In this document: in pieces, positions 1 through 54,615 of the stretch
Position numbering within the stretch: position 1 is the stretch's first letter
How the letters are laid out: each line of letters opens with the position of its first letter
Source: Bacillales bacterium UBA2753
Lineage (GTDB): Bacteria; Bacillota_I; Bacilli_A; RFN20; CAG-826
DNA length: 54,615 bases
Assembly (NCBI GenBank): GCA_002353275.1
Contig: DEJH01000021.1
Span: 1-54,615, forward strand
Reading direction: 5' to 3'
Notes under the pieces: generated by a model
Databases searched by the model: none
Told to the model about the DNA's origin: nothing
What the model saw: the letters and a program-made list of their open reading frames with translations, nothing else
Program-made: the position numbers and the translations under genes

Positions 1-80
1 TTTGCTTCACTAACATCTCTTCCGGTAACATAACCACCATTAGATTTAATAATTTTAGAAATCTTTTCAAAATTAGTCAT
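1..80 (-). CDS. 5' end of a CDS running off the left edge (visible: MTNFEKISKIIKSNGGYVTGRDVSEA...); possibly an AbiEi-like wHTH N-terminus
   Basis: ATG at 80-78 (in-frame alternative ATG at 98-96), open to position 1. The pattern resembles AbiEi-type N-termini but only 26 aa are visible. Confidence 0.25.
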   Translation of the reverse strand, partial: MTNFEKISKIIKSNGGYVTGRDVSEA

Positions 81-305
81 ACTTGCATTTCCAACCATAT
101 TATATTGTTTTGTGGTTTAATTTGCAATATATTTATACATCCTGTTTATAACAACTTATGAGTTCACTAACATTGATGTTAACGGAACATCCTCCATTCT
201 TTCTTGATTTAGCTTGATAGAAAGCGTGTGTGCCTTTGTCCGTGTTGAGACATTTAAGGGCACGATTGATTGAATAGACACATCCATAAAAGTGAGTGTT
301 TTTTC

Positions 306-2492
306 TTATTTTTGAGAGATTTTTTTAGTTAAAGTGATAATTGAGTGATTATCAATATATTCATATTTATGAGTATCGACAAATTCTTTGACGATTTTTA
401 TCCCGAATCCGCCAATAGAGGCGTCTTTATCAATAGAAGTTAAATATTTGTCTTTATGATTCTTAAATGGATCATAGTCATTTCCGTTGGTCTTAATCTG
501 AATTGTTAAAACATTTTTAATGATAGAAAAATCAAAATCCATCACTAAATCATCTCTAGTTTCATAAGAGATAAAGTTATTAATTAGTTCATCTAAAATA
601 ATACCAACTTTAGCTTTAACTTCACTATCGATATAGAAGAATTTTTCATTAAATTTATCAACTACTTCATCAATTACAGAATAGTCTTTCTTTTCATAGT
701 GAAGAGATAATTTCTCTTCTTCACTTTTAACAATTAACATCGTTACATCATCAAATTGATCTTTACTACTAGTGAAAGCGTCTAGTCTCTTGTTAAGTTC
801 TTTAATAACTTCTTTTAATGGAAGAGAGGAGGTTTCTTGAAGAGTTTTTTCTATTCTTTCATAACCAAACTCTTCTCTTTCAGGATTAATTGATTCATTT
901 AATCCGTCCGTAAACATAAAGATGACATCACCTTTATGGAAGGCGTGTTTTTCCTCAACAAAATCAATATTATCAATTCCACCTAATACAAAGTTTGAAT
1001 TTCCTTCAAGTTTAATCACTTTGTTTTGAGAAATGATATAAGGTTTTTCGTGACCTGCATTAACATATCTAATTTCTTCTTTTTCGAAATTAATGATTCC
1101 AATAAAGGAAGTAACAAATAAGCTTTCATTATTATTTTCGTTAAGAGTTTCATTAACTTCTTTAACCGCTTTCGCTAAATTAGATTCACTCTTAAGTTGA
1201 GATTTAAGAAGAGCTTTGCTCTTCATCATGAATAAAGCAGCAGGAATTCCTTTACCTGAGACATCAGAAATAAGAATTGCTAGTTCATAATCATTAATAT
1301 AGAAATAATCATAGAAATCTCCACCGACTTCTTTAGCCGCTTTAATAAATGAACGGATCGAAACTTCATTATTATTAAAACTGGATTTTGGAAGAGCTTC
1401 TAATTGAATCTTACTTGCAATTTCAAGTTCAGCGTTAATTTTCTCTTTTTCTTTCGCATCTGCTTTAATGATATCAACGTAATTTATTAATTGATTTTCC
1501 ATCACTAAGAAGGAGTCACTTAGTGTTTTCATTTCATCAAAGGATTTAATATTTGGATCCACTAATTCAAAATTTGAGCCATTTTTAAGTTGAGAAGAAA
1601 TACCAAGAGCAGCTTTATTAAGCTTATTGATGTTTTTCACAAACATGAAATATGAAAGAATAGCATAAAGAATAATGACGACAAGTCCAGTAATCGTTAA
1701 GATAATGATTTCTCTTATTAAGATTGGACGATATTCATTAGCAACAGCAGCAGTGTCATATTCCACAAACATATATCCAATTGTCAATAAATCAGTACTA
1801 TCAGGATCATCGGTTTGAATCTCAATAAAACGAGTGGAATATTTCCCTAATTTAAATTCTTTAACATATTTATTGCCGATATCAGTAATAGAGTCTCCTG
1901 GCTTAAGATCATAAAAACTTCCAGCAACATGATAATAATTGCCTGTTTCGCGATAGCTTTCTAATCGAGAATCACCCATGAAAATCAAACGATTTTCGAT
2001 AGTTGGATGCCAAAAAGCGTAAAAAGCAGCTTGCCCACAATAAATAGCAGCCTTACTTAACAAAGGGTTAACGCGGTTATAATTTTCTTTAAACTGTAAA
2101 TATGGGAGTGAAGACGGCATACCTACAGGATAATAGAAACTAAAAACGTTAGAATAAACTTGCTCATACTCTTTAAAGGAAGAGTAGTTACTTTGGATAG
2201 CGATATTAACTGGGTCATCAGCAGGAAGCGCTAATAAGGTATCGTTGACATATTTTTTAACTGCGGCAAATGAATTGATGTTATCAGCTGAATTTGGGTT
2301 AGTTAAGTTATAATCAACTTGAGCGGTTTCAAGAGATTCAATCGCATAATTATTTAAATCTCTTTTCGCTCTTTCTTGCATGTTGTTATAGTTGACAATA
2401 ATCGCAACTGTGGACGCAATAAAAGAAGTGATAATTCCTAAAAGAATTACCTTTAAAAGTATCGGAAAACGAATCTTTTTCTTTTTATTCAT
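306..2492 (-). CDS. Membrane sensor PP2C (SpoIIE/RsbU-type) phosphatase fused to a C-terminal RsbW-like HATPase domain
   Basis: N-terminal TM, about 230-aa extracytoplasmic region, second TM. PP2C motifs VGGDFYDYF, SDVSGKGIPAAL, FTDGLNES. C-terminal about 125 aa has an N-box-like ELINNF and a G-box IGGFGIKIV. Confidence 0.85.
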   Translation of the reverse strand: MNKKKKIRFPILLKVILLGIITSFIASTVAIIVNYNNMQERAKRDLNNYAIESLETAQVDYNLTNPNSADNINSFAAVKKYVNDTLLALPADDPVNIAIQSNYSSFKEYEQVYSNVFSFYYPVGMPSSLPYLQFKENYNRVNPLLSKAAIYCGQAAFYAFWHPTIENRLIFMGDSRLESYRETGNYYHVAGSFYDLKPGDSITDIGNKYVKEFKLGKYSTRFIEIQTDDPDSTDLLTIGYMFVEYDTAAVANEYRPILIREIIILTITGLVVIILYAILSYFMFVKNINKLNKAALGISSQLKNGSNFELVDPNIKSFDEMKTLSDSFLVMENQLINYVDIIKADAKEKEKINAELEIASKIQLEALPKSSFNNNEVSIRSFIKAAKEVGGDFYDYFYINDYELAILISDVSGKGIPAALFMMKSKALLKSQLKSESNLAKAVKEVNETLNENNNESLFVTSFIGIINFEKEEIRYVNAGHEKPYIISQNKVIKLEGNSNFVLGGIDNIDFVEEKHAFHKGDVIFMFTDGLNESINPEREEFGYERIEKTLQETSSLPLKEVIKELNKRLDAFTSSKDQFDDVTMLIVKSEEEKLSLHYEKKDYSVIDEVVDKFNEKFFYIDSEVKAKVGIILDELINNFISYETRDDLVMDFDFSIIKNVLTIQIKTNGNDYDPFKNHKDKYLTSIDKDASIGGFGIKIVKEFVDTHKYEYIDNHSIITLTKKISQK

Positions 2493-2503
2493 CCTTTATT
2501 AGC

Positions 2504-2800
2504 CTATTTAACAGTTAAGACGTTATTAAAACCTGTCACCTTAAAGACTTCTTGGCAGATTGGATTAAGGTTATGGATTTCAAGTTCTTTTTTACAAGCA
2601 CTTAAAGATTTCTTAAGCGCTAATAAAGCACGTAAACCAGCAGAAGAAATATATTCGAGTTCTTTCATGTCAATGATGACAACCTCTTCTTTAATTTCTT
2701 CCTTATTCATTTTTTCAGTAAAATCAACTGAAGTAACTGTGTCGAGTCTTCCTTTTAAAGAGACGACTAGTTCTTTTTCGTGTTTGATACTAATTTCCAT
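2504..2800 (-). CDS. STAS-domain anti-sigma-factor antagonist (RsbV/SpoIIAA-like)
   Basis: 98 aa. Canonical ELEYISSAGLRALL phospho-serine loop (codons at 2633-2659). Lies 3 nt after the MATE ORF and 11 nt before the PP2C ORF. Confidence 0.9.
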   Translation of the reverse strand: MEISIKHEKELVVSLKGRLDTVTSVDFTEKMNKEEIKEEVVIIDMKELEYISSAGLRALLALKKSLSACKKELEIHNLNPICQEVFKVTGFNNVLTVK

Positions 2801-2803
2801 TTT

Positions 2804-4558
2804 TTATACTCCTTTAATTTTGATTTCTAAAACTGTGTTATTTAAATTAAGTATACGCATGTATGAGATTTTATCGGTAAGGTTTTTGATAAGTTTTATT
2901 CCACTAGTAGAATAATTCTCATTTTCATCGAAGTCATATTTAGTTGGGTCAAATGGAACTCCATCATCTCTAATACGTAATAATAAAGTGTCATCAACTA
3001 ACTTCATATTAACATCGATATAGTTGCGTTTTTCTTTTTTATATCCATAACAAATGATGTTATCCACCATCTCTTCAGCAGCTAGTCCAACAATTGAACT
3101 TTCTCTATCAGGAACATTATGTTTTTTAGCAAATTCGATGATTTGTTCAGAAACGATAGAAGCATTTACTTCTTCGTTTTCTAAAGAAACATCAAATGTT
3201 TCTGGATCGATATCTTCACACATCAAGATACCTTTATATTTCTTTTTCTTATCATAAATAAGAATGAAGACGTAAACAATGATCACCGTGGCAATTTCGT
3301 TAACCGCGCAAGCGATCGAATAACCAAGTAAACCATGAGTGAATAAAAGCACTAAAGTTAATGGAAGAACAATGATTAATTCTCTTAATAAGACTGTTAA
3401 CATCGATGGGATGTTTTTATCAATAGTTGGATAATAATTCATTGAGAATTTATTAATCTCATATGGGATGAAGGAGATGAGATATACCCATAGCATCGTG
3501 TTAATATAATCGACATTTTCCGTTGGGGTAAAGCCGAAGATTTGGCAATACGCTTTTGGGAAAATAAGGATGAATAATGAAATTAAGACTGTAATTATAA
3601 TATTGATCCAATAGATCTTTCTTGCGATCGATTTAAGGGAATAATAATCTTTTTCTCCATAAAAGATTCCGCATAGGTTAGGAATGATATTAAGCACTCC
3701 TCCACAAAGTAGATCAAAAAGGAAGACCATGTTAGAGATTAATCCATAAATAATTAAATCAAAATCATTAAAGAGTTTACCGATAAAGATATTAACAATT
3801 AACATTTGAACCGCGGTTAAAAGTAAGTTTAAAGCAGAAGTCGAAGTCGCTTTAAAGATTTCTTTTCCACTACTTTCTTTAAGATTAAAGGTAATTTTAA
3901 GCATTCTTTTCTTACTGGCGAAATAGAAGATAACAACAATTAAACCAACAAAATAACCCGCACCAGTAGATAAAGCCGCTCCATACATTCCCCAATCAAA
4001 GACTTTGATGAATAAGATTTCTAAACCAACTTTAGCGATATTACTTAAAATATAGAAAATTGATGATAATCTAGGATTATTATCAACCGCCATAAAGGAA
4101 CCAATTAATAAAGCAAAAGTAATAATTGGATCAGTCACTAAATACATCATGATATATTCAGTCGCGTATTGTTGATATAAAGCATTACCATCACTAAAAA
4201 GGGAAGCTAAAGGAGCAGAGATAGGATAAGCAATAGCAGCAAAGAGAATAGAAATACCCATTCCAACAATAAGAGAGAACGAATATGCTTTTTTTGCTCC
4301 TATTTCATCTCGTTTACCAAGTAAAGTCGCGACCACTATCGCGCCCCCAATTCCTAAAGCAAATCCAGGAATCTGAACGACATATAATATTGGCATCACT
4401 AAACTAGAAGCACTAAGAGCTTCATTGCCAATAAAGTTACCAACTAAAATTCCATCAACAAGCGAACCAAATTGCATCGCAAAAATCATTAATATTGATG
4501 GAATGAGATAAGTAATGAATTTACGATTTATCAATTTAGCGTTTCTAACTAAACTCAT
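2804..4558 (-). CDS. MATE-family efflux transporter with a C-terminal RsbW/SpoIIAB-like (HATPase_c_2-type) cytoplasmic domain
   Basis: About 445 aa of 12-TM MATE-like core (N-terminal LVDGILVGNFIGNEALSA). An extra tail of about 135 aa (about 2804-3195) has N-box AAEEMVDNII, G1-like IRDDGVPFDP and a degenerate G2 (STSGIKLI). Its start overlaps the NRPS stop (ATGA, 4555-4558). Confidence 0.8.
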   Translation of the reverse strand: MSLVRNAKLINRKFITYLIPSILMIFAMQFGSLVDGILVGNFIGNEALSASSLVMPILYVVQIPGFALGIGGAIVVATLLGKRDEIGAKKAYSFSLIVGMGISILFAAIAYPISAPLASLFSDGNALYQQYATEYIMMYLVTDPIITFALLIGSFMAVDNNPRLSSIFYILSNIAKVGLEILFIKVFDWGMYGAALSTGAGYFVGLIVVIFYFASKKRMLKITFNLKESSGKEIFKATSTSALNLLLTAVQMLIVNIFIGKLFNDFDLIIYGLISNMVFLFDLLCGGVLNIIPNLCGIFYGEKDYYSLKSIARKIYWINIIITVLISLFILIFPKAYCQIFGFTPTENVDYINTMLWVYLISFIPYEINKFSMNYYPTIDKNIPSMLTVLLRELIIVLPLTLVLLFTHGLLGYSIACAVNEIATVIIVYVFILIYDKKKKYKGILMCEDIDPETFDVSLENEEVNASIVSEQIIEFAKKHNVPDRESSIVGLAAEEMVDNIICYGYKKEKRNYIDVNMKLVDDTLLLRIRDDGVPFDPTKYDFDENENYSTSGIKLIKNLTDKISYMRILNLNNTVLEIKIKGV

Positions 4559-7500
4559 ATATCGGTCCTTTCAAAGAAACCAAGGGTTTCAAGCGATTCA
4601 ATTGCATTTTTTAAATAACTATAATCTGTAATTGGCCATTTATAACCAAGGTGATACAAACTCTTATTAGTGAATTCATTATCACTCAAAATGAATGAGT
4701 GAGTGTGCATATCACTTGATGAATATGAAATTAGAGAAGAAACAAGCATGCTCTTAGATTCATCTAACATCATCTCTTTCATCGAAGCGAGGAATTCATC
4801 ATCAGGAGTAACTTCAATGTTAAAGCCAAGTTCATTTAAAACAGCGATAATATCTCCCATCTGCACCATATGTGAATTAGCGGAATGGAAGACAGTAAAT
4901 TTAGATGGAGTCTTGGCTAAAAGAATAATCGTTTTAGCGACTTCGTCAATTGGAGAGAAGTCAACTTCCACATCCATCGAATTAACAGGGTACTTTTTAA
5001 GAGTGACATATCCTTTTAAATCTCTCATGAAGCCATTAGTAATCGAGTTAGCTTGGAACTCACCATCTTTTTGTCGGCTCATTAAGTTACCGACACGGAT
5101 AATCTTGCCGTCTAATTTACCTTCATCAACCGCATTTAATAAGGCTTTTTCAGCATCAAATTTAGAGTGGACATATTTATTAGAGACATCTTGACCAAAG
5201 TCTAACATATCTTCTTTCATCCTGAAGGATGGCGCAAATTTCTCATCGATATTTTCTCCAGCAACGGATAAGGTGGAGATTTGGATTAAACGAGCGCCTT
5301 TCTTCTCAGCGATATTAATTAAATTTTTCACTCCACCGACATTAACTTGTTCAATGATGTCACTATTAGCGAAATGTTTAACAATCGCTGCAGAGTTAAT
5401 GATTAAATTAAAGTCGTAATCTTTTAATTTCTCATAAAGCGATTCATCTGTGACATCTCCATCAACAATTTCAACATATTCATTGACTTCATCAATTAAT
5501 GGGGAATCAAAATAATAGGCTAATAAAGCTAGGAGACGATCTTTCGCGTTAAGTTTGCCTCCTCTAATCAAAGCGACAACTTTCACTTTTTGATCTAATA
5601 ATTCTTTAAGAATATGAATTCCTAAAAATCCAGTTGAGCCAGTGAGAAGAACTTTTTTCACTTCAAAATCAATTTTGATATCGTTAACTTCACTGACGAC
5701 GTTATGGGAAAGAGAAGATAATTCTGCTTTTTCTTCTTTCTTTTCCTCTTTAGTTTCAACTTTACCTCCTGAAATAGAAGCGATATATTCTTCAAGTTCT
5801 AATACTGTGGAATGATCAAAGACATCACCATAAGCAATTGGTAATCCCATATTAAGCGCAAGCATCGCAACTTTAGAAACGCTTAAAGAAGTTCCTCCCA
5901 TTTCAAAGAAATCATCATCCACTCCAACTTCTTCTTTTCCAAGAGCTTTCTTAAATAAAGTTAAGAGTTTTTCTTCTAATTCGTTAGAAGCTTTCTTCAC
6001 TTCTTTATGTTCGACTTTCATTTCGATTTCTGGAAGTGATTTTTTATCAATCTTACCATTTGGGGTAAGTGGGAATTTATCTAACTGCATCACCACTTTT
6101 GGAACCATATATGGAGTTAAGTATTTACTCATATGATTAAGTAAATCATCTTTATCAACCTGGCTAGAGGCGGTGAAATAAGCGGCTAGATAATCGCCTT
6201 CGACTTGGCTTTGTTTTACTAAGATGATGCTTCTAGTAACTGTTTTATAAGAGTTAAGGACTCTTTCGATTTCATCGAGTTCTACTCTTAAGCCTCTTAA
6301 TTTGACTTGGTTATCAAGTCGACCAAAGAATTCAATATTGCCTTCACTATTAATTCGAGCCATATCACCACTTCGATAAGCTTTTATTCCATTAACTTCA
6401 ATAAATACTTCTTTAGTTTTTTCAGGCATTCCTAAATAACCTAAACCAACAGATTCTCCAGCGATTGTTAAATCTCCAATCGCGTTAGTTGGCAATAAGT
6501 GTCCTTTTTTATCAAGAATATAGGTTTTAGTATTAGCGACTGGTTTACCAATCGTCATATATTTATCTTTTACTAAAGAATAAGTTGCGGTAATCGTTGT
6601 TTCAGTTGGACCATAACCGTTAAGAATATTGGCATTAACTCCTAAATTTCTTAAGCGATTACATAATTCCATTGGAACAGCTTCCGCTCCCATATCGAGG
6701 TATTTAAATCCTTTTAGAGCCTCAACAAAGACATCGATGTCTAATAAGTTAGACACGAAGGAAGGAGTCATAAACATGAATTTCACTTTGTTATCTTTCA
6801 ATGTCTTAGCGAGCAACATTGGGTTTTCAATTTCTTCTTCACTAGCAATAACTGCGGTATAACCATGCGTTAAAGGAATGAATTCTTCTTGTAAAGAAGC
6901 ATCGAAAGAAAGAGAGGCAAATGAGCAAGAAACACATTCTTCTCCAATATCGCGATATGCGTGAGTGGCTAAGTTAGAGCCATCACTAACATAGTTAGCC
7001 AAATTCTTATGAGCGATCATCACTCCTTTTGGTCGACCAGTCGAGCCAGAAGTATAAATGACATAAGCTAAGGAAGAAAGTGGAATCTTCACATTAGGAT
7101 TTTTATCTTTTTTATTTTCTAAAATATCTTCAATTGCCAAAGCTTTAACTTTTGCTTCTTTAATTAAAGCTTGTTTTTCTTTAATGATATCTTTAGTGGA
7201 GATCAAATATTTGCTTCCTGAATTAGAGATGATATAACTCACTCGATCATCAGGATATTTAGGATCAACTGGGACAAAAGCTCCTCCACTTTTAACGATA
7301 CCTTGTCTAACAACATAGGATTCTTTAATTCGAGGCATGAACATGATTACACATTCACCAAGTTTAAGATTGTTATCGAGTAAAGTATGAGCGACTTTAT
7401 TAGCGCCACTATTGAGCTCTTGATATGTTAATTTACCGTTTTTAGCGATAACAGCAACTTTATCAGGGTGTTTGTCAGCTTTTTCTTCAAGAAGAATATT

Positions 7501-10500
7501 CACTGTCTTATTTTGGATTTCAACCTCAGTAGCGTTATTCTTCTTTAAGAATTCTTCATCATATTTTGGGAGAGTGTTAATTTCTCCAACACTCTTTTTA
7601 GTTAATAATTTATTTAAGACTAATTCATATAAACGGTTAAATGAATCAATTGTGTCTTTATTATAAATAGAAGTATCCCATTCATAATGAGCGCGATATT
7701 TATTATCTTCTAAGAAGATATCTAGCCCGAAATCACTCTTAGGAGTTTCACTTTCCATTAATATTGGAGTGACTTTATGTCCTCCGATTTCTTCAAAATT
7801 GAAGTTATCTCCTTGATAAGCGAAGATAATGTTCGCTTTTAAGTTATAATCGTTAACGATATCACCAAATGAATAAATATCATTTTCTTCTAAATTAGAG
7901 AGAAGTTCTTTCATCTCATTAAGCTTATTAAGAACATTTTCTTCATCATTATATTTAATAAAGACCGGTAAGGTTTTCACTAACATCGAAACTGTATTCA
8001 TCACTTTTGAAGATTTACGTCCGTTATATATAGTTTCGTAAAGCGCTTCTTCTTTATAAATGAATTTAGATAAGGTGAAAGCAAAGGCAAAATTAAACAA
8101 AGCGTTATTCGTTAATTTGTTTTTGCTTATGAATTCTTTAACTTTCTCATTATCTAAAGATAATGTGACATCAACGGATTCTAATTTAGATTCATCTAAG
8201 ACTTTTAAATCTTTCTTTAAAACATATTCTCCATCGACATCTTTAAGAACGTTATTATAGAAGGCTTTAGCCTTTTCTAATTTATCAGAAGCCAAATCGT
8301 CTTTTTCTTTTAAGGCCACTTCATAACCAGTAAATGATTCACTAGTTAATTCTTCTCCTAGATAAGCTTTATTAATATCCTCTAAGATAATTGCTTCAGA
8401 AGAACCATCGCAAAGGATATGATGGAAATCTAAGAAGAGATAATTTTCTTTCCCTTGATAGATTTCAACGCGATATAAAGTGGAATTTAAAATTGAGAAT
8501 GGTCTCACTAATTTCTTGATATCGATTTCTTCTTTGATTAAATCAACTTTGGCTTTTTCTTTATTGCGTTTAGCTAAAATATCACCATTATCATTCATAT
8601 ATAAGATTGATTTAAGATATGGGTGATTATCAATCGCTTTTTCCACTGCTACTTTTAATTTATTTAGATCGATATTCTTATCAAGTTTAAATAAATATGG
8701 AATGTTATAGTTTGTGGAATTAGCTTTAGAAACACATTCAACAAAAATTCCTTCTTGAGTTTTGCTTAATGGATATTCTTCTCTAATTTCATATCTCTTT
8801 TCTTCTTCTTTATTAGCGAGGAAAGAAGCTAAAGAGGCAATGGTTGGATTCTCTTTTAAGTCAGCGTTTTCCACTGATTTATCATATTTCTTTGATAAAA
8901 GAATCGTAAATCTAATCGAACTAACTGAAGTTAATCCAACTTCGAATATATCGTTAGTAACTCCGAATTGATCATGCCCAAGGATATCTTTTAAGATATC
9001 AAAGATCTCTTGTTCGTCTTTATTTCTTGGCGCGACAATTTCTTCTACTTTAAGTTCAGGAACTGGTAGAGCGCGTTTATTGACCTTTTGGTTTTGATTA
9101 AGTGGAATCTTATCGATTTGCATCGTATACGCTGGAACCATATATGGTGGCTTTCTTTCTAAGATAAAAGCGTTAAGAGATTCAACATCAATCTTTTTAT
9201 CGCTTACCACATAAGCAACGATATATTTCACTCCACTTGGGTCAGTGAAATCTTTAACAGTCGCATCTTTAATATTTGGATAATCTCTAATGACTTTTTC
9301 GACTTCAGAGAGTTCCACTCTAAAGCCACGTATTTTCACTTGTCCATCTTTTCGACCGATGAAATCAATTGTTCCATCTTCTAATAAGCGGACAATATCT
9401 CCAGTTTTATATAATCTTTCAAATTTTTCTTCTTTATCGATGAAGTTAGTTAAGAAAGCTTCTTTATTTTCTTTTTCTCTATTTAAATAGCCTCTAGCGA
9501 CTTGTGGGCCAGAAATATATAGTTCTCCACTAGTGAGAATAGGAAGTCTCTTCTTATTTTTATCTAAAACATAAATCTTATAGTCGGATAGGCATTTACC
9601 AATTGGGATACGGTGATAATTTTCTTTCACCTCTTGAGCGGTGCAGAAGACTGTTCCTTCAGTTGGTCCATATAAATTAAAGAATTTAACTCCTTTAGGT
9701 GGATCCATTGGAACAAGCTTTTCTCCTCCAACCATGAAATATTTAAGGGATTTAACTTCAATTTCACTGATGAATTGACGACCGACTTGAGTGGTCATAA
9801 ACGCATGGGTGATTTTGTTTTGATTATAATATTCACCAAGTTCAACAAGATTAAGTCTCATCTCATCAGGAATGATATATACGGTTGCTCCACTAGTAAG
9901 AGATGGATATAAATCCATCATATCAGCGTCAAAGCCATATGAAGCATAAGCAGCATTACGACATCCTACTCCTAAATTAAATTCTTGACGGTAATATCGA
10001 CAGAAACTAAAGATGTTACCGTGCTCTAACATAACTCCTTTAGGAACACCAGTTGAGCCAGAAGTATAAAGCATAATGAATAAATCTTTAGGGGATGGAC
10101 GGGTTTTGATTTCTCGATCATCTTTTAAAGAGAGTAAATCTTCAGTAAAGATCGTGTGTCCTTTAAAGTCATCGACTAAATCATCGAGTTCTTTCTCTCT
10201 AATAAGGATAATTGCACTACTATCTTTAACCATGAAAGTTAATCGATCTTTTGGATAAGACGGATCTAATGGTTGATAAGCGGCTCCACTTTTAATGACG
10301 CCTAAACTTGCTAAAACGATATATTCGCTTTTCTTAGTGAGAATAGAGACGACTTTTTCTTTTTTGGCACCGAGTCTAATTAATTCGTTAGCGATTCTCG
10401 TCGAGATTTGATCAACTTCTTTATAGGTATATTTTTTATCTTTATAGACCACTGCGATTTCATTAGGGTGTTTCTTCACTACTTCATAGAAATCATCAAG

Positions 10501-11781
10501 AATGGTTTTATTGTCTTCGATATATGGGAAATTAGTCTTATTAAATGAATCAAGTAATTTGATTTCTTCTTTATCGAGTAAATCAATATCGATCATTTTT
10601 TCTTTCTTTAAGAATTCAGATAAAACAATTTCATATTCTTTAATCAAATGCTTAATTGTGTTTTCTAAATATAAATCAGAACGATATTCAACCCAGATGA
10701 GATATTTTTCACCAAGTCGATGAAGTTCGATTGATAATTTTTCTTTTCCATCTTTTCTACCTAATGGAGTGACTTCAATCACTTTATTTTGATATGTTCC
10801 GGAATAGAAATAATCTCCTTGATAAGCGAATAAAACATCCGCGGAGACTCCTAAATCCTTATTCATATCACTAAATGGATAAGAGTTATGCTTGACGTTT
10901 TCAATTACTTCATCATTAGTCTTTTTTAAATAATCAGAGATTTTATCTTCGTCTTGATAATTTAAATAAAGTGGATAAGTTTTGACATAAGAGCCAAATG
11001 AATGACTAACTGATTCATCTCTTCCATTATTAACAGTGAGGAAAAGAGATTCGTTTTCCATATTGATCTTACTTAATAAATAAGAGAAGGCACTTAAGAA
11101 GAATGAAGAAGTTTTAATCTTTAACTTCTTAGTAAGAGATTTAACTTCTTTATCGGTAATCTTAATTTCTCTACGGATATTAGAATAAGAGACTTCTTTA
11201 TCTTGTTTATCTTCTACTGGAGTGGAATCGGTTTCAATTCCTCCCACTAGTTTTTCATAATAATCTTTAGCTTCTAAATATTTTTTGCTCTTTAAATCTT
11301 TTTCTTCTTTTAAGGCAAATTCATTAGCGTCACATTCTTCTTTTTTGATCTCTTTATTTTCTAAAGCAGCAAAGAAATCATTAATAAAGATATGAATGGA
11401 AGAACCATCCATAATGATGTGATGGAAATCAAAATAGAAGATATATTCATCTTTTACTTTGTAAAGCTTAAAGCGATATAAATGTTTATTTAATAATTCA
11501 TATGGGAGAGAAGTGATTTTTAATTCTTTAACTTCTTCAAGTTCAAGTTTGATCTCTTCTTTTTCAATATGTTTAACAATGTTTCCACTTTCATCAATGG
11601 AAAGAATGGTAAAGATATATGGGTGAGCGTCACACACTTTTTTTAACGCATCACTCACTTTTTTAAGAGTTACATCTTTTCCTAAATTAACAGTGTGAGC
11701 GAGGTTATAAGCATCTCCAGAAGATAAAGAAGAGATATATAATCCCTGTTCACTTTTAGATAACGGAAAGAATTTGTTCAT
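4555..11781 (-). CDS. Bimodular nonribosomal peptide synthetase, C-A-T-C-A-T-R (terminal thioester reductase)
   Basis: C1 HHIIMDG 11404-11424. A1 core LYTSGSTGVPKG about 10040-10075. T1 GLTS Ser codon 8926-8928. C2 HHILCDG 8404-8424. A2 core IYTSGSTGRPKG about 7030-7065. T2 GGTS Ser codon 5887-5889. R domain TGSTGFLG 5621-5652 and YVHSK 5161-5175. The ATG at 11781 is preceded by GGAGGG; the TTG-extended ORF to 11796 is unlikely. Confidence 0.95.
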   Translation of the reverse strand: MNKFFPLSKSEQGLYISSLSSGDAYNLAHTVNLGKDVTLKKVSDALKKVCDAHPYIFTILSIDESGNIVKHIEKEEIKLELEEVKELKITSLPYELLNKHLYRFKLYKVKDEYIFYFDFHHIIMDGSSIHIFINDFFAALENKEIKKEECDANEFALKEEKDLKSKKYLEAKDYYEKLVGGIETDSTPVEDKQDKEVSYSNIRREIKITDKEVKSLTKKLKIKTSSFFLSAFSYLLSKINMENESLFLTVNNGRDESVSHSFGSYVKTYPLYLNYQDEDKISDYLKKTNDEVIENVKHNSYPFSDMNKDLGVSADVLFAYQGDYFYSGTYQNKVIEVTPLGRKDGKEKLSIELHRLGEKYLIWVEYRSDLYLENTIKHLIKEYEIVLSEFLKKEKMIDIDLLDKEEIKLLDSFNKTNFPYIEDNKTILDDFYEVVKKHPNEIAVVYKDKKYTYKEVDQISTRIANELIRLGAKKEKVVSILTKKSEYIVLASLGVIKSGAAYQPLDPSYPKDRLTFMVKDSSAIILIREKELDDLVDDFKGHTIFTEDLLSLKDDREIKTRPSPKDLFIMLYTSGSTGVPKGVMLEHGNIFSFCRYYRQEFNLGVGCRNAAYASYGFDADMMDLYPSLTSGATVYIIPDEMRLNLVELGEYYNQNKITHAFMTTQVGRQFISEIEVKSLKYFMVGGEKLVPMDPPKGVKFFNLYGPTEGTVFCTAQEVKENYHRIPIGKCLSDYKIYVLDKNKKRLPILTSGELYISGPQVARGYLNREKENKEAFLTNFIDKEEKFERLYKTGDIVRLLEDGTIDFIGRKDGQVKIRGFRVELSEVEKVIRDYPNIKDATVKDFTDPSGVKYIVAYVVSDKKIDVESLNAFILERKPPYMVPAYTMQIDKIPLNQNQKVNKRALPVPELKVEEIVAPRNKDEQEIFDILKDILGHDQFGVTNDIFEVGLTSVSSIRFTILLSKKYDKSVENADLKENPTIASLASFLANKEEEKRYEIREEYPLSKTQEGIFVECVSKANSTNYNIPYLFKLDKNIDLNKLKVAVEKAIDNHPYLKSILYMNDNGDILAKRNKEKAKVDLIKEEIDIKKLVRPFSILNSTLYRVEIYQGKENYLFLDFHHILCDGSSEAIILEDINKAYLGEELTSESFTGYEVALKEKDDLASDKLEKAKAFYNNVLKDVDGEYVLKKDLKVLDESKLESVDVTLSLDNEKVKEFISKNKLTNNALFNFAFAFTLSKFIYKEEALYETIYNGRKSSKVMNTVSMLVKTLPVFIKYNDEENVLNKLNEMKELLSNLEENDIYSFGDIVNDYNLKANIIFAYQGDNFNFEEIGGHKVTPILMESETPKSDFGLDIFLEDNKYRAHYEWDTSIYNKDTIDSFNRLYELVLNKLLTKKSVGEINTLPKYDEEFLKKNNATEVEIQNKTVNILLEEKADKHPDKVAVIAKNGKLTYQELNSGANKVAHTLLDNNLKLGECVIMFMPRIKESYVVRQGIVKSGGAFVPVDPKYPDDRVSYIISNSGSKYLISTKDIIKEKQALIKEAKVKALAIEDILENKKDKNPNVKIPLSSLAYVIYTSGSTGRPKGVMIAHKNLANYVSDGSNLATHAYRDIGEECVSCSFASLSFDASLQEEFIPLTHGYTAVIASEEEIENPMLLAKTLKDNKVKFMFMTPSFVSNLLDIDVFVEALKGFKYLDMGAEAVPMELCNRLRNLGVNANILNGYGPTETTITATYSLVKDKYMTIGKPVANTKTYILDKKGHLLPTNAIGDLTIAGESVGLGYLGMPEKTKEVFIEVNGIKAYRSGDMARINSEGNIEFFGRLDNQVKLRGLRVELDEIERVLNSYKTVTRSIILVKQSQVEGDYLAAYFTASSQVDKDDLLNHMSKYLTPYMVPKVVMQLDKFPLTPNGKIDKKSLPEIEMKVEHKEVKKASNELEEKLLTLFKKALGKEEVGVDDDFFEMGGTSLSVSKVAMLALNMGLPIAYGDVFDHSTVLELEEYIASISGGKVETKEEKKEEKAELSSLSHNVVSEVNDIKIDFEVKKVLLTGSTGFLGIHILKELLDQKVKVVALIRGGKLNAKDRLLALLAYYFDSPLIDEVNEYVEIVDGDVTDESLYEKLKDYDFNLIINSAAIVKHFANSDIIEQVNVGGVKNLINIAEKKGARLIQISTLSVAGENIDEKFAPSFRMKEDMLDFGQDVSNKYVHSKFDAEKALLNAVDEGKLDGKIIRVGNLMSRQKDGEFQANSITNGFMRDLKGYVTLKKYPVNSMDVEVDFSPIDEVAKTIILLAKTPSKFTVFHSANSHMVQMGDIIAVLNELGFNIEVTPDDEFLASMKEMMLDESKSMLVSSLISYSSSDMHTHSFILSDNEFTNKSLYHLGYKWPITDYSYLKNAIESLETLGFFERTDI

Positions 11782-11852
11782 TTTCTGTCCCTCCAAATTA
11801 GTATTATGTTTCTATTTATATGTAATATAAGAATATTATAACGAGTATAAAC

Positions 11853-11883
11853 AAAAAATAGAAAACCTATTTCAGTTTTCTAT
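11853..11883 (-). terminator. Rho-independent terminator after the HAD lipoprotein gene
   Basis: ATAGAAAAC/GTTTTCTAT stem followed by a T-run on the minus strand. Confidence 0.7.
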
Positions 11884-11890
11884 CTTGTAA

Positions 11891-13507
11891 TCATATTTTT
11901 TTAAGCTCATAAGAAATATAGATTTGAGTTTTAGTGGTTACTTTATTCTCGACGTTATCACCTTTTGTGGTGAGATTATCTTCGTAATAATATAAGTCAC
12001 CATGAGTGTTATAAAGTCGACATCCTTCATCATAAAGACTAATCTCTTTTTCACTTACTACACTTTGACCACTAGCGATATATCTAAAGCGATAATTAGA
12101 ATTAGACGAATAATATGTAGCGCTTAATTTTTGATAAAGACTTTGATTAAAAATTGCTAAACTTTGATCTAAATCTTTTGCTTTATTCTCAACAAATACG
12201 GCGTATGAATCAATTACTGGGTCTTCTATATTAATGCTCCATTCATGAGTTTCGCTATTATATGTAGCGATATATTGCTCGACATCAGTAGAAACTATAG
12301 GCTCTCCTTCAGCTGAATAAGTTGTGACTTCTTTAGCTAGATCAAGATACGCTTTTGAATATTGTCCAGTTGGAATTAAGCTAGTCGCTTCATGGAAAGC
12401 GGAATATTCAATTTTATTGACATCGCTACTAGACCAAGAGAAGCCAACTTTTTGAACATCATAGCCGTAAATAGTTTTGAAATCATCTTTCATCGAAATG
12501 ATGTTGTAATTGTTGTCTTTCCATTTTTTCTCTCGCTTAGAAGTTTCATCCATATCAACATAGTCTTCATCAGCATCATCAGCGATTAACATAAAGACTT
12601 CAGTTTGATATTTTTTATTTCCTTTACAATAATTATGCATTGCAACATCCCCACTACTATTTCCAAAGGAAAGGACTGGGACTTTACCAATTTCTTGAGC
12701 GATTTGTTTAACTTTATTAGTCTTTAAATTTTTGATGATTAATTCATCGGTTCTGATGACTTCTTCATCTGATTTCATATCGTAATTCACTCCATCGGTG
12801 TAACCTTGCTCGCTTGCCTTTAAAGTGACGTCCATTCCGATAACGTGATTAGAAGGAATACCAATTGATTCCACTAAAGCACGGCAAATAAATCGATCCG
12901 AACCACTTACTACATAGTTAGTAAAACCATAATCATTTAAATAATCAAAGACTTCTAACATTGGTTTATAAAAACTAGTTAAATAAGTCATTCCACTGAA
13001 GCCGTTTGGTGTATTTTGAGCATATTCTTTTACGTATTGATCAAATTCTTTTAAAGACATCCCTTCATATGCTTTAGCTGCAGCATGAGCGTGTCTTAAA
13101 TCAAAATGTTCTGGAAGAGGCACCCCATAACGAACAAAGTCTCTAATTTCTTGAGCGACTTCTTTGACCATAACTGGCGCTATATCTTTATAATTAGGAT
13201 CGTCTAAAGCGCGATATTCAAGTAAGTTATATTCGAAATAAGTTGGATATAACTCTCCAATAAAAGTACCATCCATATCAAAAGTAGCGATTCTATCTTC
13301 AACTGGAATGAAATATTCAGTGTTATTTTTATCAGTGACTTTTTTCACATATTCTTTTAAAACGGTTAAAGGTGATTTTCTTTCTTGAGTGCTCACTTCG
13401 TTCCATAAAGAGAAATAAGTCTTTTCACTACTTCCCCCTGATTGGTTACAACCCGCTAAAAGAGTAATAGCAGGGAATAAGACAAATAATAATGATGTTT
13501 TTTTCAT
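11891..13507 (-). CDS. Lipoprotein with HAD-superfamily phosphatase-like domain plus a C-terminal domain of about 200 aa of unknown function
   Basis: Lipobox LLAGC. HAD motif I FDMDGTF, motif II VVSGS, motif III/IV K...FGNSSGDVAM. Confidence 0.6.
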   Translation of the reverse strand: MKKTSLLFVLFPAITLLAGCNQSGGSSEKTYFSLWNEVSTQERKSPLTVLKEYVKKVTDKNNTEYFIPVEDRIATFDMDGTFIGELYPTYFEYNLLEYRALDDPNYKDIAPVMVKEVAQEIRDFVRYGVPLPEHFDLRHAHAAAKAYEGMSLKEFDQYVKEYAQNTPNGFSGMTYLTSFYKPMLEVFDYLNDYGFTNYVVSGSDRFICRALVESIGIPSNHVIGMDVTLKASEQGYTDGVNYDMKSDEEVIRTDELIIKNLKTNKVKQIAQEIGKVPVLSFGNSSGDVAMHNYCKGNKKYQTEVFMLIADDADEDYVDMDETSKREKKWKDNNYNIISMKDDFKTIYGYDVQKVGFSWSSSDVNKIEYSAFHEATSLIPTGQYSKAYLDLAKEVTTYSAEGEPIVSTDVEQYIATYNSETHEWSINIEDPVIDSYAVFVENKAKDLDQSLAIFNQSLYQKLSATYYSSNSNYRFRYIASGQSVVSEKEISLYDEGCRLYNTHGDLYYYEDNLTTKGDNVENKVTTKTQIYISYELKKI

Positions 13508-13590
13508 AATAATTTCCTCATTTTTTATTATAAAGAAAAAAGAATTAGAAAATAACGATTAATCGATATTTTTAAAGCACTTTTTCGTTA

Positions 13591-14340
13591 TTATTCTTTA
13601 AAAGATGCCCATGGATATTGAATCATATATTCTCCACGGTATAATCTAACCGCATCTGGATTATCTTTTTTATATTCGTAAGCGTCACAATCAATTTTAT
13701 TAACATCAATTGAATATCCATTAAATTTCTTAACAAAAACATCTTCACAATCAATTGATTTTAAACTTTGTTTGATATCCGCGATTAAGTTTCTTAGATA
13801 CGATTTATGATCTTCTTCCCACAAAATCGCATTGAGTTCATTGACATTAATTGATGAACCTTCTCGATCAATAAGATAGGCAAAAACTTCTTTTGATTTT
13901 TGATAAGAGAATTTTACAGGGCTTCCATTATGGAAAATTTCAAAATTGCCAAAGCATTTGACTTGGAGTTTTTTCTCACTTTTAAGATTAATAACATTAT
14001 CGAGTTCATCAATCTCGACTTTGATTTTATTTTCGTTAACTGGCTTAGTAATATATCCAGAAGCGTGAACGCGATACGCATCTAAGGCGTAATTATTATA
14101 AGCAGTCACAAAAATAATTTTAATTTTAGGATTGATTGATTTTAATTTTTTCGCAAGTTGAATCCCATTAAGTCCTGGCATTTCAATATCCAAAAAAGCG
14201 AGATCAAAATTAATATTAGATTCCATTACTTTTATAGGATTAGTGAAGGAAAAGAATTCGCTATCAGGCATCACCTTTTTACAAGCGTTTTCAAGTCTTA
14301 TTAATTGAAGTTCTTCATCATCTACTAAAAGTATTTTCAT
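13591..14340 (-). CDS. Response regulator: REC domain plus SARP/OmpR-type winged-helix DNA-binding domain
   Basis: MKILLVDDE...LDIEMPGLNG receiver. The C-terminal LQVKCFGNFEIFHNG..KSKEVFAYLI...LNAILWEED...LRNLI pattern is typical of SARP-type wHTH. Confidence 0.8.
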   Translation of the reverse strand: MKILLVDDEELQLIRLENACKKVMPDSEFFSFTNPIKVMESNINFDLAFLDIEMPGLNGIQLAKKLKSINPKIKIIFVTAYNNYALDAYRVHASGYITKPVNENKIKVEIDELDNVINLKSEKKLQVKCFGNFEIFHNGSPVKFSYQKSKEVFAYLIDREGSSINVNELNAILWEEDHKSYLRNLIADIKQSLKSIDCEDVFVKKFNGYSIDVNKIDCDAYEYKKDNPDAVRLYRGEYMIQYPWASFKE

Positions 14341-14342
14341 AA

Positions 14343-15605
14343 CTATTTATAAAATGTTACCACCGCTTTTGAGCCTTTATCAACTTCACTAGTAATCTCT
14401 AAAGAAGCATTACACATCGTTTTTAATCTTTGACGGATATTATTAATTCCGATGTGCTGATTTTTAGAAAAGTCGATATCGTTAATATTAAATCCTACTC
14501 CATCATCGATTACTTCAACGACATAAGCGTTAGAAGTTTCATAAGTTTTAAATAATAAAGTGCCACCTTCAATTTTCTTTAATATTCCATGTTTAATCGC
14601 ATTTTCCACTAAAGGTTGTAAGCTTAGAGGTGGGACATAAAAATCAGTAACCTTAATATCATAATTGATATTTAAGCGGTTATTAAATCTTAATTTTTCT
14701 AATGAAATATAAGTCTCAATGTGGCGTAATTCATCTTCAAAATGAATAAGACTAGTCTCGGTTAAAGAAGAGAGGTTAAGCCTAAGATATTCAGTGAAAT
14801 CATCTAAGGCTTTTTTGGCTTCAGAAGGATTGATATCGATTAATGTCGAAATTGAAGATAATGAATTATAGATGAAGTGAGGCTGAATCTGGCTCATCAT
14901 AATCTTAATTTGGGCTTCTTTATTCTTCTGTTGTTCTTTCGCTAATAAGATGTTCTTTTGAACATTAACAAAGAAGAAGAGGATTTCAATTGAAATAACA
15001 ATCGAGAAATAAGCAATCGCATATCCTTTTAAGAAATTTTGAACAATAATTGCTACTGCAGGAAGTAAACAATATATTCCAAAGGCAATCTTTTCTCTCA
15101 TCACTAGCTTTTTATTAAATAAAGTAATTAGGAGTACGATTGCTAAGATAATGAATTGATATCCTTGAGCAAAAATCATTGTTTTTGCTCTTACGTATTC
15201 TCCATTAATAGCGGTGAAAAACATGCCGTTAAAAATATTCAAGATATCTAAGAAGGTGAATATTCCAATTAATACGAGGTTAGCGATATAAATGATATTT
15301 TTATATTTCTTCTTCATTTCAATATAACTAAGAGTGTAAATCAGTAAGAAAAAGGCCTCCAAGTTATTAAAAATATAGAAGGTTGTATAAAAAGAAATTA
15401 CAAAGGTATTACTCGTGTAACTCATCTTAACGAAAGTGAAGGTAAGATAAGTTGCAAAATGGATGACAGTAAGGATGAAGAAATTAAGAAGAGTGTTCTC
15501 ATCAACCCTTCTATCTCTTTTAAGCAAAATATTGACAATATGGATCAAAAAGATCGCAATTCCGATGATACATACTGTAGCGTTAAATATCGAATTAGTG
15601 CTCAT
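14343..15605 (-). CDS. LytS/YehU-type sensor histidine kinase (multi-TM N-terminus, His_kinase plus HATPase_c)
   Basis: Six to seven TM helices, then QIQPHFIYNSL (PF06580-type H-box), ENAIKHG N-box and DDGVGF G-box. Ends 2 nt before the response regulator gene. Confidence 0.85.
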   Translation of the reverse strand: MSTNSIFNATVCIIGIAIFLIHIVNILLKRDRRVDENTLLNFFILTVIHFATYLTFTFVKMSYTSNTFVISFYTTFYIFNNLEAFFLLIYTLSYIEMKKKYKNIIYIANLVLIGIFTFLDILNIFNGMFFTAINGEYVRAKTMIFAQGYQFIILAIVLLITLFNKKLVMREKIAFGIYCLLPAVAIIVQNFLKGYAIAYFSIVISIEILFFFVNVQKNILLAKEQQKNKEAQIKIMMSQIQPHFIYNSLSSISTLIDINPSEAKKALDDFTEYLRLNLSSLTETSLIHFEDELRHIETYISLEKLRFNNRLNINYDIKVTDFYVPPLSLQPLVENAIKHGILKKIEGGTLLFKTYETSNAYVVEVIDDGVGFNINDIDFSKNQHIGINNIRQRLKTMCNASLEITSEVDKGSKAVVTFYK

Positions 15606-15840
15606 TTATATATCCTTATTTATATATTATATATAAGGAATAGAGAAAAACACATTGTTAACAATTTTATTTTTTTGCGTTATTTTAGAAACGTTATTAT
15701 AAAAAAGAGAGGTTATAGTCAACAATACCACATGAGATTTATAGTTTTCACAGGATGGTATTTTTTGGATTTCTGACTGCACCTTGATTGCTAAAACCGA
15801 TAATACACCAATTGATGATTAGTAGATGAACAAAAGGATG

Positions 15841-15873
15841 AAAAAAGGCCGAAGCACACATGGGCATCGGCCT
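15841..15873 (-). terminator. GC-rich rho-independent terminator of GC-rich gene A
   Basis: AGGCCGA/TCGGCCT stem followed by TTTTTT on the minus strand, 24 nt after the stop at 15897. Confidence 0.75.
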
Positions 15874-15896
15874 GGATTTGCGGTTAATCGTGGCCC

Positions 15897-16454
15897 CTAG
15901 CAGGAATACCAGATCGTGAGGGAGGAGATTGTAATGTTTACTTCTCCCAACGGCATCAATGCCGGACTGTCGTCAGGGGCAATTGATAGCCCTTTGTATT
16001 CTTGCCCGCTGGTGATGTGATGAATCATCGTCCCCATGCTCGAAAAATCCACGGAAATGGGCTCGGGTTCTTCTTGTTGTTCAACCGAGAAAGAAATCGC
16101 GAAGCCGGTGATGGTGCGGAACGGATAGGCGCCTTCGTCCTCCGCAAACACGTCGTAGTGGCTGAGCATGAGGTGGTGGAAGGAAACGTTTCTGAAGGTG
16201 AAGCCAGCCTCTTCCTTGTCCCATCCCACCACGCCGACCTTGTTGCCGGCGGCGGTCGTCGTGCCGATGGCGTAATCGCCGTCTACCTCCTTGACGGTCG
16301 TATTGCTTTCGTCGAAGGTGACACTGTACTCAGTTGGATCTGCTTTTACCGCAAATGTATCTAATTGATTTGCTACGCCAACAACTAAAGCGGTAACGCC
16401 AACTGTGCAAGCTAACACTCCCATTGAGGCTAATAATAATGCTTTTTTCTTCAT
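15897..16454 (-). CDS. Secreted/anchored protein A: AT-rich signal-peptide exon-like 5' part joined to a GC-rich mature domain (185 aa, ends ..SLTIWYSC)
   Basis: AAGGAG RBS. MKKKALLLASMGVLACTVGV... leader. Composition switches to about 55-60% GC at about 16330. Shadow ORFs appear on other frames only in the GC-rich part. Confidence 0.7.
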   Translation of the reverse strand: MKKKALLLASMGVLACTVGVTALVVGVANQLDTFAVKADPTEYSVTFDESNTTVKEVDGDYAIGTTTAAGNKVGVVGWDKEEAGFTFRNVSFHHLMLSHYDVFAEDEGAYPFRTITGFAISFSVEQQEEPEPISVDFSSMGTMIHHITSGQEYKGLSIAPDDSPALMPLGEVNITISSLTIWYSC

Positions 16455-16704
16455 ATTTTCTTTAAACTCCTTAAGATAAATAATTTTAGATAAATAATTA
16501 ATTGTTTTTATTTTATAAAAGAAGAAAAAGGAGATTCAAGCACTTTGTGTGCTATAGAGTGTCATTTTTCTTTTTTTATACTTAACTCTATACATTGCGT
16601 TGGTTTTTGATTGAAATGTTTACAAGTCTCGCGATATTTTTCGATTTTGTCCTACAATATAATAAAAGGATATACATAATTGTATATCCTTAATCTACTT
16701 TTTT
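16331..16704. repeat. Direct repeat copy A (terminator hairpin, promoter/leader and signal-peptide codons)
   Basis: Aligns with 17513-17872. About 97% identity over the signal-peptide codons and about 95% over the distal 120 nt; more diverged around the RBS-proximal leader. Confidence 0.9.
16655..16691 (-). terminator. Terminator hairpin inside repeat copy A
   Basis: AAGGATATACA-TAAT-TGTATATCCTT perfect 11-bp stem followed by TTTTATTATATT on the minus strand. Confidence 0.7.
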
Positions 16705-16730
16705 GAGTTCATTGTCCAATTATAACACAA

Positions 16731-16870
16731 TTCGTACAGCAAGGGTAAAAAATGCAAGTGAAGTTCGTACATTTGCAAGTGACTTTCGTACACTTCTTGA
16801 AAAAGTATCGATTACATCGAGGTTTTTAACCACATGCAATCGTACGCAATCACCTGCATGCCGTACGCAA
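16731..16870. repeat. Iteron-like array of five CGTAC-core repeats
   Basis: TTCGTACA at 16731, 16764 and 16785, the last two within TGCAAGTGA(A/C)(G/T)TTCGTACA 21-mers. CGTACGCAA at 16841 and 16862, within (C)ATGC(A/C)..CGTACGCAA 17-mers. Spacings are 33, 21, 56 and 21 nt. Confidence 0.6.
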
Positions 16871-16966
16871 AATATTTTTTGAGGTATCATTTTGATGATA
16901 TTTTTGCCGTTTTTGTGTCTAAATTGGTTAAATAGTTGAAGTGCCTCCACCACCGCATCTAGATGC

Positions 16967-17001
16967 AAAAAACAGGGCCGCCTTTGCTTGCAGCAAACCC
17001 C
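16967..17001 (-). terminator. GC-rich terminator of GC-rich gene B
   Basis: GGGGTTTGC..GCAAAGGCGGCCC hairpin followed by TGTTTTTT on the minus strand, 20 nt after the stop at 17022. Confidence 0.65.
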
Positions 17002-17021
17002 GTAACTTGACTAGCGCGATA

Positions 17022-17636
17022 TCAGCAGTCCCAAGTAAGGCTCAGGCTCTCGATGTACAAATTGGTTTCCGGCGAATCATACATGGAGTAGAGACTTACA
17101 TTGACTTCAACCACGGTTCCGTCGGTAGGCCCTTTGTCCCATTCGAGGTGCGCGGTGCCGTTCCCATCCCCGTCGAGTTCGAAAGAGGAGTGCCAATACC
17201 CGACCTGGTTTCTGTCGCCGTCGAGCAGAGTGATACTGTACTCGTCCTCCGTGTCCACGTCGTTTTCGACGCCCATGTCGATCGCGAAATGGGTGAGGTT
17301 GTTTATTCCGATCATCAGGGAGTAGCCGCAATCCCCTAAAAACGGTTCCGCTCTCACGAACCTTCCGGACTGCCCGAAGGTGAGCTCCATGGACTCCGGC
17401 GCGACCGTTGTGTGGATGGGGTCGGATACGCCGGTTGTGACATTAACGTCTTGAGGACCCGGCCCGGACTCGAACTGGTCTCCGGTGGCGGCGTCGAAGG
17501 TGAAGCTATGCCCAGTTGGATCTGCTTTTACCGCAAATGTATCTAATTGATTTGCTCCGCCTACAACTAAAACGGTAACGCCAACTGTGCAAGCTAACAC
17601 TCCCATTGAGGCCAATAATAATGCTTTTTTCTTCAT
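17022..17636 (-). CDS. Secreted/anchored protein B, paralog of A (204 aa, ends ..SLSLTWDC)
   Basis: True start is the ATG at 17636 (same RBS and leader as gene A); the track ORF to 17735 is an upstream extension. 39 of the first 41 residues are identical to A. GC-rich from about 17512 downward. Confidence 0.7.
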   Translation of the reverse strand: MKKKALLLASMGVLACTVGVTVLVVGGANQLDTFAVKADPTGHSFTFDAATGDQFESGPGPQDVNVTTGVSDPIHTTVAPESMELTFGQSGRFVRAEPFLGDCGYSLMIGINNLTHFAIDMGVENDVDTEDEYSITLLDGDRNQVGYWHSSFELDGDGNGTAHLEWDKGPTDGTVVEVNVSLYSMYDSPETNLYIESLSLTWDC

Positions 17637-17872
17637 ATTTTCTTTAAACTCCTTTAAACAAAATAATCGATTAATTTCTTTTATTTTATAAGAGGAGAAA
17701 AGAGGGGACAAGCACTTTGTGCTATAGAGTTCCACTTTTATTTTTTATACTTAACTCTATACATTGCATTGGTTTTTGATTGAAATGTTTACAAGTCTCG
17801 CGATATTTTTCGATTTTGTTCTTAAATATAATAAAAGGATATACATAATGTATATCCTTAACCTACTTTTTT
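17513..17872. repeat. Direct repeat copy B, flush with the 3' end of tRNA-Thr
   Basis: See copy A. The repeat begins at the T-run that immediately follows (and shares one base with) the tRNA CCA end. Confidence 0.9.
17824..17859 (-). terminator. Terminator hairpin after tRNA-Thr (inside repeat copy B)
   Basis: AAGGATATACA-TAA-TGTATATCCTT stem followed by a T-rich tract on the minus strand. Confidence 0.7.
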
Positions 17873-17945
17873 GGTGCCTCCTGCCAGAATCGAACTAGCA
17901 ATAGATCCTTACCATGGATCCGTTATACCACTTAACTAAGGAGGC
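17872..17945 (-). tRNA. tRNA-Thr (anticodon GGU)
   Basis: Cloverleaf folded by hand: acceptor GCCTCCT/AGGAGGC, anticodon stem GATCC/GGATC with loop ATGGTAA, T-arm GCTAG-TTCGATT-CTGGC, encoded CCA. Confidence 0.9.
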
Positions 17946-17971
17946 ATAAGTTGATTTAATCAACGCTATTG

Positions 17972-18000
17972 ATTATAAAGGACACTACTATTTTTAACAA
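17972..18000 (-). promoter_or_regulatory. Sigma-70-type promoter for tRNA-Thr
   Basis: TTGTTA-17 nt-TATAAT on the minus strand, 27 nt upstream of the tRNA 5' end. Confidence 0.65.
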
Positions 18001-18008
18001 GTAATAAA

Positions 18009-20426
18009 TTATTCTTTTTTGAGTGAGAGAATAAAGTTATAAACGATTGTGGCGGCATTCTCTAATTCAGAACGACTTAAATATCCCTCTTTAAGAGCTT
18101 TCTTGATATCTTTAATGTCATCTTTACTACCAGGCATACAGATGTTATTTCCATTTTTTAAGTTTCTAGAGGCATAGGCTGCTGGATAGACATTTCCTTT
18201 TTTATAAACTTGTCCACTTTTAATCCAGTCAGTCATGATTAATCCATCATATCCCCATTCAGTTCTTAAGATATCTAAGATTAATCCACGATGTTCTGCT
18301 GCGTGAATTCCATCAATAAGGTTATACGCAGTCATTATTGATTTAGGATTAGACCATTTAATCGCTTTATAAAAAGCTGGAAGATAAATTTCTCTAATCG
18401 CTTTTTCGGAAACAATAGAGTTGTTATTGATACGGTTAGTTTCTAAATTATTACAAGCGAAATGTTTAATGGTAACTGCTTTATGTGGGTTTTCTTGAAC
18501 AGCGTTAATGATGTTAGAGGCACTAAAGGCACTCACTAAAGGATCTTCGGAAAAATATTCAAAATTACGTCCACATAACAAATGACGATGAATATTAATT
18601 CCAGGAGCGAGCCACACATCAACATTATAGATTTCCATCTCTTCTTTTACTAACCTACCACAAGTTGATTGAACCGTAGAAGAAAATGACTGAGCTAAAG
18701 CAGTTGCTATTGGGATAGCGGTTGCCCCTTGAATAATATGACTTCCCTTTTTATTTTTATTTCTTTCATAACTTAATAAATATGGAAGAGGAGCGGGTAA
18801 ATATTTCTCAAGCGTGTACCAAATTGAATCTCCAGTAATTGGGAATTCACCTTTATCGTTAACAATATATTCTTCAGTGAGTCTAAGTCCAGCAGGGCCA
18901 TCTACCATATTAATCGCATATTCTAAAGAAGGGATTCTTAAGGTTGTTTCTCCTGCTCCTCCATTTACTAAAGAACAAGATTGACCAATTAAACCATTAA
19001 CCCCAGTTTTATAATCCCCTAAACAAAGAAGAATTAATTCATCATCTTTTAAAGAAGATATATATTCAGGTATCTCAATATTTTTAACCATGTAATCTAT
19101 TGATTCGGTTGAGAAGATATATGGATCAATTTCCACTATTTTAATTCCTTTTTCTATTTTTACTTCTTCTCTATCAATGACTAAATCTGAGAAATCAGGT
19201 TTATCAAAAACATTTCTTACTTGTTTTAAGATCACACTTTTACTTAAAGAAAGAACAACAGCTTCTTTTAACGAATCACTACTATTACCAAAATAGACGT
19301 GATAATTACCTTTATTAAGCATATAAGCTTGTTCTTCTATTGAATAAAGAGGAAATTCTCTTAATGAGAAATTTAATTCAAGAATTTCACTTTCTTTTTC
19401 TTTGATTTCATTACTCTTTTTAAAGGCCACTAATTCGAGTTTTGGGCGTGGAGAAGGAGCGGAAATATAGACTTGAATTACTTCTTTTCCAGAAAGATTA
19501 CCAACGTTAGTGACTTTAACCTTCAAAGATACTTTATCACCTTCGACTTTATATTCTAATAATTGAGAGGTAAATTCAGTGTAAGATAAGCCAAATCCGA
19601 ATGGAAAAATTGGTTTAATATTTTTAGAAGAGAAATATCGATATCCGACATAACTTCCTTCTAAATATTTTGTTTCATCTTCACTTATTGGAGTAGAGAT
19701 ATATGGATAATCTTTAATATAAGCGTAAGTATCAGTTAATTTTCCACTTGGATTAATTTTTCCTAAAACGATATCCACTAAAACGTCAGAAGTAACTGAA
19801 CCGAGTTGAGAAAGCAAAAGAATATTTTTCACATCCTTTATTTTCTCTAAATCAATGATATTAGGAGTGTTAAGTACTAATAAGAATTTTTCATAATTAT
19901 CATTAAGATAATGGATGTCTCTGACTTCAGTATCGCTAAGATAGACGTCTCCTTTTTCAAGTCGGCGATCACTATTTTCTCCTCCGTTACGTGAAAGAAC
20001 ATAAATGGCGACTTTTTTATCTCCATTAATTGCAAAATTATATTCAGGTTCTAATATTTCTTTTCCAAGAGCATAGCTAGGGGCCATTGTTTTATGTTTT
20101 TTGGCTTCTTTTTTTATTTCTTTAACGAAATCTTTTTCATTTTTCTCTCTAATTTCGTCATATTGATCTAGCCAACTAGTTGAATCGATTTTAAAACCAG
20201 CGTTAATAAACGCCTCTTCAATTGTTGGTTTATATCTAGTGTTAACTGCCCCACTTCCTGTTCCACCTATAACAGTGTGTCTAACTCCATTACCGATTAA
20301 AGTAACATTAGTTACTTCTTTAAGTGGAAAAGAATTATCTTTTTTAAGAAATAGAGTACATTCTCCTGCTACTTTTCGTAATTCGTTGATGTGATTAATT
20401 TCATGAGGCAGTAACTCTTTATTCAT
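18009..20426 (-). CDS. Glycoside hydrolase family 3 beta-glucosidase with permuted domain order
   Basis: GH3 catalytic-domain motifs (GRNFEYFSEDPL, KHFACNN, GLIMTDW nucleophile) lie in the C-terminal 250 aa. The sandwich/Fn3-like part is N-terminal. Confidence 0.8.
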   Translation of the reverse strand: MNKELLPHEINHINELRKVAGECTLFLKKDNSFPLKEVTNVTLIGNGVRHTVIGGTGSGAVNTRYKPTIEEAFINAGFKIDSTSWLDQYDEIREKNEKDFVKEIKKEAKKHKTMAPSYALGKEILEPEYNFAINGDKKVAIYVLSRNGGENSDRRLEKGDVYLSDTEVRDIHYLNDNYEKFLLVLNTPNIIDLEKIKDVKNILLLSQLGSVTSDVLVDIVLGKINPSGKLTDTYAYIKDYPYISTPISEDETKYLEGSYVGYRYFSSKNIKPIFPFGFGLSYTEFTSQLLEYKVEGDKVSLKVKVTNVGNLSGKEVIQVYISAPSPRPKLELVAFKKSNEIKEKESEILELNFSLREFPLYSIEEQAYMLNKGNYHVYFGNSSDSLKEAVVLSLSKSVILKQVRNVFDKPDFSDLVIDREEVKIEKGIKIVEIDPYIFSTESIDYMVKNIEIPEYISSLKDDELILLCLGDYKTGVNGLIGQSCSLVNGGAGETTLRIPSLEYAINMVDGPAGLRLTEEYIVNDKGEFPITGDSIWYTLEKYLPAPLPYLLSYERNKNKKGSHIIQGATAIPIATALAQSFSSTVQSTCGRLVKEEMEIYNVDVWLAPGINIHRHLLCGRNFEYFSEDPLVSAFSASNIINAVQENPHKAVTIKHFACNNLETNRINNNSIVSEKAIREIYLPAFYKAIKWSNPKSIMTAYNLIDGIHAAEHRGLILDILRTEWGYDGLIMTDWIKSGQVYKKGNVYPAAYASRNLKNGNNICMPGSKDDIKDIKKALKEGYLSRSELENAATIVYNFILSLKKE

Positions 20427-21711
20427 CTTCTTCTCCCATTAAATCATAGACAAATGCGCCTGTTATTTTGACATAAACCATTTCTCCATTATGGAGTTCT
20501 TTTTTACTAGTGAAATATATTTTTCCATCAACATCATCTGGAGCGTTCCAATAGGAACGAAGAAGATAATTGCCATGGTCATCTTTTCCAATAACCATTC
20601 CTCTCATCACTTCTCCGATATGTTTTTTGTTTAATGAATAGGAAATCTTTTGTTGCGCTTTCATTACTTTCGCTAATCTTTTCTTTTTAATTTCTTCATC
20701 GATTTGATTAGGGAAAGAAGCACTTGGTGTTCCTTCTTCTTGAGAATAAGTGAAGGCTCCTAAATGATCAAATTTCACTTCGTTCATAAAAGAGATGAGA
20801 TTATTAACATCTTCTTCTTTTTCTCCAGGAAAACCGACCATCACGGTCGTTCTTAATATCGCGTTAGGAACTTTCTCTCTAATTTTATTAAATAAAGAGA
20901 TTAAGAATTTCTTATCTCCTCGACGAAACATATCTTTTAAGATATGGTCCTCACTATGTTGAATAGGAACATCAAAATAAGGAGTTAATTTCTTTTCTTT
21001 TCCAATGAGTTCGATTAATTCATCACTGATTTCATCAGGATATAAATATAAAAGACGGATATATTCAAATTGTTCAATTTTTAATAGTTCTTTAAGAAGA
21101 TCGACAATATTCTTCTTTTCTTTTAAATCGATTCCGTATTTAGTGGTGTCTTGTTCTAAAACAATAATTTCTTTTATTCCAGCTTCAGCGAGTTCTTTTG
21201 CTTCTTTAATGATTTGATCAAATGGGCGAGAAACAAAATGTCCTCTAATTAAAGGAATCGCACAATAAGAGCAGCGATTATCACATCCATCTCCAATCTT
21301 TAAATAAGCGGAATATGGACCAGTAGATACAATACGATATTCATCATCCACTCCGATAGATTTATCAATCTCTTTATCTAAAAGATAAAGTTTTTCATTA
21401 AAATGAGAATATTCTCTTATTGGAATATATAAATCAACTTCAGGGATTTCTTTTTTGAGTTCTTCTAAATATCGTTCTGCTAAACAACCCGTTACAACAA
21501 CTTTTTTCCCATATTGAATCATTTCTAAAATGTTTTCAATCGATTCTTTTTTGCTGCTTTCAATAAAGCCACAAGTATTAATAACGATGACATCACTATC
21601 ACTTGGATCATTAGTGATTTCATAGCCGTTACGATCAAATAAACCAAGGATATTTTCACTATCAACACGGTTTTTCATACAACCAAGAGAAATGATTCCA
21701 ACTTTTTTCAT
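20419..21711 (-). CDS. rimO: Ribosomal protein S12 methylthiotransferase RimO (radical SAM, MiaB family)
   Basis: N-terminal SLGCMKNRVDSE, radical-SAM CDNRCSYC, C-terminal TRAM-like region, 430 aa. Confidence 0.8.
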   Translation of the reverse strand: MKKVGIISLGCMKNRVDSENILGLFDRNGYEITNDPSDSDVIVINTCGFIESSKKESIENILEMIQYGKKVVVTGCLAERYLEELKKEIPEVDLYIPIREYSHFNEKLYLLDKEIDKSIGVDDEYRIVSTGPYSAYLKIGDGCDNRCSYCAIPLIRGHFVSRPFDQIIKEAKELAEAGIKEIIVLEQDTTKYGIDLKEKKNIVDLLKELLKIEQFEYIRLLYLYPDEISDELIELIGKEKKLTPYFDVPIQHSEDHILKDMFRRGDKKFLISLFNKIREKVPNAILRTTVMVGFPGEKEEDVNNLISFMNEVKFDHLGAFTYSQEEGTPSASFPNQIDEEIKKKRLAKVMKAQQKISYSLNKKHIGEVMRGMVIGKDDHGNYLLRSYWNAPDDVDGKIYFTSKKELHNGEMVYVKITGAFVYDLMGEEDE

Positions 21712-24700
21712 TATTCACTCCTTAAAGCGATAACTGGATCTTGTTTAGAGGCACTTAATGATGGAATAAGTCCACTTAAGATTGATAAGGTAACTGAAAT
21801 AGCAATCATCATTAAAGCGTAATACCAAGGTAAAGCGCAGATTCGAGCAATACCAAATCCTTTAACGATAATATTAATGATGATTTGTAAAACATAGGTA
21901 ATCGCAATACCTAAAACTCCACTAGCTAATCCAGTCATTAAGTTTTCAGCAATAAATAAGCGAGAAACGTCTTTCTTTCTTCCACCTAAAGAACGAATAA
22001 CGCCAATTTCTTTTACTCTTTCCATAACGGAGATATAAGTGATAACCGCAATCATAAAGCAAGAGACCACTAATGAAAGAGAAGTAAAGGCAATTAAAGC
22101 TGCACTAATTGTTGTTACTAAAGTAGAGATAACCGCAACAATCATACTGATTGTGTCTGTAACAGTAATTTCACTTCTTTGACTACGATCAACTCTTTGT
22201 CCGTTAATCTTTAATACTTTATTCGCATTCCAATCATTAAGATAAGAAACAACATTATCTTTTTGTTTGAAATCTTTTGGATAGATTGAAATTGATTGAG
22301 GGAAAGCATCAAATGAATATTCCTTGCTTTCTTCATCTTGATTAATCTTTAATCCAGATAAGGCTCTTAGGTGGAGCATATCAGTATCTAGATTATCTTT
22401 TCCACCAGATAAGAAAGAAGCAAAAATCGATAAGATAGTTGAACTACTATCTCCATTTAATGAAGAAGCAAAACCATCTTTATCATAAATAATTCCATGT
22501 CCTTCTCCATCATCATTAGTGTAATCATCATATTTAAATTTAACATAAGCGTTAAAGGAAGAGACTTTATAGTTTTCATCTTTAACATGAGTTTCAAAAG
22601 CTTTATTGATTTCACTCTTTTTAGCTTGAGACATATATTTATCAGTGAATTCTTTGGAGAAATATACTCCGCGAGAAAGAGAACCAAAATTAGTGGTACT
22701 CTTCGCTCTTAAAACACCAGTGACTTTAACTTTTGCCCCACCAACAGATTCTGGGTTTAAATACATCTCACTAGTTTGATCAATGATTGAATTGTAATAA
22801 AAATCAGGAGTGAGAGATTCAATTTCAGTAGTTTGTCCACTTAATTGAATTGGGATATTAAATGAACCGAGCGGAAAAGATAATACCGCATTAGTTTTAT
22901 ATGTATAAGTAGTAATTCCTCCACTTTCGGAAGAAGTTTTATCACTACTAGAATCAGTTAAAGAGAAGTGGCTTCCTTGATAATCGATTTCCCATTTACC
23001 ATCCGCGAAACTTCCATTTTCTGGATCAGGAGAAGGTTCGCTACGATTAAACATCGCAGGCATAGACATCACGATGTTGAAATTATTATCAAGCATTAAA
23101 ACAGTGCCGTTCATGCTATCGGAAGAATTCACATAATTAAGATTAACAATGATTAAGTTATTACCAAATCTACCAGTTAAAGCAATGCTCGTTTCTCTAT
23201 GAGAAACAAAATCAGGATTTGGCTTATAAATGGCGTCATGAGGATAATAATAGAATTCATGACCTAATAAATCTTCATAAGTGAAAGTTCTTTCATAAGG
23301 ATATTCTTCATCAAGATGCGCGATCTTTTCTTCTAGTTCCGCGATTTCTTTAGAGTGATCACCACTCTGTCTTTTAAGTTCTTCAATCTTCTTTTCATAT
23401 TCGTTTTGCTTAACAGCTTTTTTCGCAATATTTAAGAATTCGTCTTGTGGGTAATACCCCATTTGCGCAAGCACTAAATCGGTTAAGGTTGTTTTATCAT
23501 CGACGACAAGCATTAATTCATTAGCGTTTTCTGGATATTTAGAATTACCGATTAAGTCATATTGAGAAAGGATGTATTCTTTATTTCCTGGAACTTGTTT
23601 CATGAAGCTAGTGAATAAATCGACAAATTGAGCGTATTCACTAAAGCCGTCAACAGTCATTAAAGTTTTAATATATTGTTGAGTTAAACCATTCATTGAA
23701 ATGATACGTTTATCGGTGCTATCTTTTTCTTTTTTAAAGGCGGTAAAGAAGTTATTAGAAGGATCGATAGCGTAATTCTTATCGACACTAGCGTAATAGC
23801 TTTCTGGCATTTGATTAAGATAATCGAGTAACATTTGATTGATATCATTAGTCTTAACGTTAGTGAAATCAGTGTATTTAGTTAATAAATAACTAATCAT
23901 TGAATCCATTCCCACTTTAGTGGTCGTATCAAATGTTGCGGCTTCTTTTTTGTCATTGCTAGAAAGTCCGGCGATTAAAGAAGTCATATCAACACTTTCT
24001 TCAGCGATTTGAATTGGATAAGAAGAAAGCATATCATTTTGCATATCATTGATATAATCAGTAACTCCACAAGAGACACCTAAAATAGTCGAAACACCAA
24101 TAATACCGATACTACCAGCGATTGCTACTAAGATTGTTCTTTTGGCTTTAGAAAGAAGATTACTCACCGATAAAGCAAAAGCGGTAAAGAAAGACATTGA
24201 TGATTGTCCTTTACCTTTAGTGGTAACTTCTTTTTCTTTTCTAGGAAGAGGAGTTTTAACGATAACCTTTTCTTCCTTTTCCTCTTTTTTATAATAGGTG
24301 AGTTTATTATCGACAATTCCTTCATTAGAGAAATAAGTGGTTTCTTTACGAGTGTATTCATCGATTTTATATTGAGTCTCATCTTCTTCGTTATATGGAG
24401 CAGAGTCAGAAATAATTTCTCCGTCTTTCATTCTCACAATACGAGTTGCGTATTGTTCCGCGAGTTCTGGGTTATGAGTAACCATGATTACGAGATGAGT
24501 TTTACTGACTTCTTTAAGAAGATCCATGATTTGAACTGAGGTCTCACTATCAAGGGCACCAGTAGGTTCATCGGCTAAAACGATTTCTGGATTATTAACA
24601 AGGGCACGAGCAATCGCTACTCTTTGCATTTGTCCACCAGAGAGTTGATTTGGTTTTTTGCGATATAACCCTTTTAATCCGACTTTATCTAAAGCTATTT

Positions 24701-25070
24701 CAGAGCGTCTCACTCTTTCTTCTTTAGAAATACCAGAAATTGTTAAAGCGAGTTCAACGTTTTTCAAAATCGATTGATGAGGAATTAAGTTATATGATTG
24801 GAAGACAAAACCGATTGAGTGATTTCGATAAGTATCCCAATCGTTATCTTTAAAGTTTTTAGTGCTTTTCCCTTGGATGATTAAATCGCCAGAATCATAA
24901 TGATCTAATCCTCCAGTAATGTTTAATAATGTGGTTTTACCACATCCGGAATGTCCGAGGATAGCGACAAATTCATTTTTACGGAATGATAAAGAAATAC
25001 CTTTTAAAGCGTGAACTGGCTCTTGATCTTTGAGCTGATAATCTTTTTTAATCTCGACTAGTTTTAACAT
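21711..25070 (-). CDS. ABC ATPase fused to a MacB/FtsX-type permease with a very large extracytoplasmic domain
   Basis: Walker [34 protein letters not shown]. One TM, an external region of about 650 aa, and a C-terminal FtsX-like TM bundle. Confidence 0.8.
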
Positions 25071-25158
25071 AAAATATATCCTCTATTTTCCGATTTGATT
25101 AATATGGTATATGTTTACAATTAATTTGTAAAAGGAAATGCATCAGAAATTTCAAAAT

Positions 25159-25188
25159 TAAAAAAGCAAGCCTATATAAGACTTGCTT
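25159..25188 (-). terminator. Terminator closing the 33028-25207 operon
   Basis: AAGCAAG/CTTGCTT stem followed by TTTT on the minus strand. Confidence 0.7.
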
Positions 25189-25206
25189 TATAAGAGAATA
25201 ACTCAA

Positions 25207-25659
25207 TTAATTATTTTTTAAATTTTCAATCGCTTTAAGAACGTCCGCTTTAGTGGGATGACCTTGTTCAATAATCCTACGATTAATTTTGAAATAGAAA
25301 TAAGTATAAATCACATCAATCCCTAAAAACATAAAGGCAGGGAGAAGGAAATATAAGGAGTTACTCACTAAATCAAAACGGTCTTTTTCCGCGCCTAAAA
25401 AGATTGCAAAACAAGATAATAAAGAGAAGGCGATAACCACAAAGCCAATGATTGGTAAAAATGAAGGTCCGCGGCGATATAATTGTTTTTCGAATTTTCT
25501 CAAAGTAGGATATTTGGGATTAGTCTCATCTATCTCTTGAGTGACAAAGCAATATAATCCTTTTTCGACGAGTGATATTTCTTTATATCCAAGCGCGTCA
25601 AAAATCTCTTTTCTTTCACGATATTGAGGGACAGTTAATTTAATTTTACGAGTAATCAT
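25207..25659 (-). CDS. Small membrane protein, unknown function
   Basis: 150 aa, two predicted TM helices, 2-nt gap from the upstream gene. Confidence 0.5.
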   Translation of the reverse strand: MITRKIKLTVPQYRERKEIFDALGYKEISLVEKGLYCFVTQEIDETNPKYPTLRKFEKQLYRRGPSFLPIIGFVVIAFSLLSCFAIFLGAEKDRFDLVSNSLYFLLPAFMFLGIDVIYTYFYFKINRRIIEQGHPTKADVLKAIENLKNN

Positions 25660-25661
25660 CG

Positions 25662-26474
25662 CTATTTATTCTCACTTTCATCGACTTTAATATATTTTAT
25701 ATATTCGTATTGGCTAACTTCTTCTGCTTTCTTTTGCATCGCCTTTAAACATTCAGAATGAAGATAGATTTTATTTTCATTCATTGATAAACCTTCTTTA
25801 GGGAAAATAGGCTCTAAAATATAGACGGTTTGTTTTGGCTTTTTAGAAAGTTTGCTCTTTCTCCAAGTGGTGACAGTAGGAAGAACAGGAGCGTTACATT
25901 TAGCAGGATAAGAAAAGGAACCATCTCTAAATGGTCTTACGTGAGTGTAATAAGGCCAAATATGAGCTTCAGGATAGATTAAGATATATTGTTTTTTGTG
26001 GTAATAATATTCCATTGCTTCTCCTAAGGCGACCATGTTTTTAATATCTCCTTTAAGAGGTAAAGGGAGATAACCTAAAGCACGTGTTAAATTTCTCACG
26101 ATTGGCATACTTAAGGAATCAGAATAACCAAGGATATTCACTCTTTTACCAAAGAAGAAAACTTGGGCCTGAAATTTAAAGACATCGCTAATCGCGACGT
26201 GATTTGAATAAATAAAAGCTCCACTACCATTTAGAAGTTTAAGATTTTTTCTTCCTTTAATTCTTATTCCGTGACAAACACAATATAATCCGATAATTGG
26301 TTTAGCGATTATGTGATAAAGAAATCCACTTAATATATTATTAAACCAGTTAGTTCTTTTATATTTATATCCTTCAGGAACAGAGGGACGAGATAAACCG
26401 AGCTCATTAAAATCATCACGTAATTCATCGTGATAATAACAGACTCTACTTTTAATAATCTCTTTGGAATTCAT
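25662..26474 (-). CDS. PlsC-type (lysophospholipid) acyltransferase
   Basis: HxxxxD motif NHVAISD and YPEAHIWPY (acyltransferase block III-like). Confidence 0.7.
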   Translation of the reverse strand: MNSKEIIKSRVCYYHDELRDDFNELGLSRPSVPEGYKYKRTNWFNNILSGFLYHIIAKPIIGLYCVCHGIRIKGRKNLKLLNGSGAFIYSNHVAISDVFKFQAQVFFFGKRVNILGYSDSLSMPIVRNLTRALGYLPLPLKGDIKNMVALGEAMEYYYHKKQYILIYPEAHIWPYYTHVRPFRDGSFSYPAKCNAPVLPTVTTWRKSKLSKKPKQTVYILEPIFPKEGLSMNENKIYLHSECLKAMQKKAEEVSQYEYIKYIKVDESENK

Positions 26475-26477
26475 AAT

Positions 26478-27785
26478 TTATTTCTTTATATCCTCGTGAG
26501 AAACTTCTCCAGTGTGTTTAACTTTGCTCCACTTCTTCTTTTTGTTTGGATGGAGAACTCCATCAATAAAAGCAAAAGCGAAATCATAGAAGAAGAACAT
26601 ATAAGTCAATACTCCGATGAATTTATTCTTCTTAGTGAGTTTTAAGCGATCTTCGTCTCTTAAAATCGTAATAATTGCAGGAATTACAAAGCTCATATAA
26701 ACAAGTAAGAGTTGGAAAGCTGCAAAACCAAATAATGTACCAAATTGATAAGCTGGAATGCGGTAAACCACTCCGATAGAAGCAAAGATAATATTAATAA
26801 TTCCAGAAAGAGTCATTACGACATTAAAGATAACAAATGGGATAAGACCACAGTTAAATTCAAAGTTCATAAATGAAAGATAACTTTTTGGATGATAATC
26901 GTATTGGACTCCAGCTTTTTTAAGGAAGCTCCTTCTTTGGAAATATCCCGCTAACCAGCGGAGATGTTGCATATGGACAGTTTTGAAATCTCTAGATTGT
27001 TCATCATAAAAACATACTTCTGGATAATAACGCATATAGATATCGTGAAAATAACAATAAGAAGTGAGTTGAATATCTTCAGTCATTCCAGTAAATATCC
27101 ATCCTCCAGCGTCTTTAATGATATCACTATCAACGTAATAACCAGTTCCCATTAAAGTGGCTTTATGGAAGATATAGCTTCTTCCTTTTGAAGTAACTTG
27201 GTTCATATAGGCAAACATGATTGAACTACCTAAAGTTAACCAGTTAGCGTTCGCATTAGTGAAATTACGATAACCCAAACCAACTTTAACACCGGTTTGT
27301 CTAAGATCATTCATCACTTCGATATAGTTATTATCTAAGATGTTATCAGCATCAAAGATCATATAGGCATCATAATTAAGATTTTCTCTACCGAAATAAT
27401 CGATACATTCTTGAAGAGCGAAACCTTTGGTTTTTCTTCCTTCAACTAGACGGTCTCTTACAAAATATTTGAATCCGAACTCTTTGGTGATTTCAATTGT
27501 TGGATCACTTTCCTTTTCCACGATGACATAGACTTCAAAATGTTCTCTTGGATAAGTTTGATTTTTTAAAGATGTTAAAAGATGAGAAATAACTTTTGAT
27601 TCATTTCTAGCGGCAATTAAGACCGCAAAATTGGTGTAGACATCACTATGAGGGGCTTTTGGAGTTGGTTTAGCGGAAACGCTCCAGAAAGCGAGATAAT
27701 AAATTGACATTAACAAAACGAAAACAATCATTACTGATGTAATCGCAGTCATTAAGTAAATCAATAAATCGTAATTGATTGACAT
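26478..27785 (-). CDS. Membrane-embedded processive family-2 glycosyltransferase (PgaC/IcaA/cellulose-synthase-like)
   Basis: N-terminal TM, FDADN (DxD), GMTEDIQL (TED), QHLRWLAG (QxxRW), about four C-terminal TM helices. Confidence 0.75.
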   Translation of the reverse strand: MSINYDLLIYLMTAITSVMIVFVLLMSIYYLAFWSVSAKPTPKAPHSDVYTNFAVLIAARNESKVISHLLTSLKNQTYPREHFEVYVIVEKESDPTIEITKEFGFKYFVRDRLVEGRKTKGFALQECIDYFGRENLNYDAYMIFDADNILDNNYIEVMNDLRQTGVKVGLGYRNFTNANANWLTLGSSIMFAYMNQVTSKGRSYIFHKATLMGTGYYVDSDIIKDAGGWIFTGMTEDIQLTSYCYFHDIYMRYYPEVCFYDEQSRDFKTVHMQHLRWLAGYFQRRSFLKKAGVQYDYHPKSYLSFMNFEFNCGLIPFVIFNVVMTLSGIINIIFASIGVVYRIPAYQFGTLFGFAAFQLLLVYMSFVIPAIITILRDEDRLKLTKKNKFIGVLTYMFFFYDFAFAFIDGVLHPNKKKKWSKVKHTGEVSHEDIKK

Positions 27786-28453
27786 TATTTTTCCTCTACA
27801 ATCATCATCTTATTGACGTGGATGAATAAGAAATAGATAAATCCAGTTAGTAAGATTGATCCAATGATATCAGTTAACCAATGTTTTAGGGCCATAGAAC
27901 GGGAAAAAACAATTAGTAAGCAAATTAATAAGGTTGAAGCGTAAATGAGGTAAGAGAGCCATTTTTTCTCACTGTTTAGGAGTTTTAAGGAAACATAACT
28001 ATTCATTAAGAATAATGACGAACCAATAAAGACGTGAGTGGATGGATAGCTCGCCTTTAATCCTTTTGATAAATCCGGAGAATAATTAAGTTTCATCACT
28101 TCAAAGATGAAATATATAGCGACAAGAACAACATATCCTCCTAAAAGGATGAATAATCTTTTGTCCACTTTTAGTAATGATTTATTTTTGATCCATTGAA
28201 TAACTCCAATGACACCCATCACTAAAGTAAAAACAAAAGAGAGATATAAGAAGAGATCACTAATTTTTGCAAAGTCAGTATATTTCTCTGTTGAGATAAC
28301 GTAATTAGAAAAATCAATATTGAAATGGGATAAACCTAAATATGTATTACTAACAGGAAGATAGGTAACATCAACAGTTTTAAAAACAATTGTAAAAATG
28401 ATGAAGCTAAGGGCGAATACACCACTAATTAATAAATAAGAGAATTTTTTCAT
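27785..28453 (-). CDS. PAP2-family membrane phosphatase
   Basis: YPSTHV (PSGH-like) and SRSMALKHWLTDI (SRxxxxxHxxxD). Six TM helices. Overlaps the GT2 start by 1 nt. Confidence 0.7.
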   Translation of the reverse strand: MKKFSYLLISGVFALSFIIFTIVFKTVDVTYLPVSNTYLGLSHFNIDFSNYVISTEKYTDFAKISDLFLYLSFVFTLVMGVIGVIQWIKNKSLLKVDKRLFILLGGYVVLVAIYFIFEVMKLNYSPDLSKGLKASYPSTHVFIGSSLFLMNSYVSLKLLNSEKKWLSYLIYASTLLICLLIVFSRSMALKHWLTDIIGSILLTGFIYFLFIHVNKMMIVEEK

Positions 28454-28532
28454 AAGAAAACCCTAATATATTTACTCACAATTCGTGCACATATGCAAGC
28501 ATATATTAGGGTTAGATAAATATATTTATCTA

Positions 28533-31500
28533 TTATTTAGACATATAGGAGTGACGATTATTCACTTGAGCGGTGAAATTAACTCCGTAAATATTATTGA
28601 AAGCAGTATTGGCTTTCTTATCCCAAGTGTCGTTAACATTTGGATTAACAACATTCTCGATTGTGAAATCTGCAGAAATGTTGATATTAATTAAGACAGT
28701 AATCTTGGTGTCGACATGTAATGAACCAATCACTTCTTTATCATTATATTTAGCACCACTAATGGTGACATTGAGTTGATTGAGTTCACTTACATTAGTA
28801 AGTCCACCTAAATTAATAGCGGCGCTAATGGTATGGGTGTTACTACCAGTACAGGTGAAACCATTACTTCCAACAAATAAGTTAGCGTAATCTCCTGGAG
28901 CTTTTTCTCCTTCGCTTGTGGTAAGTTTACCAATCTTATTAATCGCGTTATCGCTTAAACCGAGTAAGTTGCCGAGTAAGTAATCACCGATATTGTCTAA
29001 GAAGTAATCACTTGTAGCGCGGTAATGTTTAATCTTTGTGGAATCAACTTTTCCAGTAATGGAACCAACTTTGTTGATTGTTCTCTTGATATCGAAATAG
29101 CCACCAACTTTGTTATCAGTGTTATCTTCATAAGTGACGAATGTGAATTCAGAAATTAATTCTTGTTTGTAGAAGAGATAATATTGATAGTCTTCACTAA
29201 CTTCACCAATCACAAGTGGGATAGCAGGAACGATAGGCATACCAGTAATCTTTCCATAGACCCAGACTCTTTCGTTAACAATCTTGACGAATGCTTCAAC
29301 TGATAAGGTTGGATTAATAACACTTAAGATATCAAGATTAACAGTTCCTTTTAAGTGGAAATAGTTAAGATCAGTAGTATTGATACCCATTTGTAATAAA
29401 GTCTTAATACCATCTAATGGTAAGAAGGTTTCGTTAACTCTATCAATTGTGCTAGCTTGAATAGAAGCAGAATCATAATCGAGTAAGGAGATGGTGAGAT
29501 TGACGTATTTACGTCCATCATTTTCTCCTTCGACTTTACCTAAAACTAAGTTATTGATGGAGATTGATTCAATTCTTCTATCTTCACTAGTGTTATCTCC
29601 AGCAAAATTAATTTTGAGATTTAAATCTCCGCCTAAGCCAAGAAGAGAACCTCCAACAACAATTTCAAGGCCTTTGCCGTTATCAAATTGAGCGATTTTC
29701 TTCACAACATCTTTACCCGCTAAACGGACAAAGTCTTTTTCAGAAATGATATTAGTGAGTTCAGAGACACCTAATAAAGAAGTAATAGGTTCGATGAACT
29801 TAGTGAATTTTGGATTATTTTCATTAGTGTTGATGAAATCTTTAATTAAGTTAACGATATCAATGACAGATTGAATTTTCACTTTTCCTCTAAGGACTCC
29901 ATTAGAGACACTTGTGGAATAATGGAACATCACTTCATTTAAGTTACCGACTTCTTTATCATATTCGACGGAGTTATCGACATCTAAAGCGATATTGTGT
30001 TTGCACCAAATCTTATTTGGATCATATTGATATTGGTCAATAGTGAGATTACCAAATCCAGCTTTAACACCTTCGTGGTTATCAAATTTACCAGTGCCAC
30101 TTACTTCAATACCGAGGTTTTTACTATCTCTAACAGAAGCAGTAACGGCAAATCCGGTCTTTTGTTCTTGAACAAGTTCAGTTACTTGATCTAAAACTGA
30201 TGGGACAAAAGTAATCTTATCAAATGAATTAGCTTCGCTTGCTTCAATTCTTCTAGTTGGGTTAAATGCACCGCTATTAGCATTTAAAGCTAAATCGTAT
30301 TTACCAAAGGAAATACCACTAGCGGATAAATTTAAGACATGGGCACTTTCACTAGCGGAAGAATCTAAAGTTAAATCAACTCTAGCGTTTTCTCCAATAT
30401 TAAGTCCACCTAAATTAAGACCTAAATAAATAGCGTGATCATCATTAGATAAATTTTCGAGGATATCTAAGATAAAGGAATAATCTCCTTTTTCAATTGC
30501 ACTTTTAACTTCGGTACCATCTAAGAAAGATAATAAGGAAGAAAGTGATTTTTCTTCACTATCACCACTGATAGCGTTAATTAAAGCAGGAATCTTTTCA
30601 ACAATCTTGTTAGTGGTTTCAGTATCAATAACAACTTTCATCACTGCTTCTAATTGTCCATTTTGATCTTCATCTTCATTATAAATGAGATAGGCATTAC
30701 CATCATTTTGGAAAGAAAGAACGAGATTAGCGTAAGTGGTCTTCACGTTATCAGCGATTTGATTTAATTTTAATTGGAAGTTAAATCCAGTCTTTTCTTT
30801 AACATTGTTAATGAATTCTTGGATATCGGCTTTAATATCGATTGGCTCATTATCTTCTACTTGAGCTTTTTCTTCCTCTTTAGCGGCTCTATTGTAATAT
30901 TTTTCTAAATCTAATAATTCAGATAAGTCAACGTTAATTGAGCCTTCAACATTTAAGACATTTTTAGTGGAAACATAAGTTTCTTCTTTGGTGTCTGGAT
31001 TAACATTATATTTGTTGTAATCAAGATCAGCGTTAAAGTTTAAACCAAATTTTTGGTTATCATCTTTAGAGAAGAAATTAGCGAGTTTTCTAATCCAACC
31101 ACTATAATGGAACATTTCAATATAGTTATATGGTTGATTGGTTTTTGGGTTAATTCTTTGAGCAGGGGAAACATATTCAGAGAGTTCAGCGATTGTAAAA
31201 TCAATTGAACCACCAAAATTGATACCCATAATGGAGTTTGCACCTAAATCAACTTTCTTGATGGTGTAATCACTATCACTAACGATATCAATATTAATTG
31301 ATTCGGTCTTTCCTTCTTTAGTCATAGAGACACTAATTGGGAAATGAATATCTCCAGTAGATGGATCAGCTTGTCCTTGAGTGTCAATAGAAAAAGATGT
31401 TTGAGGTTTTTCTGCTTTTACATCTTTATCACCATCATCTGTGACGAATAATGAAGTAATGGTGTCTAAAGAGAAACCACTCTTCAAGAATTTAGTAATA

Positions 31501-32126
31501 TATTGTTCAACATCACCAATCATCGCTTCAAAGTCAAATCCACTTTTATCTTCACCTAAGACATCTTTGATGGTGGCTAAGATATTTTCTGGATTTTCTT
31601 CATCAAAAGAATCGACTGTACATTTAAGTCTTAAATCTTTTAAACCGAAATATAATTCGTTATTGAAGAATCCTAAATCAAGTGGGAAATGTTTTCCGTT
31701 GTAATCTAAATCTAAATCAAGGTTGAAATCGATATCGATTAAAGCGGCCATCCTAAAATCTAATTCACCGTTAACTTTTAAGGTGTTTAAATTATCGTTA
31801 TTTTCAACCTTGTAATTTAGATAGACATCATTGAAATCAGCCTTTAAGAAATGTTCGACTTTTTCTTCTGGAACTTCTTCAGGTTTATCTTCCCCTTTCA
31901 TTCCAACATCGTTTTTAAGTTTATCGACGAACATCTCAAATGGTGATTTTTTTGCTTCTTCAGTGACAATAGAGAGAATCTTTTCTCTATTTGGGGTTAA
32001 TAAATAACCTCCCACGAGTGTACCAGCGAAAGCGAAAAAACCCGCTCCGACTTTGGCAGTCACTTTTAAGAACTTTTTAAATTTAGTTTCTTCTTTCTTG
32101 TTAACTTGTTTTGTTGTTACTTTCAT
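28533..32126 (-). CDS. 1197-aa N-terminally anchored extracytoplasmic protein, beta-rich, unknown function
   Basis: A single N-terminal TM (VGAGFFAFAGTLVGGYLL), then a long region rich in N/D/S/T/G. I recognised no motif. Confidence 0.6.
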   Translation of the reverse strand: MKVTTKQVNKKEETKFKKFLKVTAKVGAGFFAFAGTLVGGYLLTPNREKILSIVTEEAKKSPFEMFVDKLKNDVGMKGEDKPEEVPEEKVEHFLKADFNDVYLNYKVENNDNLNTLKVNGELDFRMAALIDIDFNLDLDLDYNGKHFPLDLGFFNNELYFGLKDLRLKCTVDSFDEENPENILATIKDVLGEDKSGFDFEAMIGDVEQYITKFLKSGFSLDTITSLFVTDDGDKDVKAEKPQTSFSIDTQGQADPSTGDIHFPISVSMTKEGKTESINIDIVSDSDYTIKKVDLGANSIMGINFGGSIDFTIAELSEYVSPAQRINPKTNQPYNYIEMFHYSGWIRKLANFFSKDDNQKFGLNFNADLDYNKYNVNPDTKEETYVSTKNVLNVEGSINVDLSELLDLEKYYNRAAKEEEKAQVEDNEPIDIKADIQEFINNVKEKTGFNFQLKLNQIADNVKTTYANLVLSFQNDGNAYLIYNEDEDQNGQLEAVMKVVIDTETTNKIVEKIPALINAISGDSEEKSLSSLLSFLDGTEVKSAIEKGDYSFILDILENLSNDDHAIYLGLNLGGLNIGENARVDLTLDSSASESAHVLNLSASGISFGKYDLALNANSGAFNPTRRIEASEANSFDKITFVPSVLDQVTELVQEQKTGFAVTASVRDSKNLGIEVSGTGKFDNHEGVKAGFGNLTIDQYQYDPNKIWCKHNIALDVDNSVEYDKEVGNLNEVMFHYSTSVSNGVLRGKVKIQSVIDIVNLIKDFINTNENNPKFTKFIEPITSLLGVSELTNIISEKDFVRLAGKDVVKKIAQFDNGKGLEIVVGGSLLGLGGDLNLKINFAGDNTSEDRRIESISINNLVLGKVEGENDGRKYVNLTISLLDYDSASIQASTIDRVNETFLPLDGIKTLLQMGINTTDLNYFHLKGTVNLDILSVINPTLSVEAFVKIVNERVWVYGKITGMPIVPAIPLVIGEVSEDYQYYLFYKQELISEFTFVTYEDNTDNKVGGYFDIKRTINKVGSITGKVDSTKIKHYRATSDYFLDNIGDYLLGNLLGLSDNAINKIGKLTTSEGEKAPGDYANLFVGSNGFTCTGSNTHTISAAINLGGLTNVSELNQLNVTISGAKYNDKEVIGSLHVDTKITVLININISADFTIENVVNPNVNDTWDKKANTAFNNIYGVNFTAQVNNRHSYMSK

Positions 32127-32131
32127 AATAT

Positions 32132-33028
32132 TTACTCCTCAACTTTATAGTTAAATGGTGTATTCAAATCTGGGATATCACGTATACCGCCTGCGTAATA
32201 GTGATATGTGAGCGTATTGCGCGTTTCAGGTGACATACCGAACTTCGCAGCTTTATACACTTCATCGACATCTAATCTCTTGAGGACCATTTCATTACTG
32301 AACGTATATGTATGATTCACTTTAGAGAATTGCGGTAAGTTATCTAACTCCGATATCGATTTCATCTGGGTCTTGTAATAGAAGGTAGAAATGTTAGTGT
32401 CTAATTCAAGATTGATCACAATATCTCCATTTTCATTCTTACGAGAACTAGATTTAGTGGTTTTATTAGAAATGATGTAGATAAACATTTCATCAGGTGT
32501 CTTTCCTAAATAGCCTTTATATCCTTCTTTATTAAATATAGATGGACTAGAGGTATAAGAAGCGACTTCTGCATTATTTGGAGAGCCTGAGTATAATTTC
32601 ACTTCATCTCCTGGGACAAGTTGAGTTGATCTTTTTGCAACTCCCACCATTCCGTTAGAGATTTGTTCTTCGAAGTAAGTGGTTACTCCATCAATCGTTC
32701 TTTTAATTTCTCCATTACGCACGGATTGTACGGTTACACCTGCGTCAGCGTTACCCATGCCTACCCAATATGAATTATCATGTTCCTTATATAACTCAAG
32801 GCCGATATTCACGAGTTCAGCATCGGTGAATCCATTGATGGAATGTGATGACTTATAAGCTGCTAGATTTTCAGCTAATTTTTCATCACGGTATTCTTCA
32901 GGAGAGAATCCAGGTGGATATTTCTCATCAACTGGACCAATAGTCCTTTTAAGAATTACCCCTGTTCCCGCTCCCGCAGTTCCGGAGATTCCAACGATTA
33001 GTAAGTAAGCTAATAATGTTTTGTTCAT
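32132..33028 (-). CDS. 298-aa N-terminally anchored extracytoplasmic protein, unknown function
   Basis: Signal/anchor MNKTLLAYLLIVGISGTAGAG. 5-nt gap to the 1197-aa gene. Confidence 0.55.
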   Translation of the reverse strand: MNKTLLAYLLIVGISGTAGAGTGVILKRTIGPVDEKYPPGFSPEEYRDEKLAENLAAYKSSHSINGFTDAELVNIGLELYKEHDNSYWVGMGNADAGVTVQSVRNGEIKRTIDGVTTYFEEQISNGMVGVAKRSTQLVPGDEVKLYSGSPNNAEVASYTSSPSIFNKEGYKGYLGKTPDEMFIYIISNKTTKSSSRKNENGDIVINLELDTNISTFYYKTQMKSISELDNLPQFSKVNHTYTFSNEMVLKRLDVDEVYKAAKFGMSPETRNTLTYHYYAGGIRDIPDLNTPFNYKVEE

Positions 33029-33084
33029 TCCTAACTCCGCCGAAAATTATATACACGTGTAAATACGTATGCGCTCTAAAGATT

Positions 33085-33130
33085 CTCTCCGAAATGTGAG
33101 AGTTGATGTTTTACTCTCCAAATATGAGAG
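33085..33130. promoter_or_regulatory. Two tandem palindromic operator-like sites in the divergent intergenic region
   Basis: CTCTCCGAAATGTGAGAG (33085-33102) and CTCTCCAAATATGAGAG (33114-33130), each with CTCTC/GAGAG arms. Confidence 0.5.
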
Positions 33131-33213
33131 TTAAATATAAAATAATTGAGTTCTTGCGCTTTTTCTTCTCTAAAAGTTCTTGCAAAAAAAATTTGACAAA
33201 TTAGAATATAGTT

Positions 33214-33825
33214 ATGGAAAAATTAGGAACAATCATAGGTACAAACCTTACATTTTTAAGAAAAAAAGCCGGGTTAACACAGCTCGAATTCGGTGAAAAA
33301 TTTAACTATTCTGATAGGACAGTCTCTAAGTGGGAACTTGGAGATATCATCCCATCAGTAGAAGTATTAAAGAGCATTGCGGACTTCTATGGAGTCACTG
33401 TAGATTTCATATTAAAAGAACACGCCAGCGATAAAGATTTCTTCTCAATTGTTAAGAAAGTTCCAGATGTTGGTAATAAGATTACTGTTACAGCTTTAAT
33501 CGTTATTATTCTTTACGCGATTGCGGTTACTATCCATATTGCTTCTATCTTTGATATGCACACCTCAGATATGCATGTTAACTTATGGTGGACTGTTTAT
33601 ATGTGGATGGTACCTGTTTCCGCTCTTATTATTGCTGTTTCTTCAAAAAAGTTATTTAAAAGTAATAAACTAATGTTTATATGGATATCAGTAGCGGTAT
33701 GGACAATTCTTATCTCTGCCTTTGTAACAGCTTATTTCACAAAAAATAATTTCTATTGGTACTTATTCTTTATTGGAGTACCAGTTCAAATTGCAATCAT
33801 TTTAATGATGAGACTAAGAAAATAA
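33214..33825 (+). CDS. XRE-family HTH regulator with four C-terminal TM helices
   Basis: LRKKAGLTQLEFGEKFNYSDRTVSKWELG HTH, followed by hydrophobic segments. Confidence 0.8.
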   Translation: MEKLGTIIGTNLTFLRKKAGLTQLEFGEKFNYSDRTVSKWELGDIIPSVEVLKSIADFYGVTVDFILKEHASDKDFFSIVKKVPDVGNKITVTALIVIILYAIAVTIHIASIFDMHTSDMHVNLWWTVYMWMVPVSALIIAVSSKKLFKSNKLMFIWISVAVWTILISAFVTAYFTKNNFYWYLFFIGVPVQIAIILMMRLRK

Positions 33826-33876
33826 AAAAGCATCTAGGAGATGCCAATAGTTAAAGATCCGTTATATACGGATCTT

Positions 33877-36800
33877 TTAATCTTCTTTTTTCTTTCTAAG
33901 TAAGAAATATCCACCTATCGCAATAGTGGCAATGCCAACAGTAACCACCACTATGATAGTTGTGTTATTAATTGAGTTATTTAAAATAGCAGGAATTCTA
34001 GAAATATTAGAAATTGAGTAATCTCCATTAACATAGTCAATAGTCTTTCCTTGATGTCTAGCCCAAGCTTCTAATCTTTCTCTAGCAGTAGAAATAACAT
34101 AATCACTACTGGACATAAAGGTGTTTCTACCTTCAACAGTGAGCTCCTCGAAATAACCTTTAGCTATAGTAAATTTAGTTGTGCATTGGTTATTAGTATC
34201 CTCATACATAATGTAATTAGCAACATTTTCAGGGGATTGTGTATCCGTACCACCTGACTTTTTATAAATTTCAACAGCGTTTCCAGTAGTAGCGTCACTT
34301 GCATAGCAGGAAAAAATAGATGGGTTGTTTGAATAATTTGATCTAATATTAGCCCTATTAGTTGACGCTGTGGCATTTATAGTAGCAATACCATTACTAA
34401 AAGTAATGGCAAACGCCCCATTAACGTTATTTGTGCTCTGCGTTCTAAGATAGTTCTTAGAAGCTCCAGCTCCATATAAATAACCATCTCCTGTGTATAA
34501 CCCAAAAGAATCAGCAGGCGCACCTTGGATATTTGCTGTACTAGTTAATGTTAATTGCTGTGGCACCACATCTCCAGCAGTCCAGGATATTGTATTATTA
34601 GATTTTGTAATAGCTACCGATCCTCTGTTATTGTCATTTTGAGTTGTACTAAGTGCAACACTTTGAACACTATCAGCTATAACTATTACATCTCCTATGG
34701 ATAATGATGAAACGGATGTAACTTTATTCCAAGAAATGGTTGGAACAATGGTTTCATATTCTTTTCTTTGAACTTGCACAGTTAAGTCACAAGTTAAATT
34801 GCTATATTCAACAGCACTCTTAAATGTTTTTGAAGTTAAACTTCCACCACTTGCAGCATCCTCATAGTCAAATTGATAATTTTCTAGTTCAAAAGTAAAG
34901 CCATCTACATTGTTACCATTATTGTCAGTAACTGTAATATCTGATGAAACAATGGTTTCACCAACATAATAAGTTTTATTTACTGTTGCGGTAATGCTTG
35001 AAATAGGAGCATCTGCAACAGTGATATCGTAAGTTGCTGTTTTGCCACTATAAGTGACAGTGACTGTTTTATTTCCGGTTTGAGTTAAATCAGGAGTACT
35101 AACTGTGTAACCAGATTCGACAACTTCACTACTGGTATCACTATAATTAGCGGTCACAACTAAACCTGCATAAGTAAAGACGTCGTTTATAGTAAATGAT
35201 TTCTTTACTGCAGAAGTATTTAAGGTAATGCTAGTTAAGGTTACACTACCGCCAGATTGATAAGAGTAAGTTACTGAAATTGAAGTGAACTTAACTTGCC
35301 CATTTGTTGCAGAACCTGAATTGCCTACTGTAAAAGTAGCGGAAGTTCCGCTTAAAGAAACACTATCTTCACTATTAACGTCATTTTCCAAAGAATCTTT
35401 TAATTGACCTGTACTAGAAACGTTGTAAGTAAAAGTTACGCTTTCAAGAGTATAATCATCTAGAACGCTTATCACAATAGTTGCGCTTTCTGACTGATAA
35501 AAGCGCCATTCACCACTATTACTATAATATTTTCCTGTATTAGATCCGCCAGTACCAACCGATGCGGTTGCAACAGCATCCAACTGTACGGATGTATATT
35601 TAGTTGCATTTTCCCAACTATTACTACTAGCGTAGTTCGAAATAGATGTAGATGCTGTGACTTCTATAGAACCACCGCCTCCACCTGTTGTAGGAGTGAA
35701 TGTTACTGAACCAGCATCTGAATCAGTATAACCACTACCAGCTTTAGCAATAACAGATAAAGTATGTTGAGCACCAGTAGTTAAACCACTGACATCATAT
35801 GGGGAAGTGGCGGTTACATAACTTCCACTGTCGACTTTAACTTGGTAACTTGTTGCACTAGCAACATTAGGCCAAGATACTTTCTTTGTTGAATTGTTAA
35901 AAGTTGGCGTTGGAGTAGCTAATTTAACAGGAACATATTCATTAACTGTCACACTACAAGATTTAGAATATGTTTGTCCGCTTATAGTAATAGAGGCGGT
36001 TATAGTAACAGGTGTATTAGACGCTGCAACAGCATTAATTGTGACATTAGAACCGCTAGCAGCTTTAGTTGGACTAACTGTTGCAACAGTGGTATCACTA
36101 CTTGACCAAGTAATTTCGCCACTATTACTGGAAATAGCATTAATTGTGGTTGATTGGCCTTCTGTTAATGTAACTGAGTTTTTGGAAATTGAAGTGATAC
36201 CAACTGAAGGTGTTAATTTTCCATTAACAACCTCTCCAGAAGATGTATCTTCCCAGTTAGCGCCTGTAGAAGGATATGTTCCACCCCAAATAAGATCAAC
36301 CCATGAAGGGTGATCAATAAATGGATTTCTATTATTTTGTTGGCCTTGAACTTTGGTATTTCTACTAATTTCCCAATCTGATACTGGGTCATCGTGGTGC
36401 CACTTAAGAAGCATATCTAAATATTTCTGAACAAATCCATTTTTTCCGGAGGCTTTAAAAACTTTAGCCCCGTCACCATTTGTCCAATTTGTTACCTTAC
36501 CAGCGCCTTCTCCACCGCTCCAATAGCACGCAACAGCATAAAAATATATTCTAGCTAAATCACCTTTTCTATTATCAAATGGTTCAAAAACCGTTCCTGA
36601 AACATATTGAGTAGCGGTTGAAGTACCATATCTATTTTCATATGTGTCATCATCCATTTTCCATGATGCACCATTTGCTGTAATGCCATAAGGATAATTG
36701 GATCTCACACCATTTATTTTTGCATCACTAGGCAAAACAATAAATAAATCGCATCCTTGTTTAGTTGTTCCATCATTCCACCATGATTTAGGAATTGTGT

Positions 36801-37146
36801 GTTCTCTATTATAACCATCTCCAGGGTCATTATAACTACTTGCAAAAGCGCTACCAGGAGCATAATTAGTTACATCTGAATAGATATCATATAGTTTAGA
36901 GTTTGTTATTTTATCAGTAACAGCATATGCTGCCTTTAATCCATCATAACCAACCCAACTAGGATTTTTAATCTTGCCATTAATGCTAGTTAAAAGCGCT
37001 GTGTCAGTGCCACTAACAGTTGAATAATACGTTTCTAAATCAGTTGCAGCCTCTACTTGTTTCGCTTCTTTATTAGGAGCAACAACAAAAGATACCGCTA
37101 ATGAGGTAGCAAAAATCGTAGCCGCAATTAAGTGTTTGAATTTCAT
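33877..37146 (-). CDS. Surface-anchored Endonuclease I-family nuclease with Big_2/Big_3-like repeats and a C-terminal TM anchor
   Basis: Signal peptide. NREHTIPKSWW, DLFIVLPSDAKINGVRSNYPYG, NRNPFIDHP (Endonuclease I motifs). Ig-like repeats (ITWSSSDTTVATVS; VTVTYSGKTATYDITV). Ends with a TM helix plus RKKKED. Confidence 0.75.
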   Translation of the reverse strand: MKFKHLIAATIFATSLAVSFVVAPNKEAKQVEAATDLETYYSTVSGTDTALLTSINGKIKNPSWVGYDGLKAAYAVTDKITNSKLYDIYSDVTNYAPGSAFASSYNDPGDGYNREHTIPKSWWNDGTTKQGCDLFIVLPSDAKINGVRSNYPYGITANGASWKMDDDTYENRYGTSTATQYVSGTVFEPFDNRKGDLARIYFYAVACYWSGGEGAGKVTNWTNGDGAKVFKASGKNGFVQKYLDMLLKWHHDDPVSDWEISRNTKVQGQQNNRNPFIDHPSWVDLIWGGTYPSTGANWEDTSSGEVVNGKLTPSVGITSISKNSVTLTEGQSTTINAISSNSGEITWSSSDTTVATVSPTKAASGSNVTINAVAASNTPVTITASITISGQTYSKSCSVTVNEYVPVKLATPTPTFNNSTKKVSWPNVASATSYQVKVDSGSYVTATSPYDVSGLTTGAQHTLSVIAKAGSGYTDSDAGSVTFTPTTGGGGGSIEVTASTSISNYASSNSWENATKYTSVQLDAVATASVGTGGSNTGKYYSNSGEWRFYQSESATIVISVLDDYTLESVTFTYNVSSTGQLKDSLENDVNSEDSVSLSGTSATFTVGNSGSATNGQVKFTSISVTYSYQSGGSVTLTSITLNTSAVKKSFTINDVFTYAGLVVTANYSDTSSEVVESGYTVSTPDLTQTGNKTVTVTYSGKTATYDITVADAPISSITATVNKTYYVGETIVSSDITVTDNNGNNVDGFTFELENYQFDYEDAASGGSLTSKTFKSAVEYSNLTCDLTVQVQRKEYETIVPTISWNKVTSVSSLSIGDVIVIADSVQSVALSTTQNDNNRGSVAITKSNNTISWTAGDVVPQQLTLTSTANIQGAPADSFGLYTGDGYLYGAGASKNYLRTQSTNNVNGAFAITFSNGIATINATASTNRANIRSNYSNNPSIFSCYASDATTGNAVEIYKKSGGTDTQSPENVANYIMYEDTNNQCTTKFTIAKGYFEELTVEGRNTFMSSSDYVISTARERLEAWARHQGKTIDYVNGDYSISNISRIPAILNNSINNTTIIVVVTVGIATIAIGGYFLLRKKKED

Positions 37147-37218
37147 AAGTTCCTTACAAAGGAAGAGAATATATTACTTTATTTTTTTACTAAATATAAG
37201 AAATTTTTATTTCTGATG

Positions 37219-37252
37219 AAAAAAAGCAGACACAATCAGTGATTATGCTGCT
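37219..37252 (-). terminator. Terminator after the 259-aa gene
   Basis: AGCAGC/CTGCT stem followed by TTTTTTT on the minus strand. Confidence 0.6.
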
Positions 37253-37271
37253 ATAAATTTAATTATTGTGA

Positions 37272-38051
37272 TTAAAGTGGAAGGCTTTCTTTCACTTCGG
37301 TTGGATCATCATCATCACTCCAAACCACTGTCATGCCGTCAATTTTATCAGTAAGCTCACAGTGATTCCATTGAGTGATAATTGGAAGAGCGTTTCTTTT
37401 AATAACACGATCAGGAATACTGACTTTTGCTTGAGCGTGATATAAAGAAGATGGTCTACGACCTAAATCGTAATCATAACCATATTCATATAAATATCCA
37501 TCTTTTTCTTTGAAATAGATGTAACGAGCTTCGTAATATTGGCGAGTGCCATTAAGCTTATCTTCCATTTCATCCATCTTAGCTCTAGCTTCAGCGACTT
37601 TCTTGCCTCTAAATAATCCTTTTTTATTTTCTTCAATTGATTGAACACAATATTCTTGTAGATCTTCTCTTTCAACAGGAAGAGGATATCCAAATTTTTC
37701 ACGAATTAAATATTCAAACATTAAGATTTCCCAATCTTCGCTAGAAGAAGCTTGTCTTTCTTCAAGTTCTTTAACTTCTTTTTGTTCTGATTCATCTTCA
37801 AAGCGGCGGACTAAATATACTTCGCCTCTACATCCTCTATAAAATTCAGTGGTTGGGCTATTATTGCCTATTCTTTTTTTGGATGAAAAATATTTAATCC
37901 AATTTCCAATTCTACCAACCGCATTATAGACCATCATACCTGGATCTTTAAATCTTACTTCCCAGCCATGACCAGCGTATAACGCACGAACTTCACCGAC
38001 TCCTTGAGAGCCATCAACGGTAAACATTACCGGTGTTTTTTCTTCAACCAT
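37272..38051 (-). CDS. Hypothetical cytoplasmic protein (259 aa)
   Basis: Long ORF with ordinary-looking residue composition; no motif recognised. Confidence 0.5.
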   Translation of the reverse strand: MVEEKTPVMFTVDGSQGVGEVRALYAGHGWEVRFKDPGMMVYNAVGRIGNWIKYFSSKKRIGNNSPTTEFYRGCRGEVYLVRRFEDESEQKEVKELEERQASSSEDWEILMFEYLIREKFGYPLPVEREDLQEYCVQSIEENKKGLFRGKKVAEARAKMDEMEDKLNGTRQYYEARYIYFKEKDGYLYEYGYDYDLGRRPSSLYHAQAKVSIPDRVIKRNALPIITQWNHCELTDKIDGMTVVWSDDDDPTEVKESLPL

Positions 38052-38107
38052 TTTTTATCTCCTCGTATTCGATGCAAACATTTTATAAGTTTTACTGATG
38101 TAATCAA

Positions 38108-38136
38108 AGAAAAAAATGTAATGGAGTCCACTACAT
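38108..38136 (-). terminator. Terminator after the lipoprotein gene
   Basis: ATGTAGTGGA/TCCATTACAT stem followed by TTTTTTT on the minus strand. Confidence 0.6.
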
Positions 38137-38194
38137 CTTTTAACTTATTTAAATATTATTGAGGACTGCTTTATTGTGCAATTTAACCTAACTA

Positions 38195-38704
38195 TTATTT
38201 ATATTCAATCGTATTTACAAGAGATTCATCGATATGACCATTAGGGTTGGTTCTAATAAAGTTAGGGAAGTCATATGTATAAGAGACGAGGGTTTCTAAA
38301 TCACTGGTATGAGATGGATTAGTGAGTTCCACCCCATTTAGGTAGAGTTTTTTAGAAGCGCTATATAATTCAGAACCTTTATATAGATATACCTGCATAT
38401 ATCTCGCTCTTTCTGATAAGTCTGAGAGGATATACTTATATCCATCACTAGCGTCTATGGTTCCCATTGCTTTATGGAAAGAAATCATGATGGCTTCTTG
38501 TCCATATTCTTTTTGAGCTTCTTCTTCATTGTCATAGACAACAATATGTCCGTGAGAAGTTGGATACATATATGATGTGTAATGGAAATATTCTTCTCCT
38601 TGAGGAGCGTATCTCACATATGCGATAGCGGTCACTCCACCATCTTTACATGACGAAAGAGAAAATATTAACGGTAAGAAAAATAAACCTATTAACTTTT
38701 TCAT
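38195..38704 (-). CDS. Lipoprotein, unknown function (169 aa)
   Basis: Lipobox FSLSSC after MKKLIGLFFLPLI. Confidence 0.6.
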   Translation of the reverse strand: MKKLIGLFFLPLIFSLSSCKDGGVTAIAYVRYAPQGEEYFHYTSYMYPTSHGHIVVYDNEEEAQKEYGQEAIMISFHKAMGTIDASDGYKYILSDLSERARYMQVYLYKGSELYSASKKLYLNGVELTNPSHTSDLETLVSYTYDFPNFIRTNPNGHIDESLVNTIEYK

Positions 38705-38860
38705 ACACTTATCACCTCTATTATTATTTCAATATTGTTATTCTAATAAATCAAGAACATTTCTATTGGTGAGATTAATATATAGAGGAAATTCATTAAT
38801 GAATATTTTTGTTTCTTTATTATTGACTGAGGCATATTTATTTGAAATAATAATTACTGT

Positions 38861-38901
38861 AACCGGTACGTGTGGCTTAATAGGTCCATCGGTTATTTTT
38901 T
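38861..38901. repeat. Hairpin repeat copy 1 (AACCGGTACGTGTGGCTTAATAGGNCCNTCGGTT plus T-run)
   Basis: Nearly identical to 39490-39531. Overlaps the stop codon of the 132-aa gene. Confidence 0.8.
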
Positions 38902-39291
38902 ATTTGTCTTTTTAAACGAGGTAGAATACACAGGGTTTCTTTTGCCAATTTCATGTATCAATTTTAAATCAGATTCATCTATCTTAAGATCTGTCATTTC
39001 GTGCGCCCATATATCCCTCCGTTTGCACAAAAAAGGTCTATTCTTGACATAAGAGTTAGCCACATTATCAGCAAGAGGCCTGTTTAACTTGGTGATATGT
39101 TTTATTCCTCTATCTTTTTTAGGAATATCACCAGGTTTATCACTATCAAATTTAAGAACTAAATATTCGTTCTTTTCGTCATCTTTAGAAACGACATAGC
39201 AAGGATGACCGGTTTTGCTTCCGTCATGAACAAAATAAAACTTGCCGACTTCAATAATTTTGATTGGATTAGGGTTTGAGCTTTTAGTCAT
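38893..39291 (-). CDS. Hypothetical protein (132 aa)
   Basis: The ATG at 39291 has a GGAGGT RBS 5 nt upstream, so the track ORF to 39354 is an extension. The GKFYFVHDGSKTGHPCYVVSKD stretch is faintly PemK/SH3-like; not assignable. Confidence 0.5.
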   Translation of the reverse strand: MTKSSNPNPIKIIEVGKFYFVHDGSKTGHPCYVVSKDDEKNEYLVLKFDSDKPGDIPKKDRGIKHITKLNRPLADNVANSYVKNRPFLCKRRDIWAHEMTDLKIDESDLKLIHEIGKRNPVYSTSFKKTNKK

Positions 39292-39446
39292 ATATGACCT
39301 CCAAAAAATGTGAAAAAGACAGGAAAGCCCCATAATCCAAATCTCATTCCCCATGTCCTATCTTTTGATAATATTTTAATAAAAGCATAGTTGCTTCTCA
39401 ATATAATATTGAAGAAATAAATTATTGGTAATTTAATGATACTCAC

Positions 39447-39482
39447 AACCGGTATGTGTGGCTGAATAGGTCAAACGGTTGT
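39447..39482. repeat. Hairpin repeat copy 2 (diverged)
   Basis: AACCGGTATGTGTGGCTGAATAGGTCAAACGGTT; lacks the T-run on the plus strand. Confidence 0.7.
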
Positions 39483-39489
39483 AGAAAAA

Positions 39490-39531
39490 AACCGGTACGT
39501 GTGGCTTAATAGGCCCGTCGGTTATTTTTTT
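39490..39531. repeat. Hairpin repeat copy 3; probable bidirectional terminator downstream of thiF
   Basis: AACCGGTACGTGTGGCTTAATAGGCCCGTCGGTT flanked by an A-run and a T-run, 60 nt after the thiF stop. Confidence 0.75.
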
Positions 39532-39592
39532 ATTATTATAAGGATATATAAATAGAAAAAGACCTTAGGATGGTTAATCTAAGTTCTTTAAA

Positions 39593-40264
39593 CTAAGACA
39601 ATTTTACCTTAGTTAATCTAGCGGGGTCACTATAGTAAATAAGCGTATCTATTTCTACTTCTTCTCCAATTAAATATTTGAAAGCAGTGATACTTGCTAA
39701 AGAGGAGATTAATCCCACCATCGGACCAATAACTCCTTCTTTTGGTGAAGAGATGATGTCTTTAGACACTAAATCTTTGAGTGATTTGTTTTTGAATAGG
39801 CAACATTGCCCTTTATATCCATCAACTCCAATATGAAGAAATGGGATATGTTTTTTGTTTGCTTCTTCAGAAATGATTAGTTTAGTTTCCCAATTGTCTA
39901 CTGCGTCAATCACTAAATCGAAGTCACTAATTAAAGAAGAAACATTATTTGAATTAACTTTTTTACTGATTGAGGTGATATTAACTTCACTATTGCGGTT
40001 CATTATTTCTCTTTTGACAATATCAACTTTATTTTCACCGACATCATCTTCTTTTAATAAGATTTGACGATTGAGATTAGAAAGCTCAACTTTATCAAAA
40101 TCCACCAGAGTTAAATTAACCACCCCATTAGTGGCTAAATATGTTGCGACGTGTTGGCCAACTCCACCGACTCCAATTATTAAAACTCTCTTATTTTTTA
40201 GCAAGAGAAGTTTTTCTTCTGTGATATCTTTTAATTCCAATAGACGCGAATATCTTTCCATCAT
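39593..40264 (-). CDS. thiF: ThiF/MoeB-family E1-like adenylyltransferase (short form, 223 aa)
   Basis: VLIIGVGGVGQHVATYLATNGV Rossmann motif, DFDKVELSNLNRQ, DAVDN. ATGA overlap with thiS. Confidence 0.75.
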   Translation of the reverse strand: MMERYSRLLELKDITEEKLLLLKNKRVLIIGVGGVGQHVATYLATNGVVNLTLVDFDKVELSNLNRQILLKEDDVGENKVDIVKREIMNRNSEVNITSISKKVNSNNVSSLISDFDLVIDAVDNWETKLIISEEANKKHIPFLHIGVDGYKGQCCLFKNKSLKDLVSKDIISSPKEGVIGPMVGLISSLASITAFKYLIGEEVEIDTLIYYSDPARLTKVKLS

Positions 40265-40467
40265 CCACCACCTCTAACATAGATGAGTTCAATTTCATCT
40301 TTGTCGTTAAGTATATGGGACTTAAACAAATCACGTTTAATAAAGACTCCATTAACAGAGATTACAAGCCAAGGAACTGCTTCAATATCTTTCATATCTA
40401 AAAGATCTTGAATAGTTATCCCTTCTTGATATTCGTTAGAAAGAGTTCCATCAACTTTTAAAAACAT
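40261..40467 (-). CDS. thiS: ThiS-type ubiquitin-like sulfur carrier (68 aa, C-terminal ..YVRGGG)
   Basis: ThiS-like length and pattern (VNG..I.R......L.D.DEIELI..V.GGG). ATG at 40467 preferred, because the TTG start at 40485 lies inside the upstream terminator. Confidence 0.75.
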   Translation of the reverse strand: MFLKVDGTLSNEYQEGITIQDLLDMKDIEAVPWLVISVNGVFIKRDLFKSHILNDKDEIELIYVRGGG

Positions 40468-40479
40468 GCTTTTATTATA

Positions 40480-40504
40480 TAACAAAAACCCCGAAATCGG
40501 GGTT
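40480..40504 (-). terminator. Terminator between the 157-aa gene and thiS
   Basis: AACCCCG-ATTT-CGGGGTT followed by TTTGTT on the minus strand. Ends about 13 nt before the thiS ATG. Confidence 0.65.
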
Positions 40505-40525
40505 CATTGTTTTTGTTTTTTTAAA

Positions 40526-40999
40526 TTATAATTCTTTTTCTAATTCGCTGATTTTCTTGTTATTAAACAAATCATAAATCGCGGAAAAGATTGCGTAGAG
40601 CGCGTGTTTTGTATCTAAACAGTAATACGCGGTTCTTTCAACATTTAATGTTTCTTCATCAATAACGCCATCGCTATTCACGTCATAATATAAACGTTCC
40701 GGAATGTGATCGGTTAATCTGACGAAATCATCTCTACTTAAGCCCTGTGTAATCTTTAATCCTCGACAAACACAGATATAGTTTGCTTCGATGTCTTTAC
40801 TAGAAGAAGCGTAGATAAAGATGCTACTTTCTCTTCCTTCTAAATCAAGGGTTTGATAAACAGAACAAGATTTAAAACCATCATTTTTTCTAATTTCTGG
40901 TTTCTTTTCAAGCTCCCATCCTGGGTATCTTTTTCTGACCTCCTTGAAGATTTTCACCAAATTAAGTGGTTTGCACTTTAAAGTTGAATAATCTGCCAT
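40526..40999 (-). CDS. Hypothetical protein (157 aa) with a single EF-hand/dockerin-like loop (DVNSDGVIDEE)
   Basis: ORF preceded by a GAGGAG RBS about 12 nt upstream and a TATAAT box; no family recognised. Confidence 0.5.
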   Translation of the reverse strand: MADYSTLKCKPLNLVKIFKEVRKRYPGWELEKKPEIRKNDGFKSCSVYQTLDLEGRESSIFIYASSSKDIEANYICVCRGLKITQGLSRDDFVRLTDHIPERLYYDVNSDGVIDEETLNVERTAYYCLDTKHALYAIFSAIYDLFNNKKISELEKEL

Positions 41000-41077
41000 A
41001 AAAATTCATATCTCCTCATATTTAATTTCATTTTATCAAAGAATTGATGATTTAGACAATATTATATAGATGTGGAC

Positions 41078-41243
41078 AAAATAAAACCCCTTTCATGAGG
41101 GGTAATATTAGTCAAGCAGGACAGCTTTATATTAAGGAAGCGACTATACGTTAGAGGCCATCTATTAGCTTCCACCTGCATCACTGGCCACCATATGGCT
41201 ACGGTGCGTCGTGGTCGTCAGCTGGATTTCCACCTTTGACATT
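41078..41243 (-). ncRNA. Candidate structured small RNA of about 165 nt, class unknown
   Basis: Own promoter (TTGATA-17-TACAAT) and terminator (CCCCT-CATGAA-AGGGG plus T-run). About 48% GC in a 30% GC background. 5'/3' closing helix GTCAA.AGG..CAGCT / AGCTG.CCT..TTGAC and internal helix GGAAGC/GCTTCC. No ORF. Confidence 0.5.
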
Positions 41244-41246
41244 TAT

Positions 41247-41275
41247 ATTGTATGGGAACAAAACTTAGTTATCAA
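41247..41275 (-). promoter_or_regulatory. Promoter of the candidate sRNA
   Basis: -35 TTGATA (41270-41275), 17-nt spacer, -10 TACAAT (41247-41252). Overlaps the stop codon of the 123-aa gene. Confidence 0.55.
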
Positions 41276-41643
41276 TTATTATTTTTTATTAAATAAATAG
41301 TAACGATAGATTCCTTCTTTCCCTTTCCGACCTCTGTAACAATTTTGAGATATTTGATTCTCTCTTTTTGTTTACCTCTTCTTCCAATATATGTTCGGAA
41401 TTTGTTTCCACTTCTATCTGATTTTAAAGAATTCTCGTTTAATAAAATGGTTGGGATTTCATTAATGTCTTTTATGGTGAGGTGATGATTTTTATTAGCA
41501 ATATGCTCAAAAATTGTCTCATGCCTCTTATTTTTATCAAAATAGACTTCAGTCCCACTGAATGTTTTTAATGGTACTTGAAGCTGTTTTAAGGCTGATA
41601 CAATGTTTTGGTCGAATTCTTTGTTCTTAGTTTTGGATGACAT
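41272..41643 (-). CDS. Hypothetical basic protein (123 aa); weak resemblance to phage PBECR-type small nuclease domains
   Basis: The FEHIANKNHHLTIKDINEIPTIL ... KYLKIV ... VTIYLI pattern. No obvious SD; preceded by a small hairpin plus T-run. Confidence 0.35.
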   Translation of the reverse strand: MSSKTKNKEFDQNIVSALKQLQVPLKTFSGTEVYFDKNKRHETIFEHIANKNHHLTIKDINEIPTILLNENSLKSDRSGNKFRTYIGRRGKQKERIKYLKIVTEVGKGKKESIVTIYLIKNNN

Positions 41644-41743
41644 AATAGTGAAAAAATAAAAAAATGGGAAAATCCCAAACTACAATCATCCCAAACCTCA
41701 AATTTATTATTACATTTATGCTATAAATGCTCAATAAAAAATC

Positions 41744-41786
41744 AAAAAACCCCTTTCTTTGACACCATTTTGTCTAGAAAAAGGGG
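41744..41786 (-). terminator. Terminator after the tRNA-Asp/tRNA-Phe pair
   Basis: CCCCTTT...AAAGGGG stem followed by TTTTTTGATTTTTT on the minus strand. Confidence 0.7.
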
Positions 41787-41798
41787 TACTATTTATTG

Positions 41799-41874
<76 letters not shown>

Positions 41875-41898
41875 AAGGCTCCTCTTTATAAAAAAGAG

Positions 41899-41974
41899 TG
41901 GCGGACCAGACGGGAATCGAACCCGCGATCTTCTCCGTGACAGGGAGACATGTTAACCGCTACACCACTGGTCC
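41899..41974 (-). tRNA. tRNA-Asp (anticodon GUC)
   Basis: GGACCAGTGGTGTAGCGGTTAACA...CCTGTCACGG...GGTTCGATTCC...CCA. Confidence 0.92.
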
Positions 41975-41988
41975 TTTTTGCCTATATA

Positions 41989-42016
41989 TTATTACAAGAA
42001 GTAGAAATCTTATCAA
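41989..42016 (-). promoter_or_regulatory. Probable promoter of the tRNA-Asp/Phe operon
   Basis: TTGATA-16 nt-TAATAA on the minus strand, about 15 nt upstream of tRNA-Asp. Confidence 0.45.
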
Positions 42017-42088
42017 GTTATTTCTTAAAAATTTTCTTAAAATGACATTTCTTAAATAATATATATAAATATATTAGATATATAAGGA

Positions 42089-43627
42089 TTAAAGCATTTG
42101 CGCAATGATATTAAGTAAAGAGCACATAAAGGAAGACATCACACTTAATTTTGTGTTTTCTTTAGTTAAAATTTCTCCGTGATCAAAACAATCAAGTAAA
42201 TCATCATATGCATCATCCACGGCTTTTGAGTTCATAAAGATCGCACCACATTCAAAGTGATGAACTAAAGAACGATAGTCCATATTAATCGTTCCAACAA
42301 AAGCAATCTTTTTATCTACGACAATCATTTTTGCATGGTTAAAACCTTCATTATATCGATAGACTTTAATTCCCGCTTTAACTAAATCGTTAACGTATCT
42401 TAAAGCCATCTTATAGACTGCCTTTTTATCTGGAATACCTGGAAGAAGGATGCGGATATCCACTCCACGATATCCTGCTCTTAATATCGCTGATTTTAAA
42501 TTGTCAGTAGGAATGAAATACGGAGTAGAGATATAAATCGATTCTTTCGCGCTTTCAATCATGTTGATGAAAGTCGCTTCTCCTACTTCATTTCCATAAA
42601 ATGGAGATGGACCATCTCCAAAAGGGGCGACAATTGAATTTTCTGGATATCTTTCATATTGGTAGCCAAGATATTTATCGTAATCAGAACTTTTGTTTCT
42701 GGAAAGGTCATAAGTCGCTAAAAATAGATAAATGAGATTATCAATTGCTGGACCTTGAATTTCAATCATTGAATCTTTCCAATAACCGAACCTAACAATA
42801 TCGTTAGCGTATTCATCGGCAAGATTCATTCCGCCAGTATAGGCGATATGATGATCAATAATTGCAATCTTTCGGTGATCACGGTTATTAAAGATACCGG
42901 AAAGAAGAGGAATAAAAGGATTAAAACGGAAGCATTTAATTCCTTCTTTTTTTAGGATTTTTGGATAATAGCTATGCAAAAGACCAGCGCAGCCAATATC
43001 ATCATAAATAATACGGACTTCCACCCCTTCTTTAGCCTTATCGACTAAGATTTGATGAATTTCATTCCACTCTTTTCCTCGATCAATAATGAAAAACTCT
43101 AAGAAAATAAATTCTTTGGCTTTCTTTAATTCTTCTTTAAAACGTGGAAAGAATTCTTCTCCGGAAGAATAATATCTGACCTTATTTCCACTACTAGGGG
43201 TGTATCTCATCGAATGAGAAAGATATTCAAAAGGAGAAGAATAGGTGGTTTCTTTCTCTTTAATTAACTTCAAAGTTTCTGGATCGGTATCAAAATGTTT
43301 CTTTTGTTCGTTACTAATTTCTTTAGTGATTTTACGATATTTACTTTTTAAGCCATGATTAGCAAAAAAAGCGTAAATTAGCACTCCTAATATCGGTAAA
43401 AGAAGAACAGTAATTATCCAAGGAGTTTTTAATTCAGTTGGCCCTTTGCGGTTGACCACCATTAGGAAAACAATAACGTGAACTAAAGCGAGTTCAATTG
43501 AGAAAAATGGCCAATAGTTGAGTAAAAATACTACTCCGGTCATAATTGCCCCGATTTCAATCAAAATTAAAAGAAGCATTAATGACATTCTAGAAAAAAT
43601 TTTCTTAAAAATTTTAATAAATATCAT
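42089..43627 (-). CDS. cls: Cardiolipin synthase (PLD superfamily)
   Basis: Two N-terminal TM helices. Two HKD motifs (HRKIAIIDHHIAYTGGMN; HAKMIVVDKKIAFVGTIN). Confidence 0.88.
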   Translation of the reverse strand: MIFIKIFKKIFSRMSLMLLLILIEIGAIMTGVVFLLNYWPFFSIELALVHVIVFLMVVNRKGPTELKTPWIITVLLLPILGVLIYAFFANHGLKSKYRKITKEISNEQKKHFDTDPETLKLIKEKETTYSSPFEYLSHSMRYTPSSGNKVRYYSSGEEFFPRFKEELKKAKEFIFLEFFIIDRGKEWNEIHQILVDKAKEGVEVRIIYDDIGCAGLLHSYYPKILKKEGIKCFRFNPFIPLLSGIFNNRDHRKIAIIDHHIAYTGGMNLADEYANDIVRFGYWKDSMIEIQGPAIDNLIYLFLATYDLSRNKSSDYDKYLGYQYERYPENSIVAPFGDGPSPFYGNEVGEATFINMIESAKESIYISTPYFIPTDNLKSAILRAGYRGVDIRILLPGIPDKKAVYKMALRYVNDLVKAGIKVYRYNEGFNHAKMIVVDKKIAFVGTINMDYRSLVHHFECGAIFMNSKAVDDAYDDLLDCFDHGEILTKENTKLSVMSSFMCSLLNIIAQML

Positions 43628-43629
43628 AC

Positions 43630-45291
43630 TTATTTCTTTATTTTGTAAACTCTAGTTTCAAATGGTTGAAGCTTCTCTTTATGATTTTCAAAATTTGAAA
43701 TCACAATATCTTCATCCTTTAATTGATTTAAAAGAGAACATTTAATCTCCTTTTTTGAGAAAGAGGAGATGACAATTATTCTATATTGTTCATCTTCTCT
43801 AACATAAGCAAAAATATTTGGGTTATGCTCTTTAAGCATACGATAACTTCCATTAATAATGGTGTCGTTATCTTTTCTAAAATCAATTAATTTCTTGTAG
43901 AAATAATATAGAGAGTCTTTATCTTCTAAACTATGTTTAACATTCACGATATCTTTATCAGGATTGACTCTTATCCAAGGTTTAACATTTGAGAATCCTC
44001 CATAAGTGGAATTATCCCAAATCATTGGAGTTCTCGCGTTATCTCTAGAGACTTCTAAAATCACATTTCTAATTCTTTTTCCAATAAATGGAATCTTTTT
44101 AGAAATTCTAAAGATGTTTTTAGATTCAACATCTTCAGTTTCATCAATATTTTTAAAGTGAGCGTTTCTCATTCCAATTTCTTGACCTTGATAAATAAAT
44201 GGGGTGCCTTGAAGAAGGAAATAAGAAACCGCTAAAGATTTGGAGGAATTAATATCTTCTTCAACTGTACCAAATCGACCGACACTTCTCCTTTGATCAT
44301 GATTTTCAATAAATAAAGAATTCCAGCCGTGTCCAACTAGATTAATCTGTTGTTCATTTAATCTCTTTTTAAAGCAATTGAGTTTAAATTTTCTATAGAA
44401 ATATTTCACTCCTAAGTAGTTGTCGCTATTGGTGTGGGAGAAATTAAAGATCATATCGAGTTCTTCTCTAGCAGGATCAGTTAAATCAATATTATCTTGT
44501 TTACTAGCTAACACTGTTTCTCCAACAGTCATACAGTCGTATTGAGAAAAGACATCACGATATAATTCATGAAGATATTCGTGTAATCTAGGTCCATTAA
44601 TATAAGCGTCTTTTCCAGTTAACGCCAATAGAGGAAATCTCGATTTAAAGTCTTGTTTTTTGGAGATGAGATTAATGACGTCGCATCTAAAACCATCGAC
44701 TCCTAAATCTAGCCAAAACTTTAATAAGTTTTTGACTTCTTCTCTAACCTTAGGGTTTTCCCAATTTAAGTCAGGCTGTTCCTTAGTGAACAAGTGGAGA
44801 TAATATTCATCACTTTCCCGGATACGTGTCCAGGCTCCTTCGCCAAAAAAACCTTGCCAATTGTTAGGTGGCTTCTTACCGTTTTTCTTTCCTTTACGGA
44901 TGATGTAATAATCTCGATAAGGAGAAGATTTATCTTTAATAGCTTCTTTAAACCATTGATGTTGATCAGAAGTATGATTAACCACTAAATCCATAATGAG
45001 ACGAATGCCTCTTTTATGCATTTCGCTGAGCATCTTCTTAAAATCATCCATATTCCCAAAAGGAGGATAGATGTCTAAATAATTTGAGATGTCATATCCA
45101 TTATCTTTTTGAGGGGAATCATATATTGGAGATAACCAGACACAGTTAATTCCAAGATCTTTAAGATAATCGAGTTTACAGATGATTCCTTTTATATCTC
45201 CTAATCCATCATTATTGGTATCTAAAAAAGATCTAGGATAGATTTGATATATGACAGCTTTTTTATACCAGTTAGTGTGAATATTATTCAT
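43630..45291 (-). CDS. GH13 alpha-glucosidase (oligo-1,6-glucosidase / trehalose-6-P hydrolase type)
   Basis: WYKKAVIYQIYPRSF, DLVVNHTSD, GVDGFRCDVI, GETV, IENHDQ. Confidence 0.85.
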   Translation of the reverse strand: MNNIHTNWYKKAVIYQIYPRSFLDTNNDGLGDIKGIICKLDYLKDLGINCVWLSPIYDSPQKDNGYDISNYLDIYPPFGNMDDFKKMLSEMHKRGIRLIMDLVVNHTSDQHQWFKEAIKDKSSPYRDYYIIRKGKKNGKKPPNNWQGFFGEGAWTRIRESDEYYLHLFTKEQPDLNWENPKVREEVKNLLKFWLDLGVDGFRCDVINLISKKQDFKSRFPLLALTGKDAYINGPRLHEYLHELYRDVFSQYDCMTVGETVLASKQDNIDLTDPAREELDMIFNFSHTNSDNYLGVKYFYRKFKLNCFKKRLNEQQINLVGHGWNSLFIENHDQRRSVGRFGTVEEDINSSKSLAVSYFLLQGTPFIYQGQEIGMRNAHFKNIDETEDVESKNIFRISKKIPFIGKRIRNVILEVSRDNARTPMIWDNSTYGGFSNVKPWIRVNPDKDIVNVKHSLEDKDSLYYFYKKLIDFRKDNDTIINGSYRMLKEHNPNIFAYVREDEQYRIIVISSFSKKEIKCSLLNQLKDEDIVISNFENHKEKLQPFETRVYKIKK

Positions 45292-47614
45292 CTTTTTCTT
45301 TGATTACATATAACCTACTACCAAAGTCACGAAGCACTCTAACTTTATCGTTAGTTCCGCTTGCGGACCATTCAGGAGTAAGCTTAATTCCTTTATTATT
45401 TAAAACACTGCCATAGACTTCATATTTATCTATTTCACTAGGCATAGTGATGAATTTAGAAGCGATATCAACGATCTTTCCTTTTGGATTAACGTGAATT
45501 GGCATCACCATATTTACTAGTCCACCATATTCTTTAATGTTATGAGGGACTAAAACATTTTCAAATGTGTAGATTTTGTTTTCATCTAAATTTTTGGTGT
45601 GCACGATACTTTCTTTAGGAGTAAGAGTTTGTAAAGAAGCGAATTCACCAATGATGGCTCTACTTTTATCTTTACTACTCACTTGATACATAATGTGTCC
45701 ATTTGTGGTTTCGATTTCATAGAAATCTCCAAATTGGAAAAGATCTCGATTATTTTTATAAACTTCAATTAATTTCTTACATTGTGCTTTTTCAAATTTA
45801 TTAAGTTCTTTAAATGAGAGTTCATATCCAAGAACTCCAAAAGAAGCGACATGATATCTACTGTCAATACAGATATCTCTAAGAGCTTGATGATTAATTG
45901 AACAAGAGACATGGTTAGATAAGGTTGATGGAGGATATCCATATAAATAGCCATGTTGAATATTGAGTCTTTCATGAGCGTCAGTATCATCACTTGCCCA
46001 GATTTGAGGTGAATAACAAAGTATTCCTAAATCAAAGCGATTACCTCCACTAGCGCAGCCTTCAATTAAGACATCAGGATGAGCTTCGGTAATCTCTTTT
46101 AATACACGATAAAAGCCTAAAATGTAACGGTGATAAAATTCTCCTACATATTCATGATTTGGTAAATCAGACATATGTCGATTCATATCCCATTTTAAAT
46201 AAGAAATATTCGCATCTTTTAAGATGTGATTAATGTTTTCAATTATGTAATCTTGAACTTCTTTTTTGGTTAAATCTAAGAGTAATTGGTTACGAGATAA
46301 ACTTGGTTTAATGATTGTGGAAGAGATCGCCCAATCAGGATGAATTTTATATAAATCACTTTCAGGATTAATTGATTCTGGTTCAACCCATAAACCAAAT
46401 TTCATATCGAGTTTATTGATGCGTTTGGCTAAACCCTTTAATCCGTGTGGCAATTTCTTTTTATTGACCCAATAATCTCCTAGGCCATGACTATCATCAT
46501 TTCTAGAGGAAAACCATCCATCATCTAAGACGAATAATTCCGCTCCAAATTCTTTTGCTCTTTTAGCGATATTAATAACTTTTGCTTCAGTAAACTTGAA
46601 ATAAGTTGCTTCCCAGTTATTAATGACTACAGGCCGAAGAGCCTCCTTCCACCTACTAGCGATAATATGTTCGTTCACAAATTTGAACATGTTACTTCTC
46701 GCTCCGTTATAACCATTAGGAGAAAAAGTAAAGACCGCATAAGGTGATTTAAATATTTCGTTTTCTTTTAATTTATAATCAAAGCAGAATGGATTAATTC
46801 CTAATTGGACTCTCATTTGTCCATATGAATTAAGTTCTACTTCAGAGATGTGATTACCACTATAGACAAGATTAAAGAGATATACATCTCCATAATCTAA
46901 AGAAGCATTCTTATTTTGAATTAAGAAAAGTGGATTGCATTTATGAGAAGAGAATCCAGTTCTTGATTCATGAATGTATCGACCAACCACTAGTGGTTGA
47001 TTGACTTCATTCATCTCACTAGCCCACCCTCCAACAAAGTTTTTAAGTTCATAAGAAGAATTGACTATATCTAATTGCATACTTAAAGCTTTTAAAACAT
47101 GAAGATCTTCTTTGTTATCATTTTTAATGACGATATTTCTCGCAATAACGTTACTAGATTCAAAGATGAGATAATGTAACTCGATAGAAACATTATTTTC
47201 TTTATCTAATAAAGAGATTACTAATTCTTCATCTCCATCATGAGGAGCAGCGAGTTCTTCTTCTTTTTTAGGAGACTTATTAATTTCATAACTTTGGTAA
47301 GAGAAGTCAAAAGTGTATCCAGCTTTTTCATTTCTTAACAAAATTGGAGTGCTTTTATAATCTCCTTTATGTGGGAAAGAGAATTCCAAAAGAGTGTAGT
47401 CCATGCTTAAATTAGGATCTACATCTTGTTTATATATGACAGAGGTACCTTTAGAGACACTGATTTTTTGTTTAATTGATTCGATATCAAAATCTTTGAT
47501 TTCGATTCTTTTACCAAAATAGTCATGTAGTAATAATCCGGTTTTATCAACGTGAAAAATATAGGATAAATCTTTGGTGTTTAAAATAAACACTTCGCCA
47601 TTAGAAATTGTCAT
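45284..47614 (-). CDS. GH36 alpha-galactosidase
   Basis: FVLDDGWF, YLKWDMNR, CASGGNRFD motifs; 776 aa. Confidence 0.85.
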   Translation of the reverse strand: MTISNGEVFILNTKDLSYIFHVDKTGLLLHDYFGKRIEIKDFDIESIKQKISVSKGTSVIYKQDVDPNLSMDYTLLEFSFPHKGDYKSTPILLRNEKAGYTFDFSYQSYEINKSPKKEEELAAPHDGDEELVISLLDKENNVSIELHYLIFESSNVIARNIVIKNDNKEDLHVLKALSMQLDIVNSSYELKNFVGGWASEMNEVNQPLVVGRYIHESRTGFSSHKCNPLFLIQNKNASLDYGDVYLFNLVYSGNHISEVELNSYGQMRVQLGINPFCFDYKLKENEIFKSPYAVFTFSPNGYNGARSNMFKFVNEHIIASRWKEALRPVVINNWEATYFKFTEAKVINIAKRAKEFGAELFVLDDGWFSSRNDDSHGLGDYWVNKKKLPHGLKGLAKRINKLDMKFGLWVEPESINPESDLYKIHPDWAISSTIIKPSLSRNQLLLDLTKKEVQDYIIENINHILKDANISYLKWDMNRHMSDLPNHEYVGEFYHRYILGFYRVLKEITEAHPDVLIEGCASGGNRFDLGILCYSPQIWASDDTDAHERLNIQHGYLYGYPPSTLSNHVSCSINHQALRDICIDSRYHVASFGVLGYELSFKELNKFEKAQCKKLIEVYKNNRDLFQFGDFYEIETTNGHIMYQVSSKDKSRAIIGEFASLQTLTPKESIVHTKNLDENKIYTFENVLVPHNIKEYGGLVNMVMPIHVNPKGKIVDIASKFITMPSEIDKYEVYGSVLNNKGIKLTPEWSASGTNDKVRVLRDFGSRLYVIKEKDE

Positions 47615-47666
47615 AGTTTATATCTCCAGGAATTATTATATAATAATTACGAGGTTATTAAAACAA

Positions 47667-49982
47667 ATGAAAACATCATTAAATTATTCTTGGAAATTTG
47701 TTCCAAATTTTGATAGAAGCTATCTGACAAAATTACCAAACGAAGCAGTTGAAATTGATATCCCACACTCCTCAAAAGAAGTGCCTTATAACTATTTTAA
47801 AGAGAGTGATTATCAAGGTGTCTTTACTTATGAAAAAACATTTAAGATTAATGAAATTAATAAAAACAGAAGATATTTCATCCGCTTTGAAGGAATTATG
47901 GTCAAAGCAAAGATCTATTTTAATGATGTTGATTTAGGAGAACATATCTCTACTTATTTACCTTTTGAAATCGAAATAAGCGAATATATTAAAAATAGTA
48001 ACCGTCTTATAGTAGTCGTTGACTCTCACGAAGATGAAAATATTCCACCTTTTGGATTTGCTTTAGATTACATCACCTTCGGAGGAATATATCGAGAAGT
48101 CTATTTAATTGATGAACCTAAATCATATTTAAGAAATATCTATCCTCATGGAGACTCAAAAGGACATTTGAAAATTCAATATGACAAAATTGGTGAAGAA
48201 GAGTTAGAGATTTCTCATGAATTATATCTTAAAGATCAGCTCGTAAAATCTTTTAAAGAAGATGAATTACAAATAGAAAGTCCACTACTTTGGTCAATAA
48301 AAGAAGCAAATCTATATACATTAAAAACAAAAATTGTATGTGATAAAGAAATAGAAACATATCTCACTAGATTTGGATTTAGAGATATTAAGTTTACGAA
48401 TCACGGCTTCTATTTAAATGATGAGAAGATTAAACTTGTTGGTTTAAATAGACATCAAGGTTATCCAATTATTGGCTACGCTGCTAGTAAGAGTTTGCAA
48501 GAAGACGACGCCAATATCTTAAAAAGAATTGGGGTTAACGTCGTAAGAACTTCTCACTATCCACAAAGCGAACACTTCTTATCAAGATGTGATGAAATTG
48601 GTTTATTGGTGATTAATGAAATTCCTGGTTGGCAACATATTGGAAAAAGTGAAGCTTGGAGAAATAACTGCTTAGAAAACACTAAGAAGATGGTTTTAAA
48701 AGAAAGAAGCCATCCATCTTTAATTGCTCATGGAGTAAGAATTGATGAAAGTGTGGATGATCATGATTTATATTCCAAAACTAACGAAATCGCTCATAAA
48801 TTAGATCCATTTAGACCAACAATTGGAGTTAGAAACTTCACTAGTAGTGAATTATTAGAAGATATATACGGCTATAACGACTTCTCTTGTGATTCATTAA
48901 AGATTGGATTAATCGATCCTAAAAAAGTAAAAACTAATGGTAGACCACTTTTAGTTACTGAATATATGGGACATATGGATCCAGTAAAACCAACTAGCGA
49001 TGAGCAAAAGAGAATTGAAGTCGCTTTACGACATGCGAAAGTTATTGATGATAACTATAAACATGAAAATGCCTGTGGGGCGATTGGATGGTGCTTTGTT
49101 GATTATCATAGCCATACCGATTTTGGAAGCGGAGATAAAATCTGCCCTCATGGAGTGATGGATTTATATCGTAATCCAAAATACACTTCTTATATTTATG
49201 CTTCTCAACAAGAAAATATGCCATTTCTTGAGGTTTTAAGCAATTTAAAACCAGGAGATGTCCCTGAAGCAATCTTCTCTGATATCTATGTCGCCACTAA
49301 CTGTGATTATGTCGAATTATATAAAAATGATGAATTAGTGAATCGCTTTTATCCAGTTAATGACAAATTCAAATATTTAAAACATCCTCCTATTTTAATT
49401 GATGATATTGTTGGTTTTACCTTTAAAGAAGATAAATTCCCTATAAGATCACATTTAAAAATCGCGAAGATGTTCTCTTATGCAGCAATGCATGGATTTA
49501 ATCATCTTCCTCTTAAAAATAAACTATATCTCGGATATATGATGATGAGATATAAGATTAGCTATACTGAATTAGTCGGATATTGGAATAAATATGTAGG
49601 TGCCTGGGGAGGAAAGGCTAAAACCTATAAATTTAAAGGATACATTAACGACAGAGTCGTTAGTGAACTCTCTATTGGACCAAGCGATTCCTTTGATTTA
49701 TTAGTGAACACCAATAAAGAAGAATTAGTTAACGAAGATACTTATGATACTTTAATTATTAGAGTAAAGCACGTTGATAGCCACTATCGCTTAATGCAAT
49801 ATTCTGATCGCATTATTGATATTAAAGTCGAGGGACCTCTTGAGTTAATCGGTAAACCACAACAAGTCTTATTAGGTGGCCAATTATCAATTTATGTCAA
49901 AAGCAAAAATGAAAAAGGAACTGGAAAAGTTGTGATTAAAATGGATGACATTACTAAAGAAATCACAGTTCCAGTTAAGTAA
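47667..49982 (+). CDS. GH2-family glycosidase (beta-galactosidase/glucuronidase-like)
   Basis: Start taken at the ATG at 47667 (MKTSLNYSWKF). TIM-barrel region NVVRTSHYPQSEHFLSRCDEIGLLVINEIPGW. The track ORF from 47574 overlaps the GH36 start. Confidence 0.8.
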   Translation: MKTSLNYSWKFVPNFDRSYLTKLPNEAVEIDIPHSSKEVPYNYFKESDYQGVFTYEKTFKINEINKNRRYFIRFEGIMVKAKIYFNDVDLGEHISTYLPFEIEISEYIKNSNRLIVVVDSHEDENIPPFGFALDYITFGGIYREVYLIDEPKSYLRNIYPHGDSKGHLKIQYDKIGEEELEISHELYLKDQLVKSFKEDELQIESPLLWSIKEANLYTLKTKIVCDKEIETYLTRFGFRDIKFTNHGFYLNDEKIKLVGLNRHQGYPIIGYAASKSLQEDDANILKRIGVNVVRTSHYPQSEHFLSRCDEIGLLVINEIPGWQHIGKSEAWRNNCLENTKKMVLKERSHPSLIAHGVRIDESVDDHDLYSKTNEIAHKLDPFRPTIGVRNFTSSELLEDIYGYNDFSCDSLKIGLIDPKKVKTNGRPLLVTEYMGHMDPVKPTSDEQKRIEVALRHAKVIDDNYKHENACGAIGWCFVDYHSHTDFGSGDKICPHGVMDLYRNPKYTSYIYASQQENMPFLEVLSNLKPGDVPEAIFSDIYVATNCDYVELYKNDELVNRFYPVNDKFKYLKHPPILIDDIVGFTFKEDKFPIRSHLKIAKMFSYAAMHGFNHLPLKNKLYLGYMMMRYKISYTELVGYWNKYVGAWGGKAKTYKFKGYINDRVVSELSIGPSDSFDLLVNTNKEELVNEDTYDTLIIRVKHVDSHYRLMQYSDRIIDIKVEGPLELIGKPQQVLLGGQLSIYVKSKNEKGTGKVVIKMDDITKEITVPVK

Positions 49983-49983
49983 T

Positions 49984-50934
49984 TTATTTAATTAAATCTT
50001 TAATTACTTCACTAGCGATGATTAATCCCATCGTTGGTGGGACAAAAGAAGTTGAGCCAGGAGTGGCTCTTCTTTTTTCGTCTTTAATATCAACTTTAAT
50101 TGGTTCTTCTTTAGAAAACACCACTTTTAAAGATGGAATATTTCTTTTTCTTAATTCATGACGAAGAATTTTGGCTAATGGATCAACACTGGTTTTATAA
50201 ATATCACTAACTTCTAATTTAGTTGGATCGATTTTATTGCCTGCTCCTAAAGCAGAAATAATTGGAATATTAAGAGAATTTGCTTTAACTACTAAGCTAA
50301 TTTTTGCAGACATATTATCCGCACAGTCAATAATGTAATCATATTGAGATAAATCGAATTCATCTTCGTTATTAGGAAGATAGAATTTCTTAATCGCTTT
50401 CACTTTAATAATAGGGTTAACATCTTTTAGATGTTCTTTCATTACATCAACCTTATATTTACCAATAGAGGAATATGAGGCTACAAATTGACGATTGATA
50501 TTAGTCACTTCCACTTTATCAAAATCAACAATATCAATTTGACCAACACCACTTCTAGCAAGAGAATCAACGCAGTGCCCACCTACTCCTCCAACGCCAA
50601 AAACAATAACTTTGGAATGATAAAGTAAATCCATCTTTTCTTTTCCAAATATTGCTTCGGTTCTCCTGAATTGCTCCTTCTTTTTATAGTCATTCTTTTT
50701 CTTTTCTTCTAATAATTCATCAACTCTTTGAACACCAAAAAAGTCGTTAGCGTCTAAAGAATATTGACGTAAAAGTAAGAGAATCTTTTCATAAGACATC
50801 TCTGAATGTCCTTTTTCAATATTTGTGATTACGGATTTATGAGAGTAACCTAAAGATTCCGCTAACTCTTGTTGAGTTATGTTTTTATCTTTTCTGAGTC
50901 TTTTAATTCTTGGGCCAATTGTTTCTTTAGACAT
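49984..50934 (-). CDS. tcdA: XRE-type HTH domain fused to a TcdA/CsdL-like ThiF-family E1 domain
   Basis: N-terminal IKRLRKDKNITQQELAESLGYSHKSVITNIEKG. Then FRRTEAIFGKEKMDLL..VIVFGVGGVGGHCVDSLARSGVGQIDIVDFDKVEVTNINRQ. ATG at 50934 preferred over the extended ORF to 50988. Confidence 0.75.
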   Translation of the reverse strand: MSKETIGPRIKRLRKDKNITQQELAESLGYSHKSVITNIEKGHSEMSYEKILLLLRQYSLDANDFFGVQRVDELLEEKKKNDYKKKEQFRRTEAIFGKEKMDLLYHSKVIVFGVGGVGGHCVDSLARSGVGQIDIVDFDKVEVTNINRQFVASYSSIGKYKVDVMKEHLKDVNPIIKVKAIKKFYLPNNEDEFDLSQYDYIIDCADNMSAKISLVVKANSLNIPIISALGAGNKIDPTKLEVSDIYKTSVDPLAKILRHELRKRNIPSLKVVFSKEEPIKVDIKDEKRRATPGSTSFVPPTMGLIIASEVIKDLIK

Positions 50935-51053
50935 AAATATTCTATTCCTAAATAAAAGTGATAAAATAATGAACATAAGAGTTCTCACAAGCAGTTGGGT
51001 TATCTAGCTAGGGAGGCTCTTTTATTTTTAAAAGAATGTGTTATAATATAGCC

Positions 51054-51108
51054 ACAAGAACGGAGCCTTGCAGACACTTAGTTGGTGCTAGTCGTTAAGG
51101 GCTCTTTT
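51054..51108 (+). ncRNA. Candidate antitoxin sRNA 1, convergent with and antisense to the 3' UTR of toxin-like ORF 1
   Basis: Extended -10 TGTTATAAT (51039-51047). Conserved AAGAACGGAGCC. Hairpin GAGCCTT...AAGGGCTC followed by TTTT. Ends approximate. Confidence 0.5.
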
Positions 51109-51197
51109 CATTTGAATAGCAAAGCTATCAAAGCTAATAGGAGACAAATCAAGCCAATCCTTAGAAGTTTTAACACTTCTTTGAGAAAGCCTCTCAT
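51108..51197 (-). CDS. Unannotated 29-aa hydrophobic peptide, candidate type I toxin (MRGFLKEVLKLLRIGLICLLLALIALLFK)
   Basis: GAGGTG RBS 6 nt upstream of the ATG at 51197-51195; TGA at 51110-51108. Paralog 240 nt away. Confidence 0.6.
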   Translation of the reverse strand: MRGFLKEVLKLLRIGLICLLLALIALLFK

Positions 51198-51289
51198 TGT
51201 AATCACCTCGCTTTCTGTGCCAGATTGCAAGGTCTCCGCTCCGAGTTTTACTGACTTTTCTTTGTCAAAAAATATGTTATAATGTAACC

Positions 51290-51345
51290 AAGAACGGAGC
51301 CTCTCAGACTACTTAATGGTTACTAAGTCAGAGACTTCTTTTTTT
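51290..51345 (+). ncRNA. Candidate antitoxin sRNA 2
   Basis: Extended -10 TGTTATAAT (51275-51283). AAGAACGGAGCC. Hairpin CTCAGACT...AGTCAGAG followed by CTTCTTTTTTT. Ends approximate. Confidence 0.5.
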
Positions 51346-51346
51346 A

Positions 51347-51433
51347 TCAAATTAGGAGGCCTAAAAGACAAACAAGAAGGCAAATGAGAGTGATTTTAAA
51401 AAGCTTCAATAGCTCTTTCGAATCTTCTTTCAT
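51347..51433 (-). CDS. Unannotated 28-aa hydrophobic peptide, candidate type I toxin (MKEDSKELLKLFKITLICLLVCLLGLLI)
   Basis: AAAGGAGG RBS 9 nt upstream of the ATG at 51433-51431; TGA at 51349-51347. Promoter TTGTCT-17-TATAAT at 51515-51543 on the minus strand. Confidence 0.6.
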   Translation of the reverse strand: MKEDSKELLKLFKITLICLLVCLLGLLI

Positions 51434-51552
51434 AGCAGGTTACCTCCTTTCTATATTTCTATAGTCTAAGAGGTATTCCGTTCTGAGTTTTATAGACTTT
51501 GCTTTGTCTTAATTATTATAAAATAAAGTTGTTTGTTAGACAACTAAGATTT

Positions 51553-51577
51553 AAAAGAAAAGAAGGCTTAGCCTTCT
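51553..51577 (-). terminator. Terminator after the ABC ATPase gene
   Basis: AGAAGGC-TAA-GCCTTCT followed by TTTCTTTT on the minus strand. Confidence 0.7.
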
Positions 51578-51585
51578 AATTTCGA

Positions 51586-52575
51586 TTATTTTGATTCCGC
51601 TTTTTTATCTGCTTCTTCAAACATTTTAAGAAGATCATCAACAGCGAGCTTTTTCTTTTCTTCTCCTTTAACATCTAAAATGATGTGTCCAAGATGGAAC
51701 ATAATGAGTCGATCTCCATAAGTAAGAGCATCTTTCATGTTATGAGTAACCATTAATGTTGTCATTTGATTCTCACGAACAATCTTATCAGTTAACTCTA
51801 GGACTTTCTTCGCGGTTTTTGGATCTAACGCTGCAGTGTGTTCATCGAGAAGAAGAATTTGTTTAGTTAAGTCAAATTTATTACGAATCGTTTCTTCAAA
51901 TTCGTTTTTATATCTTTGTTTCTCTTCTTTTGATGAGGCAGTTTTTAATTTTTCATCTAAAACAAGTTTCTTTTCATCATAGAATGAATCAAATTCTTTT
52001 CTTGCTTCTTCTTCAGGTAAACCTGAGAAAAGAATATAATCACGTCTCATCATTTTAATCGTTGGCTTATTTCTCATCGTCGCCATTAATAGAGTTAATG
52101 CTTGTCTTTGTCCACCAGACATCACTCCAACTTTTTGATTGAGACGATCTTCTAAGCCGAGATCAAATCTTTTCAATTCTTCGATGAAGAATTTCTTATC
52201 TTTTTCTTTAAAGCCCCATTTGATTGGAGAGTGATTTCTTCCTCTAAGAAAAGCGACTTCCATATTTTCAAGAACCGACATATCACCAGCGGTTCCTTTC
52301 ATTGGATCTTGGAAGACACGACCAAAATAGGCCGCTCGTTTATATTCAGGAATTTTAGTAATATCTCTTCCATTAAGAAGAATTTTTCCGCTATCAGGGA
52401 TAAGAGAACCAGCCACAATATTTAAAGTTGTTGATTTACCACTACCATTTCCACCGATGATTGTGACAAATTCACCTGGTTCAATTTGAAGATTAATATG
52501 ATCAAGAGCAGTTCTTTCATCTTCTTTATTTCCGCTGATATTAAATGTTTTAGTAACATTAACTAACTCAAGCAT
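51586..52575 (-). CDS. ABC transporter ATP-binding protein carrying a 68-aa insertion between the signature motif and Walker B
   Basis: Start at ATG 52575 (AAGGAG RBS). GGNGSGKST, MSGGQRQAL, ILLLDEHTAALD, VTHN. Confidence 0.85.
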   Translation of the reverse strand: MLELVNVTKTFNISGNKEDERTALDHINLQIEPGEFVTIIGGNGSGKSTTLNIVAGSLIPDSGKILLNGRDITKIPEYKRAAYFGRVFQDPMKGTAGDMSVLENMEVAFLRGRNHSPIKWGFKEKDKKFFIEELKRFDLGLEDRLNQKVGVMSGGQRQALTLLMATMRNKPTIKMMRRDYILFSGLPEEEARKEFDSFYDEKKLVLDEKLKTASSKEEKQRYKNEFEETIRNKFDLTKQILLLDEHTAALDPKTAKKVLELTDKIVRENQMTTLMVTHNMKDALTYGDRLIMFHLGHIILDVKGEEKKKLAVDDLLKMFEEADKKAESK

Positions 52576-53506
52576 ATTGTTTACTCTCCTTCTTCTTTTT
52601 CGCATTACTTATCAATAATTTGATAAGTGGAATTGATAAAGCAATTGCGATTAAGATTGCGTATAAGAGATTTTTAAGTTGAGTTGGGAAGCCAAGTTCA
52701 ATCGCCACTGTAATGATTATAAAATAAACAATTGCACCTAAGCCGATTGAAATGAGGCGATTTTTGAAACTTCTTTTTCCAAATATTGATTCACCAATTA
52801 AAATAGAAGCTAAACCTACCACTAAGAAGCCTGATGAAACTTTGATATCGCAACTTCTTAAATCTTGACAAAACATTGCTCCTGATAGACCAATTAAAGC
52901 ATTAGAAACTACTAAGGCAATGATTGAGGCACGTTTTGTGTTAATTCCTTGAGCTCGACCCATTTCTTCATTCATTCCAGTTGCTCTAATCGCCATCCCA
53001 TATTCTGTTCCGAAGAAGAAATAGATGACGATGAAAACAAGAACAACAATACCGAGCATTATTCCAGTTTTAATTAAAGGGCGGTACATTGGATCTCCAT
53101 AATAGAAAACCGAATATATTGTGTAGTCACTAGAAGAAAGAGTGACGTTGTTGGTGAAAATTGAACCATTCTTAGTCATTCCTAAAATTAACATCGCTAT
53201 AGAAGCGGTTAAAGTCATAGTAATAATTCCACTTAAAAGTTTTGGAATTCTAAGTTTGGTATAAAAAACAGAAGTTAAATATCCACATAAGGCTCCACCG
53301 ATAGTAGCAACTAAAGTTGCTAAAAATGGATCGACTTGTAATCTAATTAAAGCGATAGCGAAAGAGCCTCCGATTAAGAAACTTCCTTCAGCGGTCAAAT
53401 CAGCAAAATCAAGTAAACGATATGTAATGAAAATGCCAAGTGCTAATAAGCAACAAGGAAGACCGCTAGTTAAAATATTTAAAATAACACTAATAATGTA
53501 AGGCAT
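52568..53506 (-). CDS. ABC transporter permease (branched-chain/sugar-type BPD_transp_2-like)
   Basis: 312 aa, about 9 TM helices. Overlaps the ATPase start by 8 nt and lies 2 nt after the binding-protein gene. Confidence 0.8.
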   Translation of the reverse strand: MPYIISVILNILTSGLPCCLLALGIFITYRLLDFADLTAEGSFLIGGSFAIALIRLQVDPFLATLVATIGGALCGYLTSVFYTKLRIPKLLSGIITMTLTASIAMLILGMTKNGSIFTNNVTLSSSDYTIYSVFYYGDPMYRPLIKTGIMLGIVVLVFIVIYFFFGTEYGMAIRATGMNEEMGRAQGINTKRASIIALVVSNALIGLSGAMFCQDLRSCDIKVSSGFLVVGLASILIGESIFGKRSFKNRLISIGLGAIVYFIIITVAIELGFPTQLKNLLYAILIAIALSIPLIKLLISNAKKKKESKQYA

Positions 53507-53508
53507 AA

Positions 53509-54543
53509 TTATTCTTGATTGATATCAATAAATCCATCTGGTAATAATGAAGTATCGAGATTAACTCCTGAATCCGCTAAATTATCTGAACTATAGACCT
53601 TGTTCCATTCGCTTTGATCTAAAGATTTATAGGCATCAATATTTTCAGTTAAAGCTTCACCACTTAAGATTTGAGCAGCCATTTCGCCAGCTTTTTTTCC
53701 TAATACTTGGTAAGAGACACTATAAGTGATGTGTCCACCACTAAGCATACCTTCTTCACCAACAATGCATAATGTATTTGTGTTATGTAGTGCTGCTTTA
53801 ATAGTAGGCATGTGGTCCGCGATATTATTATCAGTTGGAATATAAATAACATCTGAACGATTAATTAAATTAGTGGCCACCATTGATAAGTCATCTGAAC
53901 CATCACAAGTTGCAATTGAAATATTAGAAGCAGATAAACCTTGTCTAAGAGCTTCAGCTTGAGCACGATTAGCTTGAACTTCAGAATTAATTTCACTGGA
54001 AGTATATAAAATTCCTAATCTAACAGAAGCAAGATTATCTCCAAAAATTGAAGATATTAAACCGATTTGACTTTCTACAGGATTATCATCACTTGTTCCA
54101 GTAACACTACCATCATGATTTTGCATCGCTCTCATTAAACTGGCGGAGACAGGATCAGTGACTGCGGTGAATAATAGAGGCTGTTTTTTACCAGCTTCAT
54201 CTCTAGCGTTTTTTAACGCTGAAGCTGAAGGAGTTGCAACCCCAAATAATAAATCGCTTTTAGTGACTAAAGATTTTGCTTGTGTTGTTTGAGTAGAAGG
54301 GTCTCCATTAGAAACTTCATAAGTAAAATGAAGTGTCTTTTCAGAGAGAAGAGGACTACTACTTAAAGCGGTTTGAAAAGCTTCTTTAGCAGAATCTAAA
54401 GCTGGGAAATGGGCAATTTGTAAAATTCCTATTTCGTATGTGTCCTTATTATAATCTACGACCGCATGATCAATAGGTTGACTTGGACGACAACTAACAA
54501 CTGATAATAACGCGACAAGCGGTAAGAAGAGTGACTTTTTCAT
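53509..54543 (-). CDS. ABC transporter substrate-binding lipoprotein (ABC_sub_bind / BMP-like family)
   Basis: Lipobox LSVVSC. The periplasmic-binding-fold pattern IGILQIAHFPALD...FTAVTDP...IYIPTDN is typical of PF04392-type proteins. Confidence 0.75.
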   Translation of the reverse strand: MKKSLFLPLVALLSVVSCRPSQPIDHAVVDYNKDTYEIGILQIAHFPALDSAKEAFQTALSSSPLLSEKTLHFTYEVSNGDPSTQTTQAKSLVTKSDLLFGVATPSASALKNARDEAGKKQPLLFTAVTDPVSASLMRAMQNHDGSVTGTSDDNPVESQIGLISSIFGDNLASVRLGILYTSSEINSEVQANRAQAEALRQGLSASNISIATCDGSDDLSMVATNLINRSDVIYIPTDNNIADHMPTIKAALHNTNTLCIVGEEGMLSGGHITYSVSYQVLGKKAGEMAAQILSGEALTENIDAYKSLDQSEWNKVYSSDNLADSGVNLDTSLLPDGFIDINQE

Positions 54544-54615
54544 TTTGTGTACCTCCCTAAATAAAAAGTCTAGTTATTCACCAGACAATAATATTTCTTT
54601 TCTTTTTATTACTGT

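Follow-up and report, generated by a model that had tools for sequence, protein, structure and literature searches.

The window (the whole 54,615-nucleotide stretch of DNA that we analyzed, from a rumen bacterium) contains an operon that encodes an NRPS, a MATE exporter with an RsbW/SpoIIAB-like domain at its C terminus, a single-domain STAS protein, and a sensor protein that combines a PP2C phosphatase with a second RsbW-like domain. We propose that these form a partner switch in which the RsbW-like element of the exporter is a non-catalytic receptor for STAS, and we give this reading a probability of roughly one half. On this view, the target of the signalling would be export, not transcription.

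The four genes are co-oriented and tightly packed, and all of the features described below lie on the minus strand. They encode the NRPS (4555..11796, including a TTG extension), the MATE fusion (2804..4558; 584 amino acids), the STAS protein (2504..2800; 98 amino acids), and the PP2C-kinase-like protein (306..2492; 728 amino acids). A prior analysis of these letters alone (the sequence-only reading) had described an NRPS followed by a three-gene partner-switching set, spaced by a 4-nt overlap, a 3-nt gap, and an 11-nt gap. The spacing is exactly as described, and the ORF coordinates, Pfam matches, and motifs show that the set is real. The overlap is the sequence ATGA (4555..4558), which holds both the stop codon of the NRPS and the start codon of the MATE gene, so the two are probably translationally coupled. 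Many homologous loci have the end of the NRPS at the MATE start or 9 nt from it. Each downstream start is preceded by a Shine-Dalgarno sequence. As for the start of the NRPS, the TTG at 11796 falls within the ribosome-binding site, and the ATG at 11781 follows a GGAGG by 7 nt and agrees with the homologs, which begin with "MNK.."; this ATG is thus likely the true start. The intergenic region 5' of the NRPS (11797..11890) has a hairpin and T-run after a HAD-like gene, a promoter-like site (TTTATA-N16-TATATT, 11851..11824), and the ribosome-binding site. (These elements come from reading the sequence and a consensus scan, and are consensus matches only.)

The operon begins with the NRPS gene (4555..11781), whose two-module product ends in an NAD-dependent reductase (C-A-T-C-A-T-R). 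(Its Pfam content is two Condensation, two AMP-binding, and two PP-binding domains, with NAD_binding_4 at amino acids 2051-2290.) The dipeptide-aldehyde clusters of gut Firmicutes, such as ruminopeptin (rup) of Ruminococcus bromii, have NRPSs that are built along the same lines, from a C-starter through two modules to a terminal reductase, and likewise occur in gut anaerobes (reviewed in PMC12327764). By analogy to such C-A-T-C-A-T-R enzymes, the window's NRPS probably makes an N-acyl dipeptide aldehyde. The texts consulted on these clusters do not discuss accessory genes for regulation or export like those in the window.

The sequence-only reading had stated that the MATE ORF runs on into an RsbW/SpoIIAB-like domain, and this is what we found. 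The transporter core (about amino acids 1-440; 3239..4558) matches Pfam's MatE in two stretches (E = 2.9e-27, 95.8 bits). NCBIfam models for MATE proteins cover amino acids 10-436 end to end, yet the scores are under the equivalog cut-offs. The predicted cytoplasmic domain (amino acids ~456-584; 2807..3193) matches HATPase_c_2 at amino acids 467-568 (E = 2.3e-12, 47.5 bits versus a cut-off of 27.4). An AlphaFold2 model of this tail (pLDDT 81.9) has a SpoIIAB/RsbW fold: the top 13 PDB matches from Foldseek are all anti-sigma factors, with TM-scores of up to 0.77, and the best are SpoIIAB (1L0O; E = 3e-9, TM 0.77), RsbW, and UsfX.

By sequence comparison, the fusion is real and ancient. Overall it recurs at 50-99% identity, in over 120 protein clusters (which are at 62-99% identity) and in 41 species genomes. 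Of the 150 nearest representatives of 50%-identity clusters, at least 90 include the MATE domain. A far more divergent family of fusions (29-54% identity in the domain) is found in Clostridia, Heliobacteriaceae, and MAGs of Desulfobacteraceae.

We then considered whether the tail is likely to be a kinase. The motifs EEMVDN, RDDGVPFD, and STSGIKLI, which had been picked out beforehand, are all there. In the window's protein, the N-box glutamate and asparagine and the G1 D-x-G are retained, and the first glycine of G2 is replaced by threonine ("YSTSGI"). Among 103 tails (in SpoIIAB numbering), E46 is present in 102, N50 in 95, D81 in 101, G83 in 98, and G109 in 92, but G107, which is the first G2 glycine, is present in none; it is also absent from all 60 members of an independent set. 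Dozens of tail columns are invariant (including RDDGxPFDPTK, YSTSG, and NLNNT), and the Ser/Thr-rich "YSTSG" lid is invariant in the near clade. The sequence-only reading had suggested that the tail binds a partner rather than phosphorylating it. Because G107 has been lost across the family while the partner kinase-like domains keep this glycine, we favor the same view. UsfX of Mycobacterium tuberculosis is an RsbW homolog and anti-sigma factor that reportedly lacks kinase activity, with an antagonist that is reportedly phosphorylated by a different kinase.

The presumed partner is the STAS protein (STAS in Pfam, E = 2.3e-15), which also matches TIGR00377, for anti-sigma-factor antagonists (60.7 bits versus a cut-off of 53.45). 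It has the canonical phospho-serine loop that had been reported for it, and the predicted phospho-acceptor is Ser53 within YISSAGLR (codon 2642-2644). All 34 STAS orthologs keep YISSAGLR, and all 27 STAS proteins from divergent loci have Y-x-S-S-[AS]-G.

The third protein was expected to be a membrane sensor with a PP2C phosphatase and a second RsbW-like domain, and it has all of these. Its putative extracytoplasmic sensor region (amino acids ~36-255; 1728..2387), identified from hydropathy, is flanked by hydrophobic segments (amino acids ~6-35 and ~255-290) and has the lowest conservation in the protein (mean column identity 0.39). The AlphaFold2 model of this region (pLDDT 91.4) combines helices with an alpha/beta sheet and has weak structural matches: the extracellular domain of WalK (E = 0.011) and the sensor domains of TlpA and LuxQ. 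The phosphatase (amino acids ~390-590; 723..1325) matches SpoIIE at amino acids 402-589 (E = 1.4e-43) and has all four metal-binding motifs. These motifs (GGDFYD, DVSGKG, TDGLNE, and FDD[VI]T) are conserved among 33 aligned sequences except for two single-residue variants and one sequence that is masked in the first motif. As the phospho-loop of STAS and the catalytic motifs of PP2C are both essentially invariant, there is probably a working phosphorylation cycle.

The second RsbW-like domain follows the phosphatase (amino acids ~609-728; 309..668) and matches HATPase_c_2 at amino acids 609-723 (E = 1.6e-7, 31.8 bits versus a cut-off of 27.4). Both HATPase_c_2 matches are significant. The sequence-only reading had noted an intact G-box (IGGFGIKIV) in this domain. 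The N-box and G2 (GGFG) are indeed intact, but the domain is not fully canonical, because the G1 aspartate (D81 of SpoIIAB) is a threonine ("IKTNG"), which had been missed. The orthologs show the same pattern: N50 is conserved in 32/32 and G106, G107, and G109 in 31/31, while D81 is replaced by serine, threonine, or cysteine in 25/32 (Ser 20, Thr 3, Cys 2; Asp 5). A caveat, then, is that the proposed kinase lacks the adenine-binding aspartate of GHKL proteins, here as in the majority of close orthologs, and may be inactive. Stand-alone partner kinases from other loci are canonical (D81 in 9/9, G107 in 8/9).

From these features we propose the following mechanism. In a conserved biosynthesis-export module found in anaerobes of the gut and rumen, the R-terminated NRPS and its dedicated MATE exporter would be transcribed together and coupled in translation. 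The pump's tail, which has lost the ATP-lid glycine, probably still binds nucleotide and would be a receptor for unphosphorylated STAS. The third protein would set the phosphorylation state of STAS in response to a cue that its extracytoplasmic domain may sense: the PP2C domain would remove the phosphate from Ser53, and the RsbW-like domain beside it most likely adds it, so that kinase and phosphatase would be joined in a single chain, in the manner of SypE. When STAS binds to or leaves the tail, export would change, in one direction or the other, and the output of the switch would be the transporter and not a sigma factor. In favor of this reading, its components reappear elsewhere in other arrangements (L049, P0127, and P0370, described below). 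That the phosphorylation state of STAS gates export is what we infer, and the sequence-only reading had hypothesized as much. Its computationally checkable claims all stood, and its interpretation is partly supported; it is weakened by the missing D81 in the PP2C-linked domain and by divergent loci (10/25) without an adjacent STAS.

Alternatively, the pump could be a "transceptor" whose tail is an active serine kinase with a non-canonical lid, which phosphorylates STAS depending on the conformation of the transporter or on its substrate state. PP2C would reset the system, the RsbW-like domain beside it would be a regulatory or dimerization module, and the output of STAS would lie elsewhere, such as at the NRPS or at an unlinked target. 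The tail does conserve the catalytic-base glutamate, the Mg-binding asparagine, and the adenine-binding aspartate, along with G83 and the invariant near-clade lid, so it could have kinase activity despite an unusual lid, and the PP2C-linked domain lacks the G1 aspartate in this lineage. We still consider this unlikely, given the complete loss of the first G2 glycine from the tail. Also, 34/35 loci with STAS and PP2C have another RsbW-like domain whose lid is intact, the stand-alone forms are fully canonical, and the PP2C-linked orthologs that keep D-N-G show that the canonical state is ancestral.

If the tail instead were a membrane-tethered anti-sigma factor, it would hold a sigma factor that is encoded elsewhere until STAS released it, so that export or an external signal would control transcription, in the way of the classical RsbW and SpoIIAB systems. 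The closest structures (SpoIIAB, RsbW, and UsfX) all bind sigma factors, Leahy et al. proposed regulation of NRPS expression for the equivalent genes, and our view of this genome is 54 kb. But as the sequence-only reading had stated, there is no sigma factor in the window (no Sigma70 in Pfam searches of ORFs of at least 100 amino acids). It had also raised the prospect of a sigma factor gene that always accompanies homologous loci, and across the regions flanking 97 fusion loci, no sigma-like family recurs. The families listed for 150 representative ORFs from these flanks, all similar in size to sigma factors, have at most 3 members each and do not include Sigma70. (In the lone sigma-containing locus, L130, a short shared sequence marks what looks like a junction or chimera.) The module occurs in distant genomic contexts and in different phyla without a sigma gene. 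We therefore doubt that the tail is an anti-sigma factor.

The fusion's neighbors bear on another possibility. At 41 loci from near relatives, the NRPS is present at 40, STAS at 37, and PP2C-kinase at 33. Of the 97 loci in our census, 29 near and 25 divergent loci were evaluable; the NRPS is present at 29/29 and 22/25 of these, respectively. STAS is adjacent at 27/29 and PP2C at 25/29 near loci, and they are adjacent at about half of the divergent ones. Both are present together at 25/29 near and 10/25 divergent loci, accompanied by a second RsbW-like domain in 25/25 and 9/10 cases. So, the fusion does co-occur with STAS/PP2C and with NRPS genes, which the sequence-only reading had proposed to survey, and its deepest link is to R-terminated NRPSs. 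The NRPS and the fusion are found without an adjacent STAS at 4/41 near loci and at 10/25 evaluable divergent loci, which implies that the fused domain's primary link is to the NRPS and that the tail has a role that needs no adjacent STAS. Control of the pump by STAS may be optional or encoded elsewhere.

These associations would fit a tail that is a scaffold, which pairs with the RsbW-like domain of the PP2C protein or with a stand-alone one (as RsbW-type domains dimerize) or docks the NRPS, to form a membrane complex for sensing, synthesis, and export whose assembly is modulated by STAS. The translational coupling of NRPS and pump fits as well, as does the reciprocal degeneracy of the two domains (one lacks the G2 glycine and the other lacks the G1 aspartate). 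Both domains are on one polypeptide in P0127 and P0182; in P0127, a canonical kinase domain is fused behind the degenerate one, and the STAS gene is next. (In another variant, P0370, STAS is fused to the PP2C-kinase protein.) However, the case for a scaffold is inferential throughout, and four fusions have no NRPS nearby (L048, L049, L092, and L127); of these, L049 has STAS and RsbW as individual proteins, along with a 5TM-PP2C. We view a scaffold as improbable. Finally, an assembly or frameshift artefact, which the sequence-only reading had wished to exclude, or a decaying functionless remnant, is only an a priori possibility in MAG data and is refuted by full-length fusions from hundreds of independent assemblies and by the dozens of invariant tail columns.

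Returning to the non-catalytic receptor, how does it compare to known partner switches? The RsbU-RsbV-RsbW-sigmaB and SpoIIE-SpoIIAA-SpoIIAB-sigmaF systems of Bacillus likewise use PP2C, STAS, and RsbW/SpoIIAB-fold domains, and SpoIIAB and RsbW are the closest structures. Unlike them, the window's module has no associated sigma factor and shares its operon with an NRPS, and its RsbW-like domains are in a MATE protein (without the lid glycine) and fused to a phosphatase. There are precedents for non-sigma outputs. In Vibrio fischeri, SypE has kinase-like and PP2C domains on one polypeptide and acts on a STAS-only target, SypA (PMC10120452; PMC8256260). SypE, however, is cytoplasmic with a central receiver domain, whereas our protein has a two-TM extracytoplasmic sensor and the reverse order (PP2C and then kinase); and the window has a third component, the pump-fused domain, as the presumed target. 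In Anabaena HenR/All4160, the phosphorylation state of a STAS domain depends on kinases and a PP2C-type phosphatase, and this domain directly controls a non-sigma effector enzyme (PMC13555669). That STAS domain is part of the effector, a glycosyltransferase, whereas in the window STAS is a separate protein and the transporter carries the RsbW-like domain. The UsfX/RsfA/RsfB and Rv1364c proteins of Mycobacterium tuberculosis (PDB 8IH8, 8JZT, 3KE6) have the RsbW fold and are among the tail's structural matches, and Rv1364c fuses PP2C, RsbW, and STAS, much like P0370. But UsfX and Rv1364c act on sigma-F and are not attached to a transporter. Conversely, SLC26/SulP-STAS and MlaB-MlaFEDB do couple a partner-switch-type domain to a transporter, but it is STAS, with no RsbW-like domain, so the window's polarity is inverted.

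The sequence-only reading did not recognize the fusion as described, and our literature search for a description of a MATE-RsbW-like fusion did not find one. The neighborhood itself was noted in 2010, in Methanobrevibacter ruminantium M1 (mru0066-0071: NRPS, MatE, anti-sigma antagonist, and serine phosphatase), and sensing, regulation, and export were the functions suggested for these genes (PMC2812497). The gene order differs, and that paper does not report the RsbW-like domain on MatE. Also, JGI's automatic annotation labels some members "efflux pump/anti-sigma regulatory factor." If our reading is correct, the partner switch of a peptide-aldehyde operon would act on the exporter, not on transcription.

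Four minus-strand genes near the left end of the window look, from their sequences, like one operon. The first encodes an NRPS (4555..11796 as an open reading frame); its likely start is the ATG at 11781, with GGAGG 7 nt upstream, and homologs begin with MNK. The others encode the MATE fusion (2804..4558; 584 amino acids), which has MatE and HATPase_c_2 domains in Pfam; a STAS protein (2504..2800; 98 amino acids), with the STAS domain; and a PP2C protein with a second RsbW-like domain (306..2492; 728 amino acids), with SpoIIE and HATPase_c_2 domains. As the sequence-only reading had stated, the NRPS stop codon and the MATE start codon overlap (ATGA), and the next two gaps are 3 nt and 11 nt. 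A Shine-Dalgarno sequence precedes each of the three downstream starts, and a hairpin with a T-run and a promoter-like site (consensus-type sites) lie between the NRPS gene and the preceding HAD-like gene. The single operon is predicted because of these features together. The NRPS has the domain order C-A-T-C-A-T-R in Pfam, as in the gut dipeptide-aldehyde family, and its product class is predicted by analogy.

About 225 nt beyond the operon, another minus-strand gene starts at around position 80 ('MTNFEKISKIIKSNGGYVTGRDVSEA...') and exits the left edge (window 1-80), which leaves too little sequence to identify it. No strong terminator is predicted in between. On the other side of the operon are a LytS-type histidine kinase (420 amino acids; His_kinase, PF06580, plus HATPase_c) and a response regulator (249 amino acids), at 13591-15605 on the minus strand, and the 538-amino-acid HAD-like protein, at 11891-13507. 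Homologs of this response regulator are near the cassette in 11 loci that have the fusion, and in two loci one lies directly in place of the PP2C gene. It may provide a transcriptional tier of control over the operon.

The window's fusion protein belongs to the MatE family (PF01554; two stretches; 95.8 bits versus a cut-off of 24.9; E = 2.9e-27). Its MATE core is about 440 amino acids long. NCBIfam's MATE models (about 435 positions) align to amino acids 10-436 but score under every equivalog cut-off, so the pump represents a divergent MATE subfamily. The C-terminal tail, which had been taken for an RsbW/SpoIIAB-like domain, does match HATPase_c_2 (amino acids 467-568; 47.5 bits versus a cut-off of 27.4; E = 2.3e-12). 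We modelled the tail with AF2 from an alignment of 32 sequences; the pLDDT is 81.9, and confidence is lowest in the ATP-lid region. In a Foldseek comparison to the PDB, the top 13 matches were SpoIIAB, RsbW, and UsfX (E to 3e-9; TM-score up to 0.77), and the RsbU-RsbW fragment of Rv1364c was also matched. The model has a SpoIIAB-type GHKL/Bergerat fold. Few parts of the protein are conserved as well as the tail, in which the EExVxN, RDDGxPFDPTK, YST, and NNT columns do not vary.

The fusion is not a frameshift or an assembly artefact, because it recurs at full length in independent genomes with a conserved tail. First, its full-length relatives form more than 120 clusters at 62-99% identity, nearly all of 580-590 amino acids and nearly all with both Pfam domains. 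Second, a scan of species-representative genomes found the full-length fusion in 41 species. (These are all MAGs from the rumen or gut, labelled Erysipelotrichaceae, Bacilli, Acholeplasmatales, Clostridia, or Christensenellales.) Third, when the tail alone was the query of an exhaustive HMMER search, 2,895 matches had E < 1e-3 and 299 had E < 1e-10; of the 150 best representatives (50%-identity clusters), at least 90 have a MATE domain. Among the best tail representatives, most are 570-612 amino acids long, with the tail at about 455-590 and 29-54% identity in this domain. Named divergent members come from Desulfobacteraceae, Heliobacteriaceae, and one "Proteobacteria" MAG. We did not find the fusion in a plasmid collection, where the matches were generic RsbW-like "ATP-binding proteins" at 27-30% identity. 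A profile search of 5.8 billion proteins with the tail alignment returned chiefly gene fragments and added little.

The fusion had been considered novel, which holds for the literature that we searched: no paper that we found discusses it. It does not hold for the annotations or for the gene neighborhood. NCBI labels members as either "MATE family efflux transporter" or "ATP-binding protein", but the JGI pipeline's label, [quoted passage not shown], names both parts, so annotation pipelines already see the composite. Also, Leahy et al. (2010) described an NRPS, a MatE pump, an anti-sigma antagonist, and serine phosphatases that adjoin in M. ruminantium, and guessed at roles in sensing, regulation, and export; they did not mention a fused RsbW-like domain (PMC2812497).

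The other components of a partner switch are well conserved. The window's STAS protein is a single-domain member of its family (Pfam E = 2.3e-15; TIGR00377 at 60.7 bits versus a cut-off of 53.45). Its loop YISSAGLR, which includes the predicted phospho-acceptor Ser53, does not vary among orthologs (34/34), and each of the 27 STAS proteins from divergent loci has the motif as well. The phosphatase had been proposed to be of the PP2C type, and the protein is indeed a member (SpoIIE; amino acids 402-589; 149.5 bits; E = 1.4e-43). Across 33 aligned sequences, the motifs GGDFYD, DVSGKG, TDGLNE, and FDD[VI]T are kept, except for two single-residue variants and one sequence that is masked in the first motif. 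Because the STAS loop and the metal-binding motifs of the phosphatase are conserved, a real phosphorylation cycle on STAS is likely. The least conserved part of the PP2C protein is bracketed by hydrophobic segments (amino acids ~6-35 and ~255-290). This part is modelled with a pLDDT of 91.4 as long helices plus an alpha/beta sheet, and in structural matching it weakly resembles the extracellular sensor domains of WalK, TlpA, and LuxQ (best E = 0.011, which is not significant, so the matches suggest no ligand). An extracytoplasmic input is plausible.

To compare the two RsbW-like domains, we aligned them to SpoIIAB (numbered as in 1TH8). Among 103 pump-fused domains, most of the ATP-binding residues are kept (Glu46 in 102, Asn50 in 95, Asp81 in 101, Gly83 in 98, and Gly109 in 92). 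None of the 103 has glycine at 107; 50 have threonine, and the others have mainly hydrophobic residues or asparagine. Arg105 is replaced, mostly by tyrosine or phenylalanine. Gly107 is also absent from all 60 pump-fused domains of an independent set. The pattern that the sequence-only reading saw in one protein, with the N-box and G1 kept and G2 degenerate, is thus a property of the family, and the pump-fused domain lacks a complete set of ATP-binding motifs (the first G2 glycine is missing).

The PP2C-fused domain (HATPase_c_2 at amino acids 609-723 in the window; E = 1.6e-7) differs at other positions. Asn50 is present in 32/32 sequences and the G2 glycines (GGFG) in 31/31. Asp81 is usually replaced, with serine in 20 of the 32, threonine in 3, cysteine in 2, and aspartate in 5. 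This second domain had been described as having an intact G-box, which is correct for G2 but not for G1, whose aspartate is a threonine in the window (IKTNG); there, its ATP-binding motifs are also incomplete. In the divergent set, 7 of 11 PP2C-fused domains have Asp81, and the stand-alone RsbW proteins are fully canonical (Asp81 in 9/9; Gly107 in 8/9). (A sequence search of the PDB with the PP2C-linked domain gave no match.) A domain with an intact lid thus accompanies STAS and PP2C in 34/35 loci, and in the pump's own domain the lid is degenerate across the family. This bears on the alternative that the pump tail is an active kinase. The retained N-box and G1 residues would fit such an activity; with the first G2 glycine missing and an intact-lid domain nearly always at hand, we consider it unlikely.

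The neighborhood of the fusion suggests which proteins it works with. The order NRPS, fusion, STAS, PP2C-kinase is syntenic in the loci of the 41 species, with the NRPS in 40/41 (on the one other contig, there is too little sequence to decide), STAS in 37/41, and PP2C-kinase in 33/41. As exceptions, four of these near loci have the NRPS and the fusion with no adjacent STAS or PP2C, and two have STAS followed by a response regulator at the PP2C position. We added 80 metagenomic loci, found with a tail profile (an 11-sequence subset of divergent tails), and some contexts of distant members; domains were called with locally iterated HMMs. In total, 97 loci have the MATE + RsbW-like fusion. Considering only loci flanked by 3 kb or more in both directions, 29 near loci contain the NRPS in 29, STAS in 27, PP2C in 25, and the second RsbW-like domain in 25. 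For the 25 such divergent loci, the counts are 22, 13, 10, and 10, and 10 divergent loci have the NRPS without an adjacent STAS. The proposed co-occurrence with NRPS genes holds in both sets; that with STAS/PP2C holds in most near loci and in about half of the divergent ones. The fusion's most constant partner is the R-terminated NRPS, not STAS.

The strongest comparative evidence of joint function is that the shared parts are reshuffled, both in order and in fusion state. Other orders in the family are NRPS, fusion, PP2C-kinase, STAS; fusion, NRPS, STAS, PP2C; and NRPS, fusion, STAS, second fusion, PP2C, stand-alone RsbW. A Heliobacteriaceae-type locus (L049) has the fusion, STAS, stand-alone RsbW, and a 5TM-PP2C without an NRPS. 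Two MATE pumps have tandem RsbW-like domains. P0127 (L044:888-3248) has a canonical lid in its second domain (IGGLGKL) and is followed by a STAS gene. P0182 (L045:9001-11265) has two degenerate lids, and its neighbors are GT2, GH3, APH, an A-T-C NRPS-like protein, and an HD protein. P0370 (819 amino acids), a homolog of the window's PP2C protein, has STAS at the N-terminus of the PP2C-kinase, which makes it a triple fusion in the manner of Rv1364c. Another possibility is that the tail is a scaffold that pairs two reciprocally degenerate domains, or that it docks the NRPS. The complementary losses at G2 and G1 and the constancy of the NRPS would suit a scaffold, and the loci without an NRPS would not; we give this little weight.

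Beyond the cassette, the flanks are not conserved, and the only widespread extra neighbor is an Sfp-type PPTase, which lies just upstream of the NRPS in 24/41 near loci and 36/97 fusion loci. There is no PPTase in the 54-kb window, so the NRPS here must use one that is encoded elsewhere. In four species (L012:14670-15824 and three other loci), a 384-amino-acid protein downstream of the cassette joins an N-terminal STAS domain to an APH/choline-kinase-like phosphotransferase, and a related APH protein without STAS follows the two-domain pump in L045-L047. Five loci (L066, L067, L069, L072, and L074) have a three-module R-terminated NRPS, two MATE + RsbW-like fusions, one STAS, a PP2C of about 750 amino acids, a stand-alone canonical RsbW, and conserved proteins of 193-199 and 166 amino acids.

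The absence of a sigma factor from the window, which had been claimed, was borne out by a Pfam scan of all ORFs of at least 100 amino acids, none of which has a Sigma70 domain. Clustering the flanking ORFs of 41 and then 97 loci gave no recurrent sigma-like family. When 150 representatives of the flanking ORFs (130-340 amino acids) were scanned in a batch with Pfam, Sigma70 was not listed, and each listed family had at most 3 members. From these scans of the window and of the flanks, we reject a sigma factor that is adjacent or just past the window's edge. Nothing is conserved after the cassette in homologs. With no Sigma70 in the window or recurring in the 97 loci, the tail does not appear to bind and inhibit an operon-encoded sigma factor.

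One contig (L130) does encode a SigF-like region 2/3 (Sigma70_r2/r3), joined to the C-terminal half of a pump-type HATPase_c_2 domain (P0147; 222 amino acids; 1353-2021). On one side are a STAS gene and a truncated SpoIIAB-like gene; on the other are STAS, MatE, GH3, SpoIIE, and HATPase_c_2 genes. Because the join is at a short shared GLAVEEIA and the SpoIIAB-like neighbor is truncated, P0147 probably arose by recombination or as a chimera of the assembly, and we reject it as a functional sigma link. (Compared with the L066-type clusters, L130 has a GH3-family amido synthetase at the equivalent position.) That the tail is a tethered anti-sigma factor for an unlinked sigma factor would agree with its SpoIIAB-type fold, and seems improbable to us given that no sigma-like family recurs in the flanks of the 97 loci.

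The window also has two sharp GC-rich islands on the minus strand (15897-16454 and 17022-17735; up to 60% GC in a 32% GC genome). These are not structured RNAs: they have no Rfam match, and they code for two small, secreted paralogs whose genes share a 5' segment of 111 nt at 93% identity (signal peptide 'MKKKALLLASMGVLACTVGVT'). Both proteins end in Cys. The proteins have no Pfam match, and there is no copy in any locus that we fetched. A 1197-amino-acid ORF and an adjoining 298-amino-acid ORF (28533-33028, minus strand) have no Pfam match at E <= 1e-3, nor do several smaller ORFs at 37-41.6 kb.

Overall, we put the probability at about one half that the pump tail, STAS, and the sensor-PP2C protein form a partner switch that controls export. 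By analogy with gut C-A-T-C-A-T-R enzymes, the NRPS product would be an N-acyl dipeptide aldehyde (PMC12327764), and the co-translated MATE pump would export it. The tail would be a non-catalytic RsbW-like receptor, probably nucleotide-binding, that binds unphosphorylated STAS. The sensor-PP2C protein would set the phosphorylation of STAS with its phosphatase domain and its own kinase-like domain, which we infer to be the kinase. Since this protein would determine the state of STAS, an external cue could modulate export, whether up or down.

Partner switching is the textbook mechanism of sigma-factor control, and the parts of the window's set belong to the RsbU/RsbV/RsbW tool-kit. To our knowledge, only a handful of its outputs do not involve sigma factors; SypA and Anabaena HenR/All4160 are precedents. 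As in the window's PP2C protein, SypE and Rv1364c combine a kinase and a phosphatase in one protein. Unlike SypE, which has a central receiver domain, the window's protein lacks Response_reg and has a two-TM extracytoplasmic region as its input. We know of domains from STAS systems on transporters solely in the opposite polarity (SLC26-STAS and MlaB).

The fusion module is real, conserved, and uncharacterised, and the mechanism is plausible and testable. The four-gene module is compact, has many independent variants, and is amenable to standard biochemistry and heterologous expression. Tentatively, and at somewhat less than even odds, we propose that it represents a class of signal-gated exporters that has not been characterised before and that would be widespread in anaerobes, between Bacillota and Desulfobacterota. 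In this class, a partner switch would act post-translationally on a MATE pump, the RsbW-like protein having become a non-catalytic domain of the pump. It would give dedicated control over the export of reductase-terminated NRPS products such as peptide-aldehyde protease inhibitors. If so, this would be the first RsbW-like element that we could find as part of a transporter, and MATE pumps would gain a mode of post-translational regulation that was not described before. Peptide aldehydes of this NRPS class are reactive protease inhibitors, and detecting them in cultures is difficult. A cue-responsive gate on export or regulation could explain why such clusters seem silent and would offer a handle for activating them.

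Follow-up and report, generated by a model that had tools for sequence, protein, structure and literature searches.

Composition of two neighboring genes

Two neighboring genes, A (15897-16454) and B (17022-17636), both on the reverse strand of the window (the whole 54,615-nt stretch of DNA analyzed here), change in base composition inside their own reading frames. The question raised by the locus is where the second part of each gene came from and how it was joined to the first. Both genes encode secreted-type proteins, the secreted status being a prediction. In 100-nt windows, the GC content was 0.48 to 0.65 over 15850-16350 and 16950-17550 and 0.19 to 0.44 in the flanks. These are the only two GC islands in the 54.6 kb, with a 300-nt maximum of 0.59 inside them versus 0.43 elsewhere. 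The GC content at third codon positions (GC3) was 0.26 in the leader of A and 0.29 in that of B; in the mature parts it was 0.715 and 0.736, respectively. For the remaining 31 open reading frames (ORFs) of the window, GC3 was 0.255 ± 0.039 (range, 0.18 to 0.33), placing the mature parts at a z value of about 12. The compositional step, which had been proposed from a sequence-only reading of this DNA, is confirmed as real and far beyond chance.

Maximum-likelihood change points fell after codon 41 of gene A, with the first GC-type codon at 16331, and after codon 43 of gene B, at 17507; the sequence-only reading had placed the two switches at about 16331 and about 17513. Its other structural observations were also borne out. 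Shadow ORFs were present at 16002-16364, 16941-17339, 17101-17325, and 17107-17331. The translated leaders of A and B are identical at 39 of 41 residues, differing at residues 22 and 27, and the mature parts start with YSVTFD and HSFTFD and end in SLTIWYSC and SLSLTWDC, respectively. Both terminator hairpins, each with a U-run, fold, at -14.9 kcal/mol for A (z, -3.3) and -12.9 kcal/mol for B.

Layout of the locus

Read along the reverse strand, on which the genes and their signals lie, the locus begins with tRNA-Thr(GGT) at 17872-17945 (ARAGORN; Rfam tRNA, 59.9 bits). An AT-rich expression and secretion module precedes each gene, copy 1 (17508-17873) before gene B and copy 2 (16331-16705) before gene A, as direct repeats that are 89.6% identical over 376 nt. 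Hairpin and promoter scans of copy 1 gave a hairpin at 17835-17859 and a sigma-70-like promoter, TTGTCC-17-TAAAAT, at 17711-17683. The copy also contains the palindrome TAGCACAAAGTGCTTG (17709-17724), a ribosome-binding site (AAAGGAG, 17655-17649), and, from the ATG at 17636, leader codons 1 to 43. It is followed by GC-rich cassette B (16955-17507), which comprises mature codons 44 to 204 with the stop at 17022-17024, an intrinsic terminator at about 16966-17003, and about 10 nt past the terminator.

In copy 2, the same scans gave a hairpin at 16666-16691 and a promoter-like site, TTGAAT-18-TAAAAT, at 16539-16510; the ribosome-binding site (AAGGAG) is at 16472-16467, and leader codons 1 to 41 run from the ATG at 16454. 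GC-rich cassette A (15828-16330) then comprises mature codons 42 to 185, with the stop at 15897-15899, and an intrinsic terminator at 15846-15873. The terminator stands directly after each gene and is followed by the second unit or by an unrelated histidine kinase. Taken to its full extent, the direct repeat (16310-16705 versus 17492-17873) measures about 395 nt, is about 90% identical (93 to 96% in the longest ungapped blocks), and carries the hairpin, promoter, 5' untranslated region (UTR), ribosome-binding site, leader, and first mature codons; the 3' end of tRNA-Thr marks the start of its upstream copy.

The spacer between the units (16706-16954, reverse strand; GC content, about 0.35) contains a 21-nt tandem direct repeat (16753-16794) and an extended -10-like element (TGTTATAAT, 16727-16719). 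It has no counterpart in the AT-lineage loci compared, and its 82-amino-acid ORF matched no family. A search of 15600-18100 against Rfam returned the tRNA alone, with no known leader RNA in the 5' UTRs. A functional tie to the adjacent histidine kinase and response regulator was considered and rejected because the kinase neighboring a homologue in a GC-rich lineage is only 29% identical and differently oriented, so that synteny is not conserved. Assignment of the response regulator to LytTR was also dropped, its output domain having no Pfam match.

Leaders and mature domains

The leader consists of MKKK and about 23 hydrophobic residues, and in all leader types V-[KN]-A or A-K-A stands 3 to 6 residues ahead of the first strand. 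Export of the A and B proteins and cleavage of their signal peptides are predictions; since the hydrophobic and c regions are long, an uncleaved N-terminal anchor would also be compatible with the sequence. A lipobox had been suggested at Cys16 (VLAC), but this residue is not conserved among homologous leaders, which have VLAS, FLVG, or VLASAA at this position, and the suggestion therefore fails. In many of these leaders (P0004, those of the MKKKLFLFTSIG.. type, and those of the GC-lineage type), the position of Cys16 is taken by Ser, Leu, or Ala.

AF2 models of both mature domains were confident beta-sandwiches, with pLDDT above 90 (in B, for residues 41 to 204). By Foldseek, family B resembled CBM16 (2zex), CBM4, and phage-tailspike lectin-like C-terminal domains (E, 3e-6 to 4e-5). 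With TM scores of 0.35 to 0.44 query normalized (maximum, 0.58 target normalized) and 10 to 16% identity, the modeled likeness to CBM/jelly-roll beta-sandwiches is one of fold class only. Family A had no significant structural neighbor (best Foldseek E, 0.015). Neither protein matched a family in Pfam, NCBIfam, or PHROGs, a spurious TMEM238 match being the only Pfam match at an E of 1 or below, and a PDB sequence-profile search with A and B gave nothing meaningful. The profile-profile alignment of A with B was limited to the leader and first strand, so homology of the mature domains is not demonstrable. A full-text literature search found no account of this protein family or of the phenomenon.

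Donor lineage and breakpoints

Homologues of these genes occur on contigs of about 53% GC from rumen Erysipelotrichaceae/Bacilli, which reach 817 kb and encode PolC, Dxr, and RseP. On these contigs, the genes are compositionally uniform, leader included: the GC3 of the leaders was 0.70 to 0.80, and that of neighboring genes was 0.70 to 0.72, equal to the cassette level. Cassette B matches a contig of 53% GC (L021) at 94% nucleotide identity over a span that opens with the SFTFD codons and closes just beyond the T-run; outside this span, the two are unalignable. Promoter and leader identity to this contig is random, and the dS of the cassette is 0.058. Between the YSVTFD codons and a point about 20 nt beyond the stop, cassette A is about 88% identical to a contig of 52% GC (L034), with a dS of 0.143. 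By sequence comparison, the cassettes are foreign and recent and come from the GC-rich rumen lineage.

Among the findings that the sequence-only reading had named as speaking against it was that of GC-rich genes with GC-rich leaders as ordinary, vertically inherited genes in close relatives. Such genes were found, but in the separate lineage of about 53% GC; the AT-rich relatives are chimeric. When the tRNA-Thr locus was compared in relatives, the mosaic of an AT-rich leader and a GC-rich mature part recurred. The order MiaB-(GH3)-tRNA-Thr-gene was also found in L007, L020, and L032, and the module core, from about -110 to codon 41 to 43, was 76 to 90% identical in the AT-lineage loci compared. 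Units of the AT lineage adjoin the 3' side of several different tRNA genes. An rve transposase adjoins the module in four relatives (L007, L015, L027, and L029), and the adjacent insertion sequences (IS) in relatives lacked clear terminal inverted repeats.

Promoters of the GC lineage are laid out like those of the AT lineage (CTTGCC-pyrimidine spacer-TATAAT), which speaks for shared ancestry of the 5' part. No orthologue shared by the AT and GC lineages was present in the DNA compared. At the 5' side of the cassettes, a stretch of about 11 to 18 nt, TCACCTTC(G/A)AC, is conserved in both lineages. At the 3' side, the last strand, the terminator, and a tail of about 100 nt are conserved in both, and the hairpin with this tail follows every A cassette. 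In the window, the noncoding tail 3' of the A terminator (15740-15827, reverse strand), delimited by alignment of downstream regions and common to family A genes of both lineages, is AT shifted; blastn matches of L020, L027, and L029 extend to window positions 15770-15787. It is a probable older 3' homology arm.

The best-resolved case is the pair L024 (AT rich) and L025 (GC rich), which are 99.6% identical in the mature domain and about 88% identical in the terminator, where all differences (7 of 7) are GC-to-AT changes in the AT host. In this case, the newest exchange comprised the mature domain only, and the terminator and tail of about 100 nt are an older, partly AT-shifted layer that was probably the 3' homology arm.

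Recurrence, recency, and direction of transfer

On AT-rich contigs (flank GC, 0.32 to 0.36), each of the 15 family genes had an AT-rich leader or hydrophobic core, and the cassette GC3 was 0.65 to 0.75 in 14 of them and 0.37 in one (L027). A GC-type leader was present in 17 of 17 distinct family genes on GC-rich contigs (16 full length, one truncated). Mature-domain subtypes cross leader types at amino acid identities of 0.87 to 0.99 in at least 10 separate pairs, and there are at least three junction classes. This sharing of subtypes, together with the several junction classes, points to many independent exchange events. The mosaic was present in SPAdes, MEGAHIT, RUG, RGIG, JGI, and Logan assemblies.

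The cross-lineage dS of cassettes was 0.03 to 0.15; that of MiaB among AT genomes with the tRNA-Thr locus was 1.1 to above 2. At the nucleotide level, B cassettes were 0.91 to 0.95 identical, and MiaB was 0.63 to 0.80 identical. Two marks of segmental horizontal transfer, sharp breakpoints to an identifiable donor and divergence discordant with that of the host, were thereby found. Polarized changes in B cassettes numbered 36 GC to AT versus 6 AT to GC in AT hosts and were balanced in GC hosts. With donor genes of native composition, breakpoints at nucleotide level, and recurrence in independent assemblies, the proposal of the sequence-only reading that foreign cassettes of mature domain plus terminator were exchanged repeatedly behind a resident module was upheld.

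Three subtypes known from the AT lineage only (L029, L035, and L036) had a cassette GC3 of 0.66 to 0.72 and no close sampled relative in the GC lineage. Their GC richness needs either unsampled donors or a GC-preserving force. An amelioration gradient, with AT-only subtypes as old residents, was considered; only L027 is low (0.37) and these three are still high, so there is no simple gradient of this kind. A phage vector was rejected, as the family has no relatives on IMG/VR viral contigs.

Proposed mechanism and alternatives

The locus is most probably explained by repeated allelic replacement, from the GC-rich into the AT-rich lineage, of a variable surface or secreted protein through recombination at short conserved flanks. 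A and B belong, as two members in tandem, to a small and rapidly evolving family of beta-sandwich proteins with signal peptides that spans two rumen lineages of Erysipelotrichaceae/Bacilli type, the window's at about 33% GC and the other at about 53%. The architecture common to both comprises a promoter with a pyrimidine-rich spacer, the leader, (Y/H)S(V/F)TF as the first strand, a variable body, a last strand with Cys at its end, the terminator, and the conserved tail. In the AT lineage, the 5' module (regulatory palindrome, promoter, ribosome-binding site, and leader) is old, resident, and of host composition, and the mature-domain segment is repeatedly replaced by GC-lineage DNA, faster than it drifts to host composition.

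We infer a pathway in which donor DNA, its route of entry likewise inferred, would recombine with the resident family gene. The 5' crossover would occur around ..TCACCTTC(G/A)AC (TFD/TFN codons) or, in rarer cases, at the "GG" codons (GGCGGAG) past the hydrophobic core, and the 3' crossover would occur in the conserved last-strand, terminator, or tail region. The product would be an in-frame fusion, expressed and exported through the host's own module. The 5' stretch, at only about 11 to 18 nt, is short by the standards of RecA-type recombination; microhomology or some unknown enzyme must have served in the first fusion. The two copies in the window may have arisen by duplication of the module of about 395 nt or by gene conversion between its copies. 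The driver may be diversifying selection on an exposed protein, whose function and localization are predictions; dN/dS was 0.6 to 1.4 in 10 of 11 cassette pairs and about 0.1 to 0.2 in MiaB.

An unlikely variant is a standing, essentially one-way cassette import by a dedicated or semidedicated mechanism that would recombine at the junction codons and at the hairpin and tail on the 3' side. It would join mature domains of foreign origin, in frame, to the fixed promoter and leader of the host. Such a mechanism would possibly be IS or tRNA linked, from the rve transposase and tRNA adjacency in relatives. Quite unlikely is a dedicated cassette-exchange system, integron-like or expression-site-like, whose specialized recombinase, encoded elsewhere or on the rve-type IS of relatives, would recognize the junction (..AGYGTCACCTTCGAC) together with the hairpin and tail on the 3' side and insert promoterless mature-domain cassettes in frame. 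Sharp and very uniform junctions would suit such a system, as would the hairpin and tail conserved after every A cassette of both lineages, the location of AT-lineage units 3' of several tRNA genes, and the transposase abutting the module in four relatives. However, no recombinase, integrase, or transposase was found among the 21 window ORFs scanned against Pfam (out of 31 ORFs of at least 120 amino acids); the window contains neither free nor silent cassettes, and viral contigs carry no copies. Several alternative junction positions occur, as homology-guided crossovers would give, the 3' hairpin carries a U-run as ordinary terminators do, and donor codon bias accounts for the synonymous conservation seen at the junction.

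It is very unlikely that the GC-rich segment was acquired once in the distant past, or is ancestral, and has been inherited vertically with its GC kept by selection on amino acid content, mRNA structure, or codon choice. Nearly every member of the AT lineage is GC rich in this segment, even in subtypes without a sampled GC-lineage relative, and the tRNA-Thr-adjacent locus is conserved among diverged AT genomes, both of which such inheritance would give. It is already contradicted by the low cross-lineage dS of cassettes next to saturated host MiaB and by cassette subtypes that interleave between host lineages. Moreover, the surplus GC lies at third positions and equals the donor genome GC3, and mutation in the AT host erodes it (36:6), in one subtype down to a GC3 of 0.37.

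A metagenome assembly chimera, in which AT and GC organisms of one sample were joined at shared k-mers, is highly improbable. The two lineages share the rumen as habitat, loci of the GC lineage turn up again in the same samples (ERZ27247011), the junction sits in a conserved motif, and support for the window junctions is only indirect. Against this, each gene would need two false joins (AT to GC to AT), in frame, at a motif of about 11 to 18 nt; the mosaic recurs across assemblers and studies, with the window's own arrangement on three contigs of 50 to 200 kb. Cassettes in AT hosts are 91 to 95% rather than 100% identical to GC-host copies and carry host-specific GC-to-AT changes, and the window has no alternative AT-rich mature domain for these leaders. 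The reverse direction, with cassettes arising in the AT-rich lineage, is scarcely credible: identity is symmetric, and AT-type-leader proteins (117) outnumber GC-type ones (42) among those recovered, but it is already contradicted by composition, since cassette GC3 (0.65 to 0.75) matches GC-lineage neighbors (0.70 to 0.72) and lies about 12 standard deviations off the AT host, the whole gene is uniform in GC hosts, and derived changes are AT biased in AT hosts only.

Comparison with known systems

The A/B case is a new variant of known mosaic-gene evolution. Mosaic surface-protein genes formed by interspecies or interstrain homologous recombination include Borrelia ospC, pneumococcal pspA and pbp, Neisseria porB and opa, and streptococcal emm. 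Common to these and to allelic replacement at the present locus are a variable exposed protein, a conserved 5' leader and flanks, horizontally acquired alleles, sharp identity breakpoints, conflict between allele and host phylogenies, and high dN/dS. In contrast to them, donor and recipient here are about 20 GC points apart, and the mosaic is therefore visible as a compositional step. The crossover here keeps the frame and lies only a few codons from where the signal peptide ends, transfer runs strongly in one direction, the hosts are uncultured rumen commensals, and the family has no sequence relative in Pfam, NCBIfam, or PDB.

The variable surface loci of mycoplasmas (vsa of M. pulmonis, vsp of M. 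bovis, and vlp of M. hyorhinis) likewise have a conserved 5' end with promoter and signal peptide, variable 3' parts, and tandem paralogues with homogenized 5' ends. The analogy to these loci, drawn in the sequence-only reading, was not supported. Each window copy is served by its own promoter, the source of variation is foreign DNA and not an internal archive, and the leader is no lipoprotein signal. Silent promoterless cassettes were sought across the whole window by six-frame HMM and blastn searches, which returned only the two expressed-type genes; the window has no inverted copies of the junction motif, and the 21 scanned ORFs contain no recombinase domain. That reading had itself seen no recombinase, immunity gene, or silent cassette store in the window, in agreement with these searches.

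Polymorphic toxins (CdiA-CT and Rhs) undergo C-terminal displacement, and like them the A and B proteins have a constant N-terminal trafficking part, an exchangeable C-terminal part, and a conserved demarcation motif at the junction. This second analogy was not supported either: the C-terminal part is a beta-sandwich of 140 to 160 amino acids with no toxin-domain match, and there is no immunity ORF downstream and no orphan cassette in the window. Phytoplasma sequence-variable mosaic (SVM) signal-peptide proteins constitute Pfam PF12113. They resemble the present family in having one conserved signal peptide, many unrelated or variable mature proteins, and AT-rich relatives among Mollicutes/Bacilli. 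Unlike them, A and B have no PF12113 match; the leader here is common to only two mature families, whose sequences are xenologous and GC rich. Integron cassettes are similar as promoterless units that end in a hairpin, use a resident promoter, and are common to distant hosts. Here, however, IntI and attI are absent among the scanned window ORFs, the fusion is translational and in frame, and the GC-rich 3' hairpin, with a U-run behind it, is taken to be an intrinsic terminator. As for a diversity-generating retroelement, the window has no second copy of a cassette segment, and no reverse-transcriptase domain was found among the scanned ORFs.

Significance

The locus is an unusually clean natural case of horizontal transfer of a single protein domain. 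About 500 nt pass repeatedly between bacteria 20 GC points apart, in frame and a few codons past the signal peptide, throughout an entire gene family. For annotators, it means that compositional "islands" can begin within a gene. The decay from GC to AT offers a built-in compositional clock for turnover rates in an uncultured gut ecosystem. A specialized mechanism, should one account for such precise junctions, would be of broader interest. Cassette import, if true, would be an in-frame, integron-like borrowing of another organism's surface-protein repertoire, for example, to match the donor's ligands or to escape recognition by phage, protozoa, or IgA. The previously undescribed beta-sandwich family is probably under strong diversifying selection in the rumen, and its mosaic genes suggest that the signals for expression and export stay native while the exposed part is an exchangeable commodity.

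Composition and setting of the gene pair

The GC content of 100-nt windows was 0.48-0.65 within 15850-16350 and 16950-17550 and 0.19-0.44 in the surroundings, and the 300-nt-window maximum outside these two islands was 0.43 across the whole window. The islands lie in the neighbouring secreted-protein genes A (15897-16454, minus strand, 185 aa) and B (17022-17636, minus strand, 204 aa). The GC at third codon positions (GC3) was 0.26 (A) and 0.29 (B) in the leaders but 0.715 (A) and 0.736 (B) in the mature parts, which gives a z of ~12 for the latter against the 31 other ORFs of the window (0.255 ± 0.039). Maximum-likelihood change points fell after codon 41 in A (16331) and after codon 43 in B (17507). 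Window GC, GC3 and change points thus bear out the composition step that the sequence-only reading had placed at the leader/mature junction. The shadow ORFs in the GC-rich segments, the 39/41 identity of the leaders, the N- and C-terminal motifs common to A and B and a GC-rich terminator behind each gene were also found as described. Gene B starts at the ATG at 17636, with AAAGGAG ahead of it, a start common to all homologues; the listed ORF runs on to a GTG at 17735.

A tRNA-Thr(GGT) gene (17872-17945) and a GH3 glycosidase gene form one flank of the pair. Directly downstream of gene A are a PF06580-type histidine kinase and a response regulator (13591-14340 and 14343-15605, both minus strand), the latter with an output domain of ~140 aa that has no Pfam match. 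A conserved linkage of the kinase to the family was rejected, because the kinase beside a GC-lineage homologue (locus L001) is only 29% identical. The remaining window is ordinary chromosome with MiaB-like, ABC transporter, NRPS, glycosidase, cardiolipin-synthase-like and nuclease genes. No recombinase or transposase domain was found in the 21 window ORFs scanned against Pfam (of 31 ORFs of at least 120 aa). The 2413-aa NRPS (4555-11796, minus strand; annotated TTG start) has two modules (C-A-T-C-A-T) and a terminal reductase domain. In two unusual fusions, an HATPase_c_2 kinase-like domain is joined to a SpoIIE phosphatase (306-2492, minus strand) and HATPase_c_2 to a MatE transporter (2804-4558, minus strand). 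The 1089-aa Endonuclease_1 and Big_3 protein (33877-37146, minus strand) is probably an extracellular nuclease, and a smaller Endonuclease_1 gene adjoins MiaB in the AT-lineage locus L032 (5433-6314); this could have a bearing on the handling of environmental DNA.

A small, restricted protein family

Searches of 5.8 billion proteins returned full-length relatives of both proteins, 139 for A and 38 for B; where such a relative has a name, its source is a rumen MAG labelled 'Erysipelotrichaceae bacterium' or 'Bacilli bacterium'. When 1.84 billion cluster representatives were searched by profile, only 49 clusters matched. The A and B proteins are a small, restricted family, with no match in Pfam, NCBIfam, PHROGs or PDB-sequence searches. 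Cross-matches between A and B in protein searches were confined to the leader, and their profile-profile alignment covered only the leader and the first strand. AlphaFold predicts confident beta-sandwiches for both (pLDDT >90 from residue ~41 on); the B model bears a weak likeness to CBM/jelly-roll domains, and a structural-neighbour search with the A model gave no significant match. The remote relatives P0201 and P0192 are longer, with the ..I.(I/V).Y.C strand inside the protein and further domains after it; the conserved Cys therefore belongs to the last strand of the domain and not to a free C-terminus. A gene for Peptidase_S41, a C-terminal processing protease, lies within a few kilobases of family genes in two GC-lineage loci (L001, 14465-16408; L025, 5309-7105), a proximity that may be noteworthy because the C-terminal ..Y(S/T)C end is invariant.

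Two host lineages with two leader types

In every locus fetched, the leader type predicted host composition. The 15 family genes on AT-rich contigs, where flank GC is 0.32-0.36, all had the AT-type leader, MKKKALLLASMGVLACTVG..NQLD..VKADP or its variant MKKKLFLFTSIG.., with a GC3 of 0.12-0.31 in 12 of the 15; two mosaic leaders (0.42 and 0.58) contain a GC-rich, donor-derived linker. The GC-rich contigs have a flank GC of 0.44-0.54, reach 817 kb and encode PolC, Dxr and RseP; each of their 17 distinct family genes (one of them truncated, the other 16 full-length) had the GC-type leader, MKKTIIASLAVLASAAV..GKFG..VNADP or ..GGGPKLNAIFEAKATSKSF, with a GC3 of 0.70-0.80. Family genes of GC-rich hosts have host composition throughout (neighbour-gene GC3, 0.70-0.72). 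The window-type mosaic was present in 14 of the 15 AT-host genes (cassette GC3, 0.65-0.75), the exception being the L027 cassette, with a GC3 down to 0.37. The window is therefore one case of a general pattern.

The resident 5' module

All 12 AT-lineage genes aligned (11 loci) and, judged by eye, two further loci (L035 and L036) have in common a core that extends from about -110 as far as the junction. It consists of the palindrome AGCACAAAGTGCT, a -35 element TTG(C/T)(T/C)C, a (CTC)n pyrimidine spacer, a -10 element TATAAAAT, a 5'UTR of ~50 nt with AAAGGAG and, last, the leader. The promoters of GC-lineage genes share this layout in a GC-rich version, indicating that the family is old in both lineages and that mobility between the two is limited to its 3' part. 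Upstream of the core, the sequence varies by locus (tRNA-Thr, tRNA-Arg, tRNA-Asn with tRNA-Glu, or an rve-type IS).

The 5' part common to A and B is a direct repeat of ~395 nt (16310-16705 and 17492-17873) that begins at the tRNA 3' end and is ~90% identical overall and 93-96% identical in the longest ungapped blocks. The tandem pair reflects duplication of the module or conversion between its copies. Within the A/B spacer (16706-16954) are a tandem direct repeat of 21 nt (16753-16794), another repeat pair, TTGCGTACG..TGCA (about 16815-16855), and an extended -10-like element TGTTATAAT (16727-16719, minus strand). The spacer, which had no counterpart among the other loci compared, may serve gene A as a regulated upstream promoter.

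The tRNA genes with an AT-lineage family gene just past their 3' end are of at least four kinds: Thr-GGT, Arg-TCT, Asn with Glu, and another in L024 (window 17872-17945; L007, 4751-4824; L008, 5425-5501; L020, 5713-5786; L027, 5107-5268; L032, 7684-7757; L024, 1-55). The same hairpin-bearing stretch of ~120 nt follows two different tRNAs in the window and L024. At four AT-lineage loci, a divergent rve-type transposase gene (335-342 aa, HTH_21 and rve; two IS variants) abuts the promoter module at ..CT(A/C)TAG (L007, 4863-5891; L015, ~1-1060; L027, 5313-6320; L029, 143-1150). This IS may spread the gene unit or may merely target that site.

Breakpoints of the cassettes

Gene B and its GC-host homologue L021 (117-kb contig, 53% GC) cannot be aligned in promoter and leader, are 94% identical from AGCTTCACCTTC (SFTF) to ~10 nt past the terminator T-run, and lose similarity beyond. 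The pattern was otherwise the same for gene A and L034 (52% GC), with ~88% identity from TACAG(T/C)GTCACCTTCGAC to ~20 nt past the stop. The AT-host locus L024, whose family gene follows a different tRNA but has the window's upstream module, was compared with the GC-host locus L025, which has three tandem paralogues. Between the TFD codons and the stop codon, identity was 99.6%; in the terminator it fell to ~88%, with seven differences, every one of them GC→AT in the AT host, and similarity ended ~15 nt after the T-run. Thus, the newest exchange comprised the mature domain alone; the terminator and the ~100-nt tail are an older, partly AT-shifted layer. In another junction class (L020/P0123 and L029/P0163), the switch occurs directly after the hydrophobic core, at conserved Gly-Gly codons.

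The noncoding tail of ~100 nt past the family-A terminator, ..CTAATC(A/G)TC(A/G)(A/T)TTGGTG(T/C)ATTA..TTTAGCAAT.., is conserved in both lineages (window 15740-15827; L004, L007, L012, L016, L022, L025, L027 and L029) and is a candidate homology arm, small RNA or binding site. In L001 (~10620-10800) and L020 (~6610-6860), a B gene and its own terminator are followed by a family-A 3'-end remnant (..TTCCTGCTAG) and an A-type terminator, which suggests that B cassettes once displaced most of an A gene.

Recency and direction of transfer

The dS of the B cassette between the window and the GC host L021 was 0.058, and cassette dS among AT hosts was 0.06-0.09. The A cassette gave 0.14 (window versus L034) and the L024/L025 pair 0.03. 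For MiaB, encoded beside the same tRNA-Thr locus, dS was 1.1 to >2 (window, L007, L020 and L032). At sites invariant in three GC-host B cassettes, the AT-host copies had 36 GC→AT and 6 AT→GC changes, and the converse count in GC hosts was balanced, indicating GC→AT transfer followed by incipient amelioration. At least 10 distinct mature-domain subtypes were common to both leader types (0.87-0.99 amino acid identity). These donor-lineage comparisons support and extend the main claim of the sequence-only reading, that foreign mature-domain cassettes stand behind a resident leader.

Leader-module dS among AT genomes (0.09-0.7) was also below that of MiaB, suggesting that the module has been homogenised or exchanged inside the AT lineage and never across lineages. 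Cassette dN/dS was ~0.6-1.4 in 10 of 11 pairs and 0.09 in the near-identical L024/L025 pair; for MiaB it was 0.1-0.2. The cassette values would indicate relaxed or diversifying selection on an exposed protein.

Mechanism and related systems

The mosaic genes combine a resident 5' module with a foreign 3' cassette, have short conserved sequences at both crossover zones, and result from repeated, recent GC→AT replacement. DNA shed by GC-rich neighbours would enter AT-rich cells and recombine with a resident family gene, crossing over on the 5' side in the conserved TFD-codon stretch or at the GG codons and on the 3' side in the conserved last strand, the terminator or the tail. Expression and export would be likely only for recombinants in which the native promoter and leader are retained; this, together with the absence of homology upstream, would fix the 5' boundary. 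Relaxed or diversifying selection on the exposed protein would favour novel alleles.

Cassette swapping by a specialised recombination system is hinted at by how uniform the junctions are, by conservation of the hairpin and tail, and by the tRNA genes and IS elements adjoining the module in relatives, but nothing within the window supports such a system and we regard it as improbable; no phage carriage of the family was found among the IMG/VR viral contigs searched. It is very unlikely that assembly chimerism created the mosaics, since two in-frame joins would be required per gene, the pattern recurs with many assemblers and in three long contigs at the window's own locus, and the cassettes bear host-specific substitutions. 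Neither ancient vertical inheritance nor selection for GC fits the data: dS, the sharing of subtypes and the composition at third positions contradict both.

Replacement by cassettes from the GC-rich lineage is closest in kind to the mosaic surface-protein genes that arise by interspecies recombination, such as ospC, pspA, emm and porB. The A/B case differs from these in its large compositional gap, its in-frame junction at the signal-peptide end, its one-way flow and its previously undescribed protein family. The likeness to mycoplasma variable-surface loci and to polymorphic toxins, proposed earlier, failed the defining tests: the system is somewhat like mycoplasma expression sites but has no silent cassettes or recombinase in the window, and somewhat like C-terminal swapping in polymorphic toxins but has no toxin or immunity gene. 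It also resembles integron cassettes to some degree, but without an integrase among the window ORFs scanned, and phytoplasma SVM proteins, but without an HMM match. The A/B case is a model for domain-level horizontal gene transfer and may point to a rapidly diversifying family of rumen surface proteins.

Follow-up and report, generated by a model that had tools for sequence, protein, structure and literature searches.

Comparative analysis of a 54,615-nt stretch of DNA from Bacillales bacterium UBA2753 (taken whole, the window) indicates that each of two tandem modules within it is probably a type I toxin-antitoxin-like pair, a reading to which we assign a probability of roughly 0.7. In each pair a minus-strand mRNA of ~220 nt would encode a 28-29-residue peptide, and an extended -10 promoter of constitutive appearance on the plus strand would drive an sRNA of ~56 nt complementary to the 3' UTR of that mRNA. 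The modules appear to represent a previously unannotated family of ~120 copies, of this known type I kind. The same interpretation had been put forward in an earlier sequence-only reading of the window and is supported here as far as sequence can show; added to it are a covarying 5'-3' helix in the mRNA, an anti-SD element, the promoter logic of the putative toxin gene and an XRE-type HTH gene downstream.

Layout of the two modules

The peptide ORFs lie on the minus strand at 51197-51108 (ORF1, 29 codons plus TGA, MRGFLKEVLKLLRIGLICLLLALIALLFK) and 51433-51347 (ORF2, 28 codons plus TGA, MKEDSKELLKLFKITLICLLVCLLGLLI), preceded on the same strand by the SD sequences GCGAGGTG (51211-51204) and GAAAGGAGGTAA (51451-51440), respectively. 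A mechanical list of ORFs had given ORF1 as a TTG-started frame of 40 residues; this start was rejected as an upstream extension, since it runs through the SD and homologues start at an ATG or TTG 6-9 nt past the SD. Every element that the sequence-only reading had placed here was recovered at its position, and the paralogy it had seen is borne out by an alignment of the two modules across ~240 nt, with peptides that are 54% identical. For the conserved 5'-leader pattern, 0.02 occurrences would be expected in the window and two are present, and the box CAAGAACGGAGCCT is found at 51055 and 51289, with no further exact copies in the 54.6 kb.

The promoter of the upstream, first peptide mRNA (minus strand, 51515-51543) consists of a -35 element TTGTCT at 51543-51538, a 17-nt spacer and a -10 element TATAAT at 51520-51515; it scored 10/12 in a promoter scan and ends 6 nt 5' of the motif GACAAAG. 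From this motif predicted mRNA 2, encoding peptide 2, would extend to the end of its 3' arm (51286-51508, minus strand), and it is homologous over its full length to 117 unique modules. The mRNA would begin with a mini-hairpin, GAC-AAAGCAAA-GTC (51495-51508, minus strand), followed by a 5' arm, AGAACGGAATACCTCTTAGACTA (51462-51484, minus strand; inverted repeats I16 and I19), which is complementary both to the 3' arm and, via TACCTC, to the SD. The 3' arm, TAGTCTGAGAGGCTCCGTTCTTGGTT (51286-51311, minus strand), which sRNA 2 covers, has the box as its reverse complement. On the plus strand, the extended -10 promoter TGTTATAAT at 51275-51283 precedes predicted antisense sRNA 2 (~56 nt, 51290-51345), which would comprise a 5' segment AAGAACGGAG, a hairpin and U7; its start was placed 7 nt 3' of the -10 element, and its 3' end falls 1 nt short of the stop-codon complement.

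Module 1 repeats this plan. Predicted mRNA 1, for peptide 1 (51050-51266, minus strand), carries the equivalent 5'-terminal mini-hairpin at 51253-51266, a 5' arm, GGAGCGGAGACCTTGCA, at 51226-51242 and a 3' arm at 51054-51075, all on the minus strand; its sense promoter, that of an internal copy, is weak and overlaps the promoter of sRNA 2. Predicted antisense sRNA 1 (~55 nt, 51054-51108, plus strand) would start behind the same extended -10 sequence, TGTTATAAT, at 51039-51047 (plus strand) and consist of an unpaired 5' segment ACAAGAAC, a hairpin GGAGCCUU...AAGGGCUC and a U4 that overlaps the stop codon by 1 nt. The T-runs of the two sRNA genes, at 51105-51108 and 51339-51345, adjoin the stop codons. 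A sense-strand terminator suggested by the scan at 51073-51052 was set aside as a minor hairpin within the 3' arm.

Next to module 1, the segment 50959-51029 (plus strand) is probably, on weak evidence, the relic of a third sRNA/3'-UTR unit that lacks a toxin. It contains TGATAAAAT at 50959-50967 and a hairpin with U-run at 50974-51029, and was identified from the direct repeats D1 and D5, a weak match, by nhmmer, to that part of the module model which represents the 3' UTR and the fold of the hairpin and U-run. Directly downstream, in the same orientation as the peptide ORFs, lies a gene whose product joins an XRE-type HTH (helix-turn-helix, DNA-binding) domain to a ThiF domain (49984-50934, minus strand; Pfam HTH_3 and ThiF).

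The module family and its two genes

Pattern scans revealed 95 loci with 139 homologous modules between them; 117 modules are both unique and full-length, and the occurrence of these 117 elsewhere excludes a chance origin of the pair in the window. The modules are ~240 bp in size, and the homologues are all from uncultured organisms, the named genome matches being rumen or gut Erysipelotrichaceae/"Bacilli" MAGs. Tandem arrays are common, with up to five copies, and sit in scattered chromosomal intergenic regions, adjoining fba, rny and pnp; both are further traits of a type I kind. Three of 11 genome-scan matches (Acidobacteriaceae, Bacteroidales and Deltaproteobacteria) and ~27 metagenome loci contained no module and were taken to have arisen by chance or from the leader alone. 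In tRNA-cluster spacers, too, the leader motif is found with no accompanying ORF.

Searches against known families returned little. Rfam gave only noise at E values up to 10, and six peptides compared with Pfam and NCBIfam at the same limit gave only two chance-level matches far below cut-off, in agreement with the earlier view that the peptides are unlike known families. PADLOC gave no meaningful match for the peptides, a scan of viral contigs with the leader pattern gave 0 matches, and a distant blastn search against plasmids and phages gave none. A protein word-index search with the 40-residue TTG-extended ORF1 as its first row found only 2 matches. Public gene calls for the family are mostly over-extended at the N-terminus or absent, so that the result also corrects annotation. 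In the literature we found no paper on such systems in rumen or gut Erysipelotrichaceae-like Bacilli.

An SD followed by an ORF of 23-37 codons stands at the same position in 109 of the 117 unique modules, encoding 102 distinct peptides. Retention of the mini-ORFs in homologous loci was a test on which the sequence-only reading had staked itself, and the substitutions within them are of the coding type: codon-position entropy over the 109 ORFs is 1.15/0.65/1.39, third positions being the most variable, and dN/dS is ~0.3-0.4 across the family. The +1 frame is open in none of the 109. The invariant Cys18 is encoded by TGT (39) or TGC (20), and up to six codons are used at conserved Leu positions. 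These patterns point to an ORF that is under purifying selection. Start codons are ATG in 82 ORFs, TTG in 24 and a GVG-type GTG in 3, and the SD is correctly spaced in every intact copy. One reverse frame is open in 94 of the 109 ORF spans because of the NTN codons of the leucine-rich peptide; the corresponding antisense ORF was rejected, as neither its start nor an SD is conserved and its position is past the sRNA terminator. Residues 1-13 of the peptide form a charged part, followed by a leucine-rich segment of ~15 residues that contains the invariant Cys (residues 14-28 hold 0.13 charged residues on average), and the last residue is usually Lys. A short ORF with SD that encodes a hydrophobic, membrane-type peptide is what is found in type I toxin genes. 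In eight copies (7%) the ORF is damaged by start-codon, nonsense or frameshift mutations, and the antisense promoter is perfect in all eight, while no intact ORF among the 117 modules lacks an antisense promoter.

The antisense gene is conserved as well. The convergent extended -10 promoter noticed earlier in the window has a -10 box counterpart in 117/117 modules, a figure slightly biased because modules had to be similar as far as the -10 region to pass the full-length filter; the conservation is not contradicted by the three internal partial modules. The box reads TATAAT in 113 modules and is TGn-extended in 96, the variable position being free (C 37, T 32, A 25, G 2), and in most modules it stands 8 nt from the box sequence that follows. 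The median length of the predicted sRNAs is 58 nt, 101 of 109 carry a U-run of 4 or more, and single folds give 97 of 102 a hairpin of 8 bp or more whose end is no more than 3 nt from the U-run, so the hairpin and U-run at the stop codon described for the window hold across the family. Complementarity of the sRNA to the 3' UTR is perfect by construction. As gene signals, the predicted cis-antisense RNA has its own promoter and its own terminator, in the manner of type I systems.

The case for these candidate sRNAs rests on conservation and not on folding energy: single sRNA hairpins are not unusually stable relative to shuffled sequences (z -0.8 to -1.9). RNAalifold found no consensus structure in a MAFFT alignment of 48 sRNAs because their variable 3' halves fail to align, and the hairpin strands covary weakly, the cognate partner reaching a median rank of 28/102 when cognate and non-cognate duplex energies are compared.

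On the sense strand, the 82 first or solo modules commonly carry a -10 box 6-7 nt 5' of GACAAAG (a match of at least 5/6 in 44, TG-extended in 32); in internal array copies the sense -10 boxes are weak. Because the U-tract of the sense-direction terminator is poor, the 3' end of the peptide mRNA is a prediction.

A gene with the homologous HTH N-domain lies 3' of 26 of 84 arrays, the window included, and in most of the 26 it starts ~30-45 nt past the module 3' arm. The fusion partners are APH, Hexapep (hexapeptide acetyltransferase), Hydrolase_4, NUDIX and ThiF domains. About two thirds of arrays are followed by an unrelated gene or by none. In the palindrome-like ATTATAAC/TGnTATAAT, the antisense sRNA promoter lies back to back with the sense promoter of the HTH gene, and the two overlap.

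Pairing alternatives in the peptide mRNA

The minimum free energy fold of mRNA 2 contains a long 5'-3' helix (z = -5.5), as does, less markedly, that of mRNA 1 (z = -2.65). Across the family, covariation supports two helices that would share one 5' segment, the 5'-3' helix and an alternative helix of this segment with the SD. The 5'-3' helix is 84.5% paired, against 34-53% with a slid partner; 19 of its 24 pairs vary on both sides, 231 cells are compensated, and the observed covariation score was reached by 0/500 shuffles, a control that overstates significance since the sequences are related. Controls with slid partners and cognate ranks address this kinship only in part: cognate 5':3' duplexes average -27.2 kcal/mol against -20.5 for non-cognate ones, and the median rank of the cognate partner is 4 among 91. 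For the anti-SD:SD helix, pairing reaches 91.7% (91 sequences), compared with 42-60% for slid partners, and one of its pairs occurs as four pair types. The 5'-terminal mini-hairpin of 3 bp is paired in 99.6% of cells (91 sequences), its middle pair being AU in 65, UA in 22, GU in 2 and GC in 1.

Ensemble calculations show a switch between the two pairings in silico. In the full-length mRNA, pairing between the 5' arm and the 3' arm has P = 0.76 (83/91 sequences); with the 3' UTR blocked, pairing of the SD with the anti-SD 5' arm rises from 0.21 to 0.90 (86/91 sequences) and the probability that the SD is unpaired drops from 0.21 to 0.04. The full-length fold leaves the SD only 21% unpaired, with the Cys-Leu-Leu codons as a further pairing partner, so the translated conformer is one that we infer.

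We propose that the mRNA opens with the 3-bp mini-hairpin and that the 5' arm, through its ACCUC, would pair locally with the SD and block translation. An alternative pairing of ~20 bp between the 5' arm and the 3' arm (GAGGCUCCGUUCUU) would at least partly free the SD. Binding of the sRNA to the 3' arm would return the 5' arm to the SD, and the sRNA:mRNA duplex would be a likely substrate of RNase III. When both RNAs are made, the peptide would in this way be neutralised; without the sRNA, the long-range helix would form and the peptide could be made, presumably inserting into the membrane and harming the cell. Toxicity is suggested by indirect hints, namely the eight inactivated copies that keep their antisense promoter, the weak TTG starts and the two layers of SD control.

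Alternative readings and known systems

The coding and antisense signals would fit equally well a genuine gene and sRNA in which the product is a non-toxic small membrane protein, regulatory or structural, under cis-antisense control, and the ordinary chromosomal intergenic location of the modules suits such a gene. Tandem amplification of diverged copies would, however, be unexpected for a harmless gene, and against it also stand the inactivation of 7% of copies with the antisense promoter still perfect, the two layers of SD control and the weak TTG start of 24 of the 109 ORFs. Amplification, inactivation, SD control and TTG starts are typical where a product must stay off, and we consider a harmless protein unlikely. 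That the repeat might be non-coding, a structured RNA or DNA repeat with a fortuitous ORF, is hardly credible: the leader, box and promoter DNA are indeed better conserved than the ORF, and the leader motif stands alone in tRNA-cluster spacers, but the ORF remains open, in an unchanged position, in 93% of copies although the peptides come in 102 different sequences, its third positions vary most at a dN/dS of ~0.3-0.4, conserved residues use several synonymous codons and SD spacing is correct in all intact copies.

Two further readings turn on the downstream HTH gene. The peptide could be the leader of an attenuator that gates read-through into the HTH-enzyme fusion gene, translation to the stop codon melting the adjoining terminator hairpin. 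The hairpin does have the stop codon at its 5' flank, 26/84 arrays have an HTH_3-fusion gene close behind them in the same orientation, and the fused domains are from families with small-molecule-modifying enzymes, genes for which are often inducible. Yet a leader peptide would always stand directly before its regulated gene and in a single copy, whereas about two thirds of arrays precede unrelated genes or none, internal copies precede only another module and arrays reach five copies; nor does a leader peptide need a 15-residue hydrophobic tail conserved at the protein level, or a simple attenuator the universal antisense promoter, and we judge this reading very unlikely. Short hydrophobic pheromone precursors have a shape similar to that of these 25-29-residue peptides with charged N-terminus and hydrophobic C-terminus, and multicopy precursor genes are common in peptide-production loci, so that export for signalling or as bacteriocin-like peptides, with the adjacent XRE-family protein as sensor or regulator (cf. 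SHP/Rgg and prgQ/prgX), might be imagined at the approximately one third of arrays that adjoin an XRE HTH gene. This is highly improbable: in place of the peptide-binding repeat domain of Rgg or RRNPP regulators the HTH proteins have ThiF, NUDIX, hydrolase, Hexapep or APH domains, most arrays lack an HTH neighbour, genes for transport or processing do not recur beside the arrays, and SD sequestration with an antisense RNA for every copy is foreign to SHP/Rgg and prgQ/prgX systems.

Among known systems, the type I reading finds its closest likeness in bsrG/SR4 of Bacillus subtilis, where nt 1-35 of the bsrG mRNA pair with nt 232-262 in the 5'-3' helix P1, and binding of SR4 at the 3' side opens P1 and lengthens the SD-sequestering helix from 4 to 8 bp (PMC3834814). 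The modules have in common with it a small hydrophobic peptide, a convergent antisense RNA that overlaps the mRNA at its 3' side and, in silico by covariation and ensemble calculation, a 5'-3' closing helix and an SD sequestered more strongly when the 3' side is occupied. In contrast to SR4, with 183 nt and four stem-loops, the module sRNA has ~56 nt and a single hairpin; the overlap does not go beyond the 3' UTR and the stop codon, the charged part of the 28-29-residue peptide is N-terminal, and the modules stand in tandem arrays between chromosomal genes of uncultured Erysipelotrichaceae-like bacteria. Homology to TxpA/BsrG-type systems was found neither for the peptides in Pfam and NCBIfam nor for the RNA in Rfam.

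The sequence-only reading had likened the layout to txpA/RatA, bsrG/SR4 and fst/RNAII. Membership of the Gram-positive 3'-overlap class, which groups txpA/RatA, bsrE/SR5, yonT/SR6 and SprG/SprF (PMC8594479), holds for convergent transcription, 3'-end overlap and a hydrophobic putative toxin, and duplex decay by RNase III, as described for txpA and yonT (PMC3531473), would be the expected outcome here. The likeness does not extend to homology, which Rfam, Pfam and NCBIfam searches did not detect for these systems, and their antisense RNAs also overlap the ORF (PMC8594479), whereas the module sRNA ends at the stop codon. Confinement of the overlap to the 3' UTR, sparing the ORF, is shared with fst/RNAII (par) and SprA1/SprA1as, where functional pairing takes place in 5' regions outside the overlap (PMC8594479); further likenesses are their bidirectional terminator and a ribosome-binding site masked by 5' structure. 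In the modules the sRNA's 5' box has the same sense as the mRNA 5' arm and is not its complement, so that this kind of pairing does not exist, and no Fst-type peptide was matched in Pfam or NCBIfam.

With the Gram-negative systems hok/Sok and aapA1/IsoA1 the modules share the idea that 5'-3' pairing and successive SD-sequestering structures time translation. There the antisense RNA targets the 5' region, and until the 3' end is trimmed the 5'-3' helix holds the mRNA in an inert form. The module antisense RNA, unlike theirs, covers the 3' arm itself, so that the 5'-3' helix is more likely the form that the antitoxin would prevent, and there is no mok-like leader ORF. No Hok match was found and the antisense promoter faces the 3' UTR, leaving in common only the idea of a fold-back, which in these systems is a long-distance 5'-3' pairing of the toxin mRNA (PMC9841398, PMC6733600). 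As to the order within the peptide, described earlier as reversed, the charged end does come first. This is not unprecedented, for ShoB, ZorO and DinQ of E. coli, with 26-29 residues, likewise have a polar or charged start and a hydrophobic remainder. Their sequences are unrelated and their hosts Gram-negative, and their antisense genes are divergent and non-overlapping, 5' of the mRNA (PMC8594479).

The modules offer two mutually exclusive helices with a common strand, mapped from 117 natural variants by covariation alone, and may serve as a comparative-genomics example of a principle known biochemically from bsrG/SR4, in which the antitoxin binds at the 3' end and the SD closes at the 5' end. 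Small, self-contained and present in many orthogonal variants, they are the type of material used in RNA-device engineering (PMC12721322). In about one third of arrays the module might be more than a selfish toxin-antitoxin pair and form one unit with the HTH-fusion gene, whose conserved XRE domain is joined to exchangeable domains of enzyme-like or ligand-binding type; given the overlapping promoters, a ligand-sensing repressor could set the antitoxin-to-toxin ratio and turn a small-molecule signal into membrane damage or dormancy. Separately, the leader shared with tRNA-cluster spacers could tie activation to some general enzyme of RNA processing. We regard these ideas as quite unlikely. For the poorly studied, uncultured rumen and gut Erysipelotrichaceae-like Bacilli, our results add a well-supported, hitherto unannotated family of type I toxin-antitoxin-like modules.

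Organization of the window modules

Two alignable modules of ~240 nt lie in tandem in the window, each combining a minus-strand peptide mRNA with a plus-strand antisense small RNA (sRNA), and their non-coding parts are more conserved than their open reading frames. ORF1 (51197-51108, minus strand) encodes 29 and ORF2 (51433-51347, minus strand) 28 amino acids, the two peptides sharing 54% identity, and one Shine-Dalgarno (SD) site, GCGAGGTG or GAAAGGAGGTAA, is found ahead of each mini-ORF. On the plus strand, a spacer of 7-8 nt separates the antisense extended -10 promoter TGTTATAAT (51039-51047 and 51275-51283) from the box CAAGAACGGAGCCT, whose only two exact copies in the window are those in the modules; a hairpin and a T-run touching the complement of the stop codon come next. 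The arrangement described in the sequence-only reading, two SD-preceded mini-ORFs each with a convergent extended -10 promoter, box, hairpin and T-run, was thus recovered in the window. Another non-coding block, GAGTTTTANNGACTTTNCTTTGTC, is also conserved and was counted twice in the window, where 0.02 occurrences would be expected.

The sense promoter of the window array is TTGTCT-17-TATAAT (51543-51515, minus strand). Just upstream of it, a perfect, bidirectional terminator-like hairpin, AGAAGGCTTAGCCTTCT (51561-51577), closes the ABC-transporter ATPase gene, and the module array therefore probably constitutes its own transcription unit. Among first or solo modules of the family, a sense -10 box is recognizable with at least 5/6 matches in 44 of 82 and is TG-extended in 32 of 82, mostly 6-7 nt before GACAAAG, the predicted mRNA 5' start; the boxes are weak in internal copies such as module 1, which may consequently depend on read-through.

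Between module 1 and the HTH-ThiF gene, the plus strand carries a candidate third sRNA unit (50959-51029), with TGATAAAAT at 50959 and a hairpin and U-run extending to 51029, which is probably a relic antisense sRNA without its toxin gene. Similar fragments comprising only the sRNA part were seen in three other loci (L053:3148-3218, L024:172-257 and L032:22-138).

Distribution and conservation of the gene pair

Two metagenomic ORFs matched the two-peptide profile in their C-terminal 29 residues, and their contigs carry the same non-coding blocks. A 5'-leader pattern retrieved eight true loci from the genome collection, all in metagenome-assembled genomes titled Erysipelotrichaceae, Bacilli or Bacillales and several from rumen samples (the window itself derives from a gut-metagenome contig); three further matches were attributed to chance. 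A looser leader pattern yielded 111 metagenome loci. An nhmmer model then identified 139 modules in 95 loci, 120 of the modules being full-length and 117 unique, with tandem arrays of up to five copies (five in L011 and L013; four in L012, L037, L081 and L096). Both scan patterns were taken from the leader of the mRNA and demanded neither an ORF nor an antisense promoter, so that the conservation of these two elements among the loci retrieved is no product of the patterns themselves. Nothing similar to the modules was found in the plasmid collection, the phage collection or viral contigs. Across 1.84 billion representatives, an exhaustive profile search returned 28 proteins, mostly over-extended ORF calls; the ten whose records were checked all come from metagenomes only and are unnamed or labelled "hypothetical protein". 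The public calls of the peptide family (P0001-P0029) mostly start far upstream, running through the 5' UTR and SD to give "proteins" of 52-141 amino acids in which only the last 29 residues are conserved; correct 29-residue calls are few.

An SD followed by an ORF of 23-37 codons is present at the same position in 109 of the 117 unique modules (29 codons in 61, 27 codons in 26; starts ATG 82, TTG 24 and GTG 3), encoding 102 distinct peptides with the consensus M-K/R-D-x-x-K-E-x-L-K-L-L-K-I-A-L-I-C-L-L-L-S/C-L-L-A-L-L-x-K. Charged residues average ~5.8 in positions 1-13 and 0.13 in positions 14-28, and a terminal Lys or Arg is found in 51 of 61. Variation per codon position is 1.15, 0.65 and 1.39 bits, dN/dS has a median of 0.32 and a pooled value of 0.41, and conserved residues use synonymous codons (Cys18 as TGT 39 and TGC 20; leucines with up to six codons). 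The +1 frame is never open; a reverse-frame ORF, open in 94 of the 109 ORF spans, lacks start signals and was dismissed as an expected by-product of NTN codons. Judged by these substitution patterns, the mini-ORF is a gene, and its conservation as an ORF in homologous loci accords with the earlier proposal.

A good -10 box on the opposite strand is present in 117/117 unique modules (TATAAT 113, TATACT 3, TACAAT 1), with a TGn extension in 96 of them; n is free (C 37, T 32, A 25, G 2), which argues that selection acts on an extended -10 promoter and not on the neighboring sequence. On the sense strand the same bases read TATAAC, TATAGC or TATATC, without the essential final T. The box begins 8 nt past the hexamer in most modules. 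If transcription is taken to start at +7, the median predicted sRNA is 58 nt long; a terminal run of at least four U is present in 101 of 109, and 97 of 102 contain a hairpin of at least 8 bp finishing no more than 3 nt from the U-run, so that the convergent promoter, hairpin and T-run noted in the window extend to the family. Single sRNA hairpins were not exceptional against shuffles, RNAalifold on a MAFFT alignment of the sRNAs gave no consensus structure, and covariation between the two hairpin strands is weak.

Eight copies have a damaged ORF (start changed to ACG or ATA, in-frame stop, or frameshift), and in 8/8 the TG-extended antisense promoter is still perfect. This promoter accompanies every intact ORF; its region is missing only in the modules of L083 and L018, and the ORF is dead in both. 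Decay of a putative toxin gene with persistence of its antitoxin gene is what a toxin-antitoxin pair predicts.

Two predicted mRNA helices sharing one strand

Absent from the sequence-only reading was a fold-back of the mRNA: the "box" is complementary to one side, the 3' arm, of a long-range helix. The minimum free energy folds of the two window modules both show pairing between 5' UTR and 3' UTR (z = -2.65 and -5.5). Three structures were scored in an alignment of 91 non-redundant modules. The 5'-terminal mini-hairpin GAC-N8-GUC is paired in 99.6% of cells, its middle pair being AU in 65 and UA in 22. The 5' arm (GGAACGGAG.ACCUCnnnn...) pairs with the 3' arm (...nnnnGAGGCUCCGUUCU) in 93.6% and 73.7% of cells in its two parts, with three or four pair types at several pairs. 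The anti-SD (ACCUCnn), itself part of the 5' arm, pairs with the SD and its flank in 91.7% of cells versus 42-60% with the partner slid, one pair occurring as UG 28, CG 27, GC 17 and AU 16. One and the same 5' segment thus covaries with two distinct partners. Jointly, the mini-hairpin and long-range helix are paired in 84.5% of cells versus 34-53% with the partner slid, both sides change in 19 of 24 pairs with 231 compensated cells, and the observed score was reached by 0/500 shuffles. Two alignment-free comparisons agree with the covariation, cognate 5':3' duplexes averaging -27.2 kcal/mol versus -20.5 kcal/mol for non-cognate ones, with the cognate partner at a median rank of 4th of 91.

In the full-length mRNA ensemble, pairing between 5' arm and 3' arm has P = 0.76 (>0.5 in 83 of 91 sequences), with the SD unpaired at 21%; when the 3' UTR is made unavailable, mimicking bound sRNA, the 5' arm moves to the SD (P = 0.90; 86 of 91), whose unpaired share falls to 4%. 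We propose that a local anti-SD hairpin would silence the nascent mRNA while transcription runs, and that the 3' arm, once transcribed, could draw the 5' arm to itself and so loosen the SD. Being complementary to the 3' UTR without a mismatch, the sRNA would block this step, and the resulting duplex would be an RNase III substrate. The direction of this switch, and with it the mRNA form that would be translated, is inferred. Alternatively, the long-range form could be an inert storage form, as in hok, given the additional pairing of the SD with the Cys-Leu-Leu codons in the full-length fold (P ~0.23). These codons (UGY-CUY-YUN; alignment columns 159-164; window ~51380-51388 and 51144-51152) are nearly invariant and contain a CCUC/UCUC string that may serve as a second, ORF-internal anti-SD; because both partners are nearly invariant, covariation cannot test this pairing.

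Genomic neighbors and relation to known type I systems

The arrays are chromosomal, with neighbors including class II fructose-bisphosphate aldolase, RNase Y and PNPase, and in the window an ABC transporter and glycosidases. Modules recur upstream of rny (L081, L017, L034, L120, L069 and L116), fba (L012, L097, L049, L050, L112, L040 and L083) and pnp (L008 and L009), one protein of each type having been confirmed by NCBIfam. The shared housekeeping neighbors could reflect common ancestry of close genomes or preferred insertion sites; that RNA-decay genes appear twice among them (RNase Y and PNPase) is a curious coincidence.

Of 84 arrays with sufficient flanking sequence, 26, that of the window among them, are followed in the same orientation by a gene with an XRE-type HTH N-domain, which in most cases starts ~30-45 nt past the module 3' arm. 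These N-domains are 57-77% identical to that of the window over 71 residues, and the HTH_3 domain is joined to varying C-terminal partners: ThiF in the window (49984-50934, minus strand), NUDIX, Hydrolase_4 (an alpha/beta hydrolase), a hexapeptide acetyltransferase or APH (an APH-like kinase). Besides the window, the loci with such HTH_3-fusion genes directly after modules include L011, L023, L035, L082, L104, L077, L019, L060, L047 and L062, and a functional link with the modules is possible.

The 25-nt mRNA leader motif (GTCAAAGAAAAGAC GTTAAAACTCG) also occurs without any ORF (L074:4425-4449 and 4910-4934; L061:51-113; L087:11252; L110:1491; L065:4473; L123:437; L016:3269), 4-5 nt past the 3' end of tRNA-Pro and tRNA-Ser(UGA) genes in large, long-spacer tRNA clusters, and may in these organisms act as a general signal for RNA processing, RNA stability or protein binding. 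The clusters of L074 and L065 have unusually long inter-tRNA spacers (100-900 nt), and both contain an ARAGORN tRNA call that carries no assigned identity and whose anticodon has four bases (attt; L074:9507-9591 and L065:9021-9105).

The organization of the modules is that of the Gram-positive type I class with the antisense RNA on the 3' side (PMC8594479), in line with the 3'-overlapping layout proposed earlier. No sequence match to known families was found for the modules in Rfam, Pfam, NCBIfam or PADLOC, as had been anticipated for the peptides, nor did we find a paper describing type I systems of Erysipelotrichaceae. By sequence and computed folds, the mechanistically closest case is bsrG/SR4, in which nt 1-35 of bsrG mRNA pair with nt 232-262 (helix P1), and binding of SR4 to the 3' side frees the 5' end and lengthens the SD helix from 4 to 8 bp (PMC3834814). 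The module peptide is shorter than BsrG, unrelated to it and opposite in polarity; the sRNA forms one hairpin in 56 nt whereas SR4 has 183 nt; and, unlike in bsrG/SR4, the overlap ends at the stop codon and the modules stand in tandem arrays. On the comparative evidence, the modules represent a genuine and conserved pair of genes and, within a known kind, a new family, belonging neither to bsrG/SR4 nor to any other described family. They would work like bsrG/SR4, with a putatively toxic peptide and its putative neutralization by the sRNA.
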